Part shown: in pieces, positions 1 to 64,000 of the stretch
Layout: every line of letters begins with the position of its first letter
Numbering within the stretch: position 1 is the first letter of the stretch
DNA from: Schmidtea polychroa
Lineage: Eukaryota
NCBI GenBank assembly: GCA_044892525.1
Contig: CM097885.1
Location: 31,436,001 to 31,500,000 of the forward strand
Direction: 5' to 3'
Length of the DNA: 64,000 bases
The notes under the pieces: model-generated
What the model was told of the DNA's origin: nothing
Databases searched by the model: none
What the model saw: only the letters and a program-made list of their open reading frames with translations
Translations under genes and position numbers: made by a program

Positions 1-65
1 TAGACCCAACCAATGTCAACAAGACACAAATTCCCCGAGAACATAACAAAAAATGGAACAAAGTA

Positions 66-1025
66 ATGTTCCAACTAACTAATCTCACCCGAAATCACAT
101 CGAAGAAACTAGAGAAGATGAGAATAGTCAATACCAATGGTTAATACACAACTTAAGAGCGGAAGCAGAAGCATGCAAAAGAGCATCAAAATGGGCGTCA
201 CTAGAAAATACCCGCCAAGAAGCACACAGCCACTACTTAAAGCAGCTAGTGCAGGAAGCGAGAAAGAGACTTACCGATGAGAACACCAAGCGCGAAGCGG
301 AAAAACAAATAGAAGACAGGAAAATGATGCACTTAGTGGCAGAAGCGAGAAAATGGAAAAGACAAAACAGAGAAATGAAAAAAGAGATGAAAGAATTGCC
401 CATGAGACTCGGATATGAAAGCGAACAAGGTAAATGGGAGGAGAATTTAATAATAAAGGAAGAATTGAAAAGGTTGAGAAAGGTCGCCGCCCGAAGCCAA
501 ACCTGGCAAACAAAGGCTATGGAGTTTGAGCGACATTTGGCAATGAAGTGCGACATAAGAGAGCACGAGAATGCCGCAATGGAAGAGATGATAACCCAAC
601 AAGCGGGACGGGTTGTGGAATTAGTAAATCAGGTAGAAGAGATGAAAAGAGACCTTAATGGATTACAAGGATCGCTGGAACAAAGAAACATGGTCCTAGC
701 GGGAAAAAACAGAAAATTAGAAAACGAAAGGAAAATGTACACCGAAAATATTAAAAACTTAGAAATAGAAATTGAAAAATGGAAGGGCGACGAGAAAATC
801 AAGGCCCTAGACAAACAGATAGAGGCGAAAGACGAAGAGACAAGGTATCTCACCTATCTGCTCGACGAGGAATTGAACATCACTCGAGCTCTAAGAGACG
901 AAATTAATGAATTGAGAGCTCAAATCCCCCAATATTACCTACCATACGACCCTATTGCGATACAGTTACATTCCGCGGTCGATAGTGATGAAGGTTATGT
1001 AGGCCAGGAGGAAACCTTCGTATGA
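66..1025 (+). CDS. Coiled-coil accessory protein of the LTR retroelement (319 aa)
   Basis: Long E/K/R-rich heptad-like ORF, purine-skewed; no recognisable domain. Confidence 0.6.
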   Translation: MFQLTNLTRNHIEETREDENSQYQWLIHNLRAEAEACKRASKWASLENTRQEAHSHYLKQLVQEARKRLTDENTKREAEKQIEDRKMMHLVAEARKWKRQNREMKKEMKELPMRLGYESEQGKWEENLIIKEELKRLRKVAARSQTWQTKAMEFERHLAMKCDIREHENAAMEEMITQQAGRVVELVNQVEEMKRDLNGLQGSLEQRNMVLAGKNRKLENERKMYTENIKNLEIEIEKWKGDEKIKALDKQIEAKDEETRYLTYLLDEELNITRALRDEINELRAQIPQYYLPYDPIAIQLHSAVDSDEGYVGQEETFV

Positions 1026-1148
1026 GGGTGGATGAAAAGATGAAAAACTAAAAACCGGGACGTATATCCCAAACAAAAAAAAAAAAAAAATTAAAGTATT
1101 GTAAAAGTATTCAAGGGACTGTAACCCAAACTATTAAATTTTATATCA

Positions 1149-1883
1149 ATGTATACGTATAAGTCGCACTATAGCGCACCATTAACTGTACATATTATAG
1201 ATATGAAAATCGAGGAAATGATAGAAATTATGAGCGACGTAGAAGAGGGAGAGATTGAGACAGAAACAACAGAAACACAAACGCTAAAGGCCGAGTTACG
1301 GGAAGAGAAATACGAAAACGGGAGATTAATAAACAAATACCTGGAGGACCGGAAAATGATAAAGGTGTTAAAGAAAGAGTGCGAAACGTTGGGGGAAATA
1401 AAAAGAGAAACGGAAGAGGAAAATGAATGGCTACACGAACAAAGGAAGCGAGGGAAAAACTGGGAAAAGATAGCGGAAGAACTATGGAAAGAGAGGGCAA
1501 GCTTCAAAGCAAAGGAGGTAATCCAAGACTACTGGAAAACTGAGGCGAAGGAGCGCCAAACAGCTATAAATAAATTAAAACGACAACTAGAAGAAAACCA
1601 ACGGGAAAGTAAAGAAATGAGGAAGTGGGTCCGCAAATATAGAGAAATAGAAAGAAAACATCAAGAAAACGAACAAGATCTCCTACAAATCGAGCTAAAA
1701 AGAAACCTTGAAAAGAAAAGGGAAGAAATTAGACGCTTGGAAAAAGAAATTAGACATCTAAAGAGAGAAGCCCGTGAAAAAGACCGACAATTGGAAATGC
1801 TGCCCGAGTTAAGACACAGGGTAATTAAAGCAGAGTCCACCTTGATGAGAATCGGCGAAAATAATCCAAATCAGAACCATTAA
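1149..1883 (+). CDS. Second coiled-coil accessory protein (true start may be ATG 1203 after a TTATAG acceptor)
   Basis: 244-aa E/K/R-rich ORF with the same composition as the upstream ORF. Confidence 0.55.
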   Translation: MYTYKSHYSAPLTVHIIDMKIEEMIEIMSDVEEGEIETETTETQTLKAELREEKYENGRLINKYLEDRKMIKVLKKECETLGEIKRETEEENEWLHEQRKRGKNWEKIAEELWKERASFKAKEVIQDYWKTEAKERQTAINKLKRQLEENQRESKEMRKWVRKYREIERKHQENEQDLLQIELKRNLEKKREEIRRLEKEIRHLKREAREKDRQLEMLPELRHRVIKAESTLMRIGENNPNQNH

Positions 1884-1923
1884 ATTAAGGGTCATTAAAA
1901 CCAATTGTAAATAAACATAATGA

Positions 1924-2592
1924 ATGTATAATAGTATCATGCGAGGCGAGATAATGATAACAATGATGGTATTGATGATTCTGATGGAGAGCAAACAAAT
2001 AGACGCCCAACCGAAAATCGTACGAGATTACCGAAATCAAAATCAAGAACCTAAACAAGAATCCAGTCAATGCACATACCCGATGACCGTAAAAACCCAT
2101 ATCATCCAAACCATTCAATCAACCCGATCACACATCAACAACATCCAAACAATGTGTAAAAAGAATCCCATTTGTAAAATGATAAACAAACAAATCCTCG
2201 AACAAATTCAACAATTCGACCAGTTGGAACAACAAATGCAACAAGAGAATTTTGGAAATCTGGTAGAAAAGCCAAAAATACCTCCCGAAATCAATGACAC
2301 CCATTATCTCATATACGTGGTGATCGCAGAGACCCTCCTCCTATGTCTACCAATATTCATGAAAATTTACGAAGTTCGAAATAGATGTAGAATCTCGGCA
2401 TCGGTGGGAGTAACCTCGAACCAAAATCCTCAAGAAGTGCCCCTGACAAATCTTAACCCAACCCCATTCCGACCTCGAACCCCGAGTAATCAACCAATCC
2501 AGCCGAAATCTAATAGTCAGACCTATCTCAACATCAATACCCAAACCAACCAACAGCCGCCGGCAGAAGCATCAATGGTTAACAGTTCATAA
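1924..2592 (+). CDS. Putative type I membrane accessory protein (signal-like N-terminus, one TM helix, Pro/Gln/Asn-rich tail)
   Basis: Hydrophobic IMITMMVLMILM, TM-like YLIYVVIAETLLLCLPIFM, three ectodomain Cys; AATAAA near 2699. Confidence 0.55.
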   Translation: MYNSIMRGEIMITMMVLMILMESKQIDAQPKIVRDYRNQNQEPKQESSQCTYPMTVKTHIIQTIQSTRSHINNIQTMCKKNPICKMINKQILEQIQQFDQLEQQMQQENFGNLVEKPKIPPEINDTHYLIYVVIAETLLLCLPIFMKIYEVRNRCRISASVGVTSNQNPQEVPLTNLNPTPFRPRTPSNQPIQPKSNSQTYLNINTQTNQQPPAEASMVNSS

Positions 2593-2817
2593 ACTCTAAC
2601 TCAAACATTTGTGTTATTATATGTGGAAACTTTTATTGTATGTACAAACTATCACCTTAAGTGATACTTGCTTGATCTTGCTTTGACCTTGATCTTACAA
2701 TAAAATTTTTATCATTGTTGTATAATTTTCGTGTTCGTGTTATATTTTTTTTTGAATGAATGAATTAAGTTAATTATGCAATTGCGGGACGCAATTTTGA
2801 TGGGTCCCCGAGTGATT

Positions 2818-5800
2818 TGTTGGGCTGAGTCGAAAATTTAATCGTTGAAAAATAAGAAAATAGAGAAGTAGAACATTAAGAAAAATAAAAATAAAATAAA
2901 TAAAATCAGAAATAAAATAGAATAAGATATAAGGAAAATAATAATTAAGACATAAGAATTAAAACAAAAAATAAAATTAAGAAAAGATTAAAATAGAACA
3001 AGTTGACAAATAAATAAAGAGGAATTCAAGAAATAATAAGAAAATTAAGGAAATAAATAGAAAAACATATTAAAAATAAAGAAAATAAGGAAAAAACAAC
3101 CTAAAAACAAGAAAATTATATTAAATTAATAGAAATAAGCGGTACTCAACTCTGATTGGTCCGCACAAATAAGAATTTGATATATATACAACTACCAAAA
3201 ACATTAAATTTACTGTTAACCCCGAGCATTTCATAGGTAAGAAAGAATGTTTACTGTTGTTACTGTTAACCCCGAGCATTTCATAGGATCGACACTACTA
3301 GCCAAGCAACCGTCATTCAGAAAACTCCACATCTATTCAAAACCAGTTCAGAGACCGAAATACCATTCATCACAATAATCGACATCCAACGGACCACCAT
3401 TGGAACTATTTGGAACGAACAACATTGAATTTTGACTCAGCCTAACAATAGTAAGGGGTATTTCATTTGTTTATAGATTTATTTAAGTATTTGCAAAGCT
3501 AATAGTAATGTTAAATATTAACGATTAAATATTTCAGTTAACTCTCTTCATTTGATTCTCCATTTTAATAACTTTAACGTATTGATGGAATTTGTATTAT
3601 TTAAGTATTTCAGAATTAATAAAATATTTTTATCCAGATGTCCGTATTTTATTTGAATTAAAGATTTTATGAATTTTCATTTAACGAGTAACGTGGAGTT
3701 GAGATACTCCATGTCATGGTATGAGGTGCCTTCGGGAGCTCAGCCGGTGGACATGGAGTATTTCAATCACGCAGCTAGATTGGGCCGAAATGTGAAGGCT
3801 TCTTCACGGGTCCTATCGCTGAAGATGCGACTAAATTATCACAATGGGTTATGGTTAAAAGAATCGCGGGTAGACAATGATTTCACAAAGATAGTCGTAC
3901 GAATGAAGGGATTTTCAAGGATTTGCACAGTGATTGAGGGCGTCGCATCCTTTTTCTTTCGTCAAGTCGTTTTCGTAAATCTTACCCCTATTGAAAAATG
4001 AGATCCAGACAACGATTTAGTGAACTTCGTCAAAAATAACGACATCTCATAGTACGCTTCATCTGGAAACATGGTTTCATCAATTTAATTGCGACAACGT
4101 CTATTTGCCGGACTCAGTAGAACTGATTTCGTATGAAATTCCGTAATCATAGACCCGATGTCATCTAGCCTGCCCAGATAGCATGTCAGGTTACGAAAGT
4201 ATTCTAAAAACTTTAACTGACTCGAAACTATAAAATACGAGATTCTACGAAAACCCCGCTAATATTATAATCAGAAAGTTTTTATAGACTTAGTTATTTC
4301 AAAAATTATAAACAGGTAAAATATCACCAAATTTAATTAATAACATTTATTTCTCCAATAAGAGCCAGGTCATCACTGTATATATCCAAATTATTGAACC
4401 TGAGAGAAAATTTTCGAATGGCTAAGGACAGGTTTCATCGAGACGGCATTACATCTGAATAGGAAAACCCGAGTAGAATGACGTGAGTAGTAATAAGCTT
4501 CAGTATTTGGTAGAATTATTCCCTCGACGACCACTGAAAAGACCCAATAAATTTCCAAACGATGGTGATCATTCACACAAGTTGATAAGGGTAAAATTCC
4601 GCGATGAGAACTGACGGCAGCATAAATCATGATTCAAATAAATCACTGTGCAGAGAAAATCATATGACAGCAGGATCGATAAAATCACCGTGAGAATGGC
4701 ATACACCAAGTGAGTGAGATAAGATAGTAGCCATACACGAATCCATGTGGTGAGAGCACAGAATATCAGACTAGCATACATAGTAGTCGCGACACGTGAC
4801 AGTCACAATAGGTCGATAATGTAATCAACCAGTCGACAGCAGTATCCGCAAATTTGAACATGTGTTATGACCGATGAGATCTCCCATTAGAGTGTTAAAG
4901 TAACGGCTGATGTAAACTCATCACATATTCTCAGACAAACGGTAGACAACATAGATAATCACATTCACTACCGAATTAAAAGTGCACTTCCAATAACAAA
5001 TTTCGAATCCAAAATATGTTGAGAATAGCGATAGTAATTTGTTTTTAATAAATTTAAATAGATAATTTATAGCAAGGTTTAGTCGCATACTATAATGTCC
5101 CTCTACTCAAGCGTTATTATATTATTTCACCAATATTATATTTACACCCTATTAATTATTACGCCCCTCATGTATACCGTTAGATCAATAGAGAGTCACA
5201 GTTAATAGCATGCGTCAAACCGATGGCATTTGGTTAAATAAACTGTTTCAACAAATAAGATCCGTGGTAAAACCGGATTGTAGAATGAGTTTTCCTTTTT
5301 TTTTCGTCGGTCAAGCATTCACGAATGGCCGTAGGTCGTATCTAATTTATTCTAAAATCGTATGTTCCACATTTCATTAGTATTATTTATAGCAAGCATG
5401 CTACCAACCCCTAAATCAGCATTACGGCCGTGCTTCTCGTGCGCGGATAAAAATACGGTGATAAAGGACCTACAAACTCAGATTGGACGTTACAAGAGGA
5501 AGATAGACGAGCTGGAAGGGACATGGTTTAGTCCCGCTCGGATGAAAGAGATCCAAAAGAAGCTCGATCGTAGCGAGCATTGCCGGGACGCGCTAATATC
5601 TGAGAGCCGTGCCCAAAGAAGTCTAATCAGAGAACAATCCGAGGCATTGCATAAGGTTTACGTGCAGGCGGCTACAACCCGAAAAATAGTGCAGATTCCC
5701 ATCCGAGAGGCCGATGACATCTTTCCGCCTCATCACAACCTTTCCTCGAATCCATCTCCACCGTTCAAGAGACCGTGCCGAGACTGCGTCGAAACCGAAT

Positions 5801-6685
5801 TGTCCCCCAAGCGACCAGATGTAGTCATCACGGGTACCAGTAAGCCTCCCACTGCTAGTCCATCCGTATCAGTCACCCTTCTGCAAGTGGCATCTTCAAG
5901 CAAACCCAAGCGAAAACAACTCTCTCGTGCAGAGCGCAAGAAGAGACAGCGCGAGCGCGCTACTACAAAGCCAAACATCCCATCAATAGAGGACTCAACC
6001 AACGGTGGCAACTCTCACGTGTCCATCGACCTAACAACGGGACCCTCGGCACGAATCATATCAGCCGCTGGCGTAGTGTGGGAAGAGAACGCTTCCGAGT
6101 TTTTCAACCTCGACGAACTATTCGCCGACACTGAATGGGAGAAACAATAAAACCCCAGTGGCGGTCAGGATGAAGAACAAAGATCCGATCTATGTTGATT
6201 ATGATGTTTTTCTCTTCTTTCGACAAACATTAGTAAAGTGTACAGCTGAATCCTTGTGTCATAACGTTGAAATTAATAAATCTTGTTGTCTTACACGTTT
6301 TCGTTCATGAATAATTAGACTTTAATTAAGTGGGTTGAGTAGAGAACCCGCAAGATCTAGTGAGTAATTCCCAATTTGCGTTCAGCGAATCCCGATAAGC
6401 GGTTGTGTAAGGAAATGGACGTAAGCCCTTCTATCGGCAGTCGTGAATGGGAAGTCGAGGCCTCAGCAAGGAGTAGTTTTAAGGCAGAAGCTCACCTGCT
6501 TGCTGGCGTCTCGCCTGCATAGTGCAGTACCAACGTGAAGTGATTCACGGGCACTATGTTGGAAGAAAGTTATGTGGGGTTTCACTCCAGGTTGACAAAT
6601 CGGTGGCACCTTTTATTCGAGATGGACAATCAACCCTTAGACCCGTCAACATGGCAGAGTGGTCAGCCGAGGTGTAACCCCAACA
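2818..6685 (+). repeat. Very long LTR (~3.87 kb)
   Basis: Inverted termini TGTTGGG (2818) and CCCAACA (6685); ATTGG (CCAAT box) ~3156 and TATATATA ~3180 inside. Confidence 0.6.
5362..6150 (+). CDS. ORF inside the LTR: CxxC plus coiled coil, basic NLS-like patch, acidic C-terminus (likely start ATG 5398)
   Basis: 262-aa ORF with PCFSC, PCRDC, KPKRKQLSRAERKKRQR and FFNLDELFADTEW; GC-richer than flanks. Confidence 0.55.
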   Translation: MFHISLVLFIASMLPTPKSALRPCFSCADKNTVIKDLQTQIGRYKRKIDELEGTWFSPARMKEIQKKLDRSEHCRDALISESRAQRSLIREQSEALHKVYVQAATTRKIVQIPIREADDIFPPHHNLSSNPSPPFKRPCRDCVETELSPKRPDVVITGTSKPPTASPSVSVTLLQVASSSKPKRKQLSRAERKKRQRERATTKPNIPSIEDSTNGGNSHVSIDLTTGPSARIISAAGVVWEENASEFFNLDELFADTEWEKQ

Positions 6686-7059
6686 CAACTCTAAAAATTA
6701 CCAATGAATTTAATGCTAAATAATAACCAAAAATTTGCCTAAATAAAATCATTAAAACACACCAGTACCTTTACGATCAGTACCCTTACGAGCAGTACCA
6801 ATTGTGAACAGTACCCCCAATAAATTAGTCGCTCGAAATAAGAATTCGGTAAGTTACATTCAAAATATTCAAATTATTCACGAATTTCTGATATCTATGA
6901 TCATCCATTTCTAACTAAATTACCTAAGAATTTTTAACTAATATACAATGCCTTAATTAATATACCCTTGCGAGTTGTTGAGCGTGAGCAGTACCCTTAC
7001 AACAAATACCCATAGGGGAACAGAATATTTTGTCGGGTAAACTCGGAGTATATATATTA

Positions 7060-7075
7060 ATACTAATACTAATAC

Positions 7076-7170
<95 letters not shown>
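7060..7170. repeat. (AAT)n microsatellite
   Basis: Seen directly. Confidence 0.95.
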
Positions 7171-7284
7171 TCTTTAGAAATAATAATGTTAATAAGATAT
7201 ATGGCTCATTCGAAATTTTTAAATTGGTTGAATTGGGCTTTAAAATGAACCATCATTGAATAATTTTCGTTGGCGGGAACTCTG

Positions 7285-7786
7285 TCAAAAATTTGACCTT
7301 GAAAAAAATAATATTTTTAAAAATAATAATAAAATAGTCAAATGACCTTGAAAATGGTCTTGGGAAAATGTTAATAACTTTGCCAATATTAATGATGGTG
7401 ATGACCACTATAGCTCATTCGAAAGGTCTTGCACCAAGCTTCAAAATAAGCTATCGATCGATGAAATAAATTGACGGGAACGATAACTTTTGGCATGCCA
7501 AATAGTAGGGCGCCATTGGCACACTTAATAATATTTTTGAAAAAATAATAATAAAATAATAATATTTTTAAAAAATAATAATATGACCTTGATGAGTCAT
7601 CGCGATGAGTCATATGACCTTGGGAGTGATCTTGGATGAGTTATACATCCTTGAAATGACCTTGATGAGTCAAATGTCTTTGTTTAAAAGTTGACCTTGA
7701 ATAAAGTTTTTTCATTTTTCCTGCCGGGGGAGCGAGGGGGTGCTAGCGGTGCCCTGTGCCAGCGGTGCCCAATCCATCTACTACCT
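7285..7786. mobile_element. Possible terminal fragment of another Polinton-type or DNA element
   Basis: Six TGACCTTG motifs, then a G-rich stretch ending in CTACTACCT. Confidence 0.3.
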
Positions 7787-8439
7787 AAATTACATACATA
7801 TACTCAAATTATAAAAGTATAATTTACATTTTTTCATAAATACCCCCCCCATAATAGTTGAAACCAATGTTCATAATAAGACTAAATTATATGTATATAT
7901 TAAACTGATAAAGGTGTAACTTACATTATTTTATATAACCTCCCCCAGATTATATAATGATAAGCAACAACATTATAGTTAGTAGTATAACATATAGATA
8001 TACCAAACCCCTTTAAACATAAACCTTCCTTGTATCAGTTATTATCATTAATTAAGTTTGATCATGATTAACTAACGAACCTTATCATATCCTTAATTAT
8101 CAAATTGATTCCCTTATATCAAAATTTGCCCTCATTATCATTAAACTACCGTACCACCATTACCATTATTGCTACCACTATAAATATGTTACCGGGATTA
8201 TTAAAATTCTTATGCGATTAATATTATCATGTGCATTTTCATTATTGTTATAATTATTATCATTATTAATACTGTTATCATTACTGTTATTACACAAAAA
8301 AACATCAAATTTTATTTTACTAAGTCGAACTGGCCATAAGGCCTAAGGGGAAAAATTCTCGCGCTTCTGTAGACTATAGCTTTTATCCTTAATAAACTGT
8401 GAACGCTAGAGCAATGCTCCTTGCGTTAAACTTTGTGAC

Positions 8440-9158
8440 ACATTGGGTTAAATTTTTGAAATAAAGTAAATTATAGCCTCAGATATTTCAATTAAAGTTA
8501 ATTAGGGTCCAAATTTTAAAATAAAAGTAAATTAAGGTCTAAATTTTTTAATTAAAGTAATCAATGGGTTAAAATAGGTAAATTATAGTCCAAATTTTTG
8601 AATTAAAGTAAATTAAGGTGTAAATCTATTAATTAAAGTATTTAATGGGTTCAAAAAAGTAAATTAAGGTTCAAATCTTTTTATTAAAGTATTTAAAATC
8701 TCAGGACCAAGGAGACCCACCTTAATTGTATTTGGAAATATTCATGCTTTTTTAGTGTAGACTGATATTTGTATTGAAAATCCCAGGACCAAGGAGACCC
8801 ACCCAAATAATACCCTTTTTAGTGATAGTTGGATTTTGTATTGAAAATCACAGAACCATTGAGACCTCCTCACTATAGTCAGAAAAATCTTGGCCTTTTT
8901 CTGTATGACCTTTTTATTGTAATGAAAATCCCAGAAAAAATATGAGTAGCTTCTTGCAACAATTATTAACAAAAAGAAAATGTATTGAAAATTTTATTTC
9001 GTATTGAAAATCCTAGAAAAAATATGAGTAGCTTCTTGCAACAATAACATAATCAAAAGAGCAAAAAAAACGAGTTGCAACAAAAAAAGTTGCTGCAACC
9101 CCTCCCTCCTCCCGGGGGGGGGGGGTGTAATTGTTGCAGGGGCTACTAACTACCTACT
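8440..9158 (+). mobile_element. Solitary right-end TIR of a related Polinton family
   Basis: Same AATTAAAGTAAATT 29-bp-type units, GTATTGAAAATCCCAGGACCA and CTCACTATAG units, C/G hairpin and CTACCTACT terminus as 49400-50944. Confidence 0.85.
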
Positions 9159-9159
9159 A

Positions 9160-9291
<132 letters not shown>

Positions 9292-9632
9292 TTTTAGTTA
9301 ATTTAAGTCGGTAATTTCTGACTACTCGTGTCCTTTAAATCGAAATAATAACTACCCAACGTATATTGGAATAACAAAATTTACAATCTTTTCTCAAAAC
9401 TTTACAATCAATAATCAAAGTTACGTTTGACCGATTCTCAGCACGGCGTTGATGCTTTGGCAAAAGATAATATTCACCTTTTATTTCTTTAGATTCTCTT
9501 GACCCACGCTTTCCTCTTTTTCTGTTTCAATTTGATTCTTTTCACCTTTCCTTATTCCTATTCTATATCTTCTTTCCCTAATCTCCTTAATTCGTTTTTA
9601 TCTCTCGACTATTCTCGATTCTTCTTACCCTA

Positions 9633-10450
9633 TGTTGGGCTAGAACTGATTTCTAAACCCAAAGTTAGGAATGGAACGAAATGTGTCAGTACACAACACG
9701 CATACCCAGCATTAAGTTTACTTAAATAAAAATATATAAAAAGTAAACAATGATAATAGAGAGATAAAATACCCAAAAATAAAACAACTGAATTAAAAAT
9801 AAAATAAAACACGAAAACTTACTCAAATATAACCGAAAGACATAAAACAACAAAAACAAATTCGAATAAAGGCGATTAGTAAAAATTAAAAAAAAGAAAA
9901 TTAAAGAAAATCTCCATAAAATCTTACGTATAGAAAATTATATCAAAATTTTGAATAAAAATCCAGAACAATTCATAAAATTGGCGAAATCCATCATGAC
10001 CGCCAAACGACCCAATAAAATTTATAAAAAATAAATATTTTAGTTTAAAAAATAAAAATTTTAGAAAAGAAATTATAAAAAACAATTTAAAAATAAGAAA
10101 TAAATTAAATTTAGCATGGAATGTTCTGGAAATGCTGAAATCCATCATAGAGGCAAATTTAATAAAAAATATTTCAAAAATAAAATTTCAAAAATAAAAA
10201 CAAAATTCTTACTGAAAAATCGCCATCAAAATCAATAAAAATTAAAAATCGAATGTTCGCGAATTAAAATAATCCGAATTTGTTTTACTGCATCAATGCA
10301 CGCATGTATACTTACACGTCAAACAGAGGTTATATAAACTAACACATTTCGTCAATTTGAAAAAGGCTTACACTTATGCCAAAATTTAAATGCTTACTCT
10401 TATGCCAAATTTTTGGTTTTGATTTTTCTGAGATTGTAAGTAAGAACGAT
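9633..10450 (+). repeat. LTR-like fragment, family A, copy 1 (3' limit approximate)
   Basis: Starts TGTTGGGCTAGAACTGATTTCTA; colinear diverged copy starts at 27951. Confidence 0.65.
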
Positions 10451-11555
10451 TTCATTGTGAATTATAAATTATTATTATTGAAACCTTGTTTTCATTATTT
10501 CTATTTAGAGGTGTAGGTTTGAGTGAGATCGTCGGTTATCAATGATTTTGAAGCGAGATCCCAGCCAACCCTGCACCTATGCACTTTATCATTGATGGGT
10601 ACACAGCCCACAATGATTGCAGGCCACTGCCTGGCACGCACTTATCAATATTATTGGGTTTTCTTTGTTAAGGTCATTCGGAGGTCGCACCACTTCATGG
10701 TTCTGCCATGGAGTTAAGTCGATAAGATCCCTCCGTCTGACTCTACCTATCTATTATCGGTCAGCAATAAGAATGTTGACTCAACACAACAGTAAGGCTT
10801 GTAGTAGTGGTCACAGTGGAGCCGCGTAAGCAAGCAGTCTTCCCGACTTTCAATACATGAATAACTTACATAGTTAAAATCTACATCCAAAATCATCACA
10901 ATACAATACACTAAGATTAATAAACGGAGTAGATCTCAGACCTAAATTAACCACAACTCTACAATTCACAATTAATGTAGACGGTAAAATATCGTCAAGA
11001 ACCAACTCTACTTATACGTTTGTCGAATTTAGATTTATAAATGTCCTAAATAAATTTTCTAGTAATATTGTATTGTAAAGATTTTCTTAAAATGATTGAA
11101 TTAACAGTGATAGTATTCATAAAGGTATTCGACATACGTATCAGTAAGACTTAAATTATAAGTTGAATAGGCCATTGAATTAACTATATGAAGTATAAAT
11201 CTGATTTCATAAAAATATAATTTATAAGTAGTATGAAAGTATAGATCATAAATTTAACTCTCTAAAAATATAAATCGTGAACCTATACTGATATAAATTA
11301 CAACTTTAAAATAGTTATATGTAAATTATAAACTTATACTGGTCATAAAGATATCAATCCTAAATCCAAAATAGTTATATATAAATTATAAACTTATCCT
11401 GATAATAAAAATACAAACTATAAATCTGAAAAAGTATATATATTGTTCCATACTGATATATACAGAATAACTATAATCTAAACTTACATACATATGTAAA
11501 TTTTCATTTGTTGAGGATACCTAAATAACAATTTTTAAAGAAATAGATAAAATTG

Positions 11556-12522
11556 CCTGGGGGAAGATCGCCATGACAAACGGGACGATCTATAGAAACT
11601 CAGAAAAGAAAACGGAAGTGAAAAGAAATTAAAAATGAGAAAGAGAAAGGATATAAAAGTTATCAAACAGGAAAATAAAAATCAATGTCAGTACTAATTA
11701 ATTAGTACAGAAAGGAAAAGGAACTTTAAAATCGGGGGAAAAGGAAAACAACAATATTCTTATCTCGACAGCTTGCGAGTGATAATAGAATTTATGGGAG
11801 AAGGCGGTCAAACAAAAAAGAGAAAACAACTTGACAGCTGTCAGAGATAAAAATGGGACAGTCGGGAAAAGCAGGAGAAGAAAATGGTAAAACACTTGAT
11901 TATCTGGAGTGCCACAAGAGAAGCGAATATAAGGGAAAACTGGTGAACATGAAATGACAACAAGGAGAGAAGAAAAATTAGAGACAAAGTGACGCGAAAT
12001 TGAAAACGATTTGGAAGACGATTTGAAAGACAATTTGAGATAAGATTTGAGAGACGATTTGAGAGATAAAAATATTGGAGAAAATTAGACGTTGGACGAA
12101 ACGTTGTTGGACAAACGATTGTCAAAAATAATTGTAAAGGAAATAATTGTGGAAAATAATTATTGGAGAAGAGTTGAAGAAAAGAATTTGTTGAATAATA
12201 AAACGAAAATAAGTTATTGACTATTTGAATAAAGTTTGGAAGAAAGTCAAAGAAAACAACCAGCTCAAAATCCCAGTTTAGAAACCAATCAGTAATTTGT
12301 GATTTTTTAATCCGGTGTTATACAAAAGTGCTATTCCTCACCGAGTGCTGCAATAAGCATTGTATAGTCACCGAGCAGAGGTTGAATTTATTGTCACTGT
12401 AAAGAGAAAGTTTATTTGTGATTATAAAGATTTCTGTTGTCAAGTGTTATTTGTGAATCGTATAAAGACACGCTTGGAGTCAGAGTAACATTTAAAATTA
12501 TCACCAACTCAATAACCCAACA
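11556..12522 (-). repeat. LTR (~950 bp) plus PBS-like sequence, family B, copy 1
   Basis: Reverse complement of 30127-31121; TGTTGGG...TGTCA followed by TGGCGATCTTCCCCCAGG. Confidence 0.75.
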
Positions 12523-12599
12523 CATATAAAATGTTTGAATTAAGATTACATTTACCAATTAGAGCCATAAAACTGTATTTGAATCATCTAATGGTCCTT

Positions 12600-12800
12600 G
12601 ATCATACTGGTCCTTGCCATATACCAGAATATCATCTAAATAAACAATTGCTTCATTAAACAATTAACCCTCTAAAATCGTGTGCATTAATCGCTGAAAC
12701 GTTGCTGGAGCTGTTTATAATCCAAATGGAAGTCGATTGAAACAAAATTGACCTTCTTTGGAACTAAAAGCCGTTTTTTCTTGTGCTTCTTCTTGGAGAT
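12600..12800 (-). pseudogene. Gypsy reverse transcriptase fragment
   Basis: Manual translation EKTAF...RLPFGL*TAPATFQRLM...VYLDDIL with stops. Confidence 0.85.
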
Positions 12801-13858
12801 TTGTTATTACATTCTGAAATTCGATGGTTGAGTCGGGGCAAAGTTCTTAATAGATTTGTAGTATCTTGATGATATACAAATATTTCTTCACGAAATCGGT
12901 GAAAATGATCTCGAACTCAATGATAAACAATGTTTTTAAGACTTTTGTTCTTAACAGACATAATGAACCATTATAATACTTTCAAAGTACGACTCCAAGG
13001 AAATAACCACACAATTTGGAAAATGTATGAAGAATGTAAGAGTTTTACTTCAAAATTGATATTATTTGAAACTGACATAAAAACTAAAAAATTTCATTTC
13101 TTTCCCTTGTTAAAAAAGGAACATGAAAAAGAAAATATCGATGAGCGCAATCTAGATATGTTCGAAAGTTGGATTTCGGTCATTGAAAGTGAATATGAAA
13201 ATCGGTTTCAAAGTCTTAAGAAACACGGAGAAATGTTTACATTTATAATAAAGCCCGATGAGATAGAAGAAAATATTATAAATTTGCAGTATTTTGAATA
13301 TCTAAGAATTGACAATTTTAGTTTGGAAATGATTGATTTTAAAAGTTCCACATTATGGACGGATAAATTCATGAAATTGCGGAACGATTTGGAAAATACA
13401 GAAGATAATCATTTTCTCATTGATATCAACTTATTGGGCATAACTTCCTACAAGGATTTTATCATTAAAAAATTGGCTTTGCCATTTTATCCACATTCGG
13501 GTCCACTTATAAATGTGAGCAAATATTTTCACAAATGAAAATTATTTTAAGCAAAAACAGGAGCAGGCTAACTATTGAAAATTCAGATGCTTGTGTTCGA
13601 CTTAAAACGACTAACTATAAACCAAACGTGACTAAATTGACGTCACAAGTTCAACATCAGGGGAGCCATTGATATCGTAGAGAAAGTTTATAAATAAAGT
13701 TTATTCAACCATGTTTGTAATTACTTTCTTAATAAAATATATCTTATTATTTACTAAAATGCTGTTTTAATACGAAAATATCTCTGACCCAAAAGTCTCT
13801 TTAATACTCGCATTTTGGTTAATTTTGACCCGCGGCCAAAAAAGGTTGCCGACCCCTG
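12790..13858 (+). mobile_element. 3' part of a hAT (Charlie/SPIN/GTF2IRD2-like) transposon with decayed transposase and right TIR
   Basis: LLHSEIRWLSRGKVLNRF motif, ORF 12930-13538 (LQG...WTDKF), end AAAAAGGTTGCCGACCCCTG. Confidence 0.85.
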
Positions 13859-14219
13859 TTTTAGCGCCTATCGGTATTTAAGTCTTGCCATTGTTTTCTT
13901 CCATAATTAAGTCATTTGAGCGTAATTCGATCAGTCCTATCTGTCGGCATTTACATGTAACACATACCGTTTAGACTATTGCGCAGTGGCAATGTGTTCG
14001 TGATTAAATTTTGGATTAGTTAAATATAGATTTGGCAATAAAGTGTTAGTTTTATTTCCTGTCGAAATTTCATAACGCAAAAAAAAATATGCGTCTATAT
14101 AATCTAATATAATATCGACCTACTTACTACTTGTACTTGACCCCCATTTATTATAGGTCAATTTACATTCTGATATAAAATATATTTTATTATTAAAATA
14201 TGAAAAACAAAAGTCTCAA

Positions 14220-15194
14220 TTATATCGATTTATTTTCAAAATATTTGACCAACCTTTTCTTCCACATCTCCCAAGATTGATTTAAATATTTCCCATGAAC
14301 CAAAAAATCCGTAGCCGGAAATCCATCCCTGTAAACATAAATCAGTCGACCACGACTGATCTGAGATCAATAATTTGACCACAACTCTAATCCATATAAT
14401 ACTTGTTCGTTATTAGCTCTCCCGAAATTATAAGCACCAATATACGCTGCCAATTGTATCGGATCATCGTATGTGTCTTTAAATGCCGAAACTCTTCTGG
14501 GTTCGTTTTTGGTTTTAAATTCTACTATTTCTTTGTTATTTCTAATTGAAAGATTAACAAAAGGAATTTTTCATCATTCACAAACTTAAGTACAATTATA
14601 TTATCTAAAATTCCTTTGTATAATAAAGATGGGTGTGAAACGGTTTTATCATCTCCACAAACTGTTTGTGAGCATGATAAAATCTCTTGGGCACTTTTGA
14701 AAAATCCTTCCACACTCGAATTTAAATAAGGAATTTCTTTATCTTCCAAATATTGATCAAAAATTCTATGAACTTGAGTACCAATGTTCATAACATCTAA
14801 AATCATTTATATATTTTAAAATAATAATACAAATTCAATAACAAAATTTCAAATTACTTATCATGACTTTTGAAAATCATTGAAACATACCTTTTATATA
14901 TTGTTCAAATTTTATTTCTCCCATCTCCTTTATTTTTTTTTCTCGCCATTTTTTTAGCACTATTACTGACTGTAGAGACATTGTATTGTTTAAAATATGT
15001 GTAACAGACATCAAATTATTCACACCGTCTATATTTCGATTAAATTGCTCAAATTTATCTGATGAAATAGGAAAATCTGGAATAATTTCTAAAAGTTTTT
15101 TTGATATACATGAAGAAGAACATTTTTTTATATTTGTATATAAAATCGATTCAAATAGGATACTCGAATGGCAAAATTTGAAAATCATTAACAA
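14220..15194 (-). CDS. MGME1: MGME1-like mitochondrial PD-(D/E)xK exonuclease, at least 4 exons (start codon uncertain)
   Basis: SVTHILNNTM...KKWREKKIKEMG, GTQVH, HPSLLYKGILD, VEFKT, TYDDPIQLAAY; GT-AG introns ~14797-14890, 14542-14585 and 14361-14402 restore the frame. Confidence 0.8.
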
Positions 15195-16499
15195 TTATCA
15201 ATCTAAATTCTAAAAAGTAATTCAAAATTTATAGATAATAAAACAAGCAGCATAATATTTTTATAATTTGATTGTTTTTCACTAATATCCATAAATTAAA
15301 CAAAATTACAAAATAGAGAATAAATATAAATAAAATTTTTAAAGTAAAAATGGGTTCTGAGTAATACAATAAACTTTTCATAATTTAAGGATTTTGAAAG
15401 AATATTTTAACAGGATGTCAAATAGATTGCATACAAATACATTGAAAATATACAAAGTAATATTGAGATGTAAAAAATATCATTATAAGTATTTGGCTCT
15501 TATAATTTTTAGATTATTTAATATTATAAATATTATACAAAGCTCATAATGTACTTTTCTAAGAAAGGGAATGGTGAGCCGTTTGAATGATGCGAGAAAT
15601 GAATGTAGGACGATGGTGCTGAATCACGAGAATTTTAATTAACAACGAATTAATAATTATTCAATAAGTTAGGTCGAAGCAATTAAAAGTAGTAAGAATA
15701 TTAATATCAAGTAAAAGTAAATAGGATCGCTAATAGCGAAACATGTTAACTTAGTTGGATGGGGTACCATGGTTAAAGTGCCCTTACTTCCAGAATTGTT
15801 CTAATACAGTCATAGAAATAATTTAAATGCAACCGATTCCTTTCATCTAGTGATACAAGTAATCGAAAATCTGAGGGCCGACAGAGAATCGAATCCGCAC
15901 AGAAACAAATGAAGGTCAAAAGCACCTCGTTCTGCCCCGCCGAAATGAAGAAGCGGCTACAAATAATTCAGCAATTGGGATTCCAAAGTGAGCTGGACAA
16001 AGTCGAACTGAAAACGCTCCGTCTCCGAGTGTGGCAGTTAGAGACACGGCAAATCCGGTCTGTCTAATTTGAATTAGCAGAATCCGCCAAGCTACAACTG
16101 TCAGGGGGAAAAGAAAATGACCCAGGAAAGCCGAACTTGCCCGGCTCAAAGCGTGTAGAAAGTCGATCCTAGTCAAGTACCGGTTGTCATAAGTTATTCG
16201 TGTTTGTCGATTTCCTTGTAAATAAATAAATTCAAAGGTTTGAAGATTATTTACGTTCATTAAGAACTTCCAGGCTTGAAAAAGGCAAATATTTAGTTAA
16301 AAGTTACTATTAAAGAAGGGACCTAAACGAAAGTCAGATACAGGCCTTCTATTGACAGTGCTTGTCAATTTTAGTGAATCAATGTACTTTTTTTCGCTGG
16401 TACTCATCCATTCGATGCTGTTCCAACGTTGATTACTCAACGGGTATCGAGCGGTACATAATTCTTTTATTTTGGGTTACACCTGAAACAGTACGAAAG

Positions 16500-16960
16500 G
16501 GTAAAATGTGAATTACCTGTAACCCACTACTCGTTGAAATGTTGCTGGGGCTCCTGTGAGTCCAAATGGCCTGAAATTATGTGACATTAGAATTACCCAT
16601 GCTGGTAAAAATGCTGTGATAGGTATTGTTTCATCTTTCAATTTGATGTGGTACAATCCTTTTTGAGCATTCACTACTGAGAAATACCTCCCATTTCTCA
16701 TTCGTCTGTAAATGTAGTCTAATAGTGGGAATGAGTGATTATCTTTGCATGTCGCCTCATTTACCATACGGTAGGGGTTGCATAAACGTACTTATCCGTT
16801 TTTCTTAGCCATTACTATCATTGACGATTGAAAAAGTGATTTACTATGTCTAATTTTCACATGTTTAAGCATCAACTTTACCTGACTATCGACGGATTCC
16901 TCCAAACTAAATGGAATTTGGTAAGGCCTCAACTTTATTGGTTTCGTATTGGTGAGAACA
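16500..16960 (-). pseudogene. Gypsy reverse transcriptase remnant
   Basis: RPYQIPFSLEESV..., YFSVVNAQKGLYHIKL...TAF, PFGLTGAPATFQR with frameshifts. Confidence 0.85.
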
Positions 16961-18560
16961 ATCTCATGTTCTAATAAGTGGTAGGTTACAGATTACCAAA
17001 CATTTTACCTTGTCGTGCTGTTTCCAGTGTAACCCAAAATACAACGATTCTTTACCACTTGAAACCCGTTGAGTGATCAACGTTGGTGATGTCTCAAGAG
17101 GGTGAGTACCAGCAAAAAGTGAGCGCAAAATTTCCGCACTATAATTGGCAACCATTAGATTGGGTTCATGGACTACCCTTAGAAGGTTTATGTTCGCTCC
17201 ACTTGATCCCCGTCGAGAGATTGTGCTCCGATCCCTTACATCACACCCTTCATTCTCCATCTATTATCCACTTTGTGTGCCATATTTGGCATCCACCCTT
17301 ATATATGAGTCGGTAATAACAAAATTTCAAATTACTTATCATGACTTTTGAAAATCATTGAAACATATACCTTTTATATATTGTTCAAATTTTATTTCTC
17401 CCATCTCCTTCTCTAACCTAGCGTTGGAAATATAATAAAAGAACAATAATTAGGCTCGTTCTAATTATTTAATTTAACTGACATTTTATTACAGAATCTT
17501 AATGCACAGAATTAACGCGAAAAGTTTATTAAGTTAACATGAATGGGTACGGGCCGGCTCTGGTAATAGCTGCTGAGTTCGACAGAGCGCCTTCAGACGG
17601 TTCCGAGAATTCCGTACGGGTGCTTCCTCTTGTGTCGGTTCGTAGAGGGTACGGGCGGGTGAAGCTCCACAAGTTCCACCACCATAGAGTAGATCTGTTC
17701 GGTTGTGTCTCGTTCTAGTTTCTGCTGGTGAAGCTCCGTGTAGTAGTTGGACCGGCTGCAGCATCTCTGTTGAGTCTCGTGATACTGAACATTTTCTGAA
17801 AGAAGATCGTTAACAAAGCTATCACATTGTTTTCCTTATCCCTGATTTAAATACTCGTGGCGTTGGCCCTAGCTATTAATTTTGCCGGTCGGCATACATC
17901 TTTAGACCACCAATCCCATCATTCCTCCAAAATCCACATCCAGTCAAACTTTGTATCTTATATTCATTTAGTCTAAATCTTTGGTTTATTTTAGTTGTCT
18001 AATTGTTAAAAATGGAGAGCTAACGACAAAAATTAAAATGTTATCTTAAAGCAAATTAATACTATTTCCTCTTTGTTTTAACTGATAAAACAGTTAATAG
18101 TTATTTACTTAGTAAATTGGTTTCGATGTAATTTAAAATTTTTCAGTAATTTTTATCAATATAATAGTAATTTGGTTTTGATTCGATTTCTAATTTTTTA
18201 AGAGATTTTTACCGGCGTAATTAATACCTGGGCTTACCCTTGATTATAAACTTTTTATGTCCACTTACGATTAGTTAGTTAGCAATTCAGCTAACTTCCA
18301 ACGATTTCCTGGTCTCGGTATGATTATTCTCAACCATTTGGTGATTTGAGGGTACCTCGGGTTAGTAAGGAAGTCAGTTTATCCGACCTGAGATCGTCGT
18401 CATGATCTTGGTTCCGTTCAATTGTGGACGTACCCTATCTGGGTTTTCTTGAGTAGTTTGTGAGGGGGTCATAATATACTTTGATAGTATGGAGATTCTT
18501 GGGTTTTGGGGATTTTGATTGGTGGATATGAATATGTGGGTGTGTGTTATCATTGATATA

Positions 18561-21059
18561 CACTAGAGCTTCGAGTTGCGTTGTCCCAACTTGCGTCCTT
18601 TCGAGTTGCGCCAAAAAAATTTTCGATAACCTAATTTTGAGTTGCGTTGCTAATTTTTGAAATGCGTCGAAAAAAAGTTTTAAAATAAAATTTAATCAAA
18701 AAATAGCATAACGTCTATATTCAAAAATTAAACTTTAAACCGAAACTAGAATGCCATGATTTATTTTTAAATGCAGCTGCAAATGAAATAATTTTTTATT
18801 GTGTATTTATTAGTATAAAAGTCTAGTTCTTAGTTGTTTGCATAACTTATAACTTATAACGTTTAAGTGTTTCTTGCTTTTTTAATAATAATTGTTTTAA
18901 ATTCTAAAAACTCAATTACAATATATATACATTTCTCAAAGGTATTACATTTTGTTTATTGTTTTTTATTATTTTTTTGGTTTGTAATTGATTTTTTGAA
19001 ATATTTTTTATTGCCCTATTGTAGAATAGAATTATGAATCATAAACGATCGTCAGATGAAAATGGTAAAAAATCTACGAAAAGAAATAAAAAAGTAATAT
19101 CTTTGGACGTAAAAGATGATATTTTACAACGTTTCCAAGCGGGAGAAAAAGCGGTTTTCATTGGCAGAGCTCTCGGGCTAGCTCCAACAACAGTAAGAAC
19201 TATCTGCAATCGCGATGCAAAACAAATCAAAACATTATATGAAGCAGCAACAGATTCCCAATTAAAAAGTACTGTTATAAATCGAAATGCATTAATAGTT
19301 AAAATGGAATCTCTACTTTTAATTTGGATTGAACATCAAACTCAAAAAAGTATGCCGCTGAGCAAAATGGTTATTCAAGCCAAAGCCAAATCTATTTACG
19401 ATGATCTGCAAGAAAAACTTCCAATATCGAATAAAGCAATTTATGAACAATTTAACGCTAGTGGTGGATGGTTTGAGCGTTTTAAATTTCGCGGAAATCT
19501 GCACAACATTTGTTTGAAAGGTGAGGCAGCTAGTGTAGATCTCACAGCAGCAAATGATTTTAATCAAATATTGAAGGCTGTTATACAGGAAGGTGGCTAC
19601 AGTTCTAAACAGGTGTTTAATATTGATGAAACAGGTTTGTTTTGGAAACGTCTGCCGAAAAGAACCTATATAGCAAAAACAGAATCTTCTGCACCTGGTT
19701 TTAAAGTAAGTAAAGATCGCCTAACTATACTTCTTGGAGGCAATGCCAATGGTGACTTCAAACTAAAACCATTGTTAGTTTATCAGGCTGAGAATCCTAG
19801 AGCTCTAAAAGGTGTTGATAAAAGAAATCTTCCTGTGCATTGGCGATCTAATAAAAAAGCTTGGGTCACTGTTTCTTTGTTTGTTGATTAGTTGGTCAAA
19901 TGCGCCATTCCTGAGTTCAAAAACTATTGCAAACGGGAAAATTTAACTTTTAAAATATTGGTACTACTGGATAATGCACCAGGACATCCAACATATATAG
20001 ATGATCTATCAGATAATGTAAAATTTTTATTTATGCCTCCAAACACAACTTCACTTATTCAACCAATGGATCAAGGAGTAATCTCAAATTTTAAGTCATA
20101 CTATATTCGCCGGACATTTAAACAGCTACTGCATGCTGCCGATGCAAATGAAGAAACTTCTATGGCTGTATTTTGGAAAAACTACAATATATTGAAAGCT
20201 GTTAAAAATATTGGTGATTCTTGGGCAGAAGTAAAATCCTCTTGTATGAATGGTGTATGGCAAAAAATATGGCCAGAATGTACAGCAACTTTTACGGAAG
20301 TCGACGATGTGCCATTAGTTCGGGCAGAAATAGTTAACTTAGCCCAAAAAGCTCATTTCGAAGGATTGGACGAGGCCGATTTCGATGAAATTTTAAATGT
20401 AGAAGAGGATCTTGATGTTAGTACCGCAGATTTAATTGAAATGGCTCAAAATATTTATGAGAATGACGACAATTCCGTAGAAGTACCAGAAGTGAAACAA
20501 TTAACAACAAATGGTATGGGGAAAGCAATTAAATTAATATCTGAGGCATTAAAAATATTTATTGCAGAAGATCCAGATACTGATCAAAGTACAAAGGTTA
20601 CTCAAGCTGTAGAGGCCTCCATCAGCTGTTATAAAAAAATTTATTTGGATAAAAAACAAAAGGCAGTTCAAATAACTCTGAATAATTTTATAATAAAACA
20701 ACCAAAAGAAAAGCAAACGCCAAGTCCTGAACCAACGTATGAATAAGAATCTGAATAAATTCTATAAATTTATGTTGCTTCATTATTTTACATTATTTTA
20801 AAATTCTATTAATGTTTGCATTAGTTTTTGGTTTAATAAAACTTATTAAATAATAGTTAATCTATTCATACCTATTTTTTATTTAAATATGTAGCAATAT
20901 AACTAAATTTTTTTTAAAAACATGGATTTCAGATTTTATCGGAACCTATTATATAAAAACAAATACAAATGTATACAAAATTAAAATTAGAATTGCGTTG
21001 TTTCGAGATGCGTCGCGATTTATTGGAACGCATTAACGACGCAACTCGAGGCTCTAGTG
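18561..21059 (+). mobile_element. Tigger/pogo DNA transposon, full length (2499 bp)
   Basis: 24-bp TIRs CACTAGAGC(T/C)TCGAGTTGCGT(T/C)GT with TA on both sides. Confidence 0.95.
19034..20746 (+). pseudogene. Tigger transposase (HTH_psq/CENP-B HTH plus DD32D) interrupted by one TAG at 19889-19891
   Basis: ASGGWFERFK, FNIDETG, LLDNAPGH, QPMDQG; the two ORFs are contiguous in frame, stop likely from TGG. Confidence 0.93.
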
Positions 21060-21495
21060 TACTTATATATGACATAGATTAACGGGTGAGGGAGGGGAAT
21101 ATGGGTATTACACAACTTAGAGTGATTACGTCACTGTAATATCGTTGGTTGGAGTTATTGGGGATACTAAAAATAGCATATGGGAATTCAAAAAAAAATC
21201 GATACATTTAGATTATAAATAGATGGAAAAAGTTAGTAAATTTATCTTAATGGGAATAACTTTAAGGGTTGTCGTTATATATTCTAACCATCATAACATT
21301 TTAAATAAAAACGAATAGTGGCAATGATAAAATGATAATAAAGGCAATGAATTTATGGATATTATGGATATTTATGGAATTATGGATAATATATATTTAT
21401 AAAGTGTATTTTTCCAAAATTTGATTAAAAATTTTGACAATAATTGATTAGCAGTATCAAAGAGGACCTTTATAACTGACAGGGGGCACTGAATA

Positions 21496-21498
<3 letters not shown>

Positions 21499-21573
<75 letters not shown>
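21499..21573. repeat. (TA)n microsatellite
   Basis: Seen directly. Confidence 0.95.
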
Positions 21574-21582
<9 letters not shown>

Positions 21583-21674
21583 CTTTTTTCGATAAAATCA
21601 ATTGCAATTTATAATTATTATATATTCAACAATTAATATAATTCCATATATAAATAGGTAGAGAGATTCACAAT

Positions 21675-24600
21675 ATGCTCAAAAAGAAAGTCGACAAAAT
21701 CTTAAGAGTTCTGAGTTTGAATTCGACAGCTTTCAGCGAATATTTCCACATGCTAATGACTGTTCACAACATCAAATCTATTAGAAACGGTACAAAGGTT
21801 TTGATATTTTACTTTTGTTGTGAAATAATCTCGTCCCATATGGCTGATAGAACTGTTATTTACAAACCGATTGTTGCTTTGATAGCATTTATCATTTTTG
21901 TTTGTTTCTTCGGGCTTACAGTTAATGTGGAAAAGACGTCTACAATGATTTCGTTGGCATCAATTATGGTCGTACTATGTATGAGCTATTCGGTTTTAAT
22001 CGGCACCGACGTCGACGAAATGATGGAGTCCCGATTTTCATTAATGGTGGCAGTTATTCTTATGATGTATACCCTGTTTCATTTAAGGTTTCTCATTACC
22101 ATGCTTTTGAGCATTGTCTATATTTTAATTTTCATGTCATCCGTCAATTATCGCCTGGGATTCAACGAAGTTGACGAAAATAACATCACAACATTTGACA
22201 GTGACTTAAGAGCGGTGCGTCACACGTATCACGACATTCCACACAGATATTATATGTTATTTGGGCAAATAATTTTGTTTTTCATGGTTTATTTGACTGG
22301 TCTCTATCTTCGGATTTTCAATTCGATTCGTAGGAAGTCTGCATTTCTTAAGCTTGCTCAAAACGCACAGGCTAAAATGAAAATGGATTCCGCTATAAAG
22401 GTTCAAATATATTGGATAGAAGCCATTATGCCAGCCGCTGTTCGTGGAGAGTTTCTTGAAAGCATTAGATGTAAAGATTTATTTAATCTTGGTTATTGCA
22501 AGCAATTCAAAAATGTAAGCATTTTGTTTGCTGATATTGTCGGATTTACGGCAATGAGTTCAAACAAAACTGCAAAACAATTAGTTTATCTTCTTAACGA
22601 TTTGTACAATCGCTTTGATGATTTTGGAAAAATTACGAATTGCGAAAAAATCGCGACTTTGGGCGATTGTTATTATTGTGTATCCGGTTGCCCTGTACCA
22701 AGATCTGATCATGCGATGTGTTGTGTTGAAATGGGTTTAGGAATGTGTAAAATGATTTTAGCATTTAATACACTTCATAAAGAAGAAGTAAATATGAGAG
22801 TCGGTGTCCACAGTGGCCGAGTTATTGCAGCGATAATTGGAAATTTAAGATTTCGATTTGACGTTTATTCTAACGACGTTTCAATTGCAAATGCGTTAGA
22901 ATCAAGTGGGAAACCGGGGAAAGTTCACATATCCGAGAAAACCTTTAAGCTAGTTTGTCATGCATATACTTTCGTGGGAGGAGAAAACTTAATGGTGACA
23001 AAAGAACAACAATTCGGACTTGAAGGATTACAACCAACCTTGGTTCCAATGCGAACATATTTTGTAGAATCATTTTCAACGGAATATGATGATTATTTTA
23101 AAAGGAATATTATTAATGAATCCAAATCTTATGAAAAAAATGAAGAGAAAAATGATGAATCCAAATCTTATCAAATCGGCATTGATAAATCTGCACTGGA
23201 GTTTAAAATTAGAGATGAAAAAATGAAAAATGATTTAGAATTAATCCGTCACTTGCAAAGCGATCCTGAAAGGACTGTTCAATTCTTTCAAAACCCACCT
23301 TTAAATCCTGTGACATTGACTTTTACGGATAACGAAATCGAATCCCATTTCCAATTTCATGGTGTAGATCAAATACGAGAAATAAATATAAACTCCGTAA
23401 AAGTGGCTTTGTTTTTCGACGCAATTGCTTGTCAGGTTTGCAGCACTTTTGTCATAATTTGTGCGTTTTTACTTAATTTTGAAAGCGGAGGAATTTCAAA
23501 GACAACAGCTCTTATGTATTTGAGTGGAATACCTCTGATAATAATTGCTGGATGGATCTGTCTAGTATATAAAAGTGAAATTCCTTCGGAAATCTTTAGA
23601 AAACTCTTTGTAATTCTCAGTCATCCATTATCAAGGCTATTTATTGCTATATACATTTCCGCCCTTCCAACATTATTGGTTCATACATTATACGACGGGG
23701 AGAAATTATATGATAACTACGAATACACCGTTGGATATTTTACTTTAACCTTCTTTGCATTAATAAGTAATTGTATATTTACCATTTCGTACAGTGTATT
23801 GAAACAAATGTCTACAGCGGCATGCACTGCTGGATCCCTGTATCTTTTGTTAAAATCCCCCCGCGAAGCAGAAATGTACGAATATAAGAGTTGTCTAGAA
23901 TTCTTAATAGATTACATGGAATTACAAACACAAAAGTTGAAGTACTTCTATTCCTTTCAATTGCTACAAATCTGCCTGTTACTTTACTACCTAACACGGG
24001 AAAATGAAAAGAATATTCGAATTTTCTTTTATGCTTCAAGAGAAGCAGAAATAAGAAACGATGAAGCCAGACGAGAGAGAAAAATGGCTGAAAAGTTTCT
24101 CTATAATATCATTCCAAAATATGTTTTTTTCCAAATCACAGGGAGTGCAGATGACAAAAAAAGTACGAAGTTCAGTTATGCAAAAACGATTGTTAACGCT
24201 GGAGTGGTTTTTGCTTCAATCAGTAATTTCTTTTCTGGGTATTACAGAGAAGATTACAAAAGAGGTGAAAACGCTCTCAAAGTGCTGCACAATATTATTT
24301 GTGGATTCGACAACTTACTTCGACTTCCATTGTATAAAGGATTAGAAAAGATTAAAACTGTCAATGATTGCTACATGATGGCGTCGGGATTGAATGCTTC
24401 ATCAAAAGCTTATAGAAACGATCATTTATACAAATTGATGCTGTTTTCATTTGATCTATTAAATCAACTCGCAACTTATAATGAGGAAAATATTATCGGA
24501 AACAAACATTTTTATTTAAAGATTGGTTACAATTTTGGACCGGTAACGGCTGGAATTATTGGAACATCTAAACCCCTGTATGATATTTGGGGGGACACTG

Positions 24601-24890
24601 TCAATGTGGCTAGTAGAATGTATAGTACAGCTCCGGCTGGAAGGATTCAAGTTTCGGATTATGTGCAAAAATATTTGTCAACCCATTTTCAATTTGAATA
24701 CAGAGGAAGTGTATTTATGAAAGGCAAAGGAGACGTTGAAACATATCTAGCAGTGAAGCCTTTTCAAACTTCCATGATATATAAAAATGGTAGAGCAAAA
24801 TCGTTTAGAGGTAAATTATTTGAAAAGCATTATTTCTCAATTAATTTTTGGATATTTTGGATATTTTGTATAATCTTACATTCACACTAA
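21675..24890 (+). CDS. ADCY9: Transmembrane adenylate cyclase, type 9-like (possible intron donor near 24810)
   Basis: TM cluster-C1-TM cluster-C2; VSILFADIVGFT, CEKIATLGDCYYCVSGCP, EKIKTVNDCYM, YDIWGDTVNVASRM. Confidence 0.88.
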   Translation: MLKKKVDKILRVLSLNSTAFSEYFHMLMTVHNIKSIRNGTKVLIFYFCCEIISSHMADRTVIYKPIVALIAFIIFVCFFGLTVNVEKTSTMISLASIMVVLCMSYSVLIGTDVDEMMESRFSLMVAVILMMYTLFHLRFLITMLLSIVYILIFMSSVNYRLGFNEVDENNITTFDSDLRAVRHTYHDIPHRYYMLFGQIILFFMVYLTGLYLRIFNSIRRKSAFLKLAQNAQAKMKMDSAIKVQIYWIEAIMPAAVRGEFLESIRCKDLFNLGYCKQFKNVSILFADIVGFTAMSSNKTAKQLVYLLNDLYNRFDDFGKITNCEKIATLGDCYYCVSGCPVPRSDHAMCCVEMGLGMCKMILAFNTLHKEEVNMRVGVHSGRVIAAIIGNLRFRFDVYSNDVSIANALESSGKPGKVHISEKTFKLVCHAYTFVGGENLMVTKEQQFGLEGLQPTLVPMRTYFVESFSTEYDDYFKRNIINESKSYEKNEEKNDESKSYQIGIDKSALEFKIRDEKMKNDLELIRHLQSDPERTVQFFQNPPLNPVTLTFTDNEIESHFQFHGVDQIREININSVKVALFFDAIACQVCSTFVIICAFLLNFESGGISKTTALMYLSGIPLIIIAGWICLVYKSEIPSEIFRKLFVILSHPLSRLFIAIYISALPTLLVHTLYDGEKLYDNYEYTVGYFTLTFFALISNCIFTISYSVLKQMSTAACTAGSLYLLLKSPREAEMYEYKSCLEFLIDYMELQTQKLKYFYSFQLLQICLLLYYLTRENEKNIRIFFYASREAEIRNDEARRERKMAEKFLYNIIPKYVFFQITGSADDKKSTKFSYAKTIVNAGVVFASISNFFSGYYREDYKRGENALKVLHNIICGFDNLLRLPLYKGLEKIKTVNDCYMMASGLNASSKAYRNDHLYKLMLFSFDLLNQLATYNEENIIGNKHFYLKIGYNFGPVTAGIIGTSKPLYDIWGDTVNVASRMYSTAPAGRIQVSDYVQKYLSTHFQFEYRGSVFMKGKGDVETYLAVKPFQTSMIYKNGRAKSFRGKLFEKHYFSINFWIFWIFCIILHSH

Positions 24891-25199
24891 AATACAATTA
24901 AAAAGTGTTGTTTACCGAGGGGTAATGAGTGGACACTGGCTCACAGTAGCGGTTAGTTCTCATTATCACTTATACATTAGTAGAGAGTACAACAGGCTAG
25001 AATTAGATGTTTCAAATTCTTTATTCTGACTCGTGATCTTTATCTTACAACATGTAAAGTTAGGATGCCAAGTGTCCTGATGATGTCCTACTAGTCTTTG
25101 TTTTTGAAGCAAATATTTTTTAATGTTTTTAAAATTTTGTAAAAAATGTTGAACCCATGAAACCTTTATTTATCTAGGTTGTTACTGTCCAGTATAAGA

Positions 25200-25900
25200 A
25201 AGCTAAATCACTAAATTAATTATTAAAACCTTCATTGCGATCAAACTTTGATTGTAAGAGTAATATGGAATTTACGTTCTGTATTGCACAGTTGAATAGA
25301 CTAAGTGCAGATCAGATTATGGTTTCGTTTGATGTTTGTAGTTTGTTCACTCATGTTCCACGTGTGGAAACGATTGACCTATGGACAATTACAGTTGAAT
25401 GGGATGGGATTCCATGAATTTCTTGAGTTTGCCACTTTCTAAATTAATTTTTCTCTTCAATATTGAATGTTATAAGCAACTTGATGTAATTTAAATGGCC
25501 TACCCTTTAGTATCAACAACGGATTTAATATTTATTGTAATTTTAGGAGAGAATATTGCTGTTTTTCCAATTTGAGAAATCATGGTTTATAAACGGTATA
25601 TAGATGATATTTTCTTATATTTGTAAACTATTTACATGTACAGCTCTTTCTTCATCATACGAATAGTTTGCATAAAACATTGTGTTCACTTATAAAATGG
25701 AGAGAAAATCACCTATTGAATTCTTGGACTTGTTTATCTGGCACAAGGATAATAACTATAATACAGATTTATATAACACCAACTTTTATCGTTCATGGTC
25801 TTTCTCCTGATTGTAATAATGCAGTAAAAAATTGAAATTCTTTATACACAGAATGTCAACACCAATGTATTTCTTAAGATTTTCACAATAGTCACTTTCT
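25200..25900 (+). pseudogene. Penelope-like element RT remnant
   Basis: MVSFDVCSLFTHVP, YKQLD, YKRYIDDIF, EFLDL motifs with stops and frameshifts. Confidence 0.75.
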
Positions 25901-26191
25901 ACTGTGAAAAAGTTACATTTCAAGACAGTGCAAGATCGCACTACTGATAAAGGAAATAAGTAAAAACCTTAAGAAACCTCTCTGACATAAACTTCATATG
26001 CGCTTTCTACAAATTGGGTATCCTGACAAATTTGTTTCAAAATATTTTCTAATAACACCACCTTAATAGAGGTAACACTGGGACAGCGATGGTGAACCTT
26101 TTTGACAAAGGGGTCACAATTGAATTTATTTTTTGAAAATGTCAACCTACGGGTCAAGTATTATTTTAGTTATTAAAAATTCATATATATA

Positions 26192-26308
<117 letters not shown>

Positions 26309-27950
26309 GAACACATTTGTATGATTATTATTTTATAATTAAAAAACTAAAAACTCATTACACTTGTTCTCAACAATGTCAGCCTTTAGAAAATGAATTT
26401 AGAAATATCTTTCAGCAAAATGCACGGCAACAGGTCTCTATCTTTTAAATAATTTAACACTTGATAAAAACTATATAAAAACTTTGATCAATAGTCGAAA
26501 ACTAAATGAAGATAAATGAAATTCTAAATAAATTAACAACTTTTTGGCATTTTGTAATGATTTTAATCTATTGTCAACTTTTATTCCAATCATTATTCTA
26601 AATTTTAATTGTAAATCATAGATAATTTTTTAATTTTTATTAAGAATCTAAAGATATATAGTGGAATATTCCAATTGTAATTAACAGATCACAAGACGAT
26701 TTTTATTAAACTTTTGATTATATTACTTATGAAATGTATTTGGATATTTAAAAAAAATAAATCTCATAGAGAGGTCTTGTTCCAAATTAAACTCAAAATG
26801 ATCAAATAAATTTGTTTATAGTGTTGCCATTTAGTTCTGACCACCTTTCCTTAACCCTTACTCCATGAATTTAATAATCATCGGTGTAGTTGGAGTTTTC
26901 TCGTTCGGAGGGGTCCCTAAGTTTGTACTCGAGTTAATACACAAATTTGTTTATACACAAGTGGCAACGCTAAGTTATTTGACGTCCGAGATCAAGCTTA
27001 CGGATTCATTTCCTCAAATTATGGTTATGAATTTGTTACCACTTCATAAGGTAGTAAAAATAAAAAATGATTTTGTTGAGTATTCTTAAATAATAAGATT
27101 CAATAATTATTACACGAAAAAAATGATCAAGGGAAGATGTATGAAATGGAGGGTTGGTTCTTCCAGAATTCTTAGAAAAGAAAACTCATAAAAAGAAATT
27201 GAAAATGAAAGAAAAATAACATTCAATAAAAATTAAACAATGATATACAAAAAAGGTCGTTCTTAATTAACAAATACAAACTGAAAAAGTGGTTGGATAC
27301 ATGTAATCCATATTTTACCCTTTCGTGCTGTTTCCAGCGTAACTCAGAATACAAGGTTGCTTTATTAAGATTGCATTCTCCTTAAAGGAAATTTCAAATG
27401 GCATCAATTAAAAATGAATATAATCCATATATAACATTTGATTGCACTGCGCAGAAATCAGTGCTCGAATCGTTATCAAAGCTACAAATGGATTTAATCA
27501 TTATTGCAAGCGCTGAAAAACAAACCTCTTTTTCAAAAAATGATGTCAAAAAACAATAACATTCGTCAGCACTCGGCCGAAATATGCCTGATTGAGATTA
27601 AAAAAATTAATTAGATTTGTTGATATAGGATCGTAAATAAAGCTGGATGATGACCTGCGATGCAGCTGGAACCAACTCAGGACGCAGTTGCGGCAGCCAT
27701 CTATATTGATGGAATCACTTGTGGGACGAAGAAGAGAACCAATGAAATGGATGGGAGAGCCGTAGTACTTCTCAGCAAAATTCTCGAAAACTGTAAGCAT
27801 AATATGATACATTCCGATTTGGAATGTATCTATGAAATAATATATGCCACAGATATGGATGCCGACTATGAACAATCTAGAGCAGAATCCGGAAACTTGT
27901 CAGATGGCCGAATTCGAAAACATGCCGATACCTTGAGAGCGTGATGCTGC

Positions 27951-28760
27951 TGTTGGGCTAGAACTGATTTCTAGACCCAAAAACTCTAATTTGTGACTAA
28001 GGTGCGTGGGTACATAGCACGCAAATAGCAATAAGTTCAGTTAAATATAAAAAATACATCAAATAAACAATATTAATTAAGAAGAAAAACAACAAAAATA
28101 TAAACACAGAAATTGAATAAAATGATATCAATGCAAGAAGTAGTGCAAGAAACTAACTCATAAATAGCAAAGAAACACAAAATTACAAAAACAGACTCGA
28201 ATAGCTTAGAAAGATGGTAAAACATTAAAAATTCTAAAAAAAATCCCAGAACATTTCATAAGAATGGCGACAACCATCATAAAAGTCACATAGATCAATA
28301 TAAGTTAACAAAAATAAATAAATTAGTTATAAAAATAAAAATCTGAAAAAAGAAATTAAGAAAATATCATTAAAATAAAAATTAATTTAAAATTAATATG
28401 GAATGTTCTGGAATCGTTCCAAATCCATCATAAAGGTAAATTTAGCAAAAAATAATTAGAAAATAAAAATTTAAAAATAAAAATAAAAATTATGGCACTA
28501 AAATTGCCATTAAAAATATCAAAAATAGGAAATTCTAGAATAAAAAGAATTCGAGTTTGTTTTAATGCATCAATACATACACGTGTACTTGCACACACAA
28601 AAATAGGTATATTTACCAACGCATTTTAGTCACAAAACACTCTTTATGCCAAAAACCTTTTTGACAATATTTGGAACAACCACGAATTGTAAGGAATCTT
28701 TGATTGTTTTATTGTTATAATTGTATTATTATAAATTTATATGATTATCCTCATGTTCTT
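27951..28760 (+). repeat. LTR-like fragment, family A, copy 2 (3' limit approximate)
   Basis: Starts TGTTGGGCTAGAACTGATTTCTAGACCC; diverged copy of 9633-10450. Confidence 0.65.
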
Positions 28761-30126
28761 ATTAATATTACCATGACTGAGTTTAATTTTCGATTTTTTT
28801 TGTTTATTTATTTTATTTTATGCTAAAACAAGAGTGATAAACGTCGTCGTAGACGCATTTAGCTCGCGACGTTGACCAGCCTTGGTTTCAACTTAAAATT
28901 CTTTTCATGCACAAAAGAATGGTCTACGACCCCACATGCACTAAAATTAAAGTTTTCATAGCCAGAGGTCGCCACGAACTAATGGTGTTCAACCAGGAGT
29001 AGGGCGGGTAAAATCCATCTTGGTAGTTGAGATAGTCACAGGGACTATGCGGACGAATTAAATTTTGGGATATTAATCATGGGGACATACCACAATAGGG
29101 CCTTTCGTACCGTATTCAGTGTAATCGGGAAAATAGGTAAATTTTAATTAATTTGACCTTTTCATAATTCACATATGTAATCTGTACGCTCAACTTCACT
29201 ATAGAGAACACCACATTAGCGAAATCTAAACGGGAAATATCCCAGACTCAATATTATACAAAGATACTTTGGTAGTCGGTTAATTGCACGAAATAGCTCA
29301 AATGTTTAATATGCTTAATCTCGAATATTATTAATATACTATTGAATAACCAATTGATAATTAAAAACCCGAATCTAGACCAAGTTCAATAAACCCAAGA
29401 TATTATGTAATTATCCATTTTATGATACCTTAATTTTGATAAATTTAATACCCTTGAAAGTAATATTGAACGAATCCTATATAATGTCATAAAAATAATT
29501 TGAAATATAATATTATAGGTCGATTATTTTATAATATCCTTATATCGCCTCCTAAAATTCATATTTAGAAAATCCTAGCCGGAATTTAATGCCTCTTCGA
29601 ATAAATTATATTTCTACTATACTATTTCAGAAAACTATATCTTGGTTCGAAAACTTAAAATCCACTTCGAGGTAACATAACTTTTCCTTATATGATGTTA
29701 TAAAAATTAATATTAGAAGGCTAATAGTGTAACAACCCTAAAATAATTTTTAACGAACCACCTATCATCATATAGTAGTACAAAATTAAATGTTTAGAAA
29801 ACCTAATTATTATCTAAAAGTCTACTACACTTAGAAATATCACGGAATAAATTATCTTTTCATCATTTAGGATCTTAACAACTAGCCAAAATTATATTCG
29901 AAAGCTTAATTTCGCCAGAAATACCTTATACGACTTTTATATTCACCCCTCAAGGTCTATGTCATGTGACTAATACCCCAAACGTGCACGATCTTTATTT
30001 TACACATTAACATCTAGATTTTTACACTTCCTAAAATGTAATCCTTATTTTGTGGCTATCTGATTAATTATAAAATAATTCCTAAATTATTTCGTAAAAT
30101 TTTTTTATGTTTATTTTTATATGTAC

Positions 30127-31121
30127 TGTTGGGTTATTGAGTTGGTGATAAAATTTAATGTTACTCTGACTCCAAGTGTGTCTTTATATAATTCACAATT
30201 AACACTTGACAACAGAAATCTTTATTGATAATCACAAATAAACTTTCACTTGACACTGACAATAAATTCAACACTCTACTTGGTGACTATACAATGCTTA
30301 TTACAACACTCTGTGAGGAATAGCACTTGTGTATAACACCGGATTAAAAGATCACAAATTACTGATTGGTTTCTAAACTGGAATTTTGAGCTGGTTGTTT
30401 TCTTTGACTTTCTTCCAAACTTTATTCAAATAATCAATAACTTCTTTTCGTTTTATTATTCAACTAATTCTTTTCTTTAACTCTTCTCCAATAATTATTT
30501 TCCACAATTATTTTCCTTTACAATCGTTTGTCGAACAACGTTTCGTCCAACGTCTAATTTTCTCCAATATTTTTATCTCTCAAATCGTCTCTCAAATCGT
30601 ATCTCAAATCGTCTCTCAAATTGTCTCTCAAATCGTCTTCCAAATAGTTTTTAATTTCGCGTCACCTTGTCTCTAATTTTTCTTCTAATTCTGTTCCTCT
30701 TTTGTTCTCTTTTCATGTTCACCAGTTTTCCCTTATATAGTTCGCTTCTCTTGTGGCACTCCAGATAATCAAGTGTTTTTCCACTTTCCTTCTCCTGCTT
30801 TCCCCGACTGTCCCATTTTTATCTCTGACAGCTGTCAAGTTGTTTTTCCTTTTTTCCTTTCTTGTTTGGCCGCCTTCTCCCATCAATTCTATTATCACTC
30901 GCAAGCTGTCGAGATAAGGATATTGTTGTTTTCCTTTTTCCTCGATTTCAAAATTCCTTTTCCTTTCTGTACTAATTAATTAGTACTGACCTTGATTTTT
31001 ATTTTCCTGTTTGATAACTTTTATTTCCTTTCTCTTTCTCAGTTTTAATTTCTTTTCACTTCCGTTTTCTTTTCTGAGTTTCTATAGATCGTCCCGTTTG
31101 TCATGGCGATCTTCCCCCAGG
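30127..31121 (+). repeat. LTR plus PBS-like sequence, family B, copy 2
   Basis: High-identity inverted copy of 11556-12522; TG...CA end at 31103, PBS-like 31104-31121. Confidence 0.75.
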
Positions 31122-31289
31122 TAATTTTATTTGGACCATATAATCAATAATGGTTACCCAAAGGCTCTAATTTATTTTATTTTTAGATAAATTCACTTAT
31201 ACTTTGTTTAAAAATTAATTTGAACAATTCTTCATAATTAACCCCCCCTCAAGCCGTGGATTGGTAGTCTTACAAAAATATAAATTTTT

Positions 31290-31660
31290 TACATTGATAA
31301 TATTATCACCAGTAGTATCATTAGTATTGTCATTATTACTTTTACAATTTTTACATTGATAATATTATCCTCATTAATATCATTATTATTGCCATTATTA
31401 CTTTTACAAATTTTACCTTAATAATATTATCATCATTAATATCATTATTATTGCCATTATTACTTTTACAAATTTTACCTTAATAATATTATCATCATTA
31501 ATATCATTATTATTGCCATTATTACTTTTACAAATTTTACCTTAATAATATTATCATCATTAATATCATTATTATAGTCATTAGTACTTTTACAATTTTT
31601 ACCTTAATGGTAGTATCATCATTAATATTATTATGATTGTCATTATTATTTTTACGATTT
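31290..31660. repeat. Tandem repeat, ~61-bp unit, ~6 copies
   Basis: TTACTTTTACAAATTTTACCTTAATAATATTATCATCATTAATATCATTATTATTGCCATTA repeated. Confidence 0.9.
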
Positions 31661-31919
31661 TTCTTTTAACTCAGTCGCTCCCACTAATGTTATTATATTT
31701 TTAAAATAATCCTTATTTTATAAAAATAATATTATAAACAAAGTGTTAATGTTGGAAATTCCTTATCTCTAAATTTAACTTCAATAGTCCTATCTCCCAA
31801 TAAAATTACCAAAACCCCCCTAATCTATTTTTAGTAACAACCCCCACCCCAAAGTAATGTAATGATGTAAGTTGTATATATATATATATATATACAACTA
31901 AATCCAGGATATAAAAATT

Positions 31920-34696
31920 TCTATAATCTAAAAAAAATCGATAAATTATACTATAGCAACACACAAACTTACCTGTGTGCAAAAATTTAATGTTCCGAAT
32001 GTTAAAAGTTTTATTATAGGAATTGAGAAAGTAACAGAAAAATAATTTTACATACAAACACAGCACACATAATATAAAATACATGTAAATTTAATATAGC
32101 TTTTTTTATTCCGAAAGTAGAAAGTCATTAACATATTGTTAACATATCATTATTTTTAATATATTAAAATTCATGGCAGAAAAAATTTTGGATTTTCAAT
32201 CGGACAACTCTACTTTGAGTTTTCAATAAAAGAACGACAAGACATCGTAAAATCTATTTATAAAATATTTTTGAAGTTATTATTTCTTTAGATTTTTAGA
32301 TAAAACTCGAAAATCGTAAATTTTTATAACTTGTATAAAAAAATGATAATTTCATAGTATTACATAAAATGACAAAATTTACCATATAAATGAGCTGGAG
32401 AAAGAACATTACAAAAACTTAAAAAACTACTCCGCTTTTTTCTTAAGTGTCTTAAAAAAATAAATGTTTTTGGTGATTTCTTTATTTATTCATAGTTAAA
32501 AATATTAATCTAACTTACATTTTATTAAAATAATTCCAAATAAATTCATAGTTATAAAAATTCTATAAAAATCCTGAAAATTAATTAAAAATAATTTATA
32601 ATCAAAATGTTGACTACAAGTAACATTTAAAAGCTTGAATAGTGATCTCATAATTTTATAAAATCAAAATTCCAACCTTAAAAGTTACTGAAATTAAAAA
32701 AACTTACTTGTAAAATTGAATAAATGAAATGAAGTAAATAACTTCACATTCTCATAAATGGTGAGTCATCAACTGATGAACACACCAACGTGTACACCTA
32801 ACCGCGAAATATAACATTATCTATAATCTAAAAAAAAATCAATAAATGTATATTATAGGAACACACCAACTTACCTGTGTGTAGAAATTTAAGGCTGCGA
32901 AATTTAACATTATTATTATAGGAATCTAAAAAGTGAGAGAAAATAATTAAGCATACAAGCACAGCACACATAATGAAAAATACATACAAAATTAAGTAAA
33001 GTGTTTTTCATGCGAAATATACATTGATTAACATATAATTAACATATCAATATTTTCAAATTATTTAAAAAGTTATGTACAAAAAAACTTTTGAATCAGA
33101 TTCTGACTGCTCTACCTTGAGCTTTAGGGAAAAAGAAGTAAATACATCGTAAGATTTAATTATAAAATAATTTAGAATATAAAATTTCTTTAGATTTACA
33201 GATATTGAAGAAGATCCTTCGACATCTTTGAATTTGCAGCAAAAAAATCGCAAATCGTAAATTTTAATAAATTATTTTAACAAATTAATATTTTCATAGA
33301 ATTACAGAAATAGACAAAAAATTCGAAAGAAGATTACAAAAACTTAAAAAATATTTTATCCATTCTTTACTAAATGTCTTTAAAAAATAAATGTTTAGTG
33401 ATTACTTTACTTATTTATAATTATAAAAATATCTAACTTACAATTTTACGAAATAAATCCAAATAAATCCAAATAAATCCAAATAAAATACCATAAAATT
33501 CCTAAAAAAACACCTGAAATTTAATTATCAATGTTATATATTATCAAGATTATAAATGCTGACTAACAGTAATATTTAAGAACTTGAATAATGATCTCAT
33601 AATAATATAAAATCAAAATTCAAGTCCTAAAAATTACTTTAATTCAAAAACTTACCTTTAAACGAATTTTGGAAAATTGAATAAATGAAATTAAGTTAAC
33701 ATTGTCATATAATTGGTGACTCACCAATGGTGGTGTGCACACCAACGTATATTATACACCCGTTTCCACATGTTAAAAGTCTCTATAATGCATGTTGGTG
33801 TGTTCATCAATCGATGACTCACCATTTATGAGAATGTTTATTTCATTTTTTCATTCTCAATTCAATTTTATTTATGTTGAGATCATTATTCAAGCTCTTA
33901 AATATTACTTGTAATCAGCATTTATAATATATTTATAATATATTGATAATTAAATTTCAGGTGCTTTTTTAGGTATTTTATGATATGTTATGAATTTGGA
34001 ATTATTTCAATAAAATGTAAGTTATATATATTTTTAACTAAAAAGAAATAAAATAATCACCAAATACATTTATTTTTTTCAAACATTTAGGAAAAAATCG
34101 GCGTATATGAACGAAATAGTTTTTTAAGTTTTTGTAATCTTCTTTCTCCAGCTCATTTTCAATAGCCTCTTTGACTATATCAAATCGGCTTGGAAAGGAC
34201 ATGGTTTCAATCGATTTTTTGGAGATTCCCAGTAATCTTCCAAAATCTTTATAATTTTCTTTATTTTCATATGCATTGATGAGACGGATTTTATCATTTT
34301 CTGAAATTCTTTGAAAATATTATTTTTTTAAAATAAGTTATTAAAATTTACGATTTTCGAATTTTTTTCTTCAATTATAAAGATGTCGATGGAACTTGTT
34401 GAATATCTTCACACAAAGGCGTTTGACTAGAAATATCTGATATGCTGTAAAATATTTTAATTATTTGTAATTAAATAAAAAAATTCTTACATTGTCAGAT
34501 CTTCACCTTCGCAAAATGGAAATGTCTCCAAAGAAATATCTGAAAATCTAAAGAAATATTAACTTCAAAAATATTTTATAAATAGATCTTACGATGTTTT
34601 GTCGTCCATTTCTCGAAAACTCAAAGTTGAGTTGTCAGATTCAAAATCCAAATTTTTTTCAGCCATGAATTTTAATAATTTTAAATTAATGATATG
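31920..34696. repeat. ~0.9-1 kb unit present three times: two tandem copies and one inverted copy that continues at 50951-51230
   Basis: 32745-32790 is the reverse complement of 33790-33837; 32085-32150 is the reverse complement of 50945-51010. Confidence 0.85.
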
Positions 34697-35896
34697 AGTA
34701 GGTAGAAACTAGCCCACGGGAACAATTACCCCCCCCCCCCGGGGGGGGGGGGGGTTGTTCCCAACTTTTTATTACGCAATTGTTCCCAACTCATTTTTTT
34801 GCTTTCAGGGATTTTTGGTCCAAATTTTTTTTTATCAGACTATAGTGAGAGGGTCTCGATGGTCCTGGGATTTTCAATACAAAAAATTTTTTTCAATACA
34901 AAAACGATGGTCCTGGGATTTTCAATACAAAAAATTTTTTTCAATACAAAAATCCGACTACCACTAAAAAAGCCAAGGATTTTTCAGACTATAGTGAGGT
35001 GGGTCTCCTTGGTCCTGAGAAATAGGTGGTCTACACTAAAAAAAAGCCAAGGAATTTTCAGACTATAGTGAGGTGGTCTCCTTGGTCCTGAGAAATAGGT
35101 GGTCTACACTAAAAAACGTGGTAAATTTTTCAATTGAAGTAAATAATGGTCCTAAAAATTAAATTAAAGTAAATAATGGTTCTAAAAATTGAATTACAGT
35201 AAATTATGGTCTAAAAATTAAATTACAGTAAATGATGGTCAAAATTTTTGAATTACAGTAAATTATGGTCAAAATTTTTGAATTACAGTAAATGATGGTC
35301 AAAATTTTTGAATTACAGTAAATTATGGTCAAAATTTTTGAATTACAGTAAATTATGGTCTAAAAATTAAATTACAGTAAATTATGGTCAAAATTTTGAA
35401 TTACAGTAAATTATGGTCTAAAAATTAAATTACAGTAAATGATGGTCAAAATTTTTGAATTACAATAAATTATGGTCAAAATTTTTCAATTACAGTAAAA
35501 TAAGGTCCAATTTTTCAATTAAAGTAAATAATGGTCCTAAAAATTAAATTAAAGTAAATTATGGTCCTTAAAATTAAATTAAAGTAAATTATGGTCCTAA
35601 AAAATTAAATTAAAGTAAATTAAGGTTCTAAAAAATTAAATTAAAGTTAATTAAGGTCTAAATTTTAAATTAAAGTTAATTAAGGTCTAAATTTAAAATT
35701 AAGTAATCAATGGTAAAAAATTTTAAATAAGTAATAATTTTTAAATAAGTAAATTAAAGTAATGTAATAAGTAAATTAAAGTAATATTTTAAAATTTATT
35801 AACAAAAAGTTGAAGGTGTTTGAGAATTGAAATTTTTTAATGGAAATTTTTATGGAATAATTTTTTTAAGTAATTTTTAATGGAAATTTTTAATGA

Positions 35897-35957
<61 letters not shown>

Positions 35958-36045
35958 GTAATAATATATCAACCAAATACATAAAAATGAACTATACACA
36001 TAAAACACAAACAAATAACAAATGTAAAGATATAAAATTTATTCA
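34697..36045 (+). repeat. Left TIR (~1.35 kb) with C/G hairpin, sub-repeats, ~29-bp tandem array and (AAT)n
   Basis: Reverse complement of the right end up to the pPolB stop region. Confidence 0.92.
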
Positions 36046-36051
36046 ATAAAA

Positions 36052-39000
36052 TTAGTCCTCATCGGACAAAATAACGTCATCGATATCGATGTCATCTTCT
36101 CCAAAATCTTCATTTAATTCTTCCTCATCTTCTCCAAAATCTTCATTTAATTCTTCCTCATCTTCTCCATCATTTTCTCCAACATTTTCTGAAACATTTT
36201 CTGCAACAATTTCTGCAACATTTTCTGCAACATTTTCTCCAATATTTAATTCACTTAATCTTACATGCCCATATGCAAGACTAGCATTTTTCCCCACCCA
36301 AACCCTTTTGTCGTCTTTGTTTGTTAGTGCTATTTTTGTGTTTTTAATTGTAAAAATTTGATGATTTTTGCTTGTTATTTTAGTCTGAGGAACCGAAAAA
36401 ATCTGGTTAGTGTTATAACAATCCAGGTATGACTGATGTTTTATGTCACTACCTTTCAATGTTACACCTTTAGCCTTTTTTGTTTCCTCATCACCCAACA
36501 AGCTATAACATTTAGGTCTAAGAAAAACCCATTCCTTATATTTAAGACCTTTATTCTCGTCTTTGAACTTTCCAATGACTGAATCAAGGTTCTTACTATA
36601 TAAGGAATGACAACTATTGTAATTGGAAGTATCCAATAAATTATCTCGAATCATTGTAGGTAAAAGAACCTCAAGTTTACAGTTAATGACTTCAAGGAAA
36701 AAAGAATCTGTATCACCTGCAACGATATTAATTTTACAATTAAACTCATTGCGAAATGATTCCAGATCCTTATATTGTAATTCATACATTCTAAGTTTAG
36801 ATAGATCAAGTACAGATTGACCAATGTAACTTGGTCTATCTAAACATATAGAATCTGAATTCAATAATGCAGCGATTAAATTATCGTCTATTTTAATAGA
36901 TTTTTTAAAAGTTGGCTTCGAAGAATATTTAACAAGTTTACCGGCAGTTGTACAAAGACGAAGATTCATTCTTCTCTTTAAATTTTCAACTGTTTTGCCG
37001 TATAAACTGTTATTTAGTAATTTATAATAATTTTTATCTAAGTTATTTATGCTTTTTGACCGTAATTCAGTATTTGTATCTATATATTTTTTAAAAATTG
37101 GAGATTGCTTAAATCTTACACCCCTATTTACATGTGTTACTTTAACACCAAGTTCCAAATATAATTTTAATAATCTCCAATGAATAACATAATTAGATTT
37201 TGGAAGATGAGTTAATAATAATTTTTCAACCTTAGACCCAGCAGGTTTCATTTTTTCAGCAGCTACAGGGAAATCATCCAACTTATCATGAAGCTCAGAA
37301 GGAATTACAAGATCAACTTCAAGTGTGTATCCATAAGACAAAGATTCAAGATTTAAATTCCTACATTCATCCATTATTTTATCAAATCCATCAAGAACCC
37401 AACAAAATTCGCCACAAGGTAATGATTGACTTAAAGCCCACCCATAAAGATTATTAATATCTATATATAGTAACTCGGTGTTGTCGTCGGTTTTTACGTA
37501 ATGCTTATTCACAAAAGTAAGACCGCCTCTTATTCCACCCTCATAAAAGCTAAACATTTCGTTTTCAGTTATGAGTTCAATTGGATCATTTAAAGACATT
37601 AATGCAGAAGACCAAGACATGCCAGGAATTCCGAAATAATTCAAAGGCTCTAATCTATTGTGAGCAATTGATTTCAACCTAAACTGATGAAAGAAATCAG
37701 CCAAAAGAAAACAATCAAGTTTTAGGTAGATCATCATATAATCTAATAAAGTTCTGCAATTAGATTCTACCCAAATCTCCTGAGCTTTTTCATACTCAAG
37801 CTCAGTGACACCCTCCCAGATTGGTGGTAATTCATACGTAGTTTGTAGAACATCTAAAGAAGTGGCGAAATTATAAGGGAAGATTCCTTTTTCACATACT
37901 ATGGTGCCAGAAAAAGCAGAATTAGTAAAAGGCAAAGAATTCAAAGTTTTGACTGCTTTAGCCAAAGAATCATTGACAAATTGATATGAATCAATGAATC
38001 TTAGACTAATTTTGCCTAAATGAGCAATCAAAGATATAAATTTTTCCGTAGTTATTGGGATGCACCCTAAATTCCAATTTTTAAATTTATTTAATCCATA
38101 TTTAAGTATATGATGCATATCGTATCCCTTCAAGTTGTGAAATACGATAGGCAAAATTTTATTTATTTTTCTATTTACGTTACATGTGCTACAAGCTGCA
38201 CCCAAGTATTTGCCTGTAAAATGATCGTGATCCCTAACAGGATCCACGATAGATTTCAAACAAAGATAACAAACCGTTGAATTAATGAATTGTTGTTGCT
38301 CATTTTTAGTTAATTTAATCATTGGTTTCCTACCCATTTTATAATAAAAAGGAAGAACCTTATTTAATGCTATATCCTCTATAGCACTTAAAAAACTCTC
38401 GACGCAATCTAAACCTATGAACTGCTGATAAGATTTAGATCCGTCAAAGTTATTTACTAGTAAAAGACCAGCAGATATTGGCATGTGTCGCTGAAAATGA
38501 TCATTATCACAAGGTAAAATAGCCTCAAAATCGGCATAAACTACGAAAGGAGGAGTTACTGTTTTCGACCAGTCAGTAAACTGTAAGAATTTATTTTGAG
38601 GGAAAGTATAAAGAGTAGTTCCTAATTGATTGCGTTTGCATAATATTTCATGTTTTTCTAGTGCGTTTCTATTGTAAAAACCATTCAAACAACGATGACA
38701 CCATATTGATTGTATGCGTGTAGGACAACTAATGTTTATGTGGCAATTCAGTAACCTATTTAAATTGCTTATAGCAATGTAATGGAAATTGTTCCCTTTA
38801 TTTAATAAAAGTAAATTAATTACTGTTCCATTTAAAACTTTGGAACGATGTATAATGTCTAAATGGGGGTGTTTTAAAACGTAATTATCTATTAATTGTT
38901 TGTTATTGTCATAAGAAAAAACGTTAATTATTAAACCAGGATTTTTGGCCTCGAATTTTCTAATATCTTTTAATTTCATTGGTAAGTCTAATGGATTATA

Positions 39001-40206
39001 TATTAACTCAGATCAATTATAACTGGATGTTCTATTTCTATATTGTTTAATAACTTCATCATATTTTAAAATAGCTAAAATGCTATATAAAAAACATGAA
39101 TCGTCGGTGTTTTTTACATTAATTAAGCAGTTTTTATTTTTTAGACAAGTAGGTAGTTCAATGAAACTCCTACCACTTAATCTACTTAACCTACTTATTT
39201 TCGTTATGGTGAAGTGGATTTCAGTTATTTTTTTTATAATCCAACTACTTCCTAACTCTGTGATATTACTTATTTTCTCGTTTAGTTCCCTAATGCCTTC
39301 GTCAAAAAATGTTGAAGTTAAAGGTTTTGCGTAATTCGAAATATTATTAACCTTTATTTCCCCGTCTTTTTCAAATTCGATTGTTATTCCGAATTGAATT
39401 TTGACGGAGCCTAATTCGTTAATAATATCTCGTAATTTTATAATTAATTGTTCTGGAAATATTATTTCCTTTATATTCAAGTTACTTGTATTTAGACTTA
39501 AAATTTGATGTGTACCCCTTAAATCTTTTTGTACTATGGGTACATTACCTCCTATTTGTACATTAGTAGTCGAAGAGTCGAGTGAAAGATTATCAAATTC
39601 ATTATTGGGTTCATCTACATCCCAAGAGTCGAGTGAAAGATTATCAAATTCATTATTGGGTTCATCTACATCCCAAGAGTCGAGTGAAAGATTATCAAAT
39701 TCATTATTGGGTTCATCTACATCCCAAGAATCGAGTGAAAGATTATCAAATTCATTATAGGATTCATCAACTAATCCGACCTGGGATTCAACAAAAGGCA
39801 ATCCATCATTGGATTCAGCAAAAGACAATCCATCATTGGATTCAGCAAAAGTCAATCCATCATTGGATTCAGCAAAAGACAATCCATCATTGGATTCATC
39901 AACTAATCCGACCTGGGATTCAACAAATGTATTTAATTTAATTTTTTTATTAGTAGTATTTATTTCAATAGTTGAAGGACGTTTAAAAATAACATCTTTT
40001 TTAGAATTGAACCTATCTAAATGTTGTTTATGCTTATTATAGAAAACGCTATATGTTAAGGGCTCGCTAATCTTACATATGGGGCATATAAAAAAAGTTT
40101 TATTATAGTATTTTTTAGAATAATAATTCTCCATTATAGAATGGCAATTATTATGTTCTTTCGACGAACAATAATTTGGGTAAAGTATACCTAAAAATAT
40201 ATACAT
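36052..40206 (-). CDS. polB: Protein-primed family B DNA polymerase with N-terminal extension and endonuclease VII-like insertion; one in-frame TGA at 39013-39015
   Basis: YADFE, FHNLKGYD, YIDINNLYG, KLLNNSLYGK, GDTDS, PKCY; CYLC...DHDHFTG...CSTCN; ORFs 39013-40206 and 36052-38979 are in frame, 11 codons apart. Confidence 0.95.
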
Positions 40207-40469
40207 TTAAAAATTTGGCTAAAAACATGTTTTTTGAATAAATATTTAAGTGTTATTTTAAATGTTGTTGAAAAAATTTTAAAGTTAATAAGTATTTAAT
40301 AAGGGTCAGATTATTATTAAAGAGTACTGCATGCTCACTGCAGACTATTATGTAGCTACGTGCTCACTGTAGACTACATTATTATATTAAAGACTACTGC
40401 ATGCTCACTGCAGACTATTATGTAGCTACGTGCTCACTGTAGACTACATTATTATTATCATTATAAAAA

Positions 40470-41030
40470 AAAATTTGCGAGGGATTTCCCCTTATTTCAA
40501 AATAAATATCATTAAAAAAAATATCATTAATAATAATTTCATTATAAAATATTATTTAAAAATGTTAATAATTTCATCATTATATAAAAAATTTTACGAG
40601 GGATTTCCCCTTATTTCAAAATAAATATCATTAAAAAAATATCATTAATAATAATTTCATTATAAAATATTATTTAAAAATGTTAATAATTTCATCATTA
40701 TATAAAAAAAAAATTTTTACGAGGGATTTCCCCTTATTTCAAAATAAATATCATTAATAATTATCATTAATAATAATTTCATTATAAAATATTATTTAAA
40801 AATGTTAATAATTTCATCATTATATAAAAAAAAATTTTTTTTACGAGGGATTTACCCTTATTTTTACTCTTAAGATAAAATTTTATTAAAAATATTAATA
40901 ATCATTTTTAAAAATATTATTAATTTCATTATAAAATATTATTAAAAAATTTTTTACGAGGGATTTCCCACTATTTTTACTCTTAAAATAAAATTTTATT
41001 AAAAATATTAATAATTTCATTATAAAATAT
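40470..41030. repeat. ~120-bp tandem repeat, 5 copies, each with a GAGGGATTT(C/A)CC core
   Basis: Cores at 40481, 40600, 40723, 40847 and 40960. Confidence 0.9.
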
Positions 41031-41057
41031 TATTTAAAAATTGATAAAAATACTTAC

Positions 41058-41322
41058 ATTTGTCATTTTTCATTGTTGCATTTTTCATTGTTTCATTATT
41101 AGCTTTTTTCATTGTTTCATTTTTAACATTTTTCATTGTTGCATTATTAGCTTTTTTCATTGTTTCATTATTAACATTTTTCATTGTTTCATTATTAGCT
41201 TTTTTCATTGTCGCATTTTTAACATTTTTCATTGTTGCATTATTAACATTTTTCATTGTTTCATTTTTAACATTTTTCATTGTTGCATTTTTAACATTTT
41301 TCATTGTTGTATTATTATTCAT
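41058..41322 (-). CDS. Putative first exon of the pPolB polyprotein (8-aa MKNVxNxT repeats)
   Basis: GTAAGT donor at 41057 and TTTTTAG acceptor at 40191 are phase-compatible (T|GT = Cys). Confidence 0.45.
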
Positions 41323-41633
41323 TTTTGATTTTTATCTAAAAATAATTAAATTTTAATAATTAAAAAATAAAATTCTTGCAATCCTTGGTACTAGCAAATT
41401 ATGACCAAATTTTAAAAACAAATCATTTATATACTTCTTCTTCTACTTAATACATTACGTAATAATTAAAGGATTTAATACCTTACATAATAATTAACTT
41501 AATTAAAGATTTAGTTTAATAATCAACTAAAATTTAAATTTTAATAATCAATTATATTGAATTAATAATCAACTAAAAATTTATTGAAATAATCAGCTAA
41601 AATTTATTGAAAACAACTTTTTATTATAAAAAT

Positions 41634-42012
41634 TTATTTCATTGACTTTAACCAAGCCAAACAATGTTGTCCACATGTTTTTGTTATAGGGTTTTGGTAA
41701 CGTATTCGATTGTATTCAATTGGCATTGACATTGATTGTAGTTTATTGATTAATATAGGTGGATAATAGAATCCCATTGGATCAAATGCATATATTTTGT
41801 CTGGTTTCACGTATACTGCAAGCCAATGTTCACCATTCAGATTAGCAGATTGAGTATTTACAATTATTGCTTTGTTGACATCTAAATAAGGTATTTTGTC
41901 TAATGGGAAAACACCTAGAAATTCTTTTCCTAGTAATTTTCTTCCGATAACATGTATCTGAATAGAACTAAATTAATAATAATTAAATAATTTAAATTAA
42001 TTCTTACTTCAT
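41634..42012 (-). CDS. Adenain-type cysteine maturation protease, 112 aa, 40-nt intron 41968-42007 (absent from the ORF track)
   Basis: MN|SIQI...FLGVFPLDKIP...IVNTQSANLNGEHWLAV...FDPMG...YQNPITKTCGQHC; His-Asp-Gln-Cys residues present. Confidence 0.92.
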
Positions 42013-42046
42013 ATTTGATTAATTGATTTTCGATATTTGGTTTATA

Positions 42047-43270
42047 TTATACCAAAACAGTACGAGTAGATGTAATTTGAATTTCTTTTTCAAAAACTCC
42101 ATATACAATTACAGAAACGGCTTCAGTAAGTGAAGATGCGAATTTAATATCTAATCGCAAATTTCCACTTTGTGGTAACTGACTTTGATGAAGATCAAAA
42201 TCTGGTGCCAATACGAATGTAAAGAATGGATACTTGCTCTTAAAATCAGACATGGTGATACCACAATTCATATTTTTATTTAGATAACCCATATTTCTAA
42301 TAATCGATTGCATATAACTTGTACTATAATCATCATTCTCAAAATCTTGACTATATTTTTCGCGATAATCACTTCCTTTACTTAAAGTTATGGACTTGAC
42401 ATTAAAGTGATCAAATAAAGAAAATGATTCTGAAAACGATCCACTAAATCTTTTACTAGATTGAAATGCAACAAGTATAAAATTAGGTAATCGTCTATCT
42501 CCAAATATTTGTTCTTTATAAAAAGAGGAAGAACCAATAGGTAATGAGAAATCAACAACTTCTTTGCTTCTTAAAGGATAAATTGCATTTTTGGTAGACA
42601 GACCAATTTGATGTCCTGCCAAAACCGATGGTTCAACACGAACTCTTCTAACCATTAATTTTGCGTCTAATAATAAAATTTTCGGTTCAATTTTCGCACA
42701 AGTTAAACTAAGTGTTGGATTTGATCTTGTTAATTTAATTTGAACACTAACACCTGGTAGTAAATATTTAGGTTGATCAAAGAAATCAAATTGAAGTGGG
42801 GAACATAAAGAAAAGGATTTTGATTTTTCAATCCATGTTTTTCTCGTAAGATCTTTGTTAGTATACCCCATTCCACCTAAAGATGTTCGTTTAGTATCTC
42901 CGTCATAATTTATAAGTGTTTCAATTAATGCTTTGTGGGCAAATCTATCATTTGATCCTTCAACTTTGATTGAATTAAAAATTAATTCAACATCTTTAAA
43001 AAGGGTTTGGAAGAAGAAATTATTTGGAATTACTTCTGATTCGCCTAAATTCTCACCTAAATTATTAACAACTTTCAATTGAATATATAACAAAGTATCA
43101 TTCAAATCTAAATATTCAGTCTGCGATCCATTTATGTAAAATTGAATCGAAGAAGAACCGGCATCTGTAATTGAATTTCTTGGGTATACATCTTCAAATG
43201 CTCCATGTTCAATCACTGCTTGGGGAGAAGGTCTATCAAAAAGACATAATTCTGATTTAGCACTAATCAT
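42047..43270 (-). CDS. Major capsid protein (double jelly-roll, Polinton PY/hexon-like)
   Basis: KSELCLF...IQFYING...YLDLNDTLLY, QPKYLLPGVSVQIKLTRS, GNLRLDIKF; 407 aa. Confidence 0.92.
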   Translation of the reverse strand: MISAKSELCLFDRPSPQAVIEHGAFEDVYPRNSITDAGSSSIQFYINGSQTEYLDLNDTLLYIQLKVVNNLGENLGESEVIPNNFFFQTLFKDVELIFNSIKVEGSNDRFAHKALIETLINYDGDTKRTSLGGMGYTNKDLTRKTWIEKSKSFSLCSPLQFDFFDQPKYLLPGVSVQIKLTRSNPTLSLTCAKIEPKILLLDAKLMVRRVRVEPSVLAGHQIGLSTKNAIYPLRSKEVVDFSLPIGSSSFYKEQIFGDRRLPNFILVAFQSSKRFSGSFSESFSLFDHFNVKSITLSKGSDYREKYSQDFENDDYSTSYMQSIIRNMGYLNKNMNCGITMSDFKSKYPFFTFVLAPDFDLHQSQLPQSGNLRLDIKFASSLTEAVSVIVYGVFEKEIQITSTRTVLV

Positions 43271-43665
43271 TTTTCAAAGATGGTACCATATACTTTCATT
43301 CTTTTGTTTATATGTTTCTTCATAATTTTTCGGCGTTTAAGTATTCCGCCTTTTTGTTCTTTATCATTTTTAAATACATCGGATACTTTATTAATTACTT
43401 CAGGTAAATGTTGCATCACAGCTGGTAATGATTCTTTAATTTCAGAAATTGCATTTGATTTTAAAGCAGGCAAGATATTTGCATTGTTATTTATTACGTC
43501 ATTAGCTGTTTTCATACCAAAATTTCCTATTCGTCTAAGAATTGGGAGTGCAAATCTACCTATTGTCTTCAACCAACCGGTTCCATATTGTTTACCAACA
43601 AAATATGGTAAATCACCACCCGATTGGTTACTACTATAAAAATGTATTATGTCAGGATTACTCAT
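43267..43665 (-). CDS. Conserved Polinton small virion protein with amphipathic helix (candidate membrane-active/core protein)
   Basis: QSGG...YFVGKQYGTGWLKTIGRFALPILRRIG, basic C-terminus; overlaps both neighbours. Confidence 0.75.
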   Translation of the reverse strand: MSNPDIIHFYSSNQSGGDLPYFVGKQYGTGWLKTIGRFALPILRRIGNFGMKTANDVINNNANILPALKSNAISEIKESLPAVMQHLPEVINKVSDVFKNDKEQKGGILKRRKIMKKHINKRMKVYGTIFEK

Positions 43666-44674
43666 TTATTTTACGAAAATGTAATGTCAAGTATGTTTTA
43701 TCTTCTTTTCCAAATATATATTTTCCACTATCATCTCGTATATTGATTTCTATATTGTTTATATATGAAGACGATACAGGTAAGTACATTGGATTCTTTT
43801 CAATTATTTGTACTAAATCATCTTTTTTATGTTTTTCCACCCAAATACATTTCAAAAGAGGGACCAATGTATCACCAACAATGATAGGTTCGATAATATT
43901 TGTATAGATCATCAATTGTTGATTGCGTTGTAATACTTCAGGTTCTTTAAAACCAATAATAAGTTTGTCAGTATATGCTTCTTCTAATAAACCTAAACTA
44001 TTGGCTAAAAATTTACTAAATTGAACTTTACTGACATCATCATCCATTACAATTTTAACGATTTTTCCTTTTTGAATATCAACAGATTTAAATGGACGAG
44101 GATAAAAGAGTGATAGTTGATCATTTATTTGTGAAAGATCTGTAATGATATTTTCTTCGAATGTATCTGTATACTCGACATCGTAATAATATTGTATAGT
44201 TAATCGAATTGTATCAAACTTTATTTTTCGATTATTTGGAGGAATAGTGATTTGGTTCAAGGCTTTTTTAAAAGTTATTTCTTTTTCTGAAAATCCCAAT
44301 TTCTGCGCTTCTTTAATACTATCGAATTCTACTTTAAAAGGAAAATATTTACAATTAATGTTCAATGTATTTCCATCAATATATATTAAATAAAATGGAG
44401 AGTCGTGACTGATTGTATATTCATTTTTTTCTTGGTTAAAGTAAAAGTATTCATAACTTGTATGTAATACACTTTTACTATATTTGACATTTGAATTGTT
44501 GTAAAAAGGAAAATAATTATACACAAAGGTAAAGTCCATGAGAGCTACTTCCCATTCACCATCCAAGTAAATAGGATTTTGAAATTCGACATTAAATTTA
44601 CCAGCTTCATTATTTGGATGAGTCTGAGGACAACTATTAGAAGGTAAATTCACATAAAAATCTTTTTTAATCAT
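43658..44674 (-). CDS. Minor capsid protein (penton, single jelly-roll), paralog 2
   Basis: FYVNLPSNS...PIYLDGEWEVAL...IYTNIIEPIIVGDTLVPLL...LTLHFRK. Confidence 0.9.
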   Translation of the reverse strand: MIKKDFYVNLPSNSCPQTHPNNEAGKFNVEFQNPIYLDGEWEVALMDFTFVYNYFPFYNNSNVKYSKSVLHTSYEYFYFNQEKNEYTISHDSPFYLIYIDGNTLNINCKYFPFKVEFDSIKEAQKLGFSEKEITFKKALNQITIPPNNRKIKFDTIRLTIQYYYDVEYTDTFEENIITDLSQINDQLSLFYPRPFKSVDIQKGKIVKIVMDDDVSKVQFSKFLANSLGLLEEAYTDKLIIGFKEPEVLQRNQQLMIYTNIIEPIIVGDTLVPLLKCIWVEKHKKDDLVQIIEKNPMYLPVSSSYINNIEINIRDDSGKYIFGKEDKTYLTLHFRKINE

Positions 44675-45692
44675 TTATTTTACGAAAATGTAATGTCAAG
44701 TGTGTTTTTGTATCTCTACTAAATTTTATTAATTTTCCACTATCATCTCGTATATTGATTTCAATGTTGTTTATAGAAGAATTAGAAATTGGTAGATACA
44801 TTGGATTCTTCATTTCTAGTTGCACAATTTCTCCTTGTTCATATTTTTTTATCCAAATAGATTTCAATAACGGAACTCTTACATCTCCAACAGTCAATGG
44901 TTCGATAATATTTGAGTAAATAAACATTTGTTGATGATGATTAAATAATTTTGGAATTTTTGTTCCAATAATTTCTTTCTCTGTAAATGTTTGTTTCTTT
45001 AATCCCAATGTTTTTGTTAAATTTTTATCAAAGGTTATTGATGAAATGTTATCAGCAAGACTTATTTTAACCAATTCATTATTTTGTATTTTTAAATCTT
45101 TAAAGGGAGACGGATTAATTGTCATTAACTGACCATGTATTTCAGATAAAGTATTGATGTATAGTTCATCTTCGAAATAATGTTCAAATTTTGTTTTTTC
45201 AACAACGCTTATAATTATACCAAATTGATCAATTGTTTTATCTTCTGTAAATTTTGGTAATTTAATTCGCAAATGATCACTATCACTAATAACCGATACT
45301 GATTTTAATCCAAATTTAATAGCATGTTCAAAATCTGGAAACGTTATTTTAAATGGAACATGTGGACAAACAACAACCAAATTCTCATATCTTTCAATGA
45401 ACATGTCAACTTCAGGAGTATTTTTAGGATTTATTACTTCAAAGGTTCGATTTGAATTATTTATTCTAAAATATTTAATTTCTTCATCCATCTTTACTTT
45501 TTCATATTGTATCAATGAATTACTGTAATAAGGAAAAGTATTATACACAAAGGTAAAGTCCATGAGAGCTACTTCCCATTCACCATCCAAGTAAATAGGA
45601 TTTTGAAATTCGACATTAAATTTACTAGCTTCATTATCGGGGAAAATAAGGGGACAACTATTAGAAGGTAAAATAATATAAAAATCTTTCAT
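44667..45692 (-). CDS. Minor capsid protein (penton, single jelly-roll), paralog 1
   Basis: FYIILPSNS...PIYLDGEWEVAL...IYSNIIEPLTVGDVRVPLL...LTLHFRK. Confidence 0.9.
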   Translation of the reverse strand: MKDFYIILPSNSCPLIFPDNEASKFNVEFQNPIYLDGEWEVALMDFTFVYNTFPYYSNSLIQYEKVKMDEEIKYFRINNSNRTFEVINPKNTPEVDMFIERYENLVVVCPHVPFKITFPDFEHAIKFGLKSVSVISDSDHLRIKLPKFTEDKTIDQFGIIISVVEKTKFEHYFEDELYINTLSEIHGQLMTINPSPFKDLKIQNNELVKISLADNISSITFDKNLTKTLGLKKQTFTEKEIIGTKIPKLFNHHQQMFIYSNIIEPLTVGDVRVPLLKSIWIKKYEQGEIVQLEMKNPMYLPISNSSINNIEINIRDDSGKLIKFSRDTKTHLTLHFRKIND

Positions 45693-45697
45693 AATAT

Positions 45698-46834
45698 TTA
45701 TTTAATCAATTGATTTTCGGATATCCAAGATGGAGTTTCATATCCATGCCATTTAACATAGTATTGTTTATATTTACCATCTTTTTTGGTTTTTAAAATC
45801 TTTTGAATTCTAAATATTGTAGGAGCAGGAATTACTTGGAGTTCTTGTTCATAGAATTTACCAGTGATTGGTTTGTTTTCATGATCAACTATCACATACA
45901 TGACAGGATTCTGTTTTGTATCGATTTTTAAAATTTGATATACTTCATCACTCCAATTATTATCAAAGTTTTTGATGAATGGTGAAGAATTGATTTTACT
46001 AATTCTTACATGATCACCAACCTTGTATTTCGGTTTATTGATTTTTTCTGACTTTGTTTGATTTTTAGTAAAATCTGCAGGTGTTTGTCCTTTTAATCCT
46101 CTGTGTGGTGAATGATTGTAACTGAAAATAATTTTTGGCAAAACATTTATCCAAGTTTTATTACCTTGATATACAAAATATTTTTTCAAACGTTCTCTTA
46201 AAGTTCGATTAAATCGTTCTACATGAGCAGCTTTGAACTGAGAAAATACTGAGTAGTGGTTTATTCCTTTGATAACCTCTTTAACTTTGCTGTTATAAAA
46301 TTCTTTACCTAAATCATATATTTAAAAATTAATTAATTAAATTTAATTACCTAAATCCGTTTGTAAATTAATAGGTTTACCATCTGCAAACATTTCTTTT
46401 ATCGCATCAGCCATTTCATTTGCAGATTTGGTTTTTGTAGGAACAGCACGAGCATATCTATTAAAAACATCTATACAAGTCAGAATATATTTGTACCCCT
46501 TGTTAATTTTTGAATAAGGTATCATTTCCATCAAATCCATTTGCCATACATCATTGTTTCCAATTGTTTTGTATGGTCTTGTTGGAAAACGTTTCAACAT
46601 TGGTTTATTTAAACTATATGCTAATTGATTAGATAACCATTTCTGAGTTTCTTTCTTTGAATTATTCACTCGTTTTGTTAATTTTTCTACGCCACCAAAA
46701 CCATCTGGATCTTTTGGGTTTGTCCATATTGTTTTTAACTTTTTCTCTATTGTTTTCACTTTTTTCACTTTTGTTTTCACATTTGTTTTCACATTTTTCA
46801 CTTTTGTGTTGGTTTTGTGATACGTTTCCTTCAT
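45698..46834 (-). CDS. int: Retroviral-like integrase with C-terminal chromodomain, 364 aa, 42-nt intron 46309-46350
   Basis: WQMDL, LQTDLG|KEFYN, KAAHVERFNRTL, YKVGDHVRI, YYVKWHGY; splicing joins the two ORFs without stops. Confidence 0.95.
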
Positions 46835-46903
46835 TATTACAACAAGTTGTCAAAATATTAAAATCTACAATATTTTTATTTGGTAATGAACTCTTGATAC
46901 CCA

Positions 46904-47230
46904 TTAAGAACTTAATGATGAGATTGCACTAATTGCAGATAAGACTATAGGAATTAATGCACCCAAGAACCCTCCTTTTTGTTTATATATTATCTTTCTC
47001 ATTAGACGACGATTTTTTGTATCAACTAGAGATAAAAGTGATCTTTTATGTCTTTGCAATGCTAATCTTTTAGCTTTAGTTATATTTACATTACCACGGA
47101 CAACATTTATAATAACTTCAAGTAAATCATCAATAACAAATGATGGAAAAGACTGTAAAATTGATATTCGTTTCGAATTTGGTGCCTTTATTAAAGCATT
47201 AAAATATGGTAAACTCCGTTCAAATTTCAT
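46904..47230 (-). CDS. Conserved Polinton small protein ending in QxGGF plus a hydrophobic tail (108 aa from ATG 47230)
   Basis: EVIINVVRGNV...KQKGGFLGALIPIVLSAI. Confidence 0.8.
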   Translation of the reverse strand: MKFERSLPYFNALIKAPNSKRISILQSFPSFVIDDLLEVIINVVRGNVNITKAKRLALQRHKRSLLSLVDTKNRRLMRKIIYKQKGGFLGALIPIVLSAISAISSLSS

Positions 47231-47259
47231 TATTATTATTAATTTACGCGACGGATTGT

Positions 47260-47412
47260 TTATAATTTGATCCACTTCTTGATTTGTTTCTTAGTTTTTG
47301 TACTTTTTGTACTTTTTGATCCACTTTTTGTTTTCTTTGTACGTTTTGTTTTCTTGGTAATTTTCTTCGAAACACTTGGAAGATTTTTAACAACTACTTT
47401 TTTAAATGACAT
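47260..47412 (-). CDS. 50-aa Lys-rich basic protein (absent from the ORF track)
   Basis: MSFKKVVVKNLPSVSKKITKKTKRTKKTKSGSKSTKSTKTKKQIKKWIKL; fills the gap between the ATPase and the next gene. Confidence 0.65.
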   Translation of the reverse strand: MSFKKVVVKNLPSVSKKITKKTKRTKKTKSGSKSTKSTKTKKQIKKWIKL

Positions 47413-47431
47413 GATTAATTTTATTTAGTTT

Positions 47432-48055
47432 TTAGTTTTGTTTATAAATCGTAACACCGTTTATATTAAAAATATCAGTTCTAATACGCATATCATCTGG
47501 ACATTGTTGTGTAAAATCAAAAAATAAATATCCATGAGGAATTTTTGTCGCATCTTGGAATGAATCAATCAAAAATTTTCTATTATTTGGATAAGCTTGT
47601 CTTGAAAGAAAATCTATTATTGTTTGATCTCTAGGATTTTTGAAAATAATTAAATATTGGACATTTAAATTACGTGTTCTATGACTTCCACCTTGATGAA
47701 AAAGATTTTGTGTAATGAAAATAACTGTAACTCCGCAATGTCTACTGATTTTTGTAAATAAATTATTAAAATCCTTTTCTTTATTTGCTTCCTGGTACAG
47801 ATCATCGATAATAATAACATCACCTTGGCGTAATCTAGATGACCAATTTTTATCAAATCCTTTAATTATGGTCATTTTTAATTTACAGAAACTGTTTTGG
47901 GTCAATCCATGTTCTTCATCTGCACCTCGATGCCAATATATTTTATTAAATTTAGATTTAAACATGTTTGATTGTAATAAATTACATACAAATAAAGTTT
48001 TCCCGCTTCCACTAGGTCCTACAATTTGATATACTGCGTCATTTCTTAATTCCAT
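47432..48055 (-). CDS. FtsK-HerA/A32-like genome packaging ATPase
   Basis: Walker A GPSGSGKT, Walker B VIIIDD, SRH...ITQNLF, FKNPRD. Confidence 0.95.
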   Translation of the reverse strand: MELRNDAVYQIVGPSGSGKTLFVCNLLQSNMFKSKFNKIYWHRGADEEHGLTQNSFCKLKMTIIKGFDKNWSSRLRQGDVIIIDDLYQEANKEKDFNNLFTKISRHCGVTVIFITQNLFHQGGSHRTRNLNVQYLIIFKNPRDQTIIDFLSRQAYPNNRKFLIDSFQDATKIPHGYLFFDFTQQCPDDMRIRTDIFNINGVTIYKQN

Positions 48056-48105
48056 TTTTTAATTAAATTATTTTATTTAATTTGTTTATAATTACAATAA
48101 TTAGA

Positions 48106-48582
48106 ATGATCAGCAACATTAATTATAGAGGAAGATGTGTAGTAAATGGAATGAAGTTCCCATCAGGAAAACCTCAACATGTCATGGACAGAAGTGGAAA
48201 ATATCCAATTTTATTCTTCAAGAGCGGGAAATGTAGGATAATGGGATGTAAGAAACCATTACAGGAAGGCGATCTCAAATATCAAATTCAAGATTTACAA
48301 ATCCAATCAATTACATTAACGTTAGATATGGGTACATGCGTTGATTTAAATGCATTGTCAAGGAAAACCGATAGTTACTACGAGCCTGAAATATTTCCAG
48401 CTTTACGTATTCTCAAGTATAACCCACTATGTGTAAATGTTTTTTCAAGTGGGAAAGTTGTTATATTAGGGATTAAAACATTTGATTATTTTAATCAAAT
48501 TCAAGAAATTCAGAAATTCATTAAATCATTAACTATAAATATCACAACAAATGAAGAAATATTGGAATATTTATTAAGTTAA
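48106..48582 (+). CDS. TATA-binding protein (TBP)-like protein, core only, 158 aa from ATG 48106
   Basis: Two-repeat TBP signature: ISNINY...ILFFKSGKCRIMG and IQSITLTLD...DLNAL...YEPEIFPAL...VFSSGKVVILG. Confidence 0.85.
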   Translation: MISNINYRGRCVVNGMKFPSGKPQHVMDRSGKYPILFFKSGKCRIMGCKKPLQEGDLKYQIQDLQIQSITLTLDMGTCVDLNALSRKTDSYYEPEIFPALRILKYNPLCVNVFSSGKVVILGIKTFDYFNQIQEIQKFIKSLTINITTNEEILEYLLS

Positions 48583-48645
48583 TTAAATTAATTTAATTAA
48601 TTGTGTTTAAATTAACTGAATATCTACAATAACAAAAATTCAAAA

Positions 48646-48993
48646 ATGGATGACGATAAGCAAGCTTACATATTCCAGACTATATTAACAAAGATGGAAG
48701 AATTGTTCCCGAATATAAAGAACAGACTTTCGTATTGTGCTCCGGAACTATTAGCTTATAGAATCAAGCAATTAACGGGGATCAATATAGAAGAACTTAT
48801 ACGAAGACATTTCGAATCTGTCCAAGAATCGAGATTTAAATGCATAGACGATTGTGAAGTATGTATGGATCCGATGAAATTACCATGCCCGTTTAGATGT
48901 AGATGCTGCCAAGAATATAAGATGAAAGAAGTTGATCATATTTTATTAGCAGAATTAAGAAGAGCTTATTACAAGCAAATATTGGATGAATAA
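48646..48993 (+). CDS. Cys-rich putative zinc-binding protein, 115 aa, function unknown
   Basis: AAAATGG start; CIDDCEVC...CPFRCRCC cluster; stop abuts the right TIR. Confidence 0.7.
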   Translation: MDDDKQAYIFQTILTKMEELFPNIKNRLSYCAPELLAYRIKQLTGINIEELIRRHFESVQESRFKCIDDCEVCMDPMKLPCPFRCRCCQEYKMKEVDHILLAELRRAYYKQILDE

Positions 48994-49086
48994 ATTTTAT
49001 ATCTTTACATTTGTTATTTGTTTGTGTTTTATGTGTATAGTTCATTTTTATGTATTTGGTTGATATATTATTACTAATATTATTAC

Positions 49087-49150
<64 letters not shown>

Positions 49151-50944
49151 TCATAAAAATTTCCATTAAAAATTACTTAAAAAAAAAATATTTCATAAAA
49201 ATTTCCATTAAAAATTATTCATAAAAAATTTTCATTAAAAAATTTCAATTCTCAAACACCTTCTATTATTTCAACTTTTTTGATAATAAATTTAAAAATC
49301 TTACTTTAATTTACTTATTTAACTTTAATTTAAAATTTTTACCATTGATTACTTAATTTAAAAATTATTACTTTAATTTACTTATTTTAAATTTTTTACC
49401 ATTGATTACTTAATTTTAAAATTTGGACCATTATTTACTGTAATTTAATTTTTAAGAACCTTAATTTACTTTAATTTAATTTTTAGAACCATAATTTACT
49501 TTAATTTAATTTTTAGAACCTTAATTTACTTTAATTTAAAATTTTGAACCATAATTTACTTTAATTGAAAAATCTTGACCATTATTTACTGTAATTCAAA
49601 AATTTGGACCATTATTAACTGTAATTTAATTTTTAAGAACCATAATTTACTGTAATTTAATTTTTAAGAACCATAATTTACTGTAATTCAATTTTTAGAA
49701 CCATTATTTACTGTAATTCAAAAATTTACCATGCTTTTTTAGTGTAGACCACCTTTTTCTATTGAAATTCTCAGGACCAAGGAGACCCACCTGAATTGAC
49801 CTAGAAAATTCCATGCTTTTTATTGGTAGTCGAATTTTTGTATAGAAAATCTCAGGACCATCGAGACCCACCTCACTATAGTCTGAAAAATTCTATGCTT
49901 TTTTAGTGAGACCGCCTTTTTGTATTGAAAAAAATTTTTTGTATTGAAAATCCCAGGACCATCGTTTTTGTATAGAAAAAATTTTTTTGTATTGAAAATC
50001 CCAGGACCATCGAGACCCCCTCACTATAGTCTGAAAATTCCATGCTTTTTTATTGAAGACCGCCTTTTTCTATTGAAAAAATTTTGTATTGAAAATCCCA
50101 GGACCATCGAGACCCCCTCACTATAGTGTGAAAAATCCTTGGCTTTTTTAGTGGTAGTCGGATTTTTGTATTGAAAATATCCTGAGACCTTAAATTACCA
50201 TGCTTTTTTAGTGGTAGTCGGATTTTGTATTGAAAAAATTTTATTTGTATTGAAAATCCCAGGACCATCGAGACTCCTTCACTATAGTCTGAAAATTCCA
50301 TGCTTTTTTATTGAAGACCAGCTTTTTGTATTGAAAAAATTTTTTTGTATTGAAAATCCCAGGACCATCGAGACCCCCTCACTATAGTCTGAAAATTCCA
50401 TGCTTTTTTAGTGGTAGTTGGATTTTTGTATTGAAAAATTTTTTTTGTATTGAAAATCCCCGGACCATCGAGACCCCCTCACTATAGTGTGAAAATTCCA
50501 TGCTTTTTTAGTGGTAGTCGGATTTTTGTATAGAAAAAATTTTTTTGTATTGAAAATCCCAGGACCATCGAGACCCCCTCACTATAGTCTGAAAATTCCA
50601 TGCTTTTTTAGTGGTAGTCGGATTTTTGTATTGAAAATCCCCGGACCATCGAGACCCCCTCACTATAGTGTGAAAATTCCATGCTTTTTTAGTGGTAGTC
50701 GGATTTTTGTATAGAAAAAATTTTTTTGTATTGAAAATCCCAGGACCATCGAGACCCCCTCACTATAGTCTGATAAAAAAAAATTTGGACCAAAAATCCC
50801 TGAAAGCAAAAAATGTGAGTTGCAACAATTGCGTAATAAAAAGTTGCAACAAAAAAAAGTTGCAACAAAAAAAAAGTTGCAACAACCCCCCCCCCCGGGG
50901 GGGGGGGGGGGGTAATTGTTGCGGTAAGCCACTATCTACCTACT
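48987..50944 (-). repeat. Right TIR (~1.96 kb) with an expanded sub-repeat array
   Basis: About nine GAAAATC(C/T)C(A/C)GGACCATCGAGAC...CACTATAG units at 49850-50770. Confidence 0.92.
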
Positions 50945-51938
50945 GATATGTTAACAGTATGTTAATGACTCTCTACTTTCGGAATAAAAAAAGCTATATT
51001 AAATTTGCGTGTATTTTATATTATGTGTGCTGTGTTTGTATGTAAAATTATTTTTCTGTCACTTTCTCAATTCCTATAATAAAACTTTTAACATTCGGAA
51101 CATTAAATTTTTGCACACAGGTAAGTTTGTGTGTTGCTATAATATAATTTTATCGATTTTTTTTAGATTATAGAAACTTTTATATTGTGGATTTAGGTGT
51201 AGACAATGTTAACTTTCGCGGTTAGGTGTATTATAGAGACTTTTAACATCTGGAATTAGGTGTATAAGTGGAGAAGTACTATTGGTACTACTACTAATCA
51301 TTAAATGAAAGGTGTGAGTAGAGACACTTTGCTGTTGATTGGAGAATGAAATATTTATTCCAATTGGGAAATTATCTAACTGCATATTTTTAGAAATAAT
51401 AAATGTTATTTTCATGAAAAATGTAAGATACAACTTTTTTCGTTATTGTTTAAGTTTGTAAAATGATATGCTCTCGAACGTTCATATTAATAATCTTTTT
51501 GCAAAAAAAGCAATGAACTCATTTATTCTATGAACTTTTCACCTCGAGTAAACTATGTATGCTACTATATCATTGTGGATTAGAACTCCCCGGCGAATAA
51601 GCATAAATTCAATGGATATAGTACAGACTCAAATTCTGAGTAGCTTTCGTTTAGTTGTACCAACCGTTTTTTAACACTCTAGTATTCAAACTTTCTTTTT
51701 AGGTTACAACACAATGTGAATGTAAGCTGCCGTCTAAGGTGAATTAAACATTACATAACTAGACCAAAGAGTTTATGTTGTTTTACAGAAATTGAAGCAT
51801 AAATTATTCATATTCACTTTTTAGAAGAAATTTTATCCAGTCCACCTCAAGGTTTTGAGAATTAGATGGGAAACTTTGTTTTAAAACAATACCAAAATTA
51901 TTAGAAATTTGCAAGAACAACCTATTCATATATATTTC

Positions 51939-52278
51939 GGATCATCCTTCTAATTTAACCCCCAAGGGTTAAATTAAAAGGATGAAAAATAATAAAATTT
52001 TATTAATAAGATATAAATTAAATTAATTATAAAATAATTTAATAAATATTAATATTTTAAAATTTATTTATATTTTGCAATATAAATTAACAAAAGATAC
52101 ATTTAAATATTATATTTAAAATCAAAGTTTAATTAAATTTAAGACTGCATTGAAAAAATCTGCTCTGTTAGAACACCTTTCCTTCGTTTTATTTCTAACT
52201 AAATATTACTTTTTATTTATTTTCGGGGGTTAAATTAAAAGGATGATTATTATGGGGGTTGAATTAAAAGGTTGATCC
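51939..52278. mobile_element. MITE, Merlin-like (340 bp)
   Basis: GGATCATCCTTCTAATTTAACCCC...GGGGTTGAATTAAAAGGTTGATCC ends; 8-bp TSD TATATTTC on both sides. Confidence 0.8.
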
Positions 52279-52409
52279 TATATTTCTACTGCTCCTCCTC
52301 TATAAGTTTGCTTGGGTCCTATCTATTCCCTGTTTTCAATAGTAAATTTACAATGTTGTTATAATATATTGAAAAAGCAATTTTGGAATTTCAGCTGAAT
52401 TGCTATGTA

Positions 52410-52568
52410 GAGTAAAATCTTTTTTTACACGGTCTTTTTTTACAGGATTTTGCAGAAAATCATGTAAATAATTAAAAAATTAAATCGTGTTAAATCAAAA
52501 ATAACGTGTAAAAAAATTTTAAATTTCTTTTTTCTTATTTCAAAATCGTGTAAAAAAAGATTTTACTG
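52410..52568. mobile_element. Small Tc1/pogo-type MITE (decayed)
   Basis: AGTAAAATCTTTTTTTACACG ... CGTGTAAAAAAAGATTTTACT inverted ends. Confidence 0.65.
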
Positions 52569-53339
52569 CATATGAAGCATTCCAAGGCCCTCCAGAGTTG
52601 ATCAGAAATAGTTCTTGATTCATTTTTGAGCTTAAAAAGAATATTTCAGATTCAGTGACCAAAGTTGGAATTGTCAAGATTCGCAAAGTAACAATTCGGT
52701 TAAGAAATATTTGCAATAAAAGTAATTCCACTTACTATCTCAACAGACATTTCAATAAATATCTTTTTACATTATTTTTGCATTCCAGCTTTACCTGAAC
52801 CTCATATTTAGTTATCGCAAATACCATCAGCGGCTAAGAACTGTAATTTTCTCAAAGATTTTTAATAATATAATTTTACTTCTTTATTTTGTAATTTTTG
52901 TTTTCAAATGATTTCATAAGCATGCAACATCTAACAACGAACCTTTGGCTTCAATCAATAAATTCGTGTTCTCTTCTAGAGAACGAGTAGACAGATGTTT
53001 GCACTCCAGAACAAAGGAATATTACACAACAAAAGCATATTATGTCATAATTTCCCGAGAGGCCCGCCCCCTCCGTTCGGGTTGAAATGAAATTCTAAAT
53101 AATATTTCCCATAATAATAATCTACCATCTCAAATAACACTAACAACAACAAATAATAATATGGAAAGATTAAATTAAACATTTATTACATTAAAATCCT
53201 AAAGAAATTCGAGCAATATCTATAATTGATAGAAAAACGAAAAGAAATGCAAACAAAATCAAAGAACATTTGAAACAAATAATCAAAATATCCTTTGGAA
53301 TCTGTAGTATTTATGATATTGGAACTTTAATTTCACCGA

Positions 53340-53932
53340 AGATATGATTTTAGTAGTTATAATTGAACATTTGAAGTGTCTAAAGACACAATTTGAAAAC
53401 TACTTTAAAATTGAAAAAGACAATTGGATTCTTAACCCATATTCCATTGATATGATTACTATAAATTATTTACTATTAAAATTTCAAGAGTTTGCTGAGC
53501 TACCGAGCGACACAATTAAAACATTTGTTCTCTAAAAAATCATTAAACGTATTTTGGTTGGAGATTAGAACATAATTTCCCATACTTTCTGAATTGGCAC
53601 TTAATATACTTTTACCATTTTCTACCACATATTTATGTGAAGTGTCATTTTCAACTTTAAGAAAATTAAAGCTAAATACCATTCAACTCTGAAAAACGTG
53701 AAGATGCTTTACGTCCTACAATATCAAATATTTTTTCCAGAATTTAAGTTTTTATGCAAAAATAAACAAGTTCACCGAACTCATTAGGTTGGCTTTAAAA
53801 TAAAATATTTTTTGAATAAATAAATACTTTATTTTATATTACTGTTTTCATCTTCTTTATATCTATACTTAGGGTCGCCGTAATATTTGCTAGGGTTAAT
53901 GGGTCGCTAAGTAAAAGGTTTGAGAAGCTCTG
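53340..53932 (+). pseudogene. hAT (Buster/Charlie-like) transposase C-terminal remnant with right end
   Basis: WILNPY, LSELALNILLPFSTTYLCEVSFS; end AAGGTTTGAGAAGCTCTG. Confidence 0.8.
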
Positions 53933-54696
53933 GAATAGACTACTTTTTATCCTCGTCCGCAACAACATCGATGTTTGTGTCATTAATATTCTGTTATATG
54001 GATTAAATTAATATTTCTATTAGATTATTTCTTATTTTATAATTTTATACAAATATAACATATTCATAATGTTAATAAAGAAGTACACGTAAAATGTTGA
54101 CATATATTCTAATACTTTATTACGTTGTTGAATTTTAGGAATATTTTACGTTACGGTCTTCGAAAATTATGAGTTTAGTAATTAATGTGATGTTCAAATA
54201 AATTTTTGTGCAACTATTTTAAGTTTTGTTTGGAATTTTCTATCCATCAGCAAAGGTTTCTAAATTATTCTTATTGTCGTAATTTATTATCCACCAATTC
54301 ATTTCCTTTATATGAAACAAAATGTAGGTCACTGTTTCTTTTATCTATTTCATTTTTCTAAACTTTTCATCTATCAAGAATTAGGAAAAATGGACTCCTA
54401 TTAGGAGTGTAAAAATGCGGATTTGCACTTACAAATAATGAGTTACAATGGCTTTGAAAGGCTTTTGAAGTCAAAATGAGTTGAAGTACTCACATCGTAC
54501 TAGTAAATCAAAAATCACGAAAAATATTATAAATTAATTGAGCTCTTGCAAATATGATTTGTCTTTCGTTAGTGCCAAATTGTTTATAATTTATTATTTT
54601 ATATTTTCATCCAATAACAAATCAAATAATTTTAAAATTAAAAAAATGTATAACTATTAATAAAATATATTACATGTAATTTAAAAAAAAATTAAA

Positions 54697-55503
54697 ATGA
54701 TAAATATTAATGATAAATATAAACACATTCAAACCCTTCAGTCATCAACAAAAAGTGAAGTATATATTGCTGAGAATAATTCCCAGAACAATAAAAGGAA
54801 CAAAACTGTAGTGATTAAAAGAATCCACAAATCTGAAAATAGATTATTTGCACAGAATTCAAATTATCCATTTCGTATTCCATTGGAAATGCATTTTAAT
54901 CAATTAATTAATGATGATGAAATTTGCCCTAAGATTCTTGATTTCTTTCAAGACGACAAAGAATTTTCAATTGTTATGGAACATTTGACTGGTAAATGGG
55001 TTGAACTAGGGGAATACATTATGGAGAAAAAGCGACAAGAAAGATGTGTTAAAAGAATTGCAGAAAATGTAATAATTGCTATTGAAAAATTAATCGATAA
55101 AGGCATTTATCATCTCGATATCAAACCTAGAAATATATTTGTAAATAAAACAACATATCAGGTAAAGATAATTGATTTTGAAGACGCTCTCTTTGATAAT
55201 GTGATGAAGTACCCTAAAACTAACAGTTATGCTGGAACAGTTGGATATTGCAGTCCGGAGGTATTACTTCGTCAAACATTTGATGTAAACAAAAGTGTTG
55301 TATTCATGTTAGGCGCTCTATTTTACAAATGCATGGAAAGAAAACATCCATATCTATTAAAAAACAATTTCTACATTAAGGATATAATATTTTATAGGTC
55401 TTCAGAAACATTACAAAAGTTAGTTAAAAAATGTCTGGATTATAATCCTACAAATAGAATGACCATAAATGAAATACGCAATGACATTTGGTTTCAATCT
55501 TAA
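54697..55503 (+). CDS. Divergent PIM-related Ser/Thr protein kinase, intronless
   Basis: VVIK, IPLE, ILDFFQ...FSIVME, HLDIKPRN, IIDFE, GTVGYCSPE, CLDYNPTNR. Confidence 0.85.
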   Translation: MININDKYKHIQTLQSSTKSEVYIAENNSQNNKRNKTVVIKRIHKSENRLFAQNSNYPFRIPLEMHFNQLINDDEICPKILDFFQDDKEFSIVMEHLTGKWVELGEYIMEKKRQERCVKRIAENVIIAIEKLIDKGIYHLDIKPRNIFVNKTTYQVKIIDFEDALFDNVMKYPKTNSYAGTVGYCSPEVLLRQTFDVNKSVVFMLGALFYKCMERKHPYLLKNNFYIKDIIFYRSSETLQKLVKKCLDYNPTNRMTINEIRNDIWFQS

Positions 55504-55765
55504 TTTTGATAATGCTGTGTGGAATGTTTGCAATAAATTATTTGTGATAAGTGATGAGAAAGTGATGAAAAAGTGCAGTGAAAGAAGAGTTTTTAATGAT
55601 TGATTGAAAGAAACTTTTTCCTTCTCATATTTCCCTTGAAATCTCCATCATTTAACTCTCAAAGATAGAAATTCATTGAATTTATTATTTTCTAAAAATC
55701 ATCAAAAATCAAATTTAAATTTTCAACTTTAACCCTTTTATCATCAATAACATTTCATTGAATAT

Positions 55766-55895
55766 AGTAATTAGCTAGTGGCGTACGGCAGCACGACCAT
55801 CCGGGATACATCCTCCCCCTCCTCCCTAGAAAAATTCTCCTTGGTCTCGAGGATTTTCAATACAAAATCCGATCCTCGTTAAAAAAGCCAAAATA
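55766..55895 (+). mobile_element. Decayed Polinton terminal fragment
   Basis: AGTAATTAGCTAGTGGCGTACGGCAGCA matches the Polinton right end (reverse complement) at 22/28, followed by a GATTTTCAATACAAAATCCGA unit. Confidence 0.65.
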
Positions 55896-58339
55896 CATTT
55901 AAATACTCAAGACTTTTTATACATAGAATTTATGGTCCGATTATTTGATTATTCGATTACCTCGTAAAAAAGAAACTGAAGGGCTATATTTAGTTAATTA
56001 AATAAATCAAGGGCTGTATTTTAAAATTAAGTATACTTTCCATCATTTTTCAAGGCTACACAAGAATTTCTAGATAAAGTCAGAAGTGAATGAATTAATC
56101 TCTCACTAGAAAAATTGAAACTGGATTTCTCTGCTGGTTTCAAAGATATTTTCAGTTTCACTCCGCCGCTTTTTGTTGAAAATCCATTGACATGCGATAT
56201 TTCTATCGTGGCAACTAGCATGCAATTATTAGTAGGATGTGAAGGTGCAGTCAGTACAGCTTGAAATAACTGAAATTCGTAATAATATTGAAATACATAA
56301 TAATGCCCTTCGAGACTGACAACCACAAAAATATACTGCCAACTGATTTCTATGTTTTTCTGTCGAATTTTCACGTATATAACAATTTTGTAAAAGTTAT
56401 TGATGATGTTTGGAAGCACTTACGTTTTAACTATGATCAACAGTTACGCTAGCAGTTTTAAAAAAATGTTATTTTTCCAAAATATATTTATATTATATTT
56501 CTCGTTGTATAAAAAACTGGGAACCCAGGCTTATGGTTTTTAATTTTGAGTTTATATTTTAAATTTTATTTAAAAATTATTGTCCAATCAAATTTTTTTT
56601 TCACTGGAATTTTTTTAATTTATTAAAATATTTCAAAAATTATAAATATTTTCATTTAATAATCTAAAAAAATCAAGACAACCCATACATCAAAATTTCT
56701 TTAATTGAGTTTAAAAATCAAGTTCAATAATTAAATATGAGTTATTATTTCCTTAGTCTCCCTATTTTTGTAACAGTAATTTGACATATATTATCCATCA
56801 ATTTCCCTGAATGTGTTACAAGATTAATTTATTTATATTCTCATAAGATTGGGCAATATTTCAGTAAATTACCGAACAATAATTCGGAATAATTGTGAAT
56901 CAAAATCCTTTAAAATTTTGTAAATTTTTGACTTGAAATTAAACTTACCGATCGAAATGGAAAAAGGAAAGTTGAATGATGTAAATGACAAATGAACTGA
57001 ACAAATCCATCTCCATTACGTTAAGTATCCACCAACTAATTCTACTATCAAATTGAGACGTCCCGTGAATTCCCAGCATTATTTCCGCGACTAATCCACT
57101 AGCCAAAACGAATCCCTAAAATTCAATTTATAGAAGATTAAATAAAATTTACCTTCGTATGTGGTAAGAAGAAAGTTCCACCTACTACAATTGTGGGTAG
57201 AAGAGGGTAAGTAGCTTGAGCAAAGCTCCAAGTATTACCGTTCGACACCTTGCAATTGGTTTCGGTAGAAAGCCATTAATATTTAAAAAAGAGAATTTTA
57301 AATAGTAACATGTTGACATAAAATTTTTTTTATTAAGTAGCGAACTAAAACAATATCATAAATTAAGAAATTCGAAAAGTAAGAAATCTGACTTTCAATT
57401 AAGGGTTAAAGTATATGACGAGTTGGATTTTTCTCCTTAATTTGTGAAATTAGATTAGGGTCGAAAATATTTTTCTTTAATCTGAATTTTAAAGCGAATG
57501 AGCATAAAGATTTCGCTGTGGTTAAGTTTTAGTAAGTTAAAGTTTGGAGCCAAGATATAAAATTATGCCCTCAGCTTGGTTTGGCCAATATATACTTATC
57601 AAGTTAAAAAACGAAGACCGTGTCTTTAAGCTTAATTCTGAGGTCGAATCGGAATTTAAGATTTGCTTTATAAAACCAGAATTGGTGATCAAAAGGCTCG
57701 TTAGGAAGTACCTTAATGATATTTTATCATCACAGGCATTCCCAACACTAGACAAAGAAATGCACAGGCCGGTCCCTCACCAACCGACCCGAGCCACGAG
57801 GAGGCAGAAGACTCCACCAGTCTGGACCGAGATGAGAAGTCACCAGGCTAAGGTCCAGGTGGATCTGGTACAAGATTCACGACTGGACCTACCAGAATGT
57901 GGTCCCGGTGATCCCGAAGGTAGAGCCCTTCGTCAGCGCCACCTCCTTCGCTCTGGTCGAAGCCTTCGAAGATGTCAAGGCAGCCGTGGATCAACTGCAA
58001 CGGCTCGAGGATGCAACCTTAGCCGGCGAACTGGAGGACATCGACATGTTCGCTAGATTGCAATGCTACCCGAAACGGACAGTGGCCATTCGCCGTGGTG
58101 TGGAGCGCCCAAGGAGTTCACCACGGGGTTCCGAGCAAGCATGAAGGCGGGGGCGTCAGGGAAGAACTGTCTCACATCGGCTAGGTAACCGTTGGACTGA
58201 ATCATAGCCCCTGTGACTAAACCTCATTTGGGCGCGTCTCCCTGGTGTGACTATCCTTGCCAAATGGAAAACTAGTGTAGTTTTAGTTTATTTTGACTTC
58301 GTTATAATCCATGTACGATGTATTATTATTTGATATCTT

Positions 58340-61300
58340 GTTTTGATTTATCTCACTCACATTTTTGACGTCATCTCACCCCAAACTATCCAAAACTACA
58401 TCCATACTACAACCTCATCCTCTAACACTGTTAGTATTAACAACGGACACAGGCCTCTTCCCAGGGCTCCGACCCCAATCATGGCAGCAACACCCCTCCG
58501 CAATTCCATCAGCCTGAGTACGCACAAAGTGACCATAGCCCCTTTTTCTACCAATCAAATGACACATAACCAAACCACAGTCAACATAATTTCGTCATCA
58601 ACTGCAGAGACAAGCAATAACACCCTCCCCAATTTCACCAGCCCTAACACCAACATGATGGCTCTGTGAACCTCTTTTCTGATGTAGACCTACCACGCCA
58701 CATCTCGGACTCAGGTAGCATTGAATTGAACTCACATGATAGCTCTATATCCACTATGAACCCCCAGCAAATAAAGAAACTCCATTTCAAATCAAAAAAG
58801 CCCATAGCCGCAGATAATACTTTAACTATAAGCGTAATATCAATAACAGAATCAACAAAAGGAAAACGCCCTACATAAAATTGCCCGCAATCTCTCTAAA
58901 ATAACCACAGACAGGAACCAACCGCACCACATTCTACCCACATATAACTCCGACTTCGGCAACAAACTGACTGCACATAACAACGCACCCTCAGACAGCC
59001 CCCTAGACCAGTGGCGTAGCTAAAGTACTTGGCGCCCGGGCAGGGATATTTTTGGCGCCCTGGGTTACTATAAAAAATTTTTGTGATATTAAAATAGACA
59101 TATGTAAAAACGCCAAATATAAAATGCATATTAATAAATTCTAAAATAATATTTAAAAAAAATATAAAATATAAAATATAAAAATATAACAAAACTAGAA
59201 AAAAACTGGAAAACAGAAAAATAAAATCCCTTTTAAATCGTTTATTTTAAAAATAGAACATATTTTGCAATAATTTAAAAAATATAAACTTTTTTTATAA
59301 ATGTGAAAATTTGAACACTTTTTGCATAAATTTGAAAATTATAACATTTTTTGTATAAATTTGAAGAATAAAACACTTTATTTTCATAGCCTTTGATTTC
59401 GCAGAAAAAGGCAATTTGTCCGTAAAATCATTGTTTTAAAATTAATTTAATCAAGAAACATCCAGTAAAATTTTTTAAGCAAAAATCGTTTTTAAGACGA
59501 AATCAGCATCTACAAAAAAAAATTTTTTATTTAATTATTTATAAACCAAATTATTTAATAACGAATTTAGTTTTGGTCAAATTTTTTCGGCGAAATTAGT
59601 CGTACGACAAGAGGCGGTCGTTTTTCAAATTTATAAAAAAGGGTTCTATTTTATATATATTGCGTTCAACCCGGCGCCCCAAAAATTGTGGCGCCCGGGG
59701 CAACTGTCCCCCTCGCCCCCACCTCGCTACTCCACTGCCCTAGACACAACATCCCCATCTTCTGCTCTTTCAACCCCATCCAAACCTTGCCTACAGCTCT
59801 GATTTGCCCCGCCACCCCAATTCTTCAGGCCACTCTCTCTCAACGAACCTTTGTAATCGAACCGTACCACAACCATACCCCTCTTATTCAGACCGATGCC
59901 CCTGTTATTGATGACGTTGATATTGATGACGTACAATTTACGTCCGACCCCGAGAGTGATTAAGTCAATTGCTCACCTCTTCCAACTGCCAACCAAGTCC
60001 AACCCGTGAATCACGAACAGCTGCCCACCTCACCCACCACCCTCAATGACGAGCTTATCTCAGCATCACTCATCAACGAATTCCATGACCTTATAGCTAT
60101 TGACTCCCAATTAAAGGTAACGGGGAAAACTATTCAAGTCATCACCGACCAGATCCCTGTTAACACACCCCCATACCTCACCCCACCACCCCCTGTCAAG
60201 GTGCGCAACTCTCGTACCACGAGAAACATGAAGGCACAGGATATGACAGACCCAACGCTATTTCACTGACCTATCGCAGCAAACTCGAATGCAGATCGAC
60301 ATTTCTTACAGCTTGCTGTGGAAGCATTTGTATATACGACAGAGCCAAGTTCCTCCCCCACGCCCGTGAAATTCACAATGTTGAAATTAATGAAGACTCA
60401 CATGTCGACTGCTACCAGTACAGGCCCAAAAAGGGAAATGAAAGATTCACCATGAACCACGTCAAATTCAGAGATCTTTATAATCATGTTGACCACTGCT
60501 CGCACGACGTTCAAATAGACTAAAAATTTATCAATAAGTTACTTTAAAAATCTCTCCTTCCCTCCGCCTCACCTGCAACAGTGCCAATAAAAACTGCAAT
60601 AAATGTCTGACTACTCTCCCCATCGACACCACCATCTCTGAAATCTTCGCACACATGAAAGAACTTCACCGAAACCTTGTCTTCGATCTCTATGATGACT
60701 TTTACTGTTTCTGCGGCTCATGGATCCCTTTCCAAGCCATCCAATTTCATGTCGACCACCCCCACCCCACAGCTCACACATCCACTACGAACGGCACCTC
60801 AGCCCAAATTGATGTACACACCCCTTCCTTCGATGCCATAAGGCAAATTATGTTTACCGGAGAAGAACAACTTCTATACTCACCCAGTGAAATTATTGAG
60901 CTACCACTCCCCGACACTATCCTATTTAGCAACAACATAGACCGGGAACGGCATGATGGTCACAGCACGAAATTAAAGATTATCTCTTCAAATATGCAAT
61001 GATGAAGTCAACCATATTTGTAGACCCCTTCATCGGCTACGCGCTTATTCAACACAATTACAAAACCTTCTTTGCCTCTTTCCCCTTCAAAGACTTCGCA
61101 GACTGGAATGAGATTATCATACCAATGTCCAATGGCAGGGACAGCTGGTTCCTCTTCTTCCTGGATAAATACCTCAATTTGGCAGTGATCATAGACCCAA
61201 TGAGTGAAGACAACCTCTCACTACATCATGATATTGCCATCAACCTCTTAGACACTATTATTAGCCTCCAAAATATCGTCAGCCAAGTCACCCTATCACT

Positions 61301-63944
61301 AACGAATTTTGAATACCCACGATGCTCGACACTACTTGAGTCTGCACAATACATATGTCACATTCTGAAATGCCTTAACTCACACACTCCCATCACCACT
61401 CCTTACTTACCCCACATGCTGAAAGATATGAGGCAGATCATTTCCACTTTCATCTATAATAGGATACCTATTAGTAATATCAGTAAATACCACATATTCC
61501 TCATAAACCTCACTGAACAACTTTCCCAAAACCTAACAGACGCCCAATCAGCTCTTAGCGAGATTGAACGAATCAATGGCAACGTCAACCCAGACAGATA
61601 CAAAACAATAAAACCAGCAGACGCCACGCACAAAAAACTGAAATCAGAGAATGAGCTCCAATGAATTAAACGTGCCAGATTCCGCATGAAACCCAAAGAC
61701 TAGATTGGGAAAATCATTGGGGCGGCCCTACCTCTACATCGGCCCACAATGGCTAATATACTTCTTCTCTTCGGAGTTAAACTTACACCCATATCCGACC
61801 TAACTGATCTATCGTTTCCTTCATTTCCTGAAAGTACATCCTCTATCCGTATCGACATTGACGGCCTTCGCTCCACTATCGCCTCACTGAACAACACTGC
61901 ACCAGGCATCGACAAGATTACCTTATCTGACTGGAAAAAGATATACCCCGATATGGGACCCATTCTTGCTATCTGTAACAACGTACTTCCACCTCGATAT
62001 GTCCTCCCAGTTGGAAGACCTTTCGGACCAAACTGATACTTAAACAAGGGAAACATGAAACGAGCCATGAGGCTAGCTCGTGGCGTCCTATCTCTGTCAT
62101 GAACACTACATACCGTATCTTCTCCTCTGTCCTTAATCATCGTATCCTGTCCTAGATCAGGCAAGGTCACCTACTTACCACCAACCAAAAAGCCATTGGC
62201 ACCCCCGATGGCTGCGCCGAACATAATGTCAACACCATCTTCGAGTGCGAAGGGGAATTGTCCACCTCTGTGCCTATTGTCAAAGTGGTGAAACAAGGAT
62301 GCCCACTTTCTATGACCCTCTTCTGCCTTTCGATTGACTTCATCTTAAGGACTATACTACGCGTACACCCTTCCTTTTTTCACGAACACAATATAAGCAT
62401 CATGGGATATGCTGATGACATTGTCCTTATCTCCGACTCCTTCTCATCCATTACCGCTGCACTAGCTGAGACTGTGCGCCTCGCACAATAGGTCAATCTT
62501 CGGTTTAAGCCATCTAAATCTGGCTATTTCTCACTCAACACTCTCGACACCCCCCCTATCAAACTCAATGGCGAAAGATTACCAGTTATCGACGACTAAA
62601 ACCTCTAACTTTATCTCAGCGTTGACTTCTCGCACAAAAATAAGCATAACATCGATGAGAGACTTGACAACGCTCTGAAAGACACAAAACTTATCTTCCA
62701 ATCTTACCTGCACCCGGCACAGAAGTTAATGTCCTACAAGATCTTCATACACTCCTGCCTCATCTTCACTTTCCGCAACTGGCAAAACATATGACGTTAG
62801 ACTCTAAACACCTTACGAGAGGGGACGCGCAATACCTTGGCTTCGACCAAAAACTTAAAGACATTTTTCGAACCGCGATGGGGATAAAATTATGCAATTA
62901 AACAACAATTTCATTTATGCCTCGGTAAAATTGGGGGGGGGGGTGGAACTCACTTCAGAGATAGATGAATACCATATCCAGAGCATTGTTCACATGATCA
63001 GGTCCCACAGCTCATTCGATCTAAGTTTTCCTAACCTTGTCACTTTTGAACTTGCACAGGCAAGAGGCCAAAGTAACCTTCATATTGCCCTGGCGTGGCT
63101 GAATGGGGAAACATCTAAACAATTTCCTACCTTCTCCTTCTTTTCCAAATTCCATAAATCGTCAACTAGACTGCTCCTCAAATACGGTATCTCCACGAAA
63201 ATCAAATACATTGAAAACTCCCTGCAACTAGAGGTAAAATATCGCGAACATCTCACCTACTTCAACATTGAGAATATCCATGAAACGTCCTCAGAACTCC
63301 ACTCCATAATTAACCTGATCCATGCTGAAAGATGGATCCGGATGAGATGCCAAGGTTACATTGCAAAAGCAATCAGTGAAAGCAACACAGTGGCCTTTTT
63401 CATTCAAATTGACATTTTGTCTGACGCCCAGTACCTCTTTCTTATTAAAGCGAGGAACAAACTGCTTAAGCTAAACTACTCTCCCCATCGGCTTAAGACC
63501 AATAAGTCAACCACTTGTCGACACTGCCTCACACACCCTGAAATCCAGGCGCATATCTTCAACCACTGTGCTGCAAAACTTAACGCCCGACGCTTTAAAC
63601 ACTCCAATGTCCTACAGGCCGTATCTGATATAATCCTGTCCCTCAACTTTATGGTAGACGTAGAAAGGCCCCGGATAGGGTATCAACGAGGCTTATACCT
63701 GACCTCCTCATTAAGTCTAACAGAAACCGCAACTGCCACCAGGACCTCCCACACATTTGAACCGGCACCGGAACATGGAAACTGCCTCCTGAACAGGCCA
63801 CCTGCCAACGGGACCTGTCACTCGCTCGAGCTGCCAATGGAACATGGAAACTGCCTTCTGGACCGGCCACCCACCACCGGAACTGATCACAAGCTGGACC
63901 TGCCACCAATACGTACCACAAATCCCGATCCTGTCACAAATTGA
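58340..63944 (+). mobile_element. Decayed RLE-type non-LTR retrotransposon, NeSL-like (protease-like domain, RT, CCHC); 5' limit uncertain
   Basis: IIIPMSNGRDSWFLFFLD...IIDPM (Ulp1-like), APGIDKIT, KQGCPLS, GYADD, CRHC...HIFNHC; many stops and frameshifts. Confidence 0.8.
59009..59737. mobile_element. hAT-type MITE (729 bp) nested in the non-LTR element
   Basis: TIR CAGTGG(C/A)GTAGC; 8-bp TSD CCCTAGAC at 59001-59008 and 59738-59745. Confidence 0.92.
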
Positions 63945-64000
63945 TCCCCCCTCGGAACTTATTGTGTTTATGCTATGACTTAAATTGCGATTTTGCGTTT

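What the first reader, a model, noticed from the sequence alone, without database searches (positions are those of the whole stretch)
41968..46350. Host-sized spliceosomal introns in core Polinton genes (protease and integrase)
Seen: the protease is only complete if a 40-nt GTAAG...TTTAG intron (41968-42007) after ATG AA is removed. The integrase needs a 42-nt intron (46309-46350, containing an in-frame TAA) removed to restore LQTDLGKEFYN. These sizes match the 42 and 44 nt introns of the host MGME1-like gene in this window. Inference: splicing gates integration and virion maturation, and naive ORF calling misreads these genes as missing or broken.
Basis: partly seen in the sequence, partly recalled or inferred. 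Interest (0 to 1): 0.7.

Follow-up and report, generated by a model that had tools for sequence, protein, structure and literature searches.

The report
Short host-type introns in Polinton genes
A virus-like jumping element in a flatworm genome has its protease and integrase genes each split by a tiny ordinary intron, one old and shared with distant relatives and one apparently new, although the core genes of such elements are usually treated as intron-free.

Summary
The 40-nt protease intron is well supported: 4 of 8 related loci (3 distinct elements, 50-53% protein identity) carry a 39-40-nt GTAAG..AG intron at the same position and phase with unrelated interiors, and uninterrupted homologs put their start Met exactly where splicing puts it. 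The 42-nt integrase insert has three in-frame stops, is absent from 21 of 21 related loci covering the site, and is flanked by an 11-nt direct repeat holding AG|GT: most likely a younger gain. Its fixation in the family and its splicing are not shown. No junction read was obtained. Mis-calling by intron-blind gene finders is visible in database proteins. The 'splicing gate' is unsupported; constitutive introns are likelier. This copy's polymerase has an in-frame stop. Papers read call Polinton core genes intronless; introners in dinoflagellate Polinton-like proviruses and introns in a latent giant virus are in print. This scan already noted intron-bearing Polintons in two other genomes and in sister families here. 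New variant of a known kind; interest 0.5.

The parts
34697..50944 (.). Polinton/Maverick element, 16,248 nt, ends starting AGTAG, long imperfect inverted ends, identical 6-bp target duplication on both sides
   Evidence: ends, duplication; inverted arms I4, I6, I8, I15, I16
42008..42012 (-). Protease exon 1 coding part: start codon plus two bases
   Evidence: same layout in L006, L008, L010, L016
41968..42007 (-). 40-nt phase-2 GTAAG..TTTAG intron of the protease gene, conserved in position in distant relatives
41634..41967 (-). Protease exon 2, adenain-type cysteine protease (His47, Asp62, Gln91, Cys98 counted in this exon; roles recalled from adenain)
   Evidence: PF00770 E 1.4e-5; profile hit to solved adenain E 2e-5
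42040..42046 (-). TATAAAC box 34 nt before the protease start codon; candidate promoter, which would make exon 1 only about 10-15 nt long (inferred)
   Evidence: 10 minus-strand copies, all between 42046 and 48090, against 1 on the plus strand; ATAAAC core 31-32 nt before the ATG in the four intron-bearing relatives, where it lies inside capsid codons; lead from e1-7879962
46351..46834 (-). Integrase exon 1 (first in-frame ATG at 46834), N-terminal part of the rve core
   Evidence: PF00665 E 1.2e-8
46309..46350 (-). 42-nt phase-1 GT..TTTAG insert with three in-frame stops; probable young intron
46347..46357 (-). First copy of the 11-nt direct repeat that holds AG|GT and supplies the donor
46305..46315 (-). 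Second copy of the 11-nt direct repeat; supplies the acceptor. L001-L003, L012 and L013 have AG|GT once at the empty site
45698..46308 (-). Integrase exon 2, rest of the core and chromo-like tail
   Evidence: PF13683 E 4e-4 and PF00385 E 3e-4, both under the curated cut-off
42047..43270 (-). Major capsid protein, uninterrupted
   Evidence: ESM Atlas neighbours at 0.98, PF21738 on 14-30% of their members, recognition value under the tool's threshold; 42-53% identity to relatives
43267..43665 (-). 132-aa conserved ORF of unknown function
43658..45692 (-). Two paralogous ORFs, probably minor capsid proteins (label from position and recall; no Pfam hit)
46904..47230 (-). Small basic ORF with an adenovirus mu-like stretch
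   Evidence: PF05829 E 2.6e-6
47432..48055 (-). A32-type packaging ATPase, uninterrupted
   Evidence: PF04665 E 7e-7
48067..48582 (+). TBP-like gene, head to head with the ATPase; also in L006, L007, L015
   Evidence: PF00352 E 1e-15
36052..40206 (-). Protein-primed family B DNA polymerase, broken in this copy by an in-frame stop at 39013-39015
   Evidence: PF03175 E 5e-31; the L006 homolog is one 1143-aa open frame across this point
14221..15194 (-). Host MGME1-like gene used as size reference; candidate introns 14797-14890 (94 nt), 14542-14585 (44 nt), 14361-14402 (42 nt)

Best explanation
This is an integrated Polinton whose genes are transcribed in the host nucleus and whose protease and integrase transcripts each lose one short, very AT-rich GT-AG intron through the host spliceosome, constitutively, like the host's own short introns. 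The two introns have different histories. The protease intron is old: it separates the start codon from the rest of the gene, is kept at the same place in elements about 50% alike, and has had its interior replaced while ATG, donor, acceptor and length (39-40 nt) were held by selection, which means these lineages kept needing a spliced protease mRNA. The integrase intron is younger: AT-rich filler entered an exonic AG|GT site with duplication of 11 nt (staggered-break repair, or a small duplication that later decayed), which supplied donor and acceptor at once, so that exact removal leaves the protein unchanged. Shown: sequence, position, conservation, absence in relatives, flanking repeat. 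Inferred: splicing, constitutive use, promoter position, mechanism of gain.
For: Protease: same position, phase and GTAAG donor in L006, L008, L010, L016, interiors only 53-70% alike between distinct elements at 7-18% G+C; that layout arose in 0, 13 and 6 of 200,000 shuffles of the upstream 60 nt of L006, L008 and L010; 19 of the 35 best-scoring of 160 proteases start with Met exactly two residues before the first exon-2 codon; unspliced, the first Met lies behind His and Asp; the nearby alternative acceptor at 41958 is out of frame. Integrase: canonical ends, exact frame, three stops; 21 of 21 covering loci lack it; its nearest homologs in the tree other than P0085 are uninterrupted; 11-nt repeat, with only one other exact repeat of 11 nt or more at 30-60 nt spacing in 9,656 coding nt, and that one in a tandem array; 4-12-bp direct repeats and high A+T mark new introns in Daphnia (PMC4202315, passages). 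Host candidates of 42-51 nt lie in the same window.
Against: No spliced read or contig was seen. This copy has a stop in its polymerase, so it may be decayed and the integrase insert could be a lesion of this copy; sister copies could not be scored at that site. The protease tree does not resolve intron carriers as one clade, and P0287 (65% identical, nested near the window) starts with M-N-S without any extension, so it is either intronless or from a transcript. Flanking repeats of 5 bp or more are as common at old as at new Drosophila introns (PMC3443670, passage), so a repeat alone does not prove the route of gain. 40-42 nt is just under the 45-85-nt peak reported for Schmidtea mediterranea (PMC13594981, passage); the host species is not identified.
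Confidence: 0.7

Rival explanations
1. Regulated splicing gate: retention of these introns in most cells keeps integrase and protease off, and splicing in one cell type or stage switches on integration and virion maturation, as the germline-only intron of the Drosophila P element does (recalled).
For: Retention would abolish both enzymes. The protease intron has been kept through about 50% protein divergence right behind the start codon. The integrase donor is weaker than the protease donor and a second GT follows the acceptor at once. Planarian Polintons are de-silenced tissue-specifically (PMC8532177, passages).
Against: No retention data. The protease donor is near consensus in all carriers. 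The integrase intron is missing in 21 of 21 covering relatives and the protease intron in 4 of 8, so neither is needed by the wider group. No conserved interior motif that could bind a regulator was seen. In the one endogenous virus with RNA data that I read, introns go with constitutively expressed latency genes rather than virion genes (10.64898/2026.10.09.758095, passages).
Confidence: 0.12
2. The protease intron is real, but the integrase insert is an inactivating 42-nt insertion in this one decayed copy that only looks like an intron because the duplicated site happened to hold AG|GT.
For: This copy's polymerase already has an in-frame stop. AG|GT is present at the empty site in 5 of 21 relatives, so any duplication there gives canonical ends. 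No relative with the insert was found.
Against: Length and 7% G+C match the protease intron and the host's short introns. Capsid, ATPase, both minor-capsid-like genes and both integrase exons are open and the target duplication is intact, which points to a recent insertion of a working parent. A break of the parent's integrase is not required to explain anything.
Confidence: 0.13
3. Both introns are copies of an introner (intron-making transposon) family of the host, as in dinoflagellate Polinton-like proviruses.
For: The integrase insert has a direct repeat like a target duplication. Introners do occur in Maverick/Polinton-like proviruses (PMC11957031, parts 1-2 of 4). L010 has another 46-nt AT-rich GT..AG segment with repeated ends.
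Against: The two introns are no more alike than shuffles (552 of 2,000 score as high). No other copy of the protease intron, and only one 31-of-42 AT-rich match to the integrase intron, in the window or fetched loci. Protease intron interiors differ between relatives. The host genome was not available, so a family elsewhere is not excluded.
Confidence: 0.05

Closest known systems
Polintons/Mavericks of vertebrates and Caenorhabditis (PMC8097293; 10.1101/2022.07.12.499685; passages read)
   Same: Inverted ends, 6-bp target duplication, protein-primed PolB, rve integrase, packaging ATPase, adenain-type protease, capsid genes.
   Different: Both papers describe the core genes as intronless (introns only in nematode cargo genes). 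Here two core genes are interrupted, and the element also carries a TBP-like gene.
Introner-bearing Maverick/Polinton-like proviruses of dinoflagellates (PMC11957031, parts 1-2 of 4 read)
   Same: Intron-type sequence inside full-length Polinton-like elements.
   Different: There, copies of host introner families found by similarity, mostly inserted after integration; the parts read do not place them in core genes or show a position shared between elements. Here the introns are unique, 40-42 nt, in an animal, and one position is shared by elements about 50% alike.
Punuivirus, latent giant virus of Chlamydomonas (10.64898/2026.10.09.758095; abstract and passages)
   Same: An integrated dsDNA virus with host-type GT-AG introns that the first annotation missed.
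   Different: A giant virus; 61 of 506 genes, mean 176 nt, RNA-validated, enriched in latency genes. Here a 16-kb element, and the introns are in the maturation protease and the integrase.
New introns of Daphnia pulex and the AG|GT duplication model (PMC4202315, PMC3443670; passages)
   Same: AT-rich insert with a short direct repeat shared between one end and the adjacent exon (4-12 bp there, 11 bp here).
   Different: Described in cellular genes with population data; here in a mobile element, with the empty site seen only in other element lineages.
Adenoviruses (recalled, no call)
   Same: Related protease, nuclear transcription, dependence on the host spliceosome, a very short first coding exon in E2B transcripts.
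   Different: Adenoviruses use long-range alternative splicing from few promoters; here each structural gene seems to have its own TATAAAC box and the introns are minimal.

Membership tests
Polinton/Maverick | [quoted passage not shown] | tested here: met
Polinton/Maverick | Protein-primed family B DNA polymerase | tested here: met
   PF03175 E 5e-31; one in-frame stop in this copy
Polinton/Maverick | Retroviral-type (rve) integrase | tested here: met
Polinton/Maverick | Packaging ATPase, adenain-type protease, double jelly-roll capsid | tested here: met
   the capsid call rests on Atlas neighbours, no fold was predicted
Polinton/Maverick | Size of about 15-20 kb (range recalled) | tested here: met
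   16,248 nt
Polinton/Maverick, 'intact' as defined in PMC8097293 | All core ORFs open and intronless | tested here: not met
   two interrupted core genes and a polymerase stop; this was a filter for vertebrate elements, not a family definition
U2-type spliceosomal intron | GT..AG ends, donor consensus, T-rich acceptor | tested here: met
U2-type spliceosomal intron | Exact removal gives colinearity with uninterrupted homologs | tested here: met
U2-type spliceosomal intron | Position and signals conserved while the interior drifts (protease intron) | tested here: met
U2-type spliceosomal intron | Position shared with relatives or sister copies (integrase intron) | tested here: inconclusive
   absent in 21 of 21 distant relatives; sister copies not scorable
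U2-type spliceosomal intron | Removed from RNA | tested here: inconclusive
   contigs only, RNA status guessed, rows at 46316-46353 dropped by the tool
Introner | Many similar copies at unrelated loci | tested here: inconclusive
   none in the window or 27 fetched loci, and the two introns are unrelated; genome not held
Regulated intron-retention switch (P-element type) | Cell-type- or stage-specific splicing | not testable with these tools
   no raw RNA reads offered

The most novel reading that the evidence does not exclude
A broad lineage of invertebrate Polintons has carried, for long enough to halve its protein identity, a start-codon micro-exon and a 39-40-nt intron in the virion-maturation protease, and goes on gaining introns in other core genes; the introns are kept because they do something (a splicing checkpoint on maturation, or a 'self' mark that spares the transcripts from silencing of intronless RNA, as the title and abstract start of PMC8770142 describe for human cells), and this lineage is under-counted because virus surveys use intron-blind gene callers.
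Probability: 0.2. Interest if true: 0.75.

Novelty: new variant of a known kind. Interest (0 to 1): 0.5.

Why it matters
Surveys of endogenous Polinton-like viruses state that these viruses have no introns and call genes with prokaryotic tools (PMC10120064, PMC9356565; passages), and a vertebrate survey counted only intronless elements as intact (PMC8097293). A conserved intron in a core gene means such pipelines will report a missing or truncated protease and a broken integrase in elements that may be sound; database entries with wrong N-termini are already visible. Biologically, an intron held across elements about 50% alike is sequence evidence that the maturation protease is made from a nuclear, host-spliced transcript and is still under selection, which bears on whether animal Polintons form particles on their own. 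The integrase site, with filled and empty states and an 11-nt repeat, is a clean candidate for a recent intron gain in a mobile element.

Tried and rejected
No whole genome is held, so sister copies could not be counted. Run search: 14 runs listed, 9 hold part of the stretch, no RNA holder on record. Laying 4 of the 14 runs (X1, X3, X4, X7) on 41420-48980 showed many variant copies in organism A and at lower likeness in organism B, but all are contigs; no 40-nt skip at the protease intron is among the 15 joints shown (211 more not shown) or the 12 gap rows shown (26 more not shown), and rows at the integrase repeat were dropped (6 joints), so nothing follows for splicing. Viral collection: integrase and capsid queries found nothing, the protease profile 4 distant loci, L024-L027, whose gene starts were not examined. 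P0085, the closest integrase (82%), is a chimeric gene model that begins just after the site; not usable for or against. DNA for the closest proteases (P0284-P0288, P0297, P0298, P0311) could not be fetched, so their intron status is inferred from protein N-termini only; among all 160 proteins 61 fell in the class 'extension without Met', which I did not inspect beyond the top 35, and one top-35 row in that class (P0309) is a misclassification. Trees did not resolve a single origin of the protease intron; long branches L017, L022, P0295. A 50-nt version of the protease intron was rejected as out of frame. An introner origin found no support. The shuffle count for the window itself (0 of 200,000) is not a test, since the pattern was drawn from it. 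Look-ups of earlier scan notes by sequence and by relatives returned nothing. Literature searches found no paper describing spliceosomal introns at fixed positions in animal Polinton core genes; Repbase reports, most subscription papers and all supplements were not seen and may hold such gene models.
Full report
Setting. The finding lies in a 16,248-nt element at 34697-50944 that has ends beginning AGTAG, an identical 6-bp duplication on both flanks and long imperfect inverted ends. On the minus strand it encodes a packaging ATPase, a small basic protein, an rve integrase, two paralogous probable minor capsid proteins (label recalled, no Pfam hit), a 132-aa ORF, a major capsid protein, an adenain-type protease and a protein-primed polymerase; a TBP-like gene is on the plus strand. 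It is a Polinton/Maverick. The polymerase has an in-frame stop at 39013-39015, where the L006 homolog is open. The host is a flatworm: the best named relatives of the neighbouring adenylate cyclase are from trematodes and cestodes, behind unnamed entries. A planarian is likely from composition and from an earlier scan note (e1-7879936), which I did not test. No whole genome is held.

Observation. Both segments are as described: 40 nt at 41968-42007 and 42 nt at 46309-46350, GT..AG, 7% G+C, two of the three lowest-G+C 40-mers in 41634-48993. The integrase insert holds three in-frame stops rather than one. The host MGME1-like gene is real and has candidate introns of 44 and 42 nt, and also one of 94 nt. 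Other host candidates in the window are 37-53 nt. For Schmidtea mediterranea the short-intron peak is given as 45-85 nt (PMC13594981, passage), so 40-42 nt is at or just under its lower edge; the host may be another species.

Protease intron. A scan of metagenome contigs with integrase exon 2 returned 23 loci, many with a similar gene order. Eight include the protease start. Four (L006, L008, L010, L016; three distinct elements, since the L008 and L016 interiors are identical) have ATG, two bases, a GTAAG donor, a 39-40-nt AT-rich interior and an AG one base before the same codon; four (L015, L017, L021, L022) have an ordinary in-frame start. Carriers are 50-53% identical to the window's protease, and their intron interiors are 53-70% alike between distinct elements at 7-18% G+C. 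The layout appeared in 0, 13 and 6 of 200,000 shuffles of the upstream 60 nt of L006, L008 and L010. Of the 35 best-scoring among 160 protease homologs, 19 begin with Met exactly two residues before the first full exon-2 codon, which is what splicing gives. Unspliced, the first Met is residue 64, behind His47 and Asp62. This is the pattern of a maintained intron and I put it at about 0.93. The same call shows the annotation problem: P0285, P0297, P0298 and P0311 have low-complexity extensions ending in Ser, P0286 and P0288 start M-I-S, as read-through of an acceptor would give, and P0296 matches L010's protease started at an internal Met; their DNA was not seen. Against a simple picture: P0287, 65% identical and near the window in the tree, starts M-N-S, so it is intronless or transcript-derived, and the tree does not resolve carriers as one clade. 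A TATAAAC box lies 34 nt before the start codon, one of 10 on the minus strand of the structural module against 1 on the plus strand of the element (lead from e1-7879962); if it is the promoter, exon 1 is only about 10-15 nt (inference).

Integrase insert. 119 of 120 protein homologs are contiguous at this motif (biased, since they are single-ORF calls), and 21 of 21 loci that cover the site are uninterrupted (about 12 distinct elements by my reading of identical junctions; L016 and L023 do not cover it). The window's integrase groups with P0085 (100/99) among uninterrupted homologs, with weak support for the wider group (84/71), so the insert looks derived. It is flanked by an exact 11-nt direct repeat that contains AG|GT; only one other such repeat occurs in 9,656 coding nt, inside a tandem array; 5 of 21 empty sites have AG|GT once. 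New Daphnia introns are AT-rich and often share a 4-12-bp repeat with the adjacent exon (PMC4202315, passages); a review warns that short flanking repeats are as common at old introns in Drosophila (PMC3443670, passage). The likely history is filler inserted with an 11-nt duplication that supplied both splice sites. Because the same event would give canonical ends even in a dead copy, and this copy's polymerase is broken, I put 'spliced intron' at about 0.8. The two introns are unrelated in sequence (552 of 2,000 shuffles score as high), which speaks against one introner family.

RNA. No run on record as RNA holds the stretch. Four of 14 runs were laid; all are contigs, show many variant copies in two organisms, list no skip at the protease intron among the rows shown, and have the rows at the integrase repeat dropped. 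This is neither for nor against splicing.

Mechanism. Most likely both are constitutive, intron-defined U2 introns removed by the host spliceosome (0.7). A regulated gate (0.12) has no direct support: retention would remove both enzymes, but that holds for any intron, the group mostly lacks the integrase intron, and no conserved interior motif was seen. A copy-specific lesion in the integrase (0.13) and an introner origin (0.05) remain open. The long survival of the protease intron leaves room for an adaptive role; that is the novel case (0.2).

Comparison with print. Vertebrate and nematode Maverick core genes are called intronless (PMC8097293; 10.1101/2022.07.12.499685; passages), and protist surveys assume no introns (PMC10120064, PMC9356565; passages). 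Introners in dinoflagellate Polinton-like proviruses (PMC11957031, parts 1-2 of 4), group I introns in cryptophyte elements (PMC12220804, passages) and spliceosomal introns in a latent giant virus (10.64898/2026.10.09.758095, abstract and passages) are described. Word look-ups for 'intron' in 10.1101/2023.08.22.554363, PMC8502044, PMC11296320 and PMC5718144 gave nothing on spliceosomal introns in core genes (for the last, 12 of 23 places were shown); PMC8502044 lists a TBP-like gene in a figure legend; PMC8532177 (passages) reports piRNA-controlled, tissue-specific de-silencing of planarian Polintons; PMC8770142 was seen as a search listing only. Searches found no description of a conserved intron position in an animal Polinton core gene; Repbase reports, closed journals and supplements were not seen. 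Within this scan the theme is not new: unchecked notes report intron-rich Polintons in two other genomes and spliced polymerase leaders in sister families of this genome.

Verdict. Observation confirmed; interpretation partly supported. New variant of a known kind. Interest 0.5.

Noticed in passing
window 39013-39015 (-): In-frame stop in the polymerase gene of this copy; the L006 homolog is open there. An earlier scan note mentions conserved in-frame TGA in retrotransposons of this genome (e1-7879953); no link was tested.
   Followed up: partly
window 40191-41057 (-): Candidate third, long intron (867 nt): a GTAAGT donor after an 88-codon exon made of 24-nt repeats (ATG at 41322) and a T-rich acceptor just inside the polymerase frame, phase 1 on both sides. 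It spans an array of about 118-nt repeats. No relative covers it.
   Followed up: partly
window 48067-48582 (+); L006 2405-2815, L007 323-733, L015 6478-6933: TBP-like gene in the element and in three relatives, at different places relative to the ATPase.
   Followed up: partly
window 42046-48090 (-): Ten TATAAAC boxes on the minus strand, 34-153 nt before the starts of the structural-module genes, two of them together at 47446 and 47465 before no called gene.
   Followed up: partly
L010 873-918 (+): 46-nt AT-rich GT..AG segment with repeated sequence at both ends, in front of an ORF that looks like a dual-specificity phosphatase by eye; a second possible intron gain by duplication.
   Followed up: no
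L006 225-722 (-) and 9576-10052 (+); L010 7836-8309; L015 5843-6352: Cargo ORFs in relatives: one like an E2 ubiquitin-conjugating enzyme (by eye) and a shared ORF after the protease that the window's element lacks at that place.
   Followed up: no
window 34040-34666 (-), with copies near 32160 and 33100 (+): Repeated host-side gene with candidate introns of 45, 46 and 51 nt; one copy starts about 30 nt outside the Polinton's left end.
   Followed up: no
window 8483-9030: Sequence similar to the Polinton's terminal repeat arrays, 26 kb to the left of the element; perhaps a separate end or a non-autonomous relative (families D6, D7, D10, D17).
   Followed up: no
window 21654-24890 (+): Intronless 1,078-codon frame for a type 9-like adenylate cyclase, used to place the host among flatworms.
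   Followed up: yes
window 19025-20746 (+): Tigger/pogo-type DDE transposase split by one stop.
   Followed up: no

Follow-up and report, generated by a model that had tools for sequence, protein, structure and literature searches.

A TBP-like protein encoded by Polintons of Schmidtea polychroa and a candidate promoter box before their late genes

The locus presented here raises the question of what a Polinton would do with a TBP of its own, and which promoters that protein would read. The window, i.e., the whole stretch of 64,000 nucleotides that was analyzed (Schmidtea polychroa, GCA_044892525.1, contig CM097885.1, positions 31,436,001 to 31,500,000 of the forward strand), belongs to an AT-rich eukaryotic genome of 781 Mb. 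A preliminary description had noted an intact 158-aa ORF with both TBP repeats inside a Polinton bounded by TIRs and a TSD, and had proposed an altered-specificity TBP that either drives the promoters of the element or interferes with host TFIID. The ORF and its setting were confirmed, and the two proposals fared differently, as described below.

Boundaries and gene content of the element

The Polinton spans positions 34697-50944 of the window (16,248 bp). Both of its ends begin with AGTAGGTAG (termini AGTAG), and a 6-bp TSD, GATATG, is found on either side at 34691-34696 and 50945-50950. The TIRs are long and imperfect (~34697-36045 and ~48987-50944), with ~83% identity over their longest alignable stretches. 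Close to either terminus a C-run directly adjoins a G-run (34727-34760 and 50880-50915), a perfect GC hairpin ~30 nt inside the TIR. With a pPolB (disrupted in the window copy), an rve integrase, a packaging ATPase, a cysteine protease and a double-jelly-roll major capsid protein, the element is a Polinton/Maverick of the adintovirus type; this gene set, along with pX, TIRs and a 6-bp TSD, is shared with the Polintons, Mavericks and adintoviruses covered in the available text of PMC8502044 and PMC8097293. The capsid assignment comes from a low-confidence predicted model (pLDDT 56.5), for which the listed Foldseek matches are all double-jelly-roll capsid or scaffold proteins (best E-value = 9e-10, with a TM of only ~0.28); a sequence-profile search with it against the PDB returned nothing. 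The pPolB of the window copy is split by an in-frame stop at 39013-39015 (- strand), which is probably present in one near-identical copy elsewhere as well (same 397-aa frame); the locus is open for at least 1300 aa in 40 of the 50 best-scoring copies of the same family, as counted by eye. The features of the window are listed below.

34697..50944, no strand assigned: Polinton/Maverick (adintovirus-type), AGTAG termini, TSD GATATG
48646..48993, + strand: Cys-rich 115-aa accessory ORF (ORF115), downstream of the TBP gene
48106..48582, + strand: mini-TBP gene, 158 aa, two-lobed fold without the N-lobe helices H1/H2 (model and alignment)
48084..48090, - strand: TATAAAC box in the gap between the two divergent genes, 35 nt upstream of the ATPase ATG
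47432..48055, - strand: packaging ATPase, Pox_A32-like (Pfam)
47459-47465, - strand: TATAAAC box in the ATPase 3' end
47440-47446, - strand: TATAAAC box in the ATPase 3' end, 34 nt before the small basic ORF
47260..47412, - strand: small basic 50-aa ORF, possibly core-protein-like by its composition (no Pfam match)
47258..47264, - strand: TATAAAC box, 34 nt before the pX gene
46904..47230, - strand: pX/mu-like core protein (Pfam Adeno_PX, E-value = 2e-6)
46981..46987, - strand: TATAAAC box within pX; an 80-aa ORF follows after 83 nt and the integrase ATG after 153 nt
45698..46834, - strand: rve integrase (Pfam), with a 42-nt GT..AG intron-like stretch within
45766..45772, - strand: TATAAAC box, 80 nt upstream of putative minor capsid gene 1
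44667..45692, - strand: putative minor capsid protein 1 (mCP1; position and homology to other Polinton loci)
44769..44775, - strand: TATAAAC box inside the mCP1 coding sequence, 101 nt before mCP2
43658..44674, - strand: putative minor capsid protein 2 (mCP2), tandem paralogue (position and homology)
43757..43763, - strand: TATAAAC box inside the mCP2 coding sequence, 98 nt before ORF132
43267..43665, - strand: conserved 132-aa ORF (ORF132) of the capsid block
43306..43312, - strand: TATAAAC box, 42 nt upstream of the ATG of the major capsid gene
42047..43270, - strand: major capsid protein, double jelly-roll (predicted model and Foldseek)
42040..42046, - strand: TATAAAC box, 34 nt upstream of the probable ATG (42012) of the protease
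41634..42012, - strand: adenain-type protease (Pfam Peptidase_C5, E-value = 1e-5)
36052..40206, - strand: protein-primed DNA polymerase B (pPolB; Pfam), broken by a stop

The mini-TBP gene is established head-to-head with the packaging ATPase gene across a 50-bp gap. The integrase contains an in-frame 42-nt GT..AG insert at 46309-46350 (- strand); sister families carry an AT-rich insertion at the same codon, and the metagenomic locus L034 does not. Judging by its sequence, this stretch is probably an intron, which would be unusual for Mavericks, those of vertebrates being described as intronless. Another short GT..AG intron-like stretch comes right after the probable protease start codon (41957-42012, - strand). 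The contigs of four runs over the region, whose RNA nature is a guess, list no splice joint, and a T-run at 47295 in one of them may reflect internal priming. Two tandem minor-capsid-like paralogues are present here (43658-45692, - strand) as against a single one in each of six sister-family elements, and their duplication carried the embedded TATAAAC box along. ORF115 matches no known family, and its relatives (23-33% identity) are confined to certain sister families, in which they lie close to the TBP gene; it was rejected as an obligatory TBP partner, as no family was found for it and it was not detected in loci L112 or L114. Positions 40200-41400 hold AT-rich tandem repeats with TATATAA and a 100-aa low-complexity ORF of NATMK/NETMK units. 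Outside the Polinton, the window has an intronless 268-aa protein kinase ORF (54697-55503, + strand) and a second pair of long inverted arms (11547-12380 and 30274-31130, ~18-19 kb apart) with no Polinton gene matches between them.

Fold, descent and DNA face of the mini-TBP

The TBP ORF (48106-48582) has no internal stop, and Pfam matches its TBP family to residues 64-130 only (E-value = 7e-16). An AlphaFold model built on a 99-sequence alignment reached a mean pLDDT of 95, and VIA-align superposes residues 1-147 on residues 66-240 of yeast TBP (Z = 12.7, rmsd 2.5, 145 aligned), from which it follows that both TBP lobes are present. The model is a two-lobed saddle with a continuous antiparallel β-sheet, as in the TBP fold superfamily. 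All 44 of the listed Foldseek PDB matches at E ≤ 0.001 are TBP entries, and structural matches in BFVD are of the NCLDV/poxvirus TBP-like type (best E-value = 2e-8). The preliminary description had overlooked that lobe N lacks its helices: residues 1-80 of the model contain strands but are free of helices, since H1 and H2 have been deleted, as the alignment shows. Canonical TBP has two helices per lobe, including the basic H2 of lobe N, and a far clade of the family is of normal length. The idea that an exon farther upstream had been missed and would complete lobe N was rejected, since the relatives start at the same place (N4 in 101/103). No fused longer forms of the mini-TBP were found, which is weak evidence.

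The gene, first regarded as a peculiarity of one 16-kb element, proved to be old and lineage-wide. The host genome alone carries at least 150 copies of it at 98-100% identity (149 of 150 scored have no stop), and all six sister-family elements fetched keep it head-to-head with the ATPase, at ~57% identity for TBP and 60-64% for pPolB. Its dN/dS is 0.10-0.25 in 17 of 21 pairs and 0.39 in one near-identical pair, with three pairs saturated, indicating purifying selection; that of the ATPase is 0.03-0.08. These ratios leave aside counts among the 20 best own copies, which had been picked by protein identity. Public data yielded 123 relatives among 140 candidates, mostly of 144-160 aa, and 63 cluster representatives at E ≤ 1e-30; more than 100 relatives are metagenomic. 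By score and motifs, 25 of the 81 loci examined belong to the mini-TBP family (ten of these were placed by the tree); 12 of the 25 carry Polinton core genes, the contigs of the remaining 13 measure 1.0-3.4 kb, and Polinton core genes occur in none of the 56 non-family loci. A 76-row tree separates the family (45 rows) from the cellular type (31 rows, among them the host TBP and its paralogues) at a support of 100/99; the 29 rows without the helices group together (100/100), and normal length is seen in the far rows. The tree is unrooted with long branches and names no donor. Family-wide spread, selection and a tree branch of its own support the view that the TBP gene is an old resident of this Polinton lineage rather than a recent capture from the host.

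Viral contigs scanned with ATPase, capsid and polymerase alignments gave no relatives, and a TBP scan of them gave one match only, in an unrelated context. In the host genome, a distant capsid query led exclusively to TBP-carrying families (6/6 fetched) and to no TBP-less Polinton, a distant TBP query revealed another sister family, and a Pox_A32 search pointed to 13 weak places; a phage search gave no match. The host itself shows an unusual expansion of TBP/TRF paralogues, with at least six loci (L136-L141) that are 34-78% identical to plant-type TBP, some of them nearly intronless. A near-complete distant Polinton was also observed (L039:138-18014), with a TBP of the full-length type, KilA-N, PLA2-like and chromodomain-integrase genes, and CATAAAC/TATAAAC boxes.

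The residue table covers 120 near and 16 far relatives together with 20 cellular TBPs, in yeast numbering anchored by structural superposition. F97 and F113 of the mini-TBP correspond to yeast F190 and F207, and F38 corresponds to F116, so that three of the four intercalating Phe are kept, both in the second repeat and the FxSGK one in the first, as had been read from the ORF. The fourth, F99, is replaced by P23 according to a sequence alignment that adjoins a deletion at this point, and Pro stands there in 107/108 near and 14/16 far relatives. The second conserved Asn, N159, is S68 in the alignment, again as described. The two-lobed saddle, N69, F116, F190, P191, F207, K211, the SGK turns and the stirrup glutamates E186 and E188 are thus held in common with cellular TBP/TRF (PF00352). 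The mini-TBP is nevertheless not a canonical TBP: its core is ~145 aa, the near clade has lost H1 and H2 by deletion, F99 has become Pro, the DNA face is polar and the family sits on a separate branch.

The DNA-binding positions of TBP given in Table 1 of PMC12529657 are N69, V71, F99, L114, F116, V122, T124, N159, V161, F190, P191, L205, F207, V213 and T215. Changes fixed in both near and far groups are F99P, V122R (110/113 near, 16/16 far), T124M (120/120 and 16/16), N159S (as S/T), V161T (as T/S) and L205N (118/119 and 16/16); V71N, I194R and V203C are fixed in the near group only. The same table gives polar residues for KSHV ORF24 at V122, T124, V161 and L205. The engineered altered-specificity variant TBPm3 was changed at I194, V203 and L205, as stated in the available text of PMC1636458, and all three positions are fixed otherwise in the near clade (R/C/N). 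From the same text, the N-lobe of TBP contacts the 3' half of the box, where C is generally disfavoured by TBPm3. Of the preliminary claim of an altered-specificity TBP, the altered DNA-facing residues therefore stand and extend to a fixed polar DNA face; a changed specificity is what these residues would suggest.

The best conserved surface of the family is the TFIIB stirrup, with Glu at E93 in 113/119 relatives and at E95 in 118/119, so the C-lobe glutamates are kept by sequence. In the available text of PMC7221094, the two stirrup glutamates bind TFIIB, and a basic patch largely on N-lobe helix H2 binds TFIIA, TAF1, Brf1/2 and Mot1; the first stirrup Glu is kept in only ~40% of viral TBPs, and most such viruses carry a TFIIB of their own. 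Among 67 ORFs (15 + 52) searched here no Pfam match to TFIIB was obtained, most loci being partial, from which a remote homologue could escape.

The TATAAAC box of the late genes

The sense strand of the 6.5-kb block from ATPase to protease, here called the late block, has TATAAAC as its most over-represented 7-mer (10 against 1.6 expected). It is absent from the antisense strand of this block, from the sense strand of the polymerase side and from the region before the TBP gene, and in the flanks it is at background (13 vs 11.6 expected). Four boxes are located 34-35 nt before an ATG and one 42 nt, and four further ones 80-101 nt before the next ATG, within the preceding gene; the ATPase box is present in 20/20 fetched copies. 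Across loci, ATAAAC, mostly as TATAAAC, occurs within 120 nt upstream of 26/28 ATPase, capsid and pX genes (ATPase 10/10, MCP 5/5, pX 6/7, mCP 5/6) vs 2/24 TBP genes, on a background of 1-9% per 120 nt, these locus counts being partly non-independent (L030/L032, L038/L039 and the sister families are related). A count of 24/24 from a 24-row subset is biased, because the omitted L036 mCP and L112 pX were misses, and 26/28 is preferred. Two minor capsid sites read GATAAAC, and the far clade keeps the box, often as CATAAAC.

Where the box lies in the minor capsid gene, it is written in codons as nnT-ATA-AAC in 14/14 rows with a variable first residue, the pattern being matched at 13 of 16 loci and the rows amounting to only ~4-5 independent lineages. 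The next Asn after the box is AAT in 13/13, and AAC makes up 31 of the 176 Asn codons of five window genes. The YATAAAC box is hence held at synonymous codon positions, is under selection and is restricted to late genes.

Canonical TATAWAWR elements show the opposite placement. They occur upstream of 9/22 TBP genes, each with one at -34 to -49, vs 2/24 late genes, in a comparison of 24 of the 28 late-gene rows that leaves aside the mCP of L034, L112 and L036 and the pX of L112. The TBP gene of the window and 12 other TBP loci have no canonical TATA upstream. Accessory genes of the sister families bear CCAAT and a canonical TATA, and the integrase, no obvious late gene, sits in the boxed block.

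A possible late-gene switch and its alternatives

Our preferred reading, drawn from sequence patterns, is that the mini-TBP is probably a virus-specific late-gene TBP which reads the TATAAAC box together with host TFIIB and Pol II. The protein would be expressed early, probably from a host-type promoter, and would bind the minor groove of YATAAAC boxes ~30 nt upstream of the late transcription starts, where the three Phe that it retains would kink the DNA. Through the C-lobe stirrup glutamates it would recruit host TFIIB and Pol II, and the rebuilt N-lobe, which in cellular TBP sits on the 3' half of the box, would read the AAC end, which is disfavoured by host TBP. The loss of H2 in this subfamily would remove the surface for TAF1, TFIIA, Brf1 and Mot1, so that the factor, we propose, works outside TFIID control. 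Virion, packaging and integration genes would thereby be switched on, and the element would have two promoter classes: accessory and TBP genes would be served by a host-type one, virion and packaging genes by YATAAAC. The early suggestion that the element serves its own promoters has thus gained a candidate target, and the alternative of interference with host TFIID is weakened, because the helix contacted by TAF1, TFIIA, Mot1 and Brf1 is deleted. Certain data sit badly with the late-gene reading: two of the 24 TBP genes have ATAAAC upstream, the TBP gene of the window has no canonical TATA, and the integrase is located within the boxed block.

Three further points against it are at the same time those in favor of a reading that takes TATAAAC for a common TATA box of rather low strength, recognized by host TBP or TRF, with the mini-TBP acting elsewhere, on host genes or other sites of the element. 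TATAAA also forms the core of a standard TATA box; sites of this kind can be bound by host TBP, since the adenovirus major late TATA box in its C(-25) variant was crystallized with wild-type TBP (PDB 1qn3); and the several divergent host paralogues, at least six TBP/TRF-like loci, could read the box. We regard this reading as unlikely, given that C occupies position 7 in 26/28 YATAAA sites and that TATAAAA occurs 0 times on the sense strand of the late block vs 6 on the antisense. Binding of TBP to the C(-25) variant reportedly needed a Hoogsteen pair. The CATAAAC variants of the far clade, the canonical TATA of accessory genes in the same elements and the persistence of the box in metagenomic elements with polymerases only ~34% identical (L039), which probably come from other hosts, speak against a host-read box as well.

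The conserved TFIIB stirrup could also belong to a decoy or dominant-negative factor, which titrates host TFIIB or blocks host TATA promoters and so damps host transcription, and the loss of H2 would blind such a protein to Mot1 and TAF1 control. To our mind this is improbable: a DNA face that is conserved, specific to the family and equipped with three Phe would not be needed in a pure sponge, the host would bear the cost of hundreds of resident copies, and the selected box before the late genes is left unexplained. Little probability is likewise given to the mini-TBP binding its boxes as a repressor, in latency of integrated copies, or as an architectural or packaging factor instead of an activator. 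The lack of an activation domain and of a TFIIA-stabilising surface would suit such a role, as would the one box that overlaps the region just upstream of the TBP start codon on the opposite strand, where feedback is possible; against it, five boxes are gene-oriented at core-promoter-like distances from the ATG (four at 34-35 nt, one at 42 nt) and the TFIIB glutamates are kept. Finally, that the ORF is a functionless, decaying fragment of a recently captured host TBP, with boxes that are chance occurrences or poly(A) signals, of which TATAAA is a variant, is almost certainly wrong: several boxes do lie near 3' ends of upstream genes, but others are ~95 nt before the stop codon of the containing gene, the ATPase box has no gene upstream on its strand and so cannot be such a signal, dN/dS is well below 1, the family branches apart from host and other cellular TBPs, and box counts and codon conservation contradict it too.

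The closest known parallel to a late-gene TBP of this kind is KSHV ORF24, in the available text of PMC12529657 a virus-encoded TBP fold that acts with host Pol II on a variant late TATA box (TATTWAA for the TBP mimics of beta- and gamma-herpesviruses), with polar changes at the same V122, T124, V161 and L205. A variant TATA element specific to late genes is found in the Polintons as well. ORF24 differs in being 752 aa long, in keeping four Phe, in binding Pol II directly and in needing five more viral factors; according to a section heading of that paper, direct TFIIB binding is incompatible with it, and the mini-TBP keeps the stirrup. The mini-TBP is a bare 158 aa of TBP fold, with no extra Pol II-binding domain or multi-subunit viral activator complex and no obligatory viral partner found, and its likeness to ORF24 is at the level of the shared fold. 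By analogy it would work like a herpesvirus late-gene TBP mimic, and it is not a member of that family. TBP-like factors of NCLDV and poxviruses share the viral TBP fold and, in the available text of PMC7221094, an N-lobe regulator signature that is not conserved; they mostly come with their own TFIIB and have lost the stirrup glutamates. In the element no TFIIB or RNA polymerase is seen. The NCLDV/poxvirus factors mostly pair with an RNA polymerase of their own. Viral TBPs had been said to be known mainly from NCLDV, which proved too narrow, as the literature available to us also places TBP-like proteins in beta/gamma-herpesviruses and poxviruses.

The preliminary description had left it open whether the gene was already described. 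In the openly available full-text literature on Polintons with TBP, TATA box or promoter motif, we found no paper describing the family or the box. A "TBP" label does appear in a legend to maps of MELD viruses with adintovirus-like PolB (Starrett et al., PMC8502044; preprint 10.1101/697771), and the annotated nucleotide maps of that work may already label the mini-TBP family; the part of its supplement that was searched had no TBP match. TBP is not among the eight genes that make up the vertebrate Maverick core in the available text of PMC8097293, Polintons are not mentioned in that of PMC7221094, neither TBP nor TATA in that of PMC11131425 and one supplement, and PMC12220804, PMC10005294 and PMC6431247, to the same extent, hold nothing on a Polinton TBP. 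What appears to be new is the description of the family, its helix loss and the putative late-promoter box, the presence of TBP having been hinted at in one figure legend.

It has long been an open question whether Polintons lead a viral life cycle, and how they do so. A late box and a TBP encoded by the element offer a directly testable mechanism, with one small protein and one 7-bp site. More tentatively, at a strength slightly short of probable, we put forward a widespread Polinton lineage with a minimal one-protein late switch, in which a natural altered-specificity TBP of ~145 aa, convergent with herpesvirus TBP mimics at some DNA-contact positions, would read YATAAAC with host TFIIB and Pol II, its control helix for TFIID, TFIIA, Brf1 and Mot1 having been deleted. 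It would provide a natural and compact protein for studying TATA recognition and TFIID-independent initiation, and late genes of such elements could be annotated with the box as a sequence marker. If true, these elements would be transcriptionally autonomous viruses with an early-late programme, which would set the lineage apart from virophage-like elements that depend on a helper virus.
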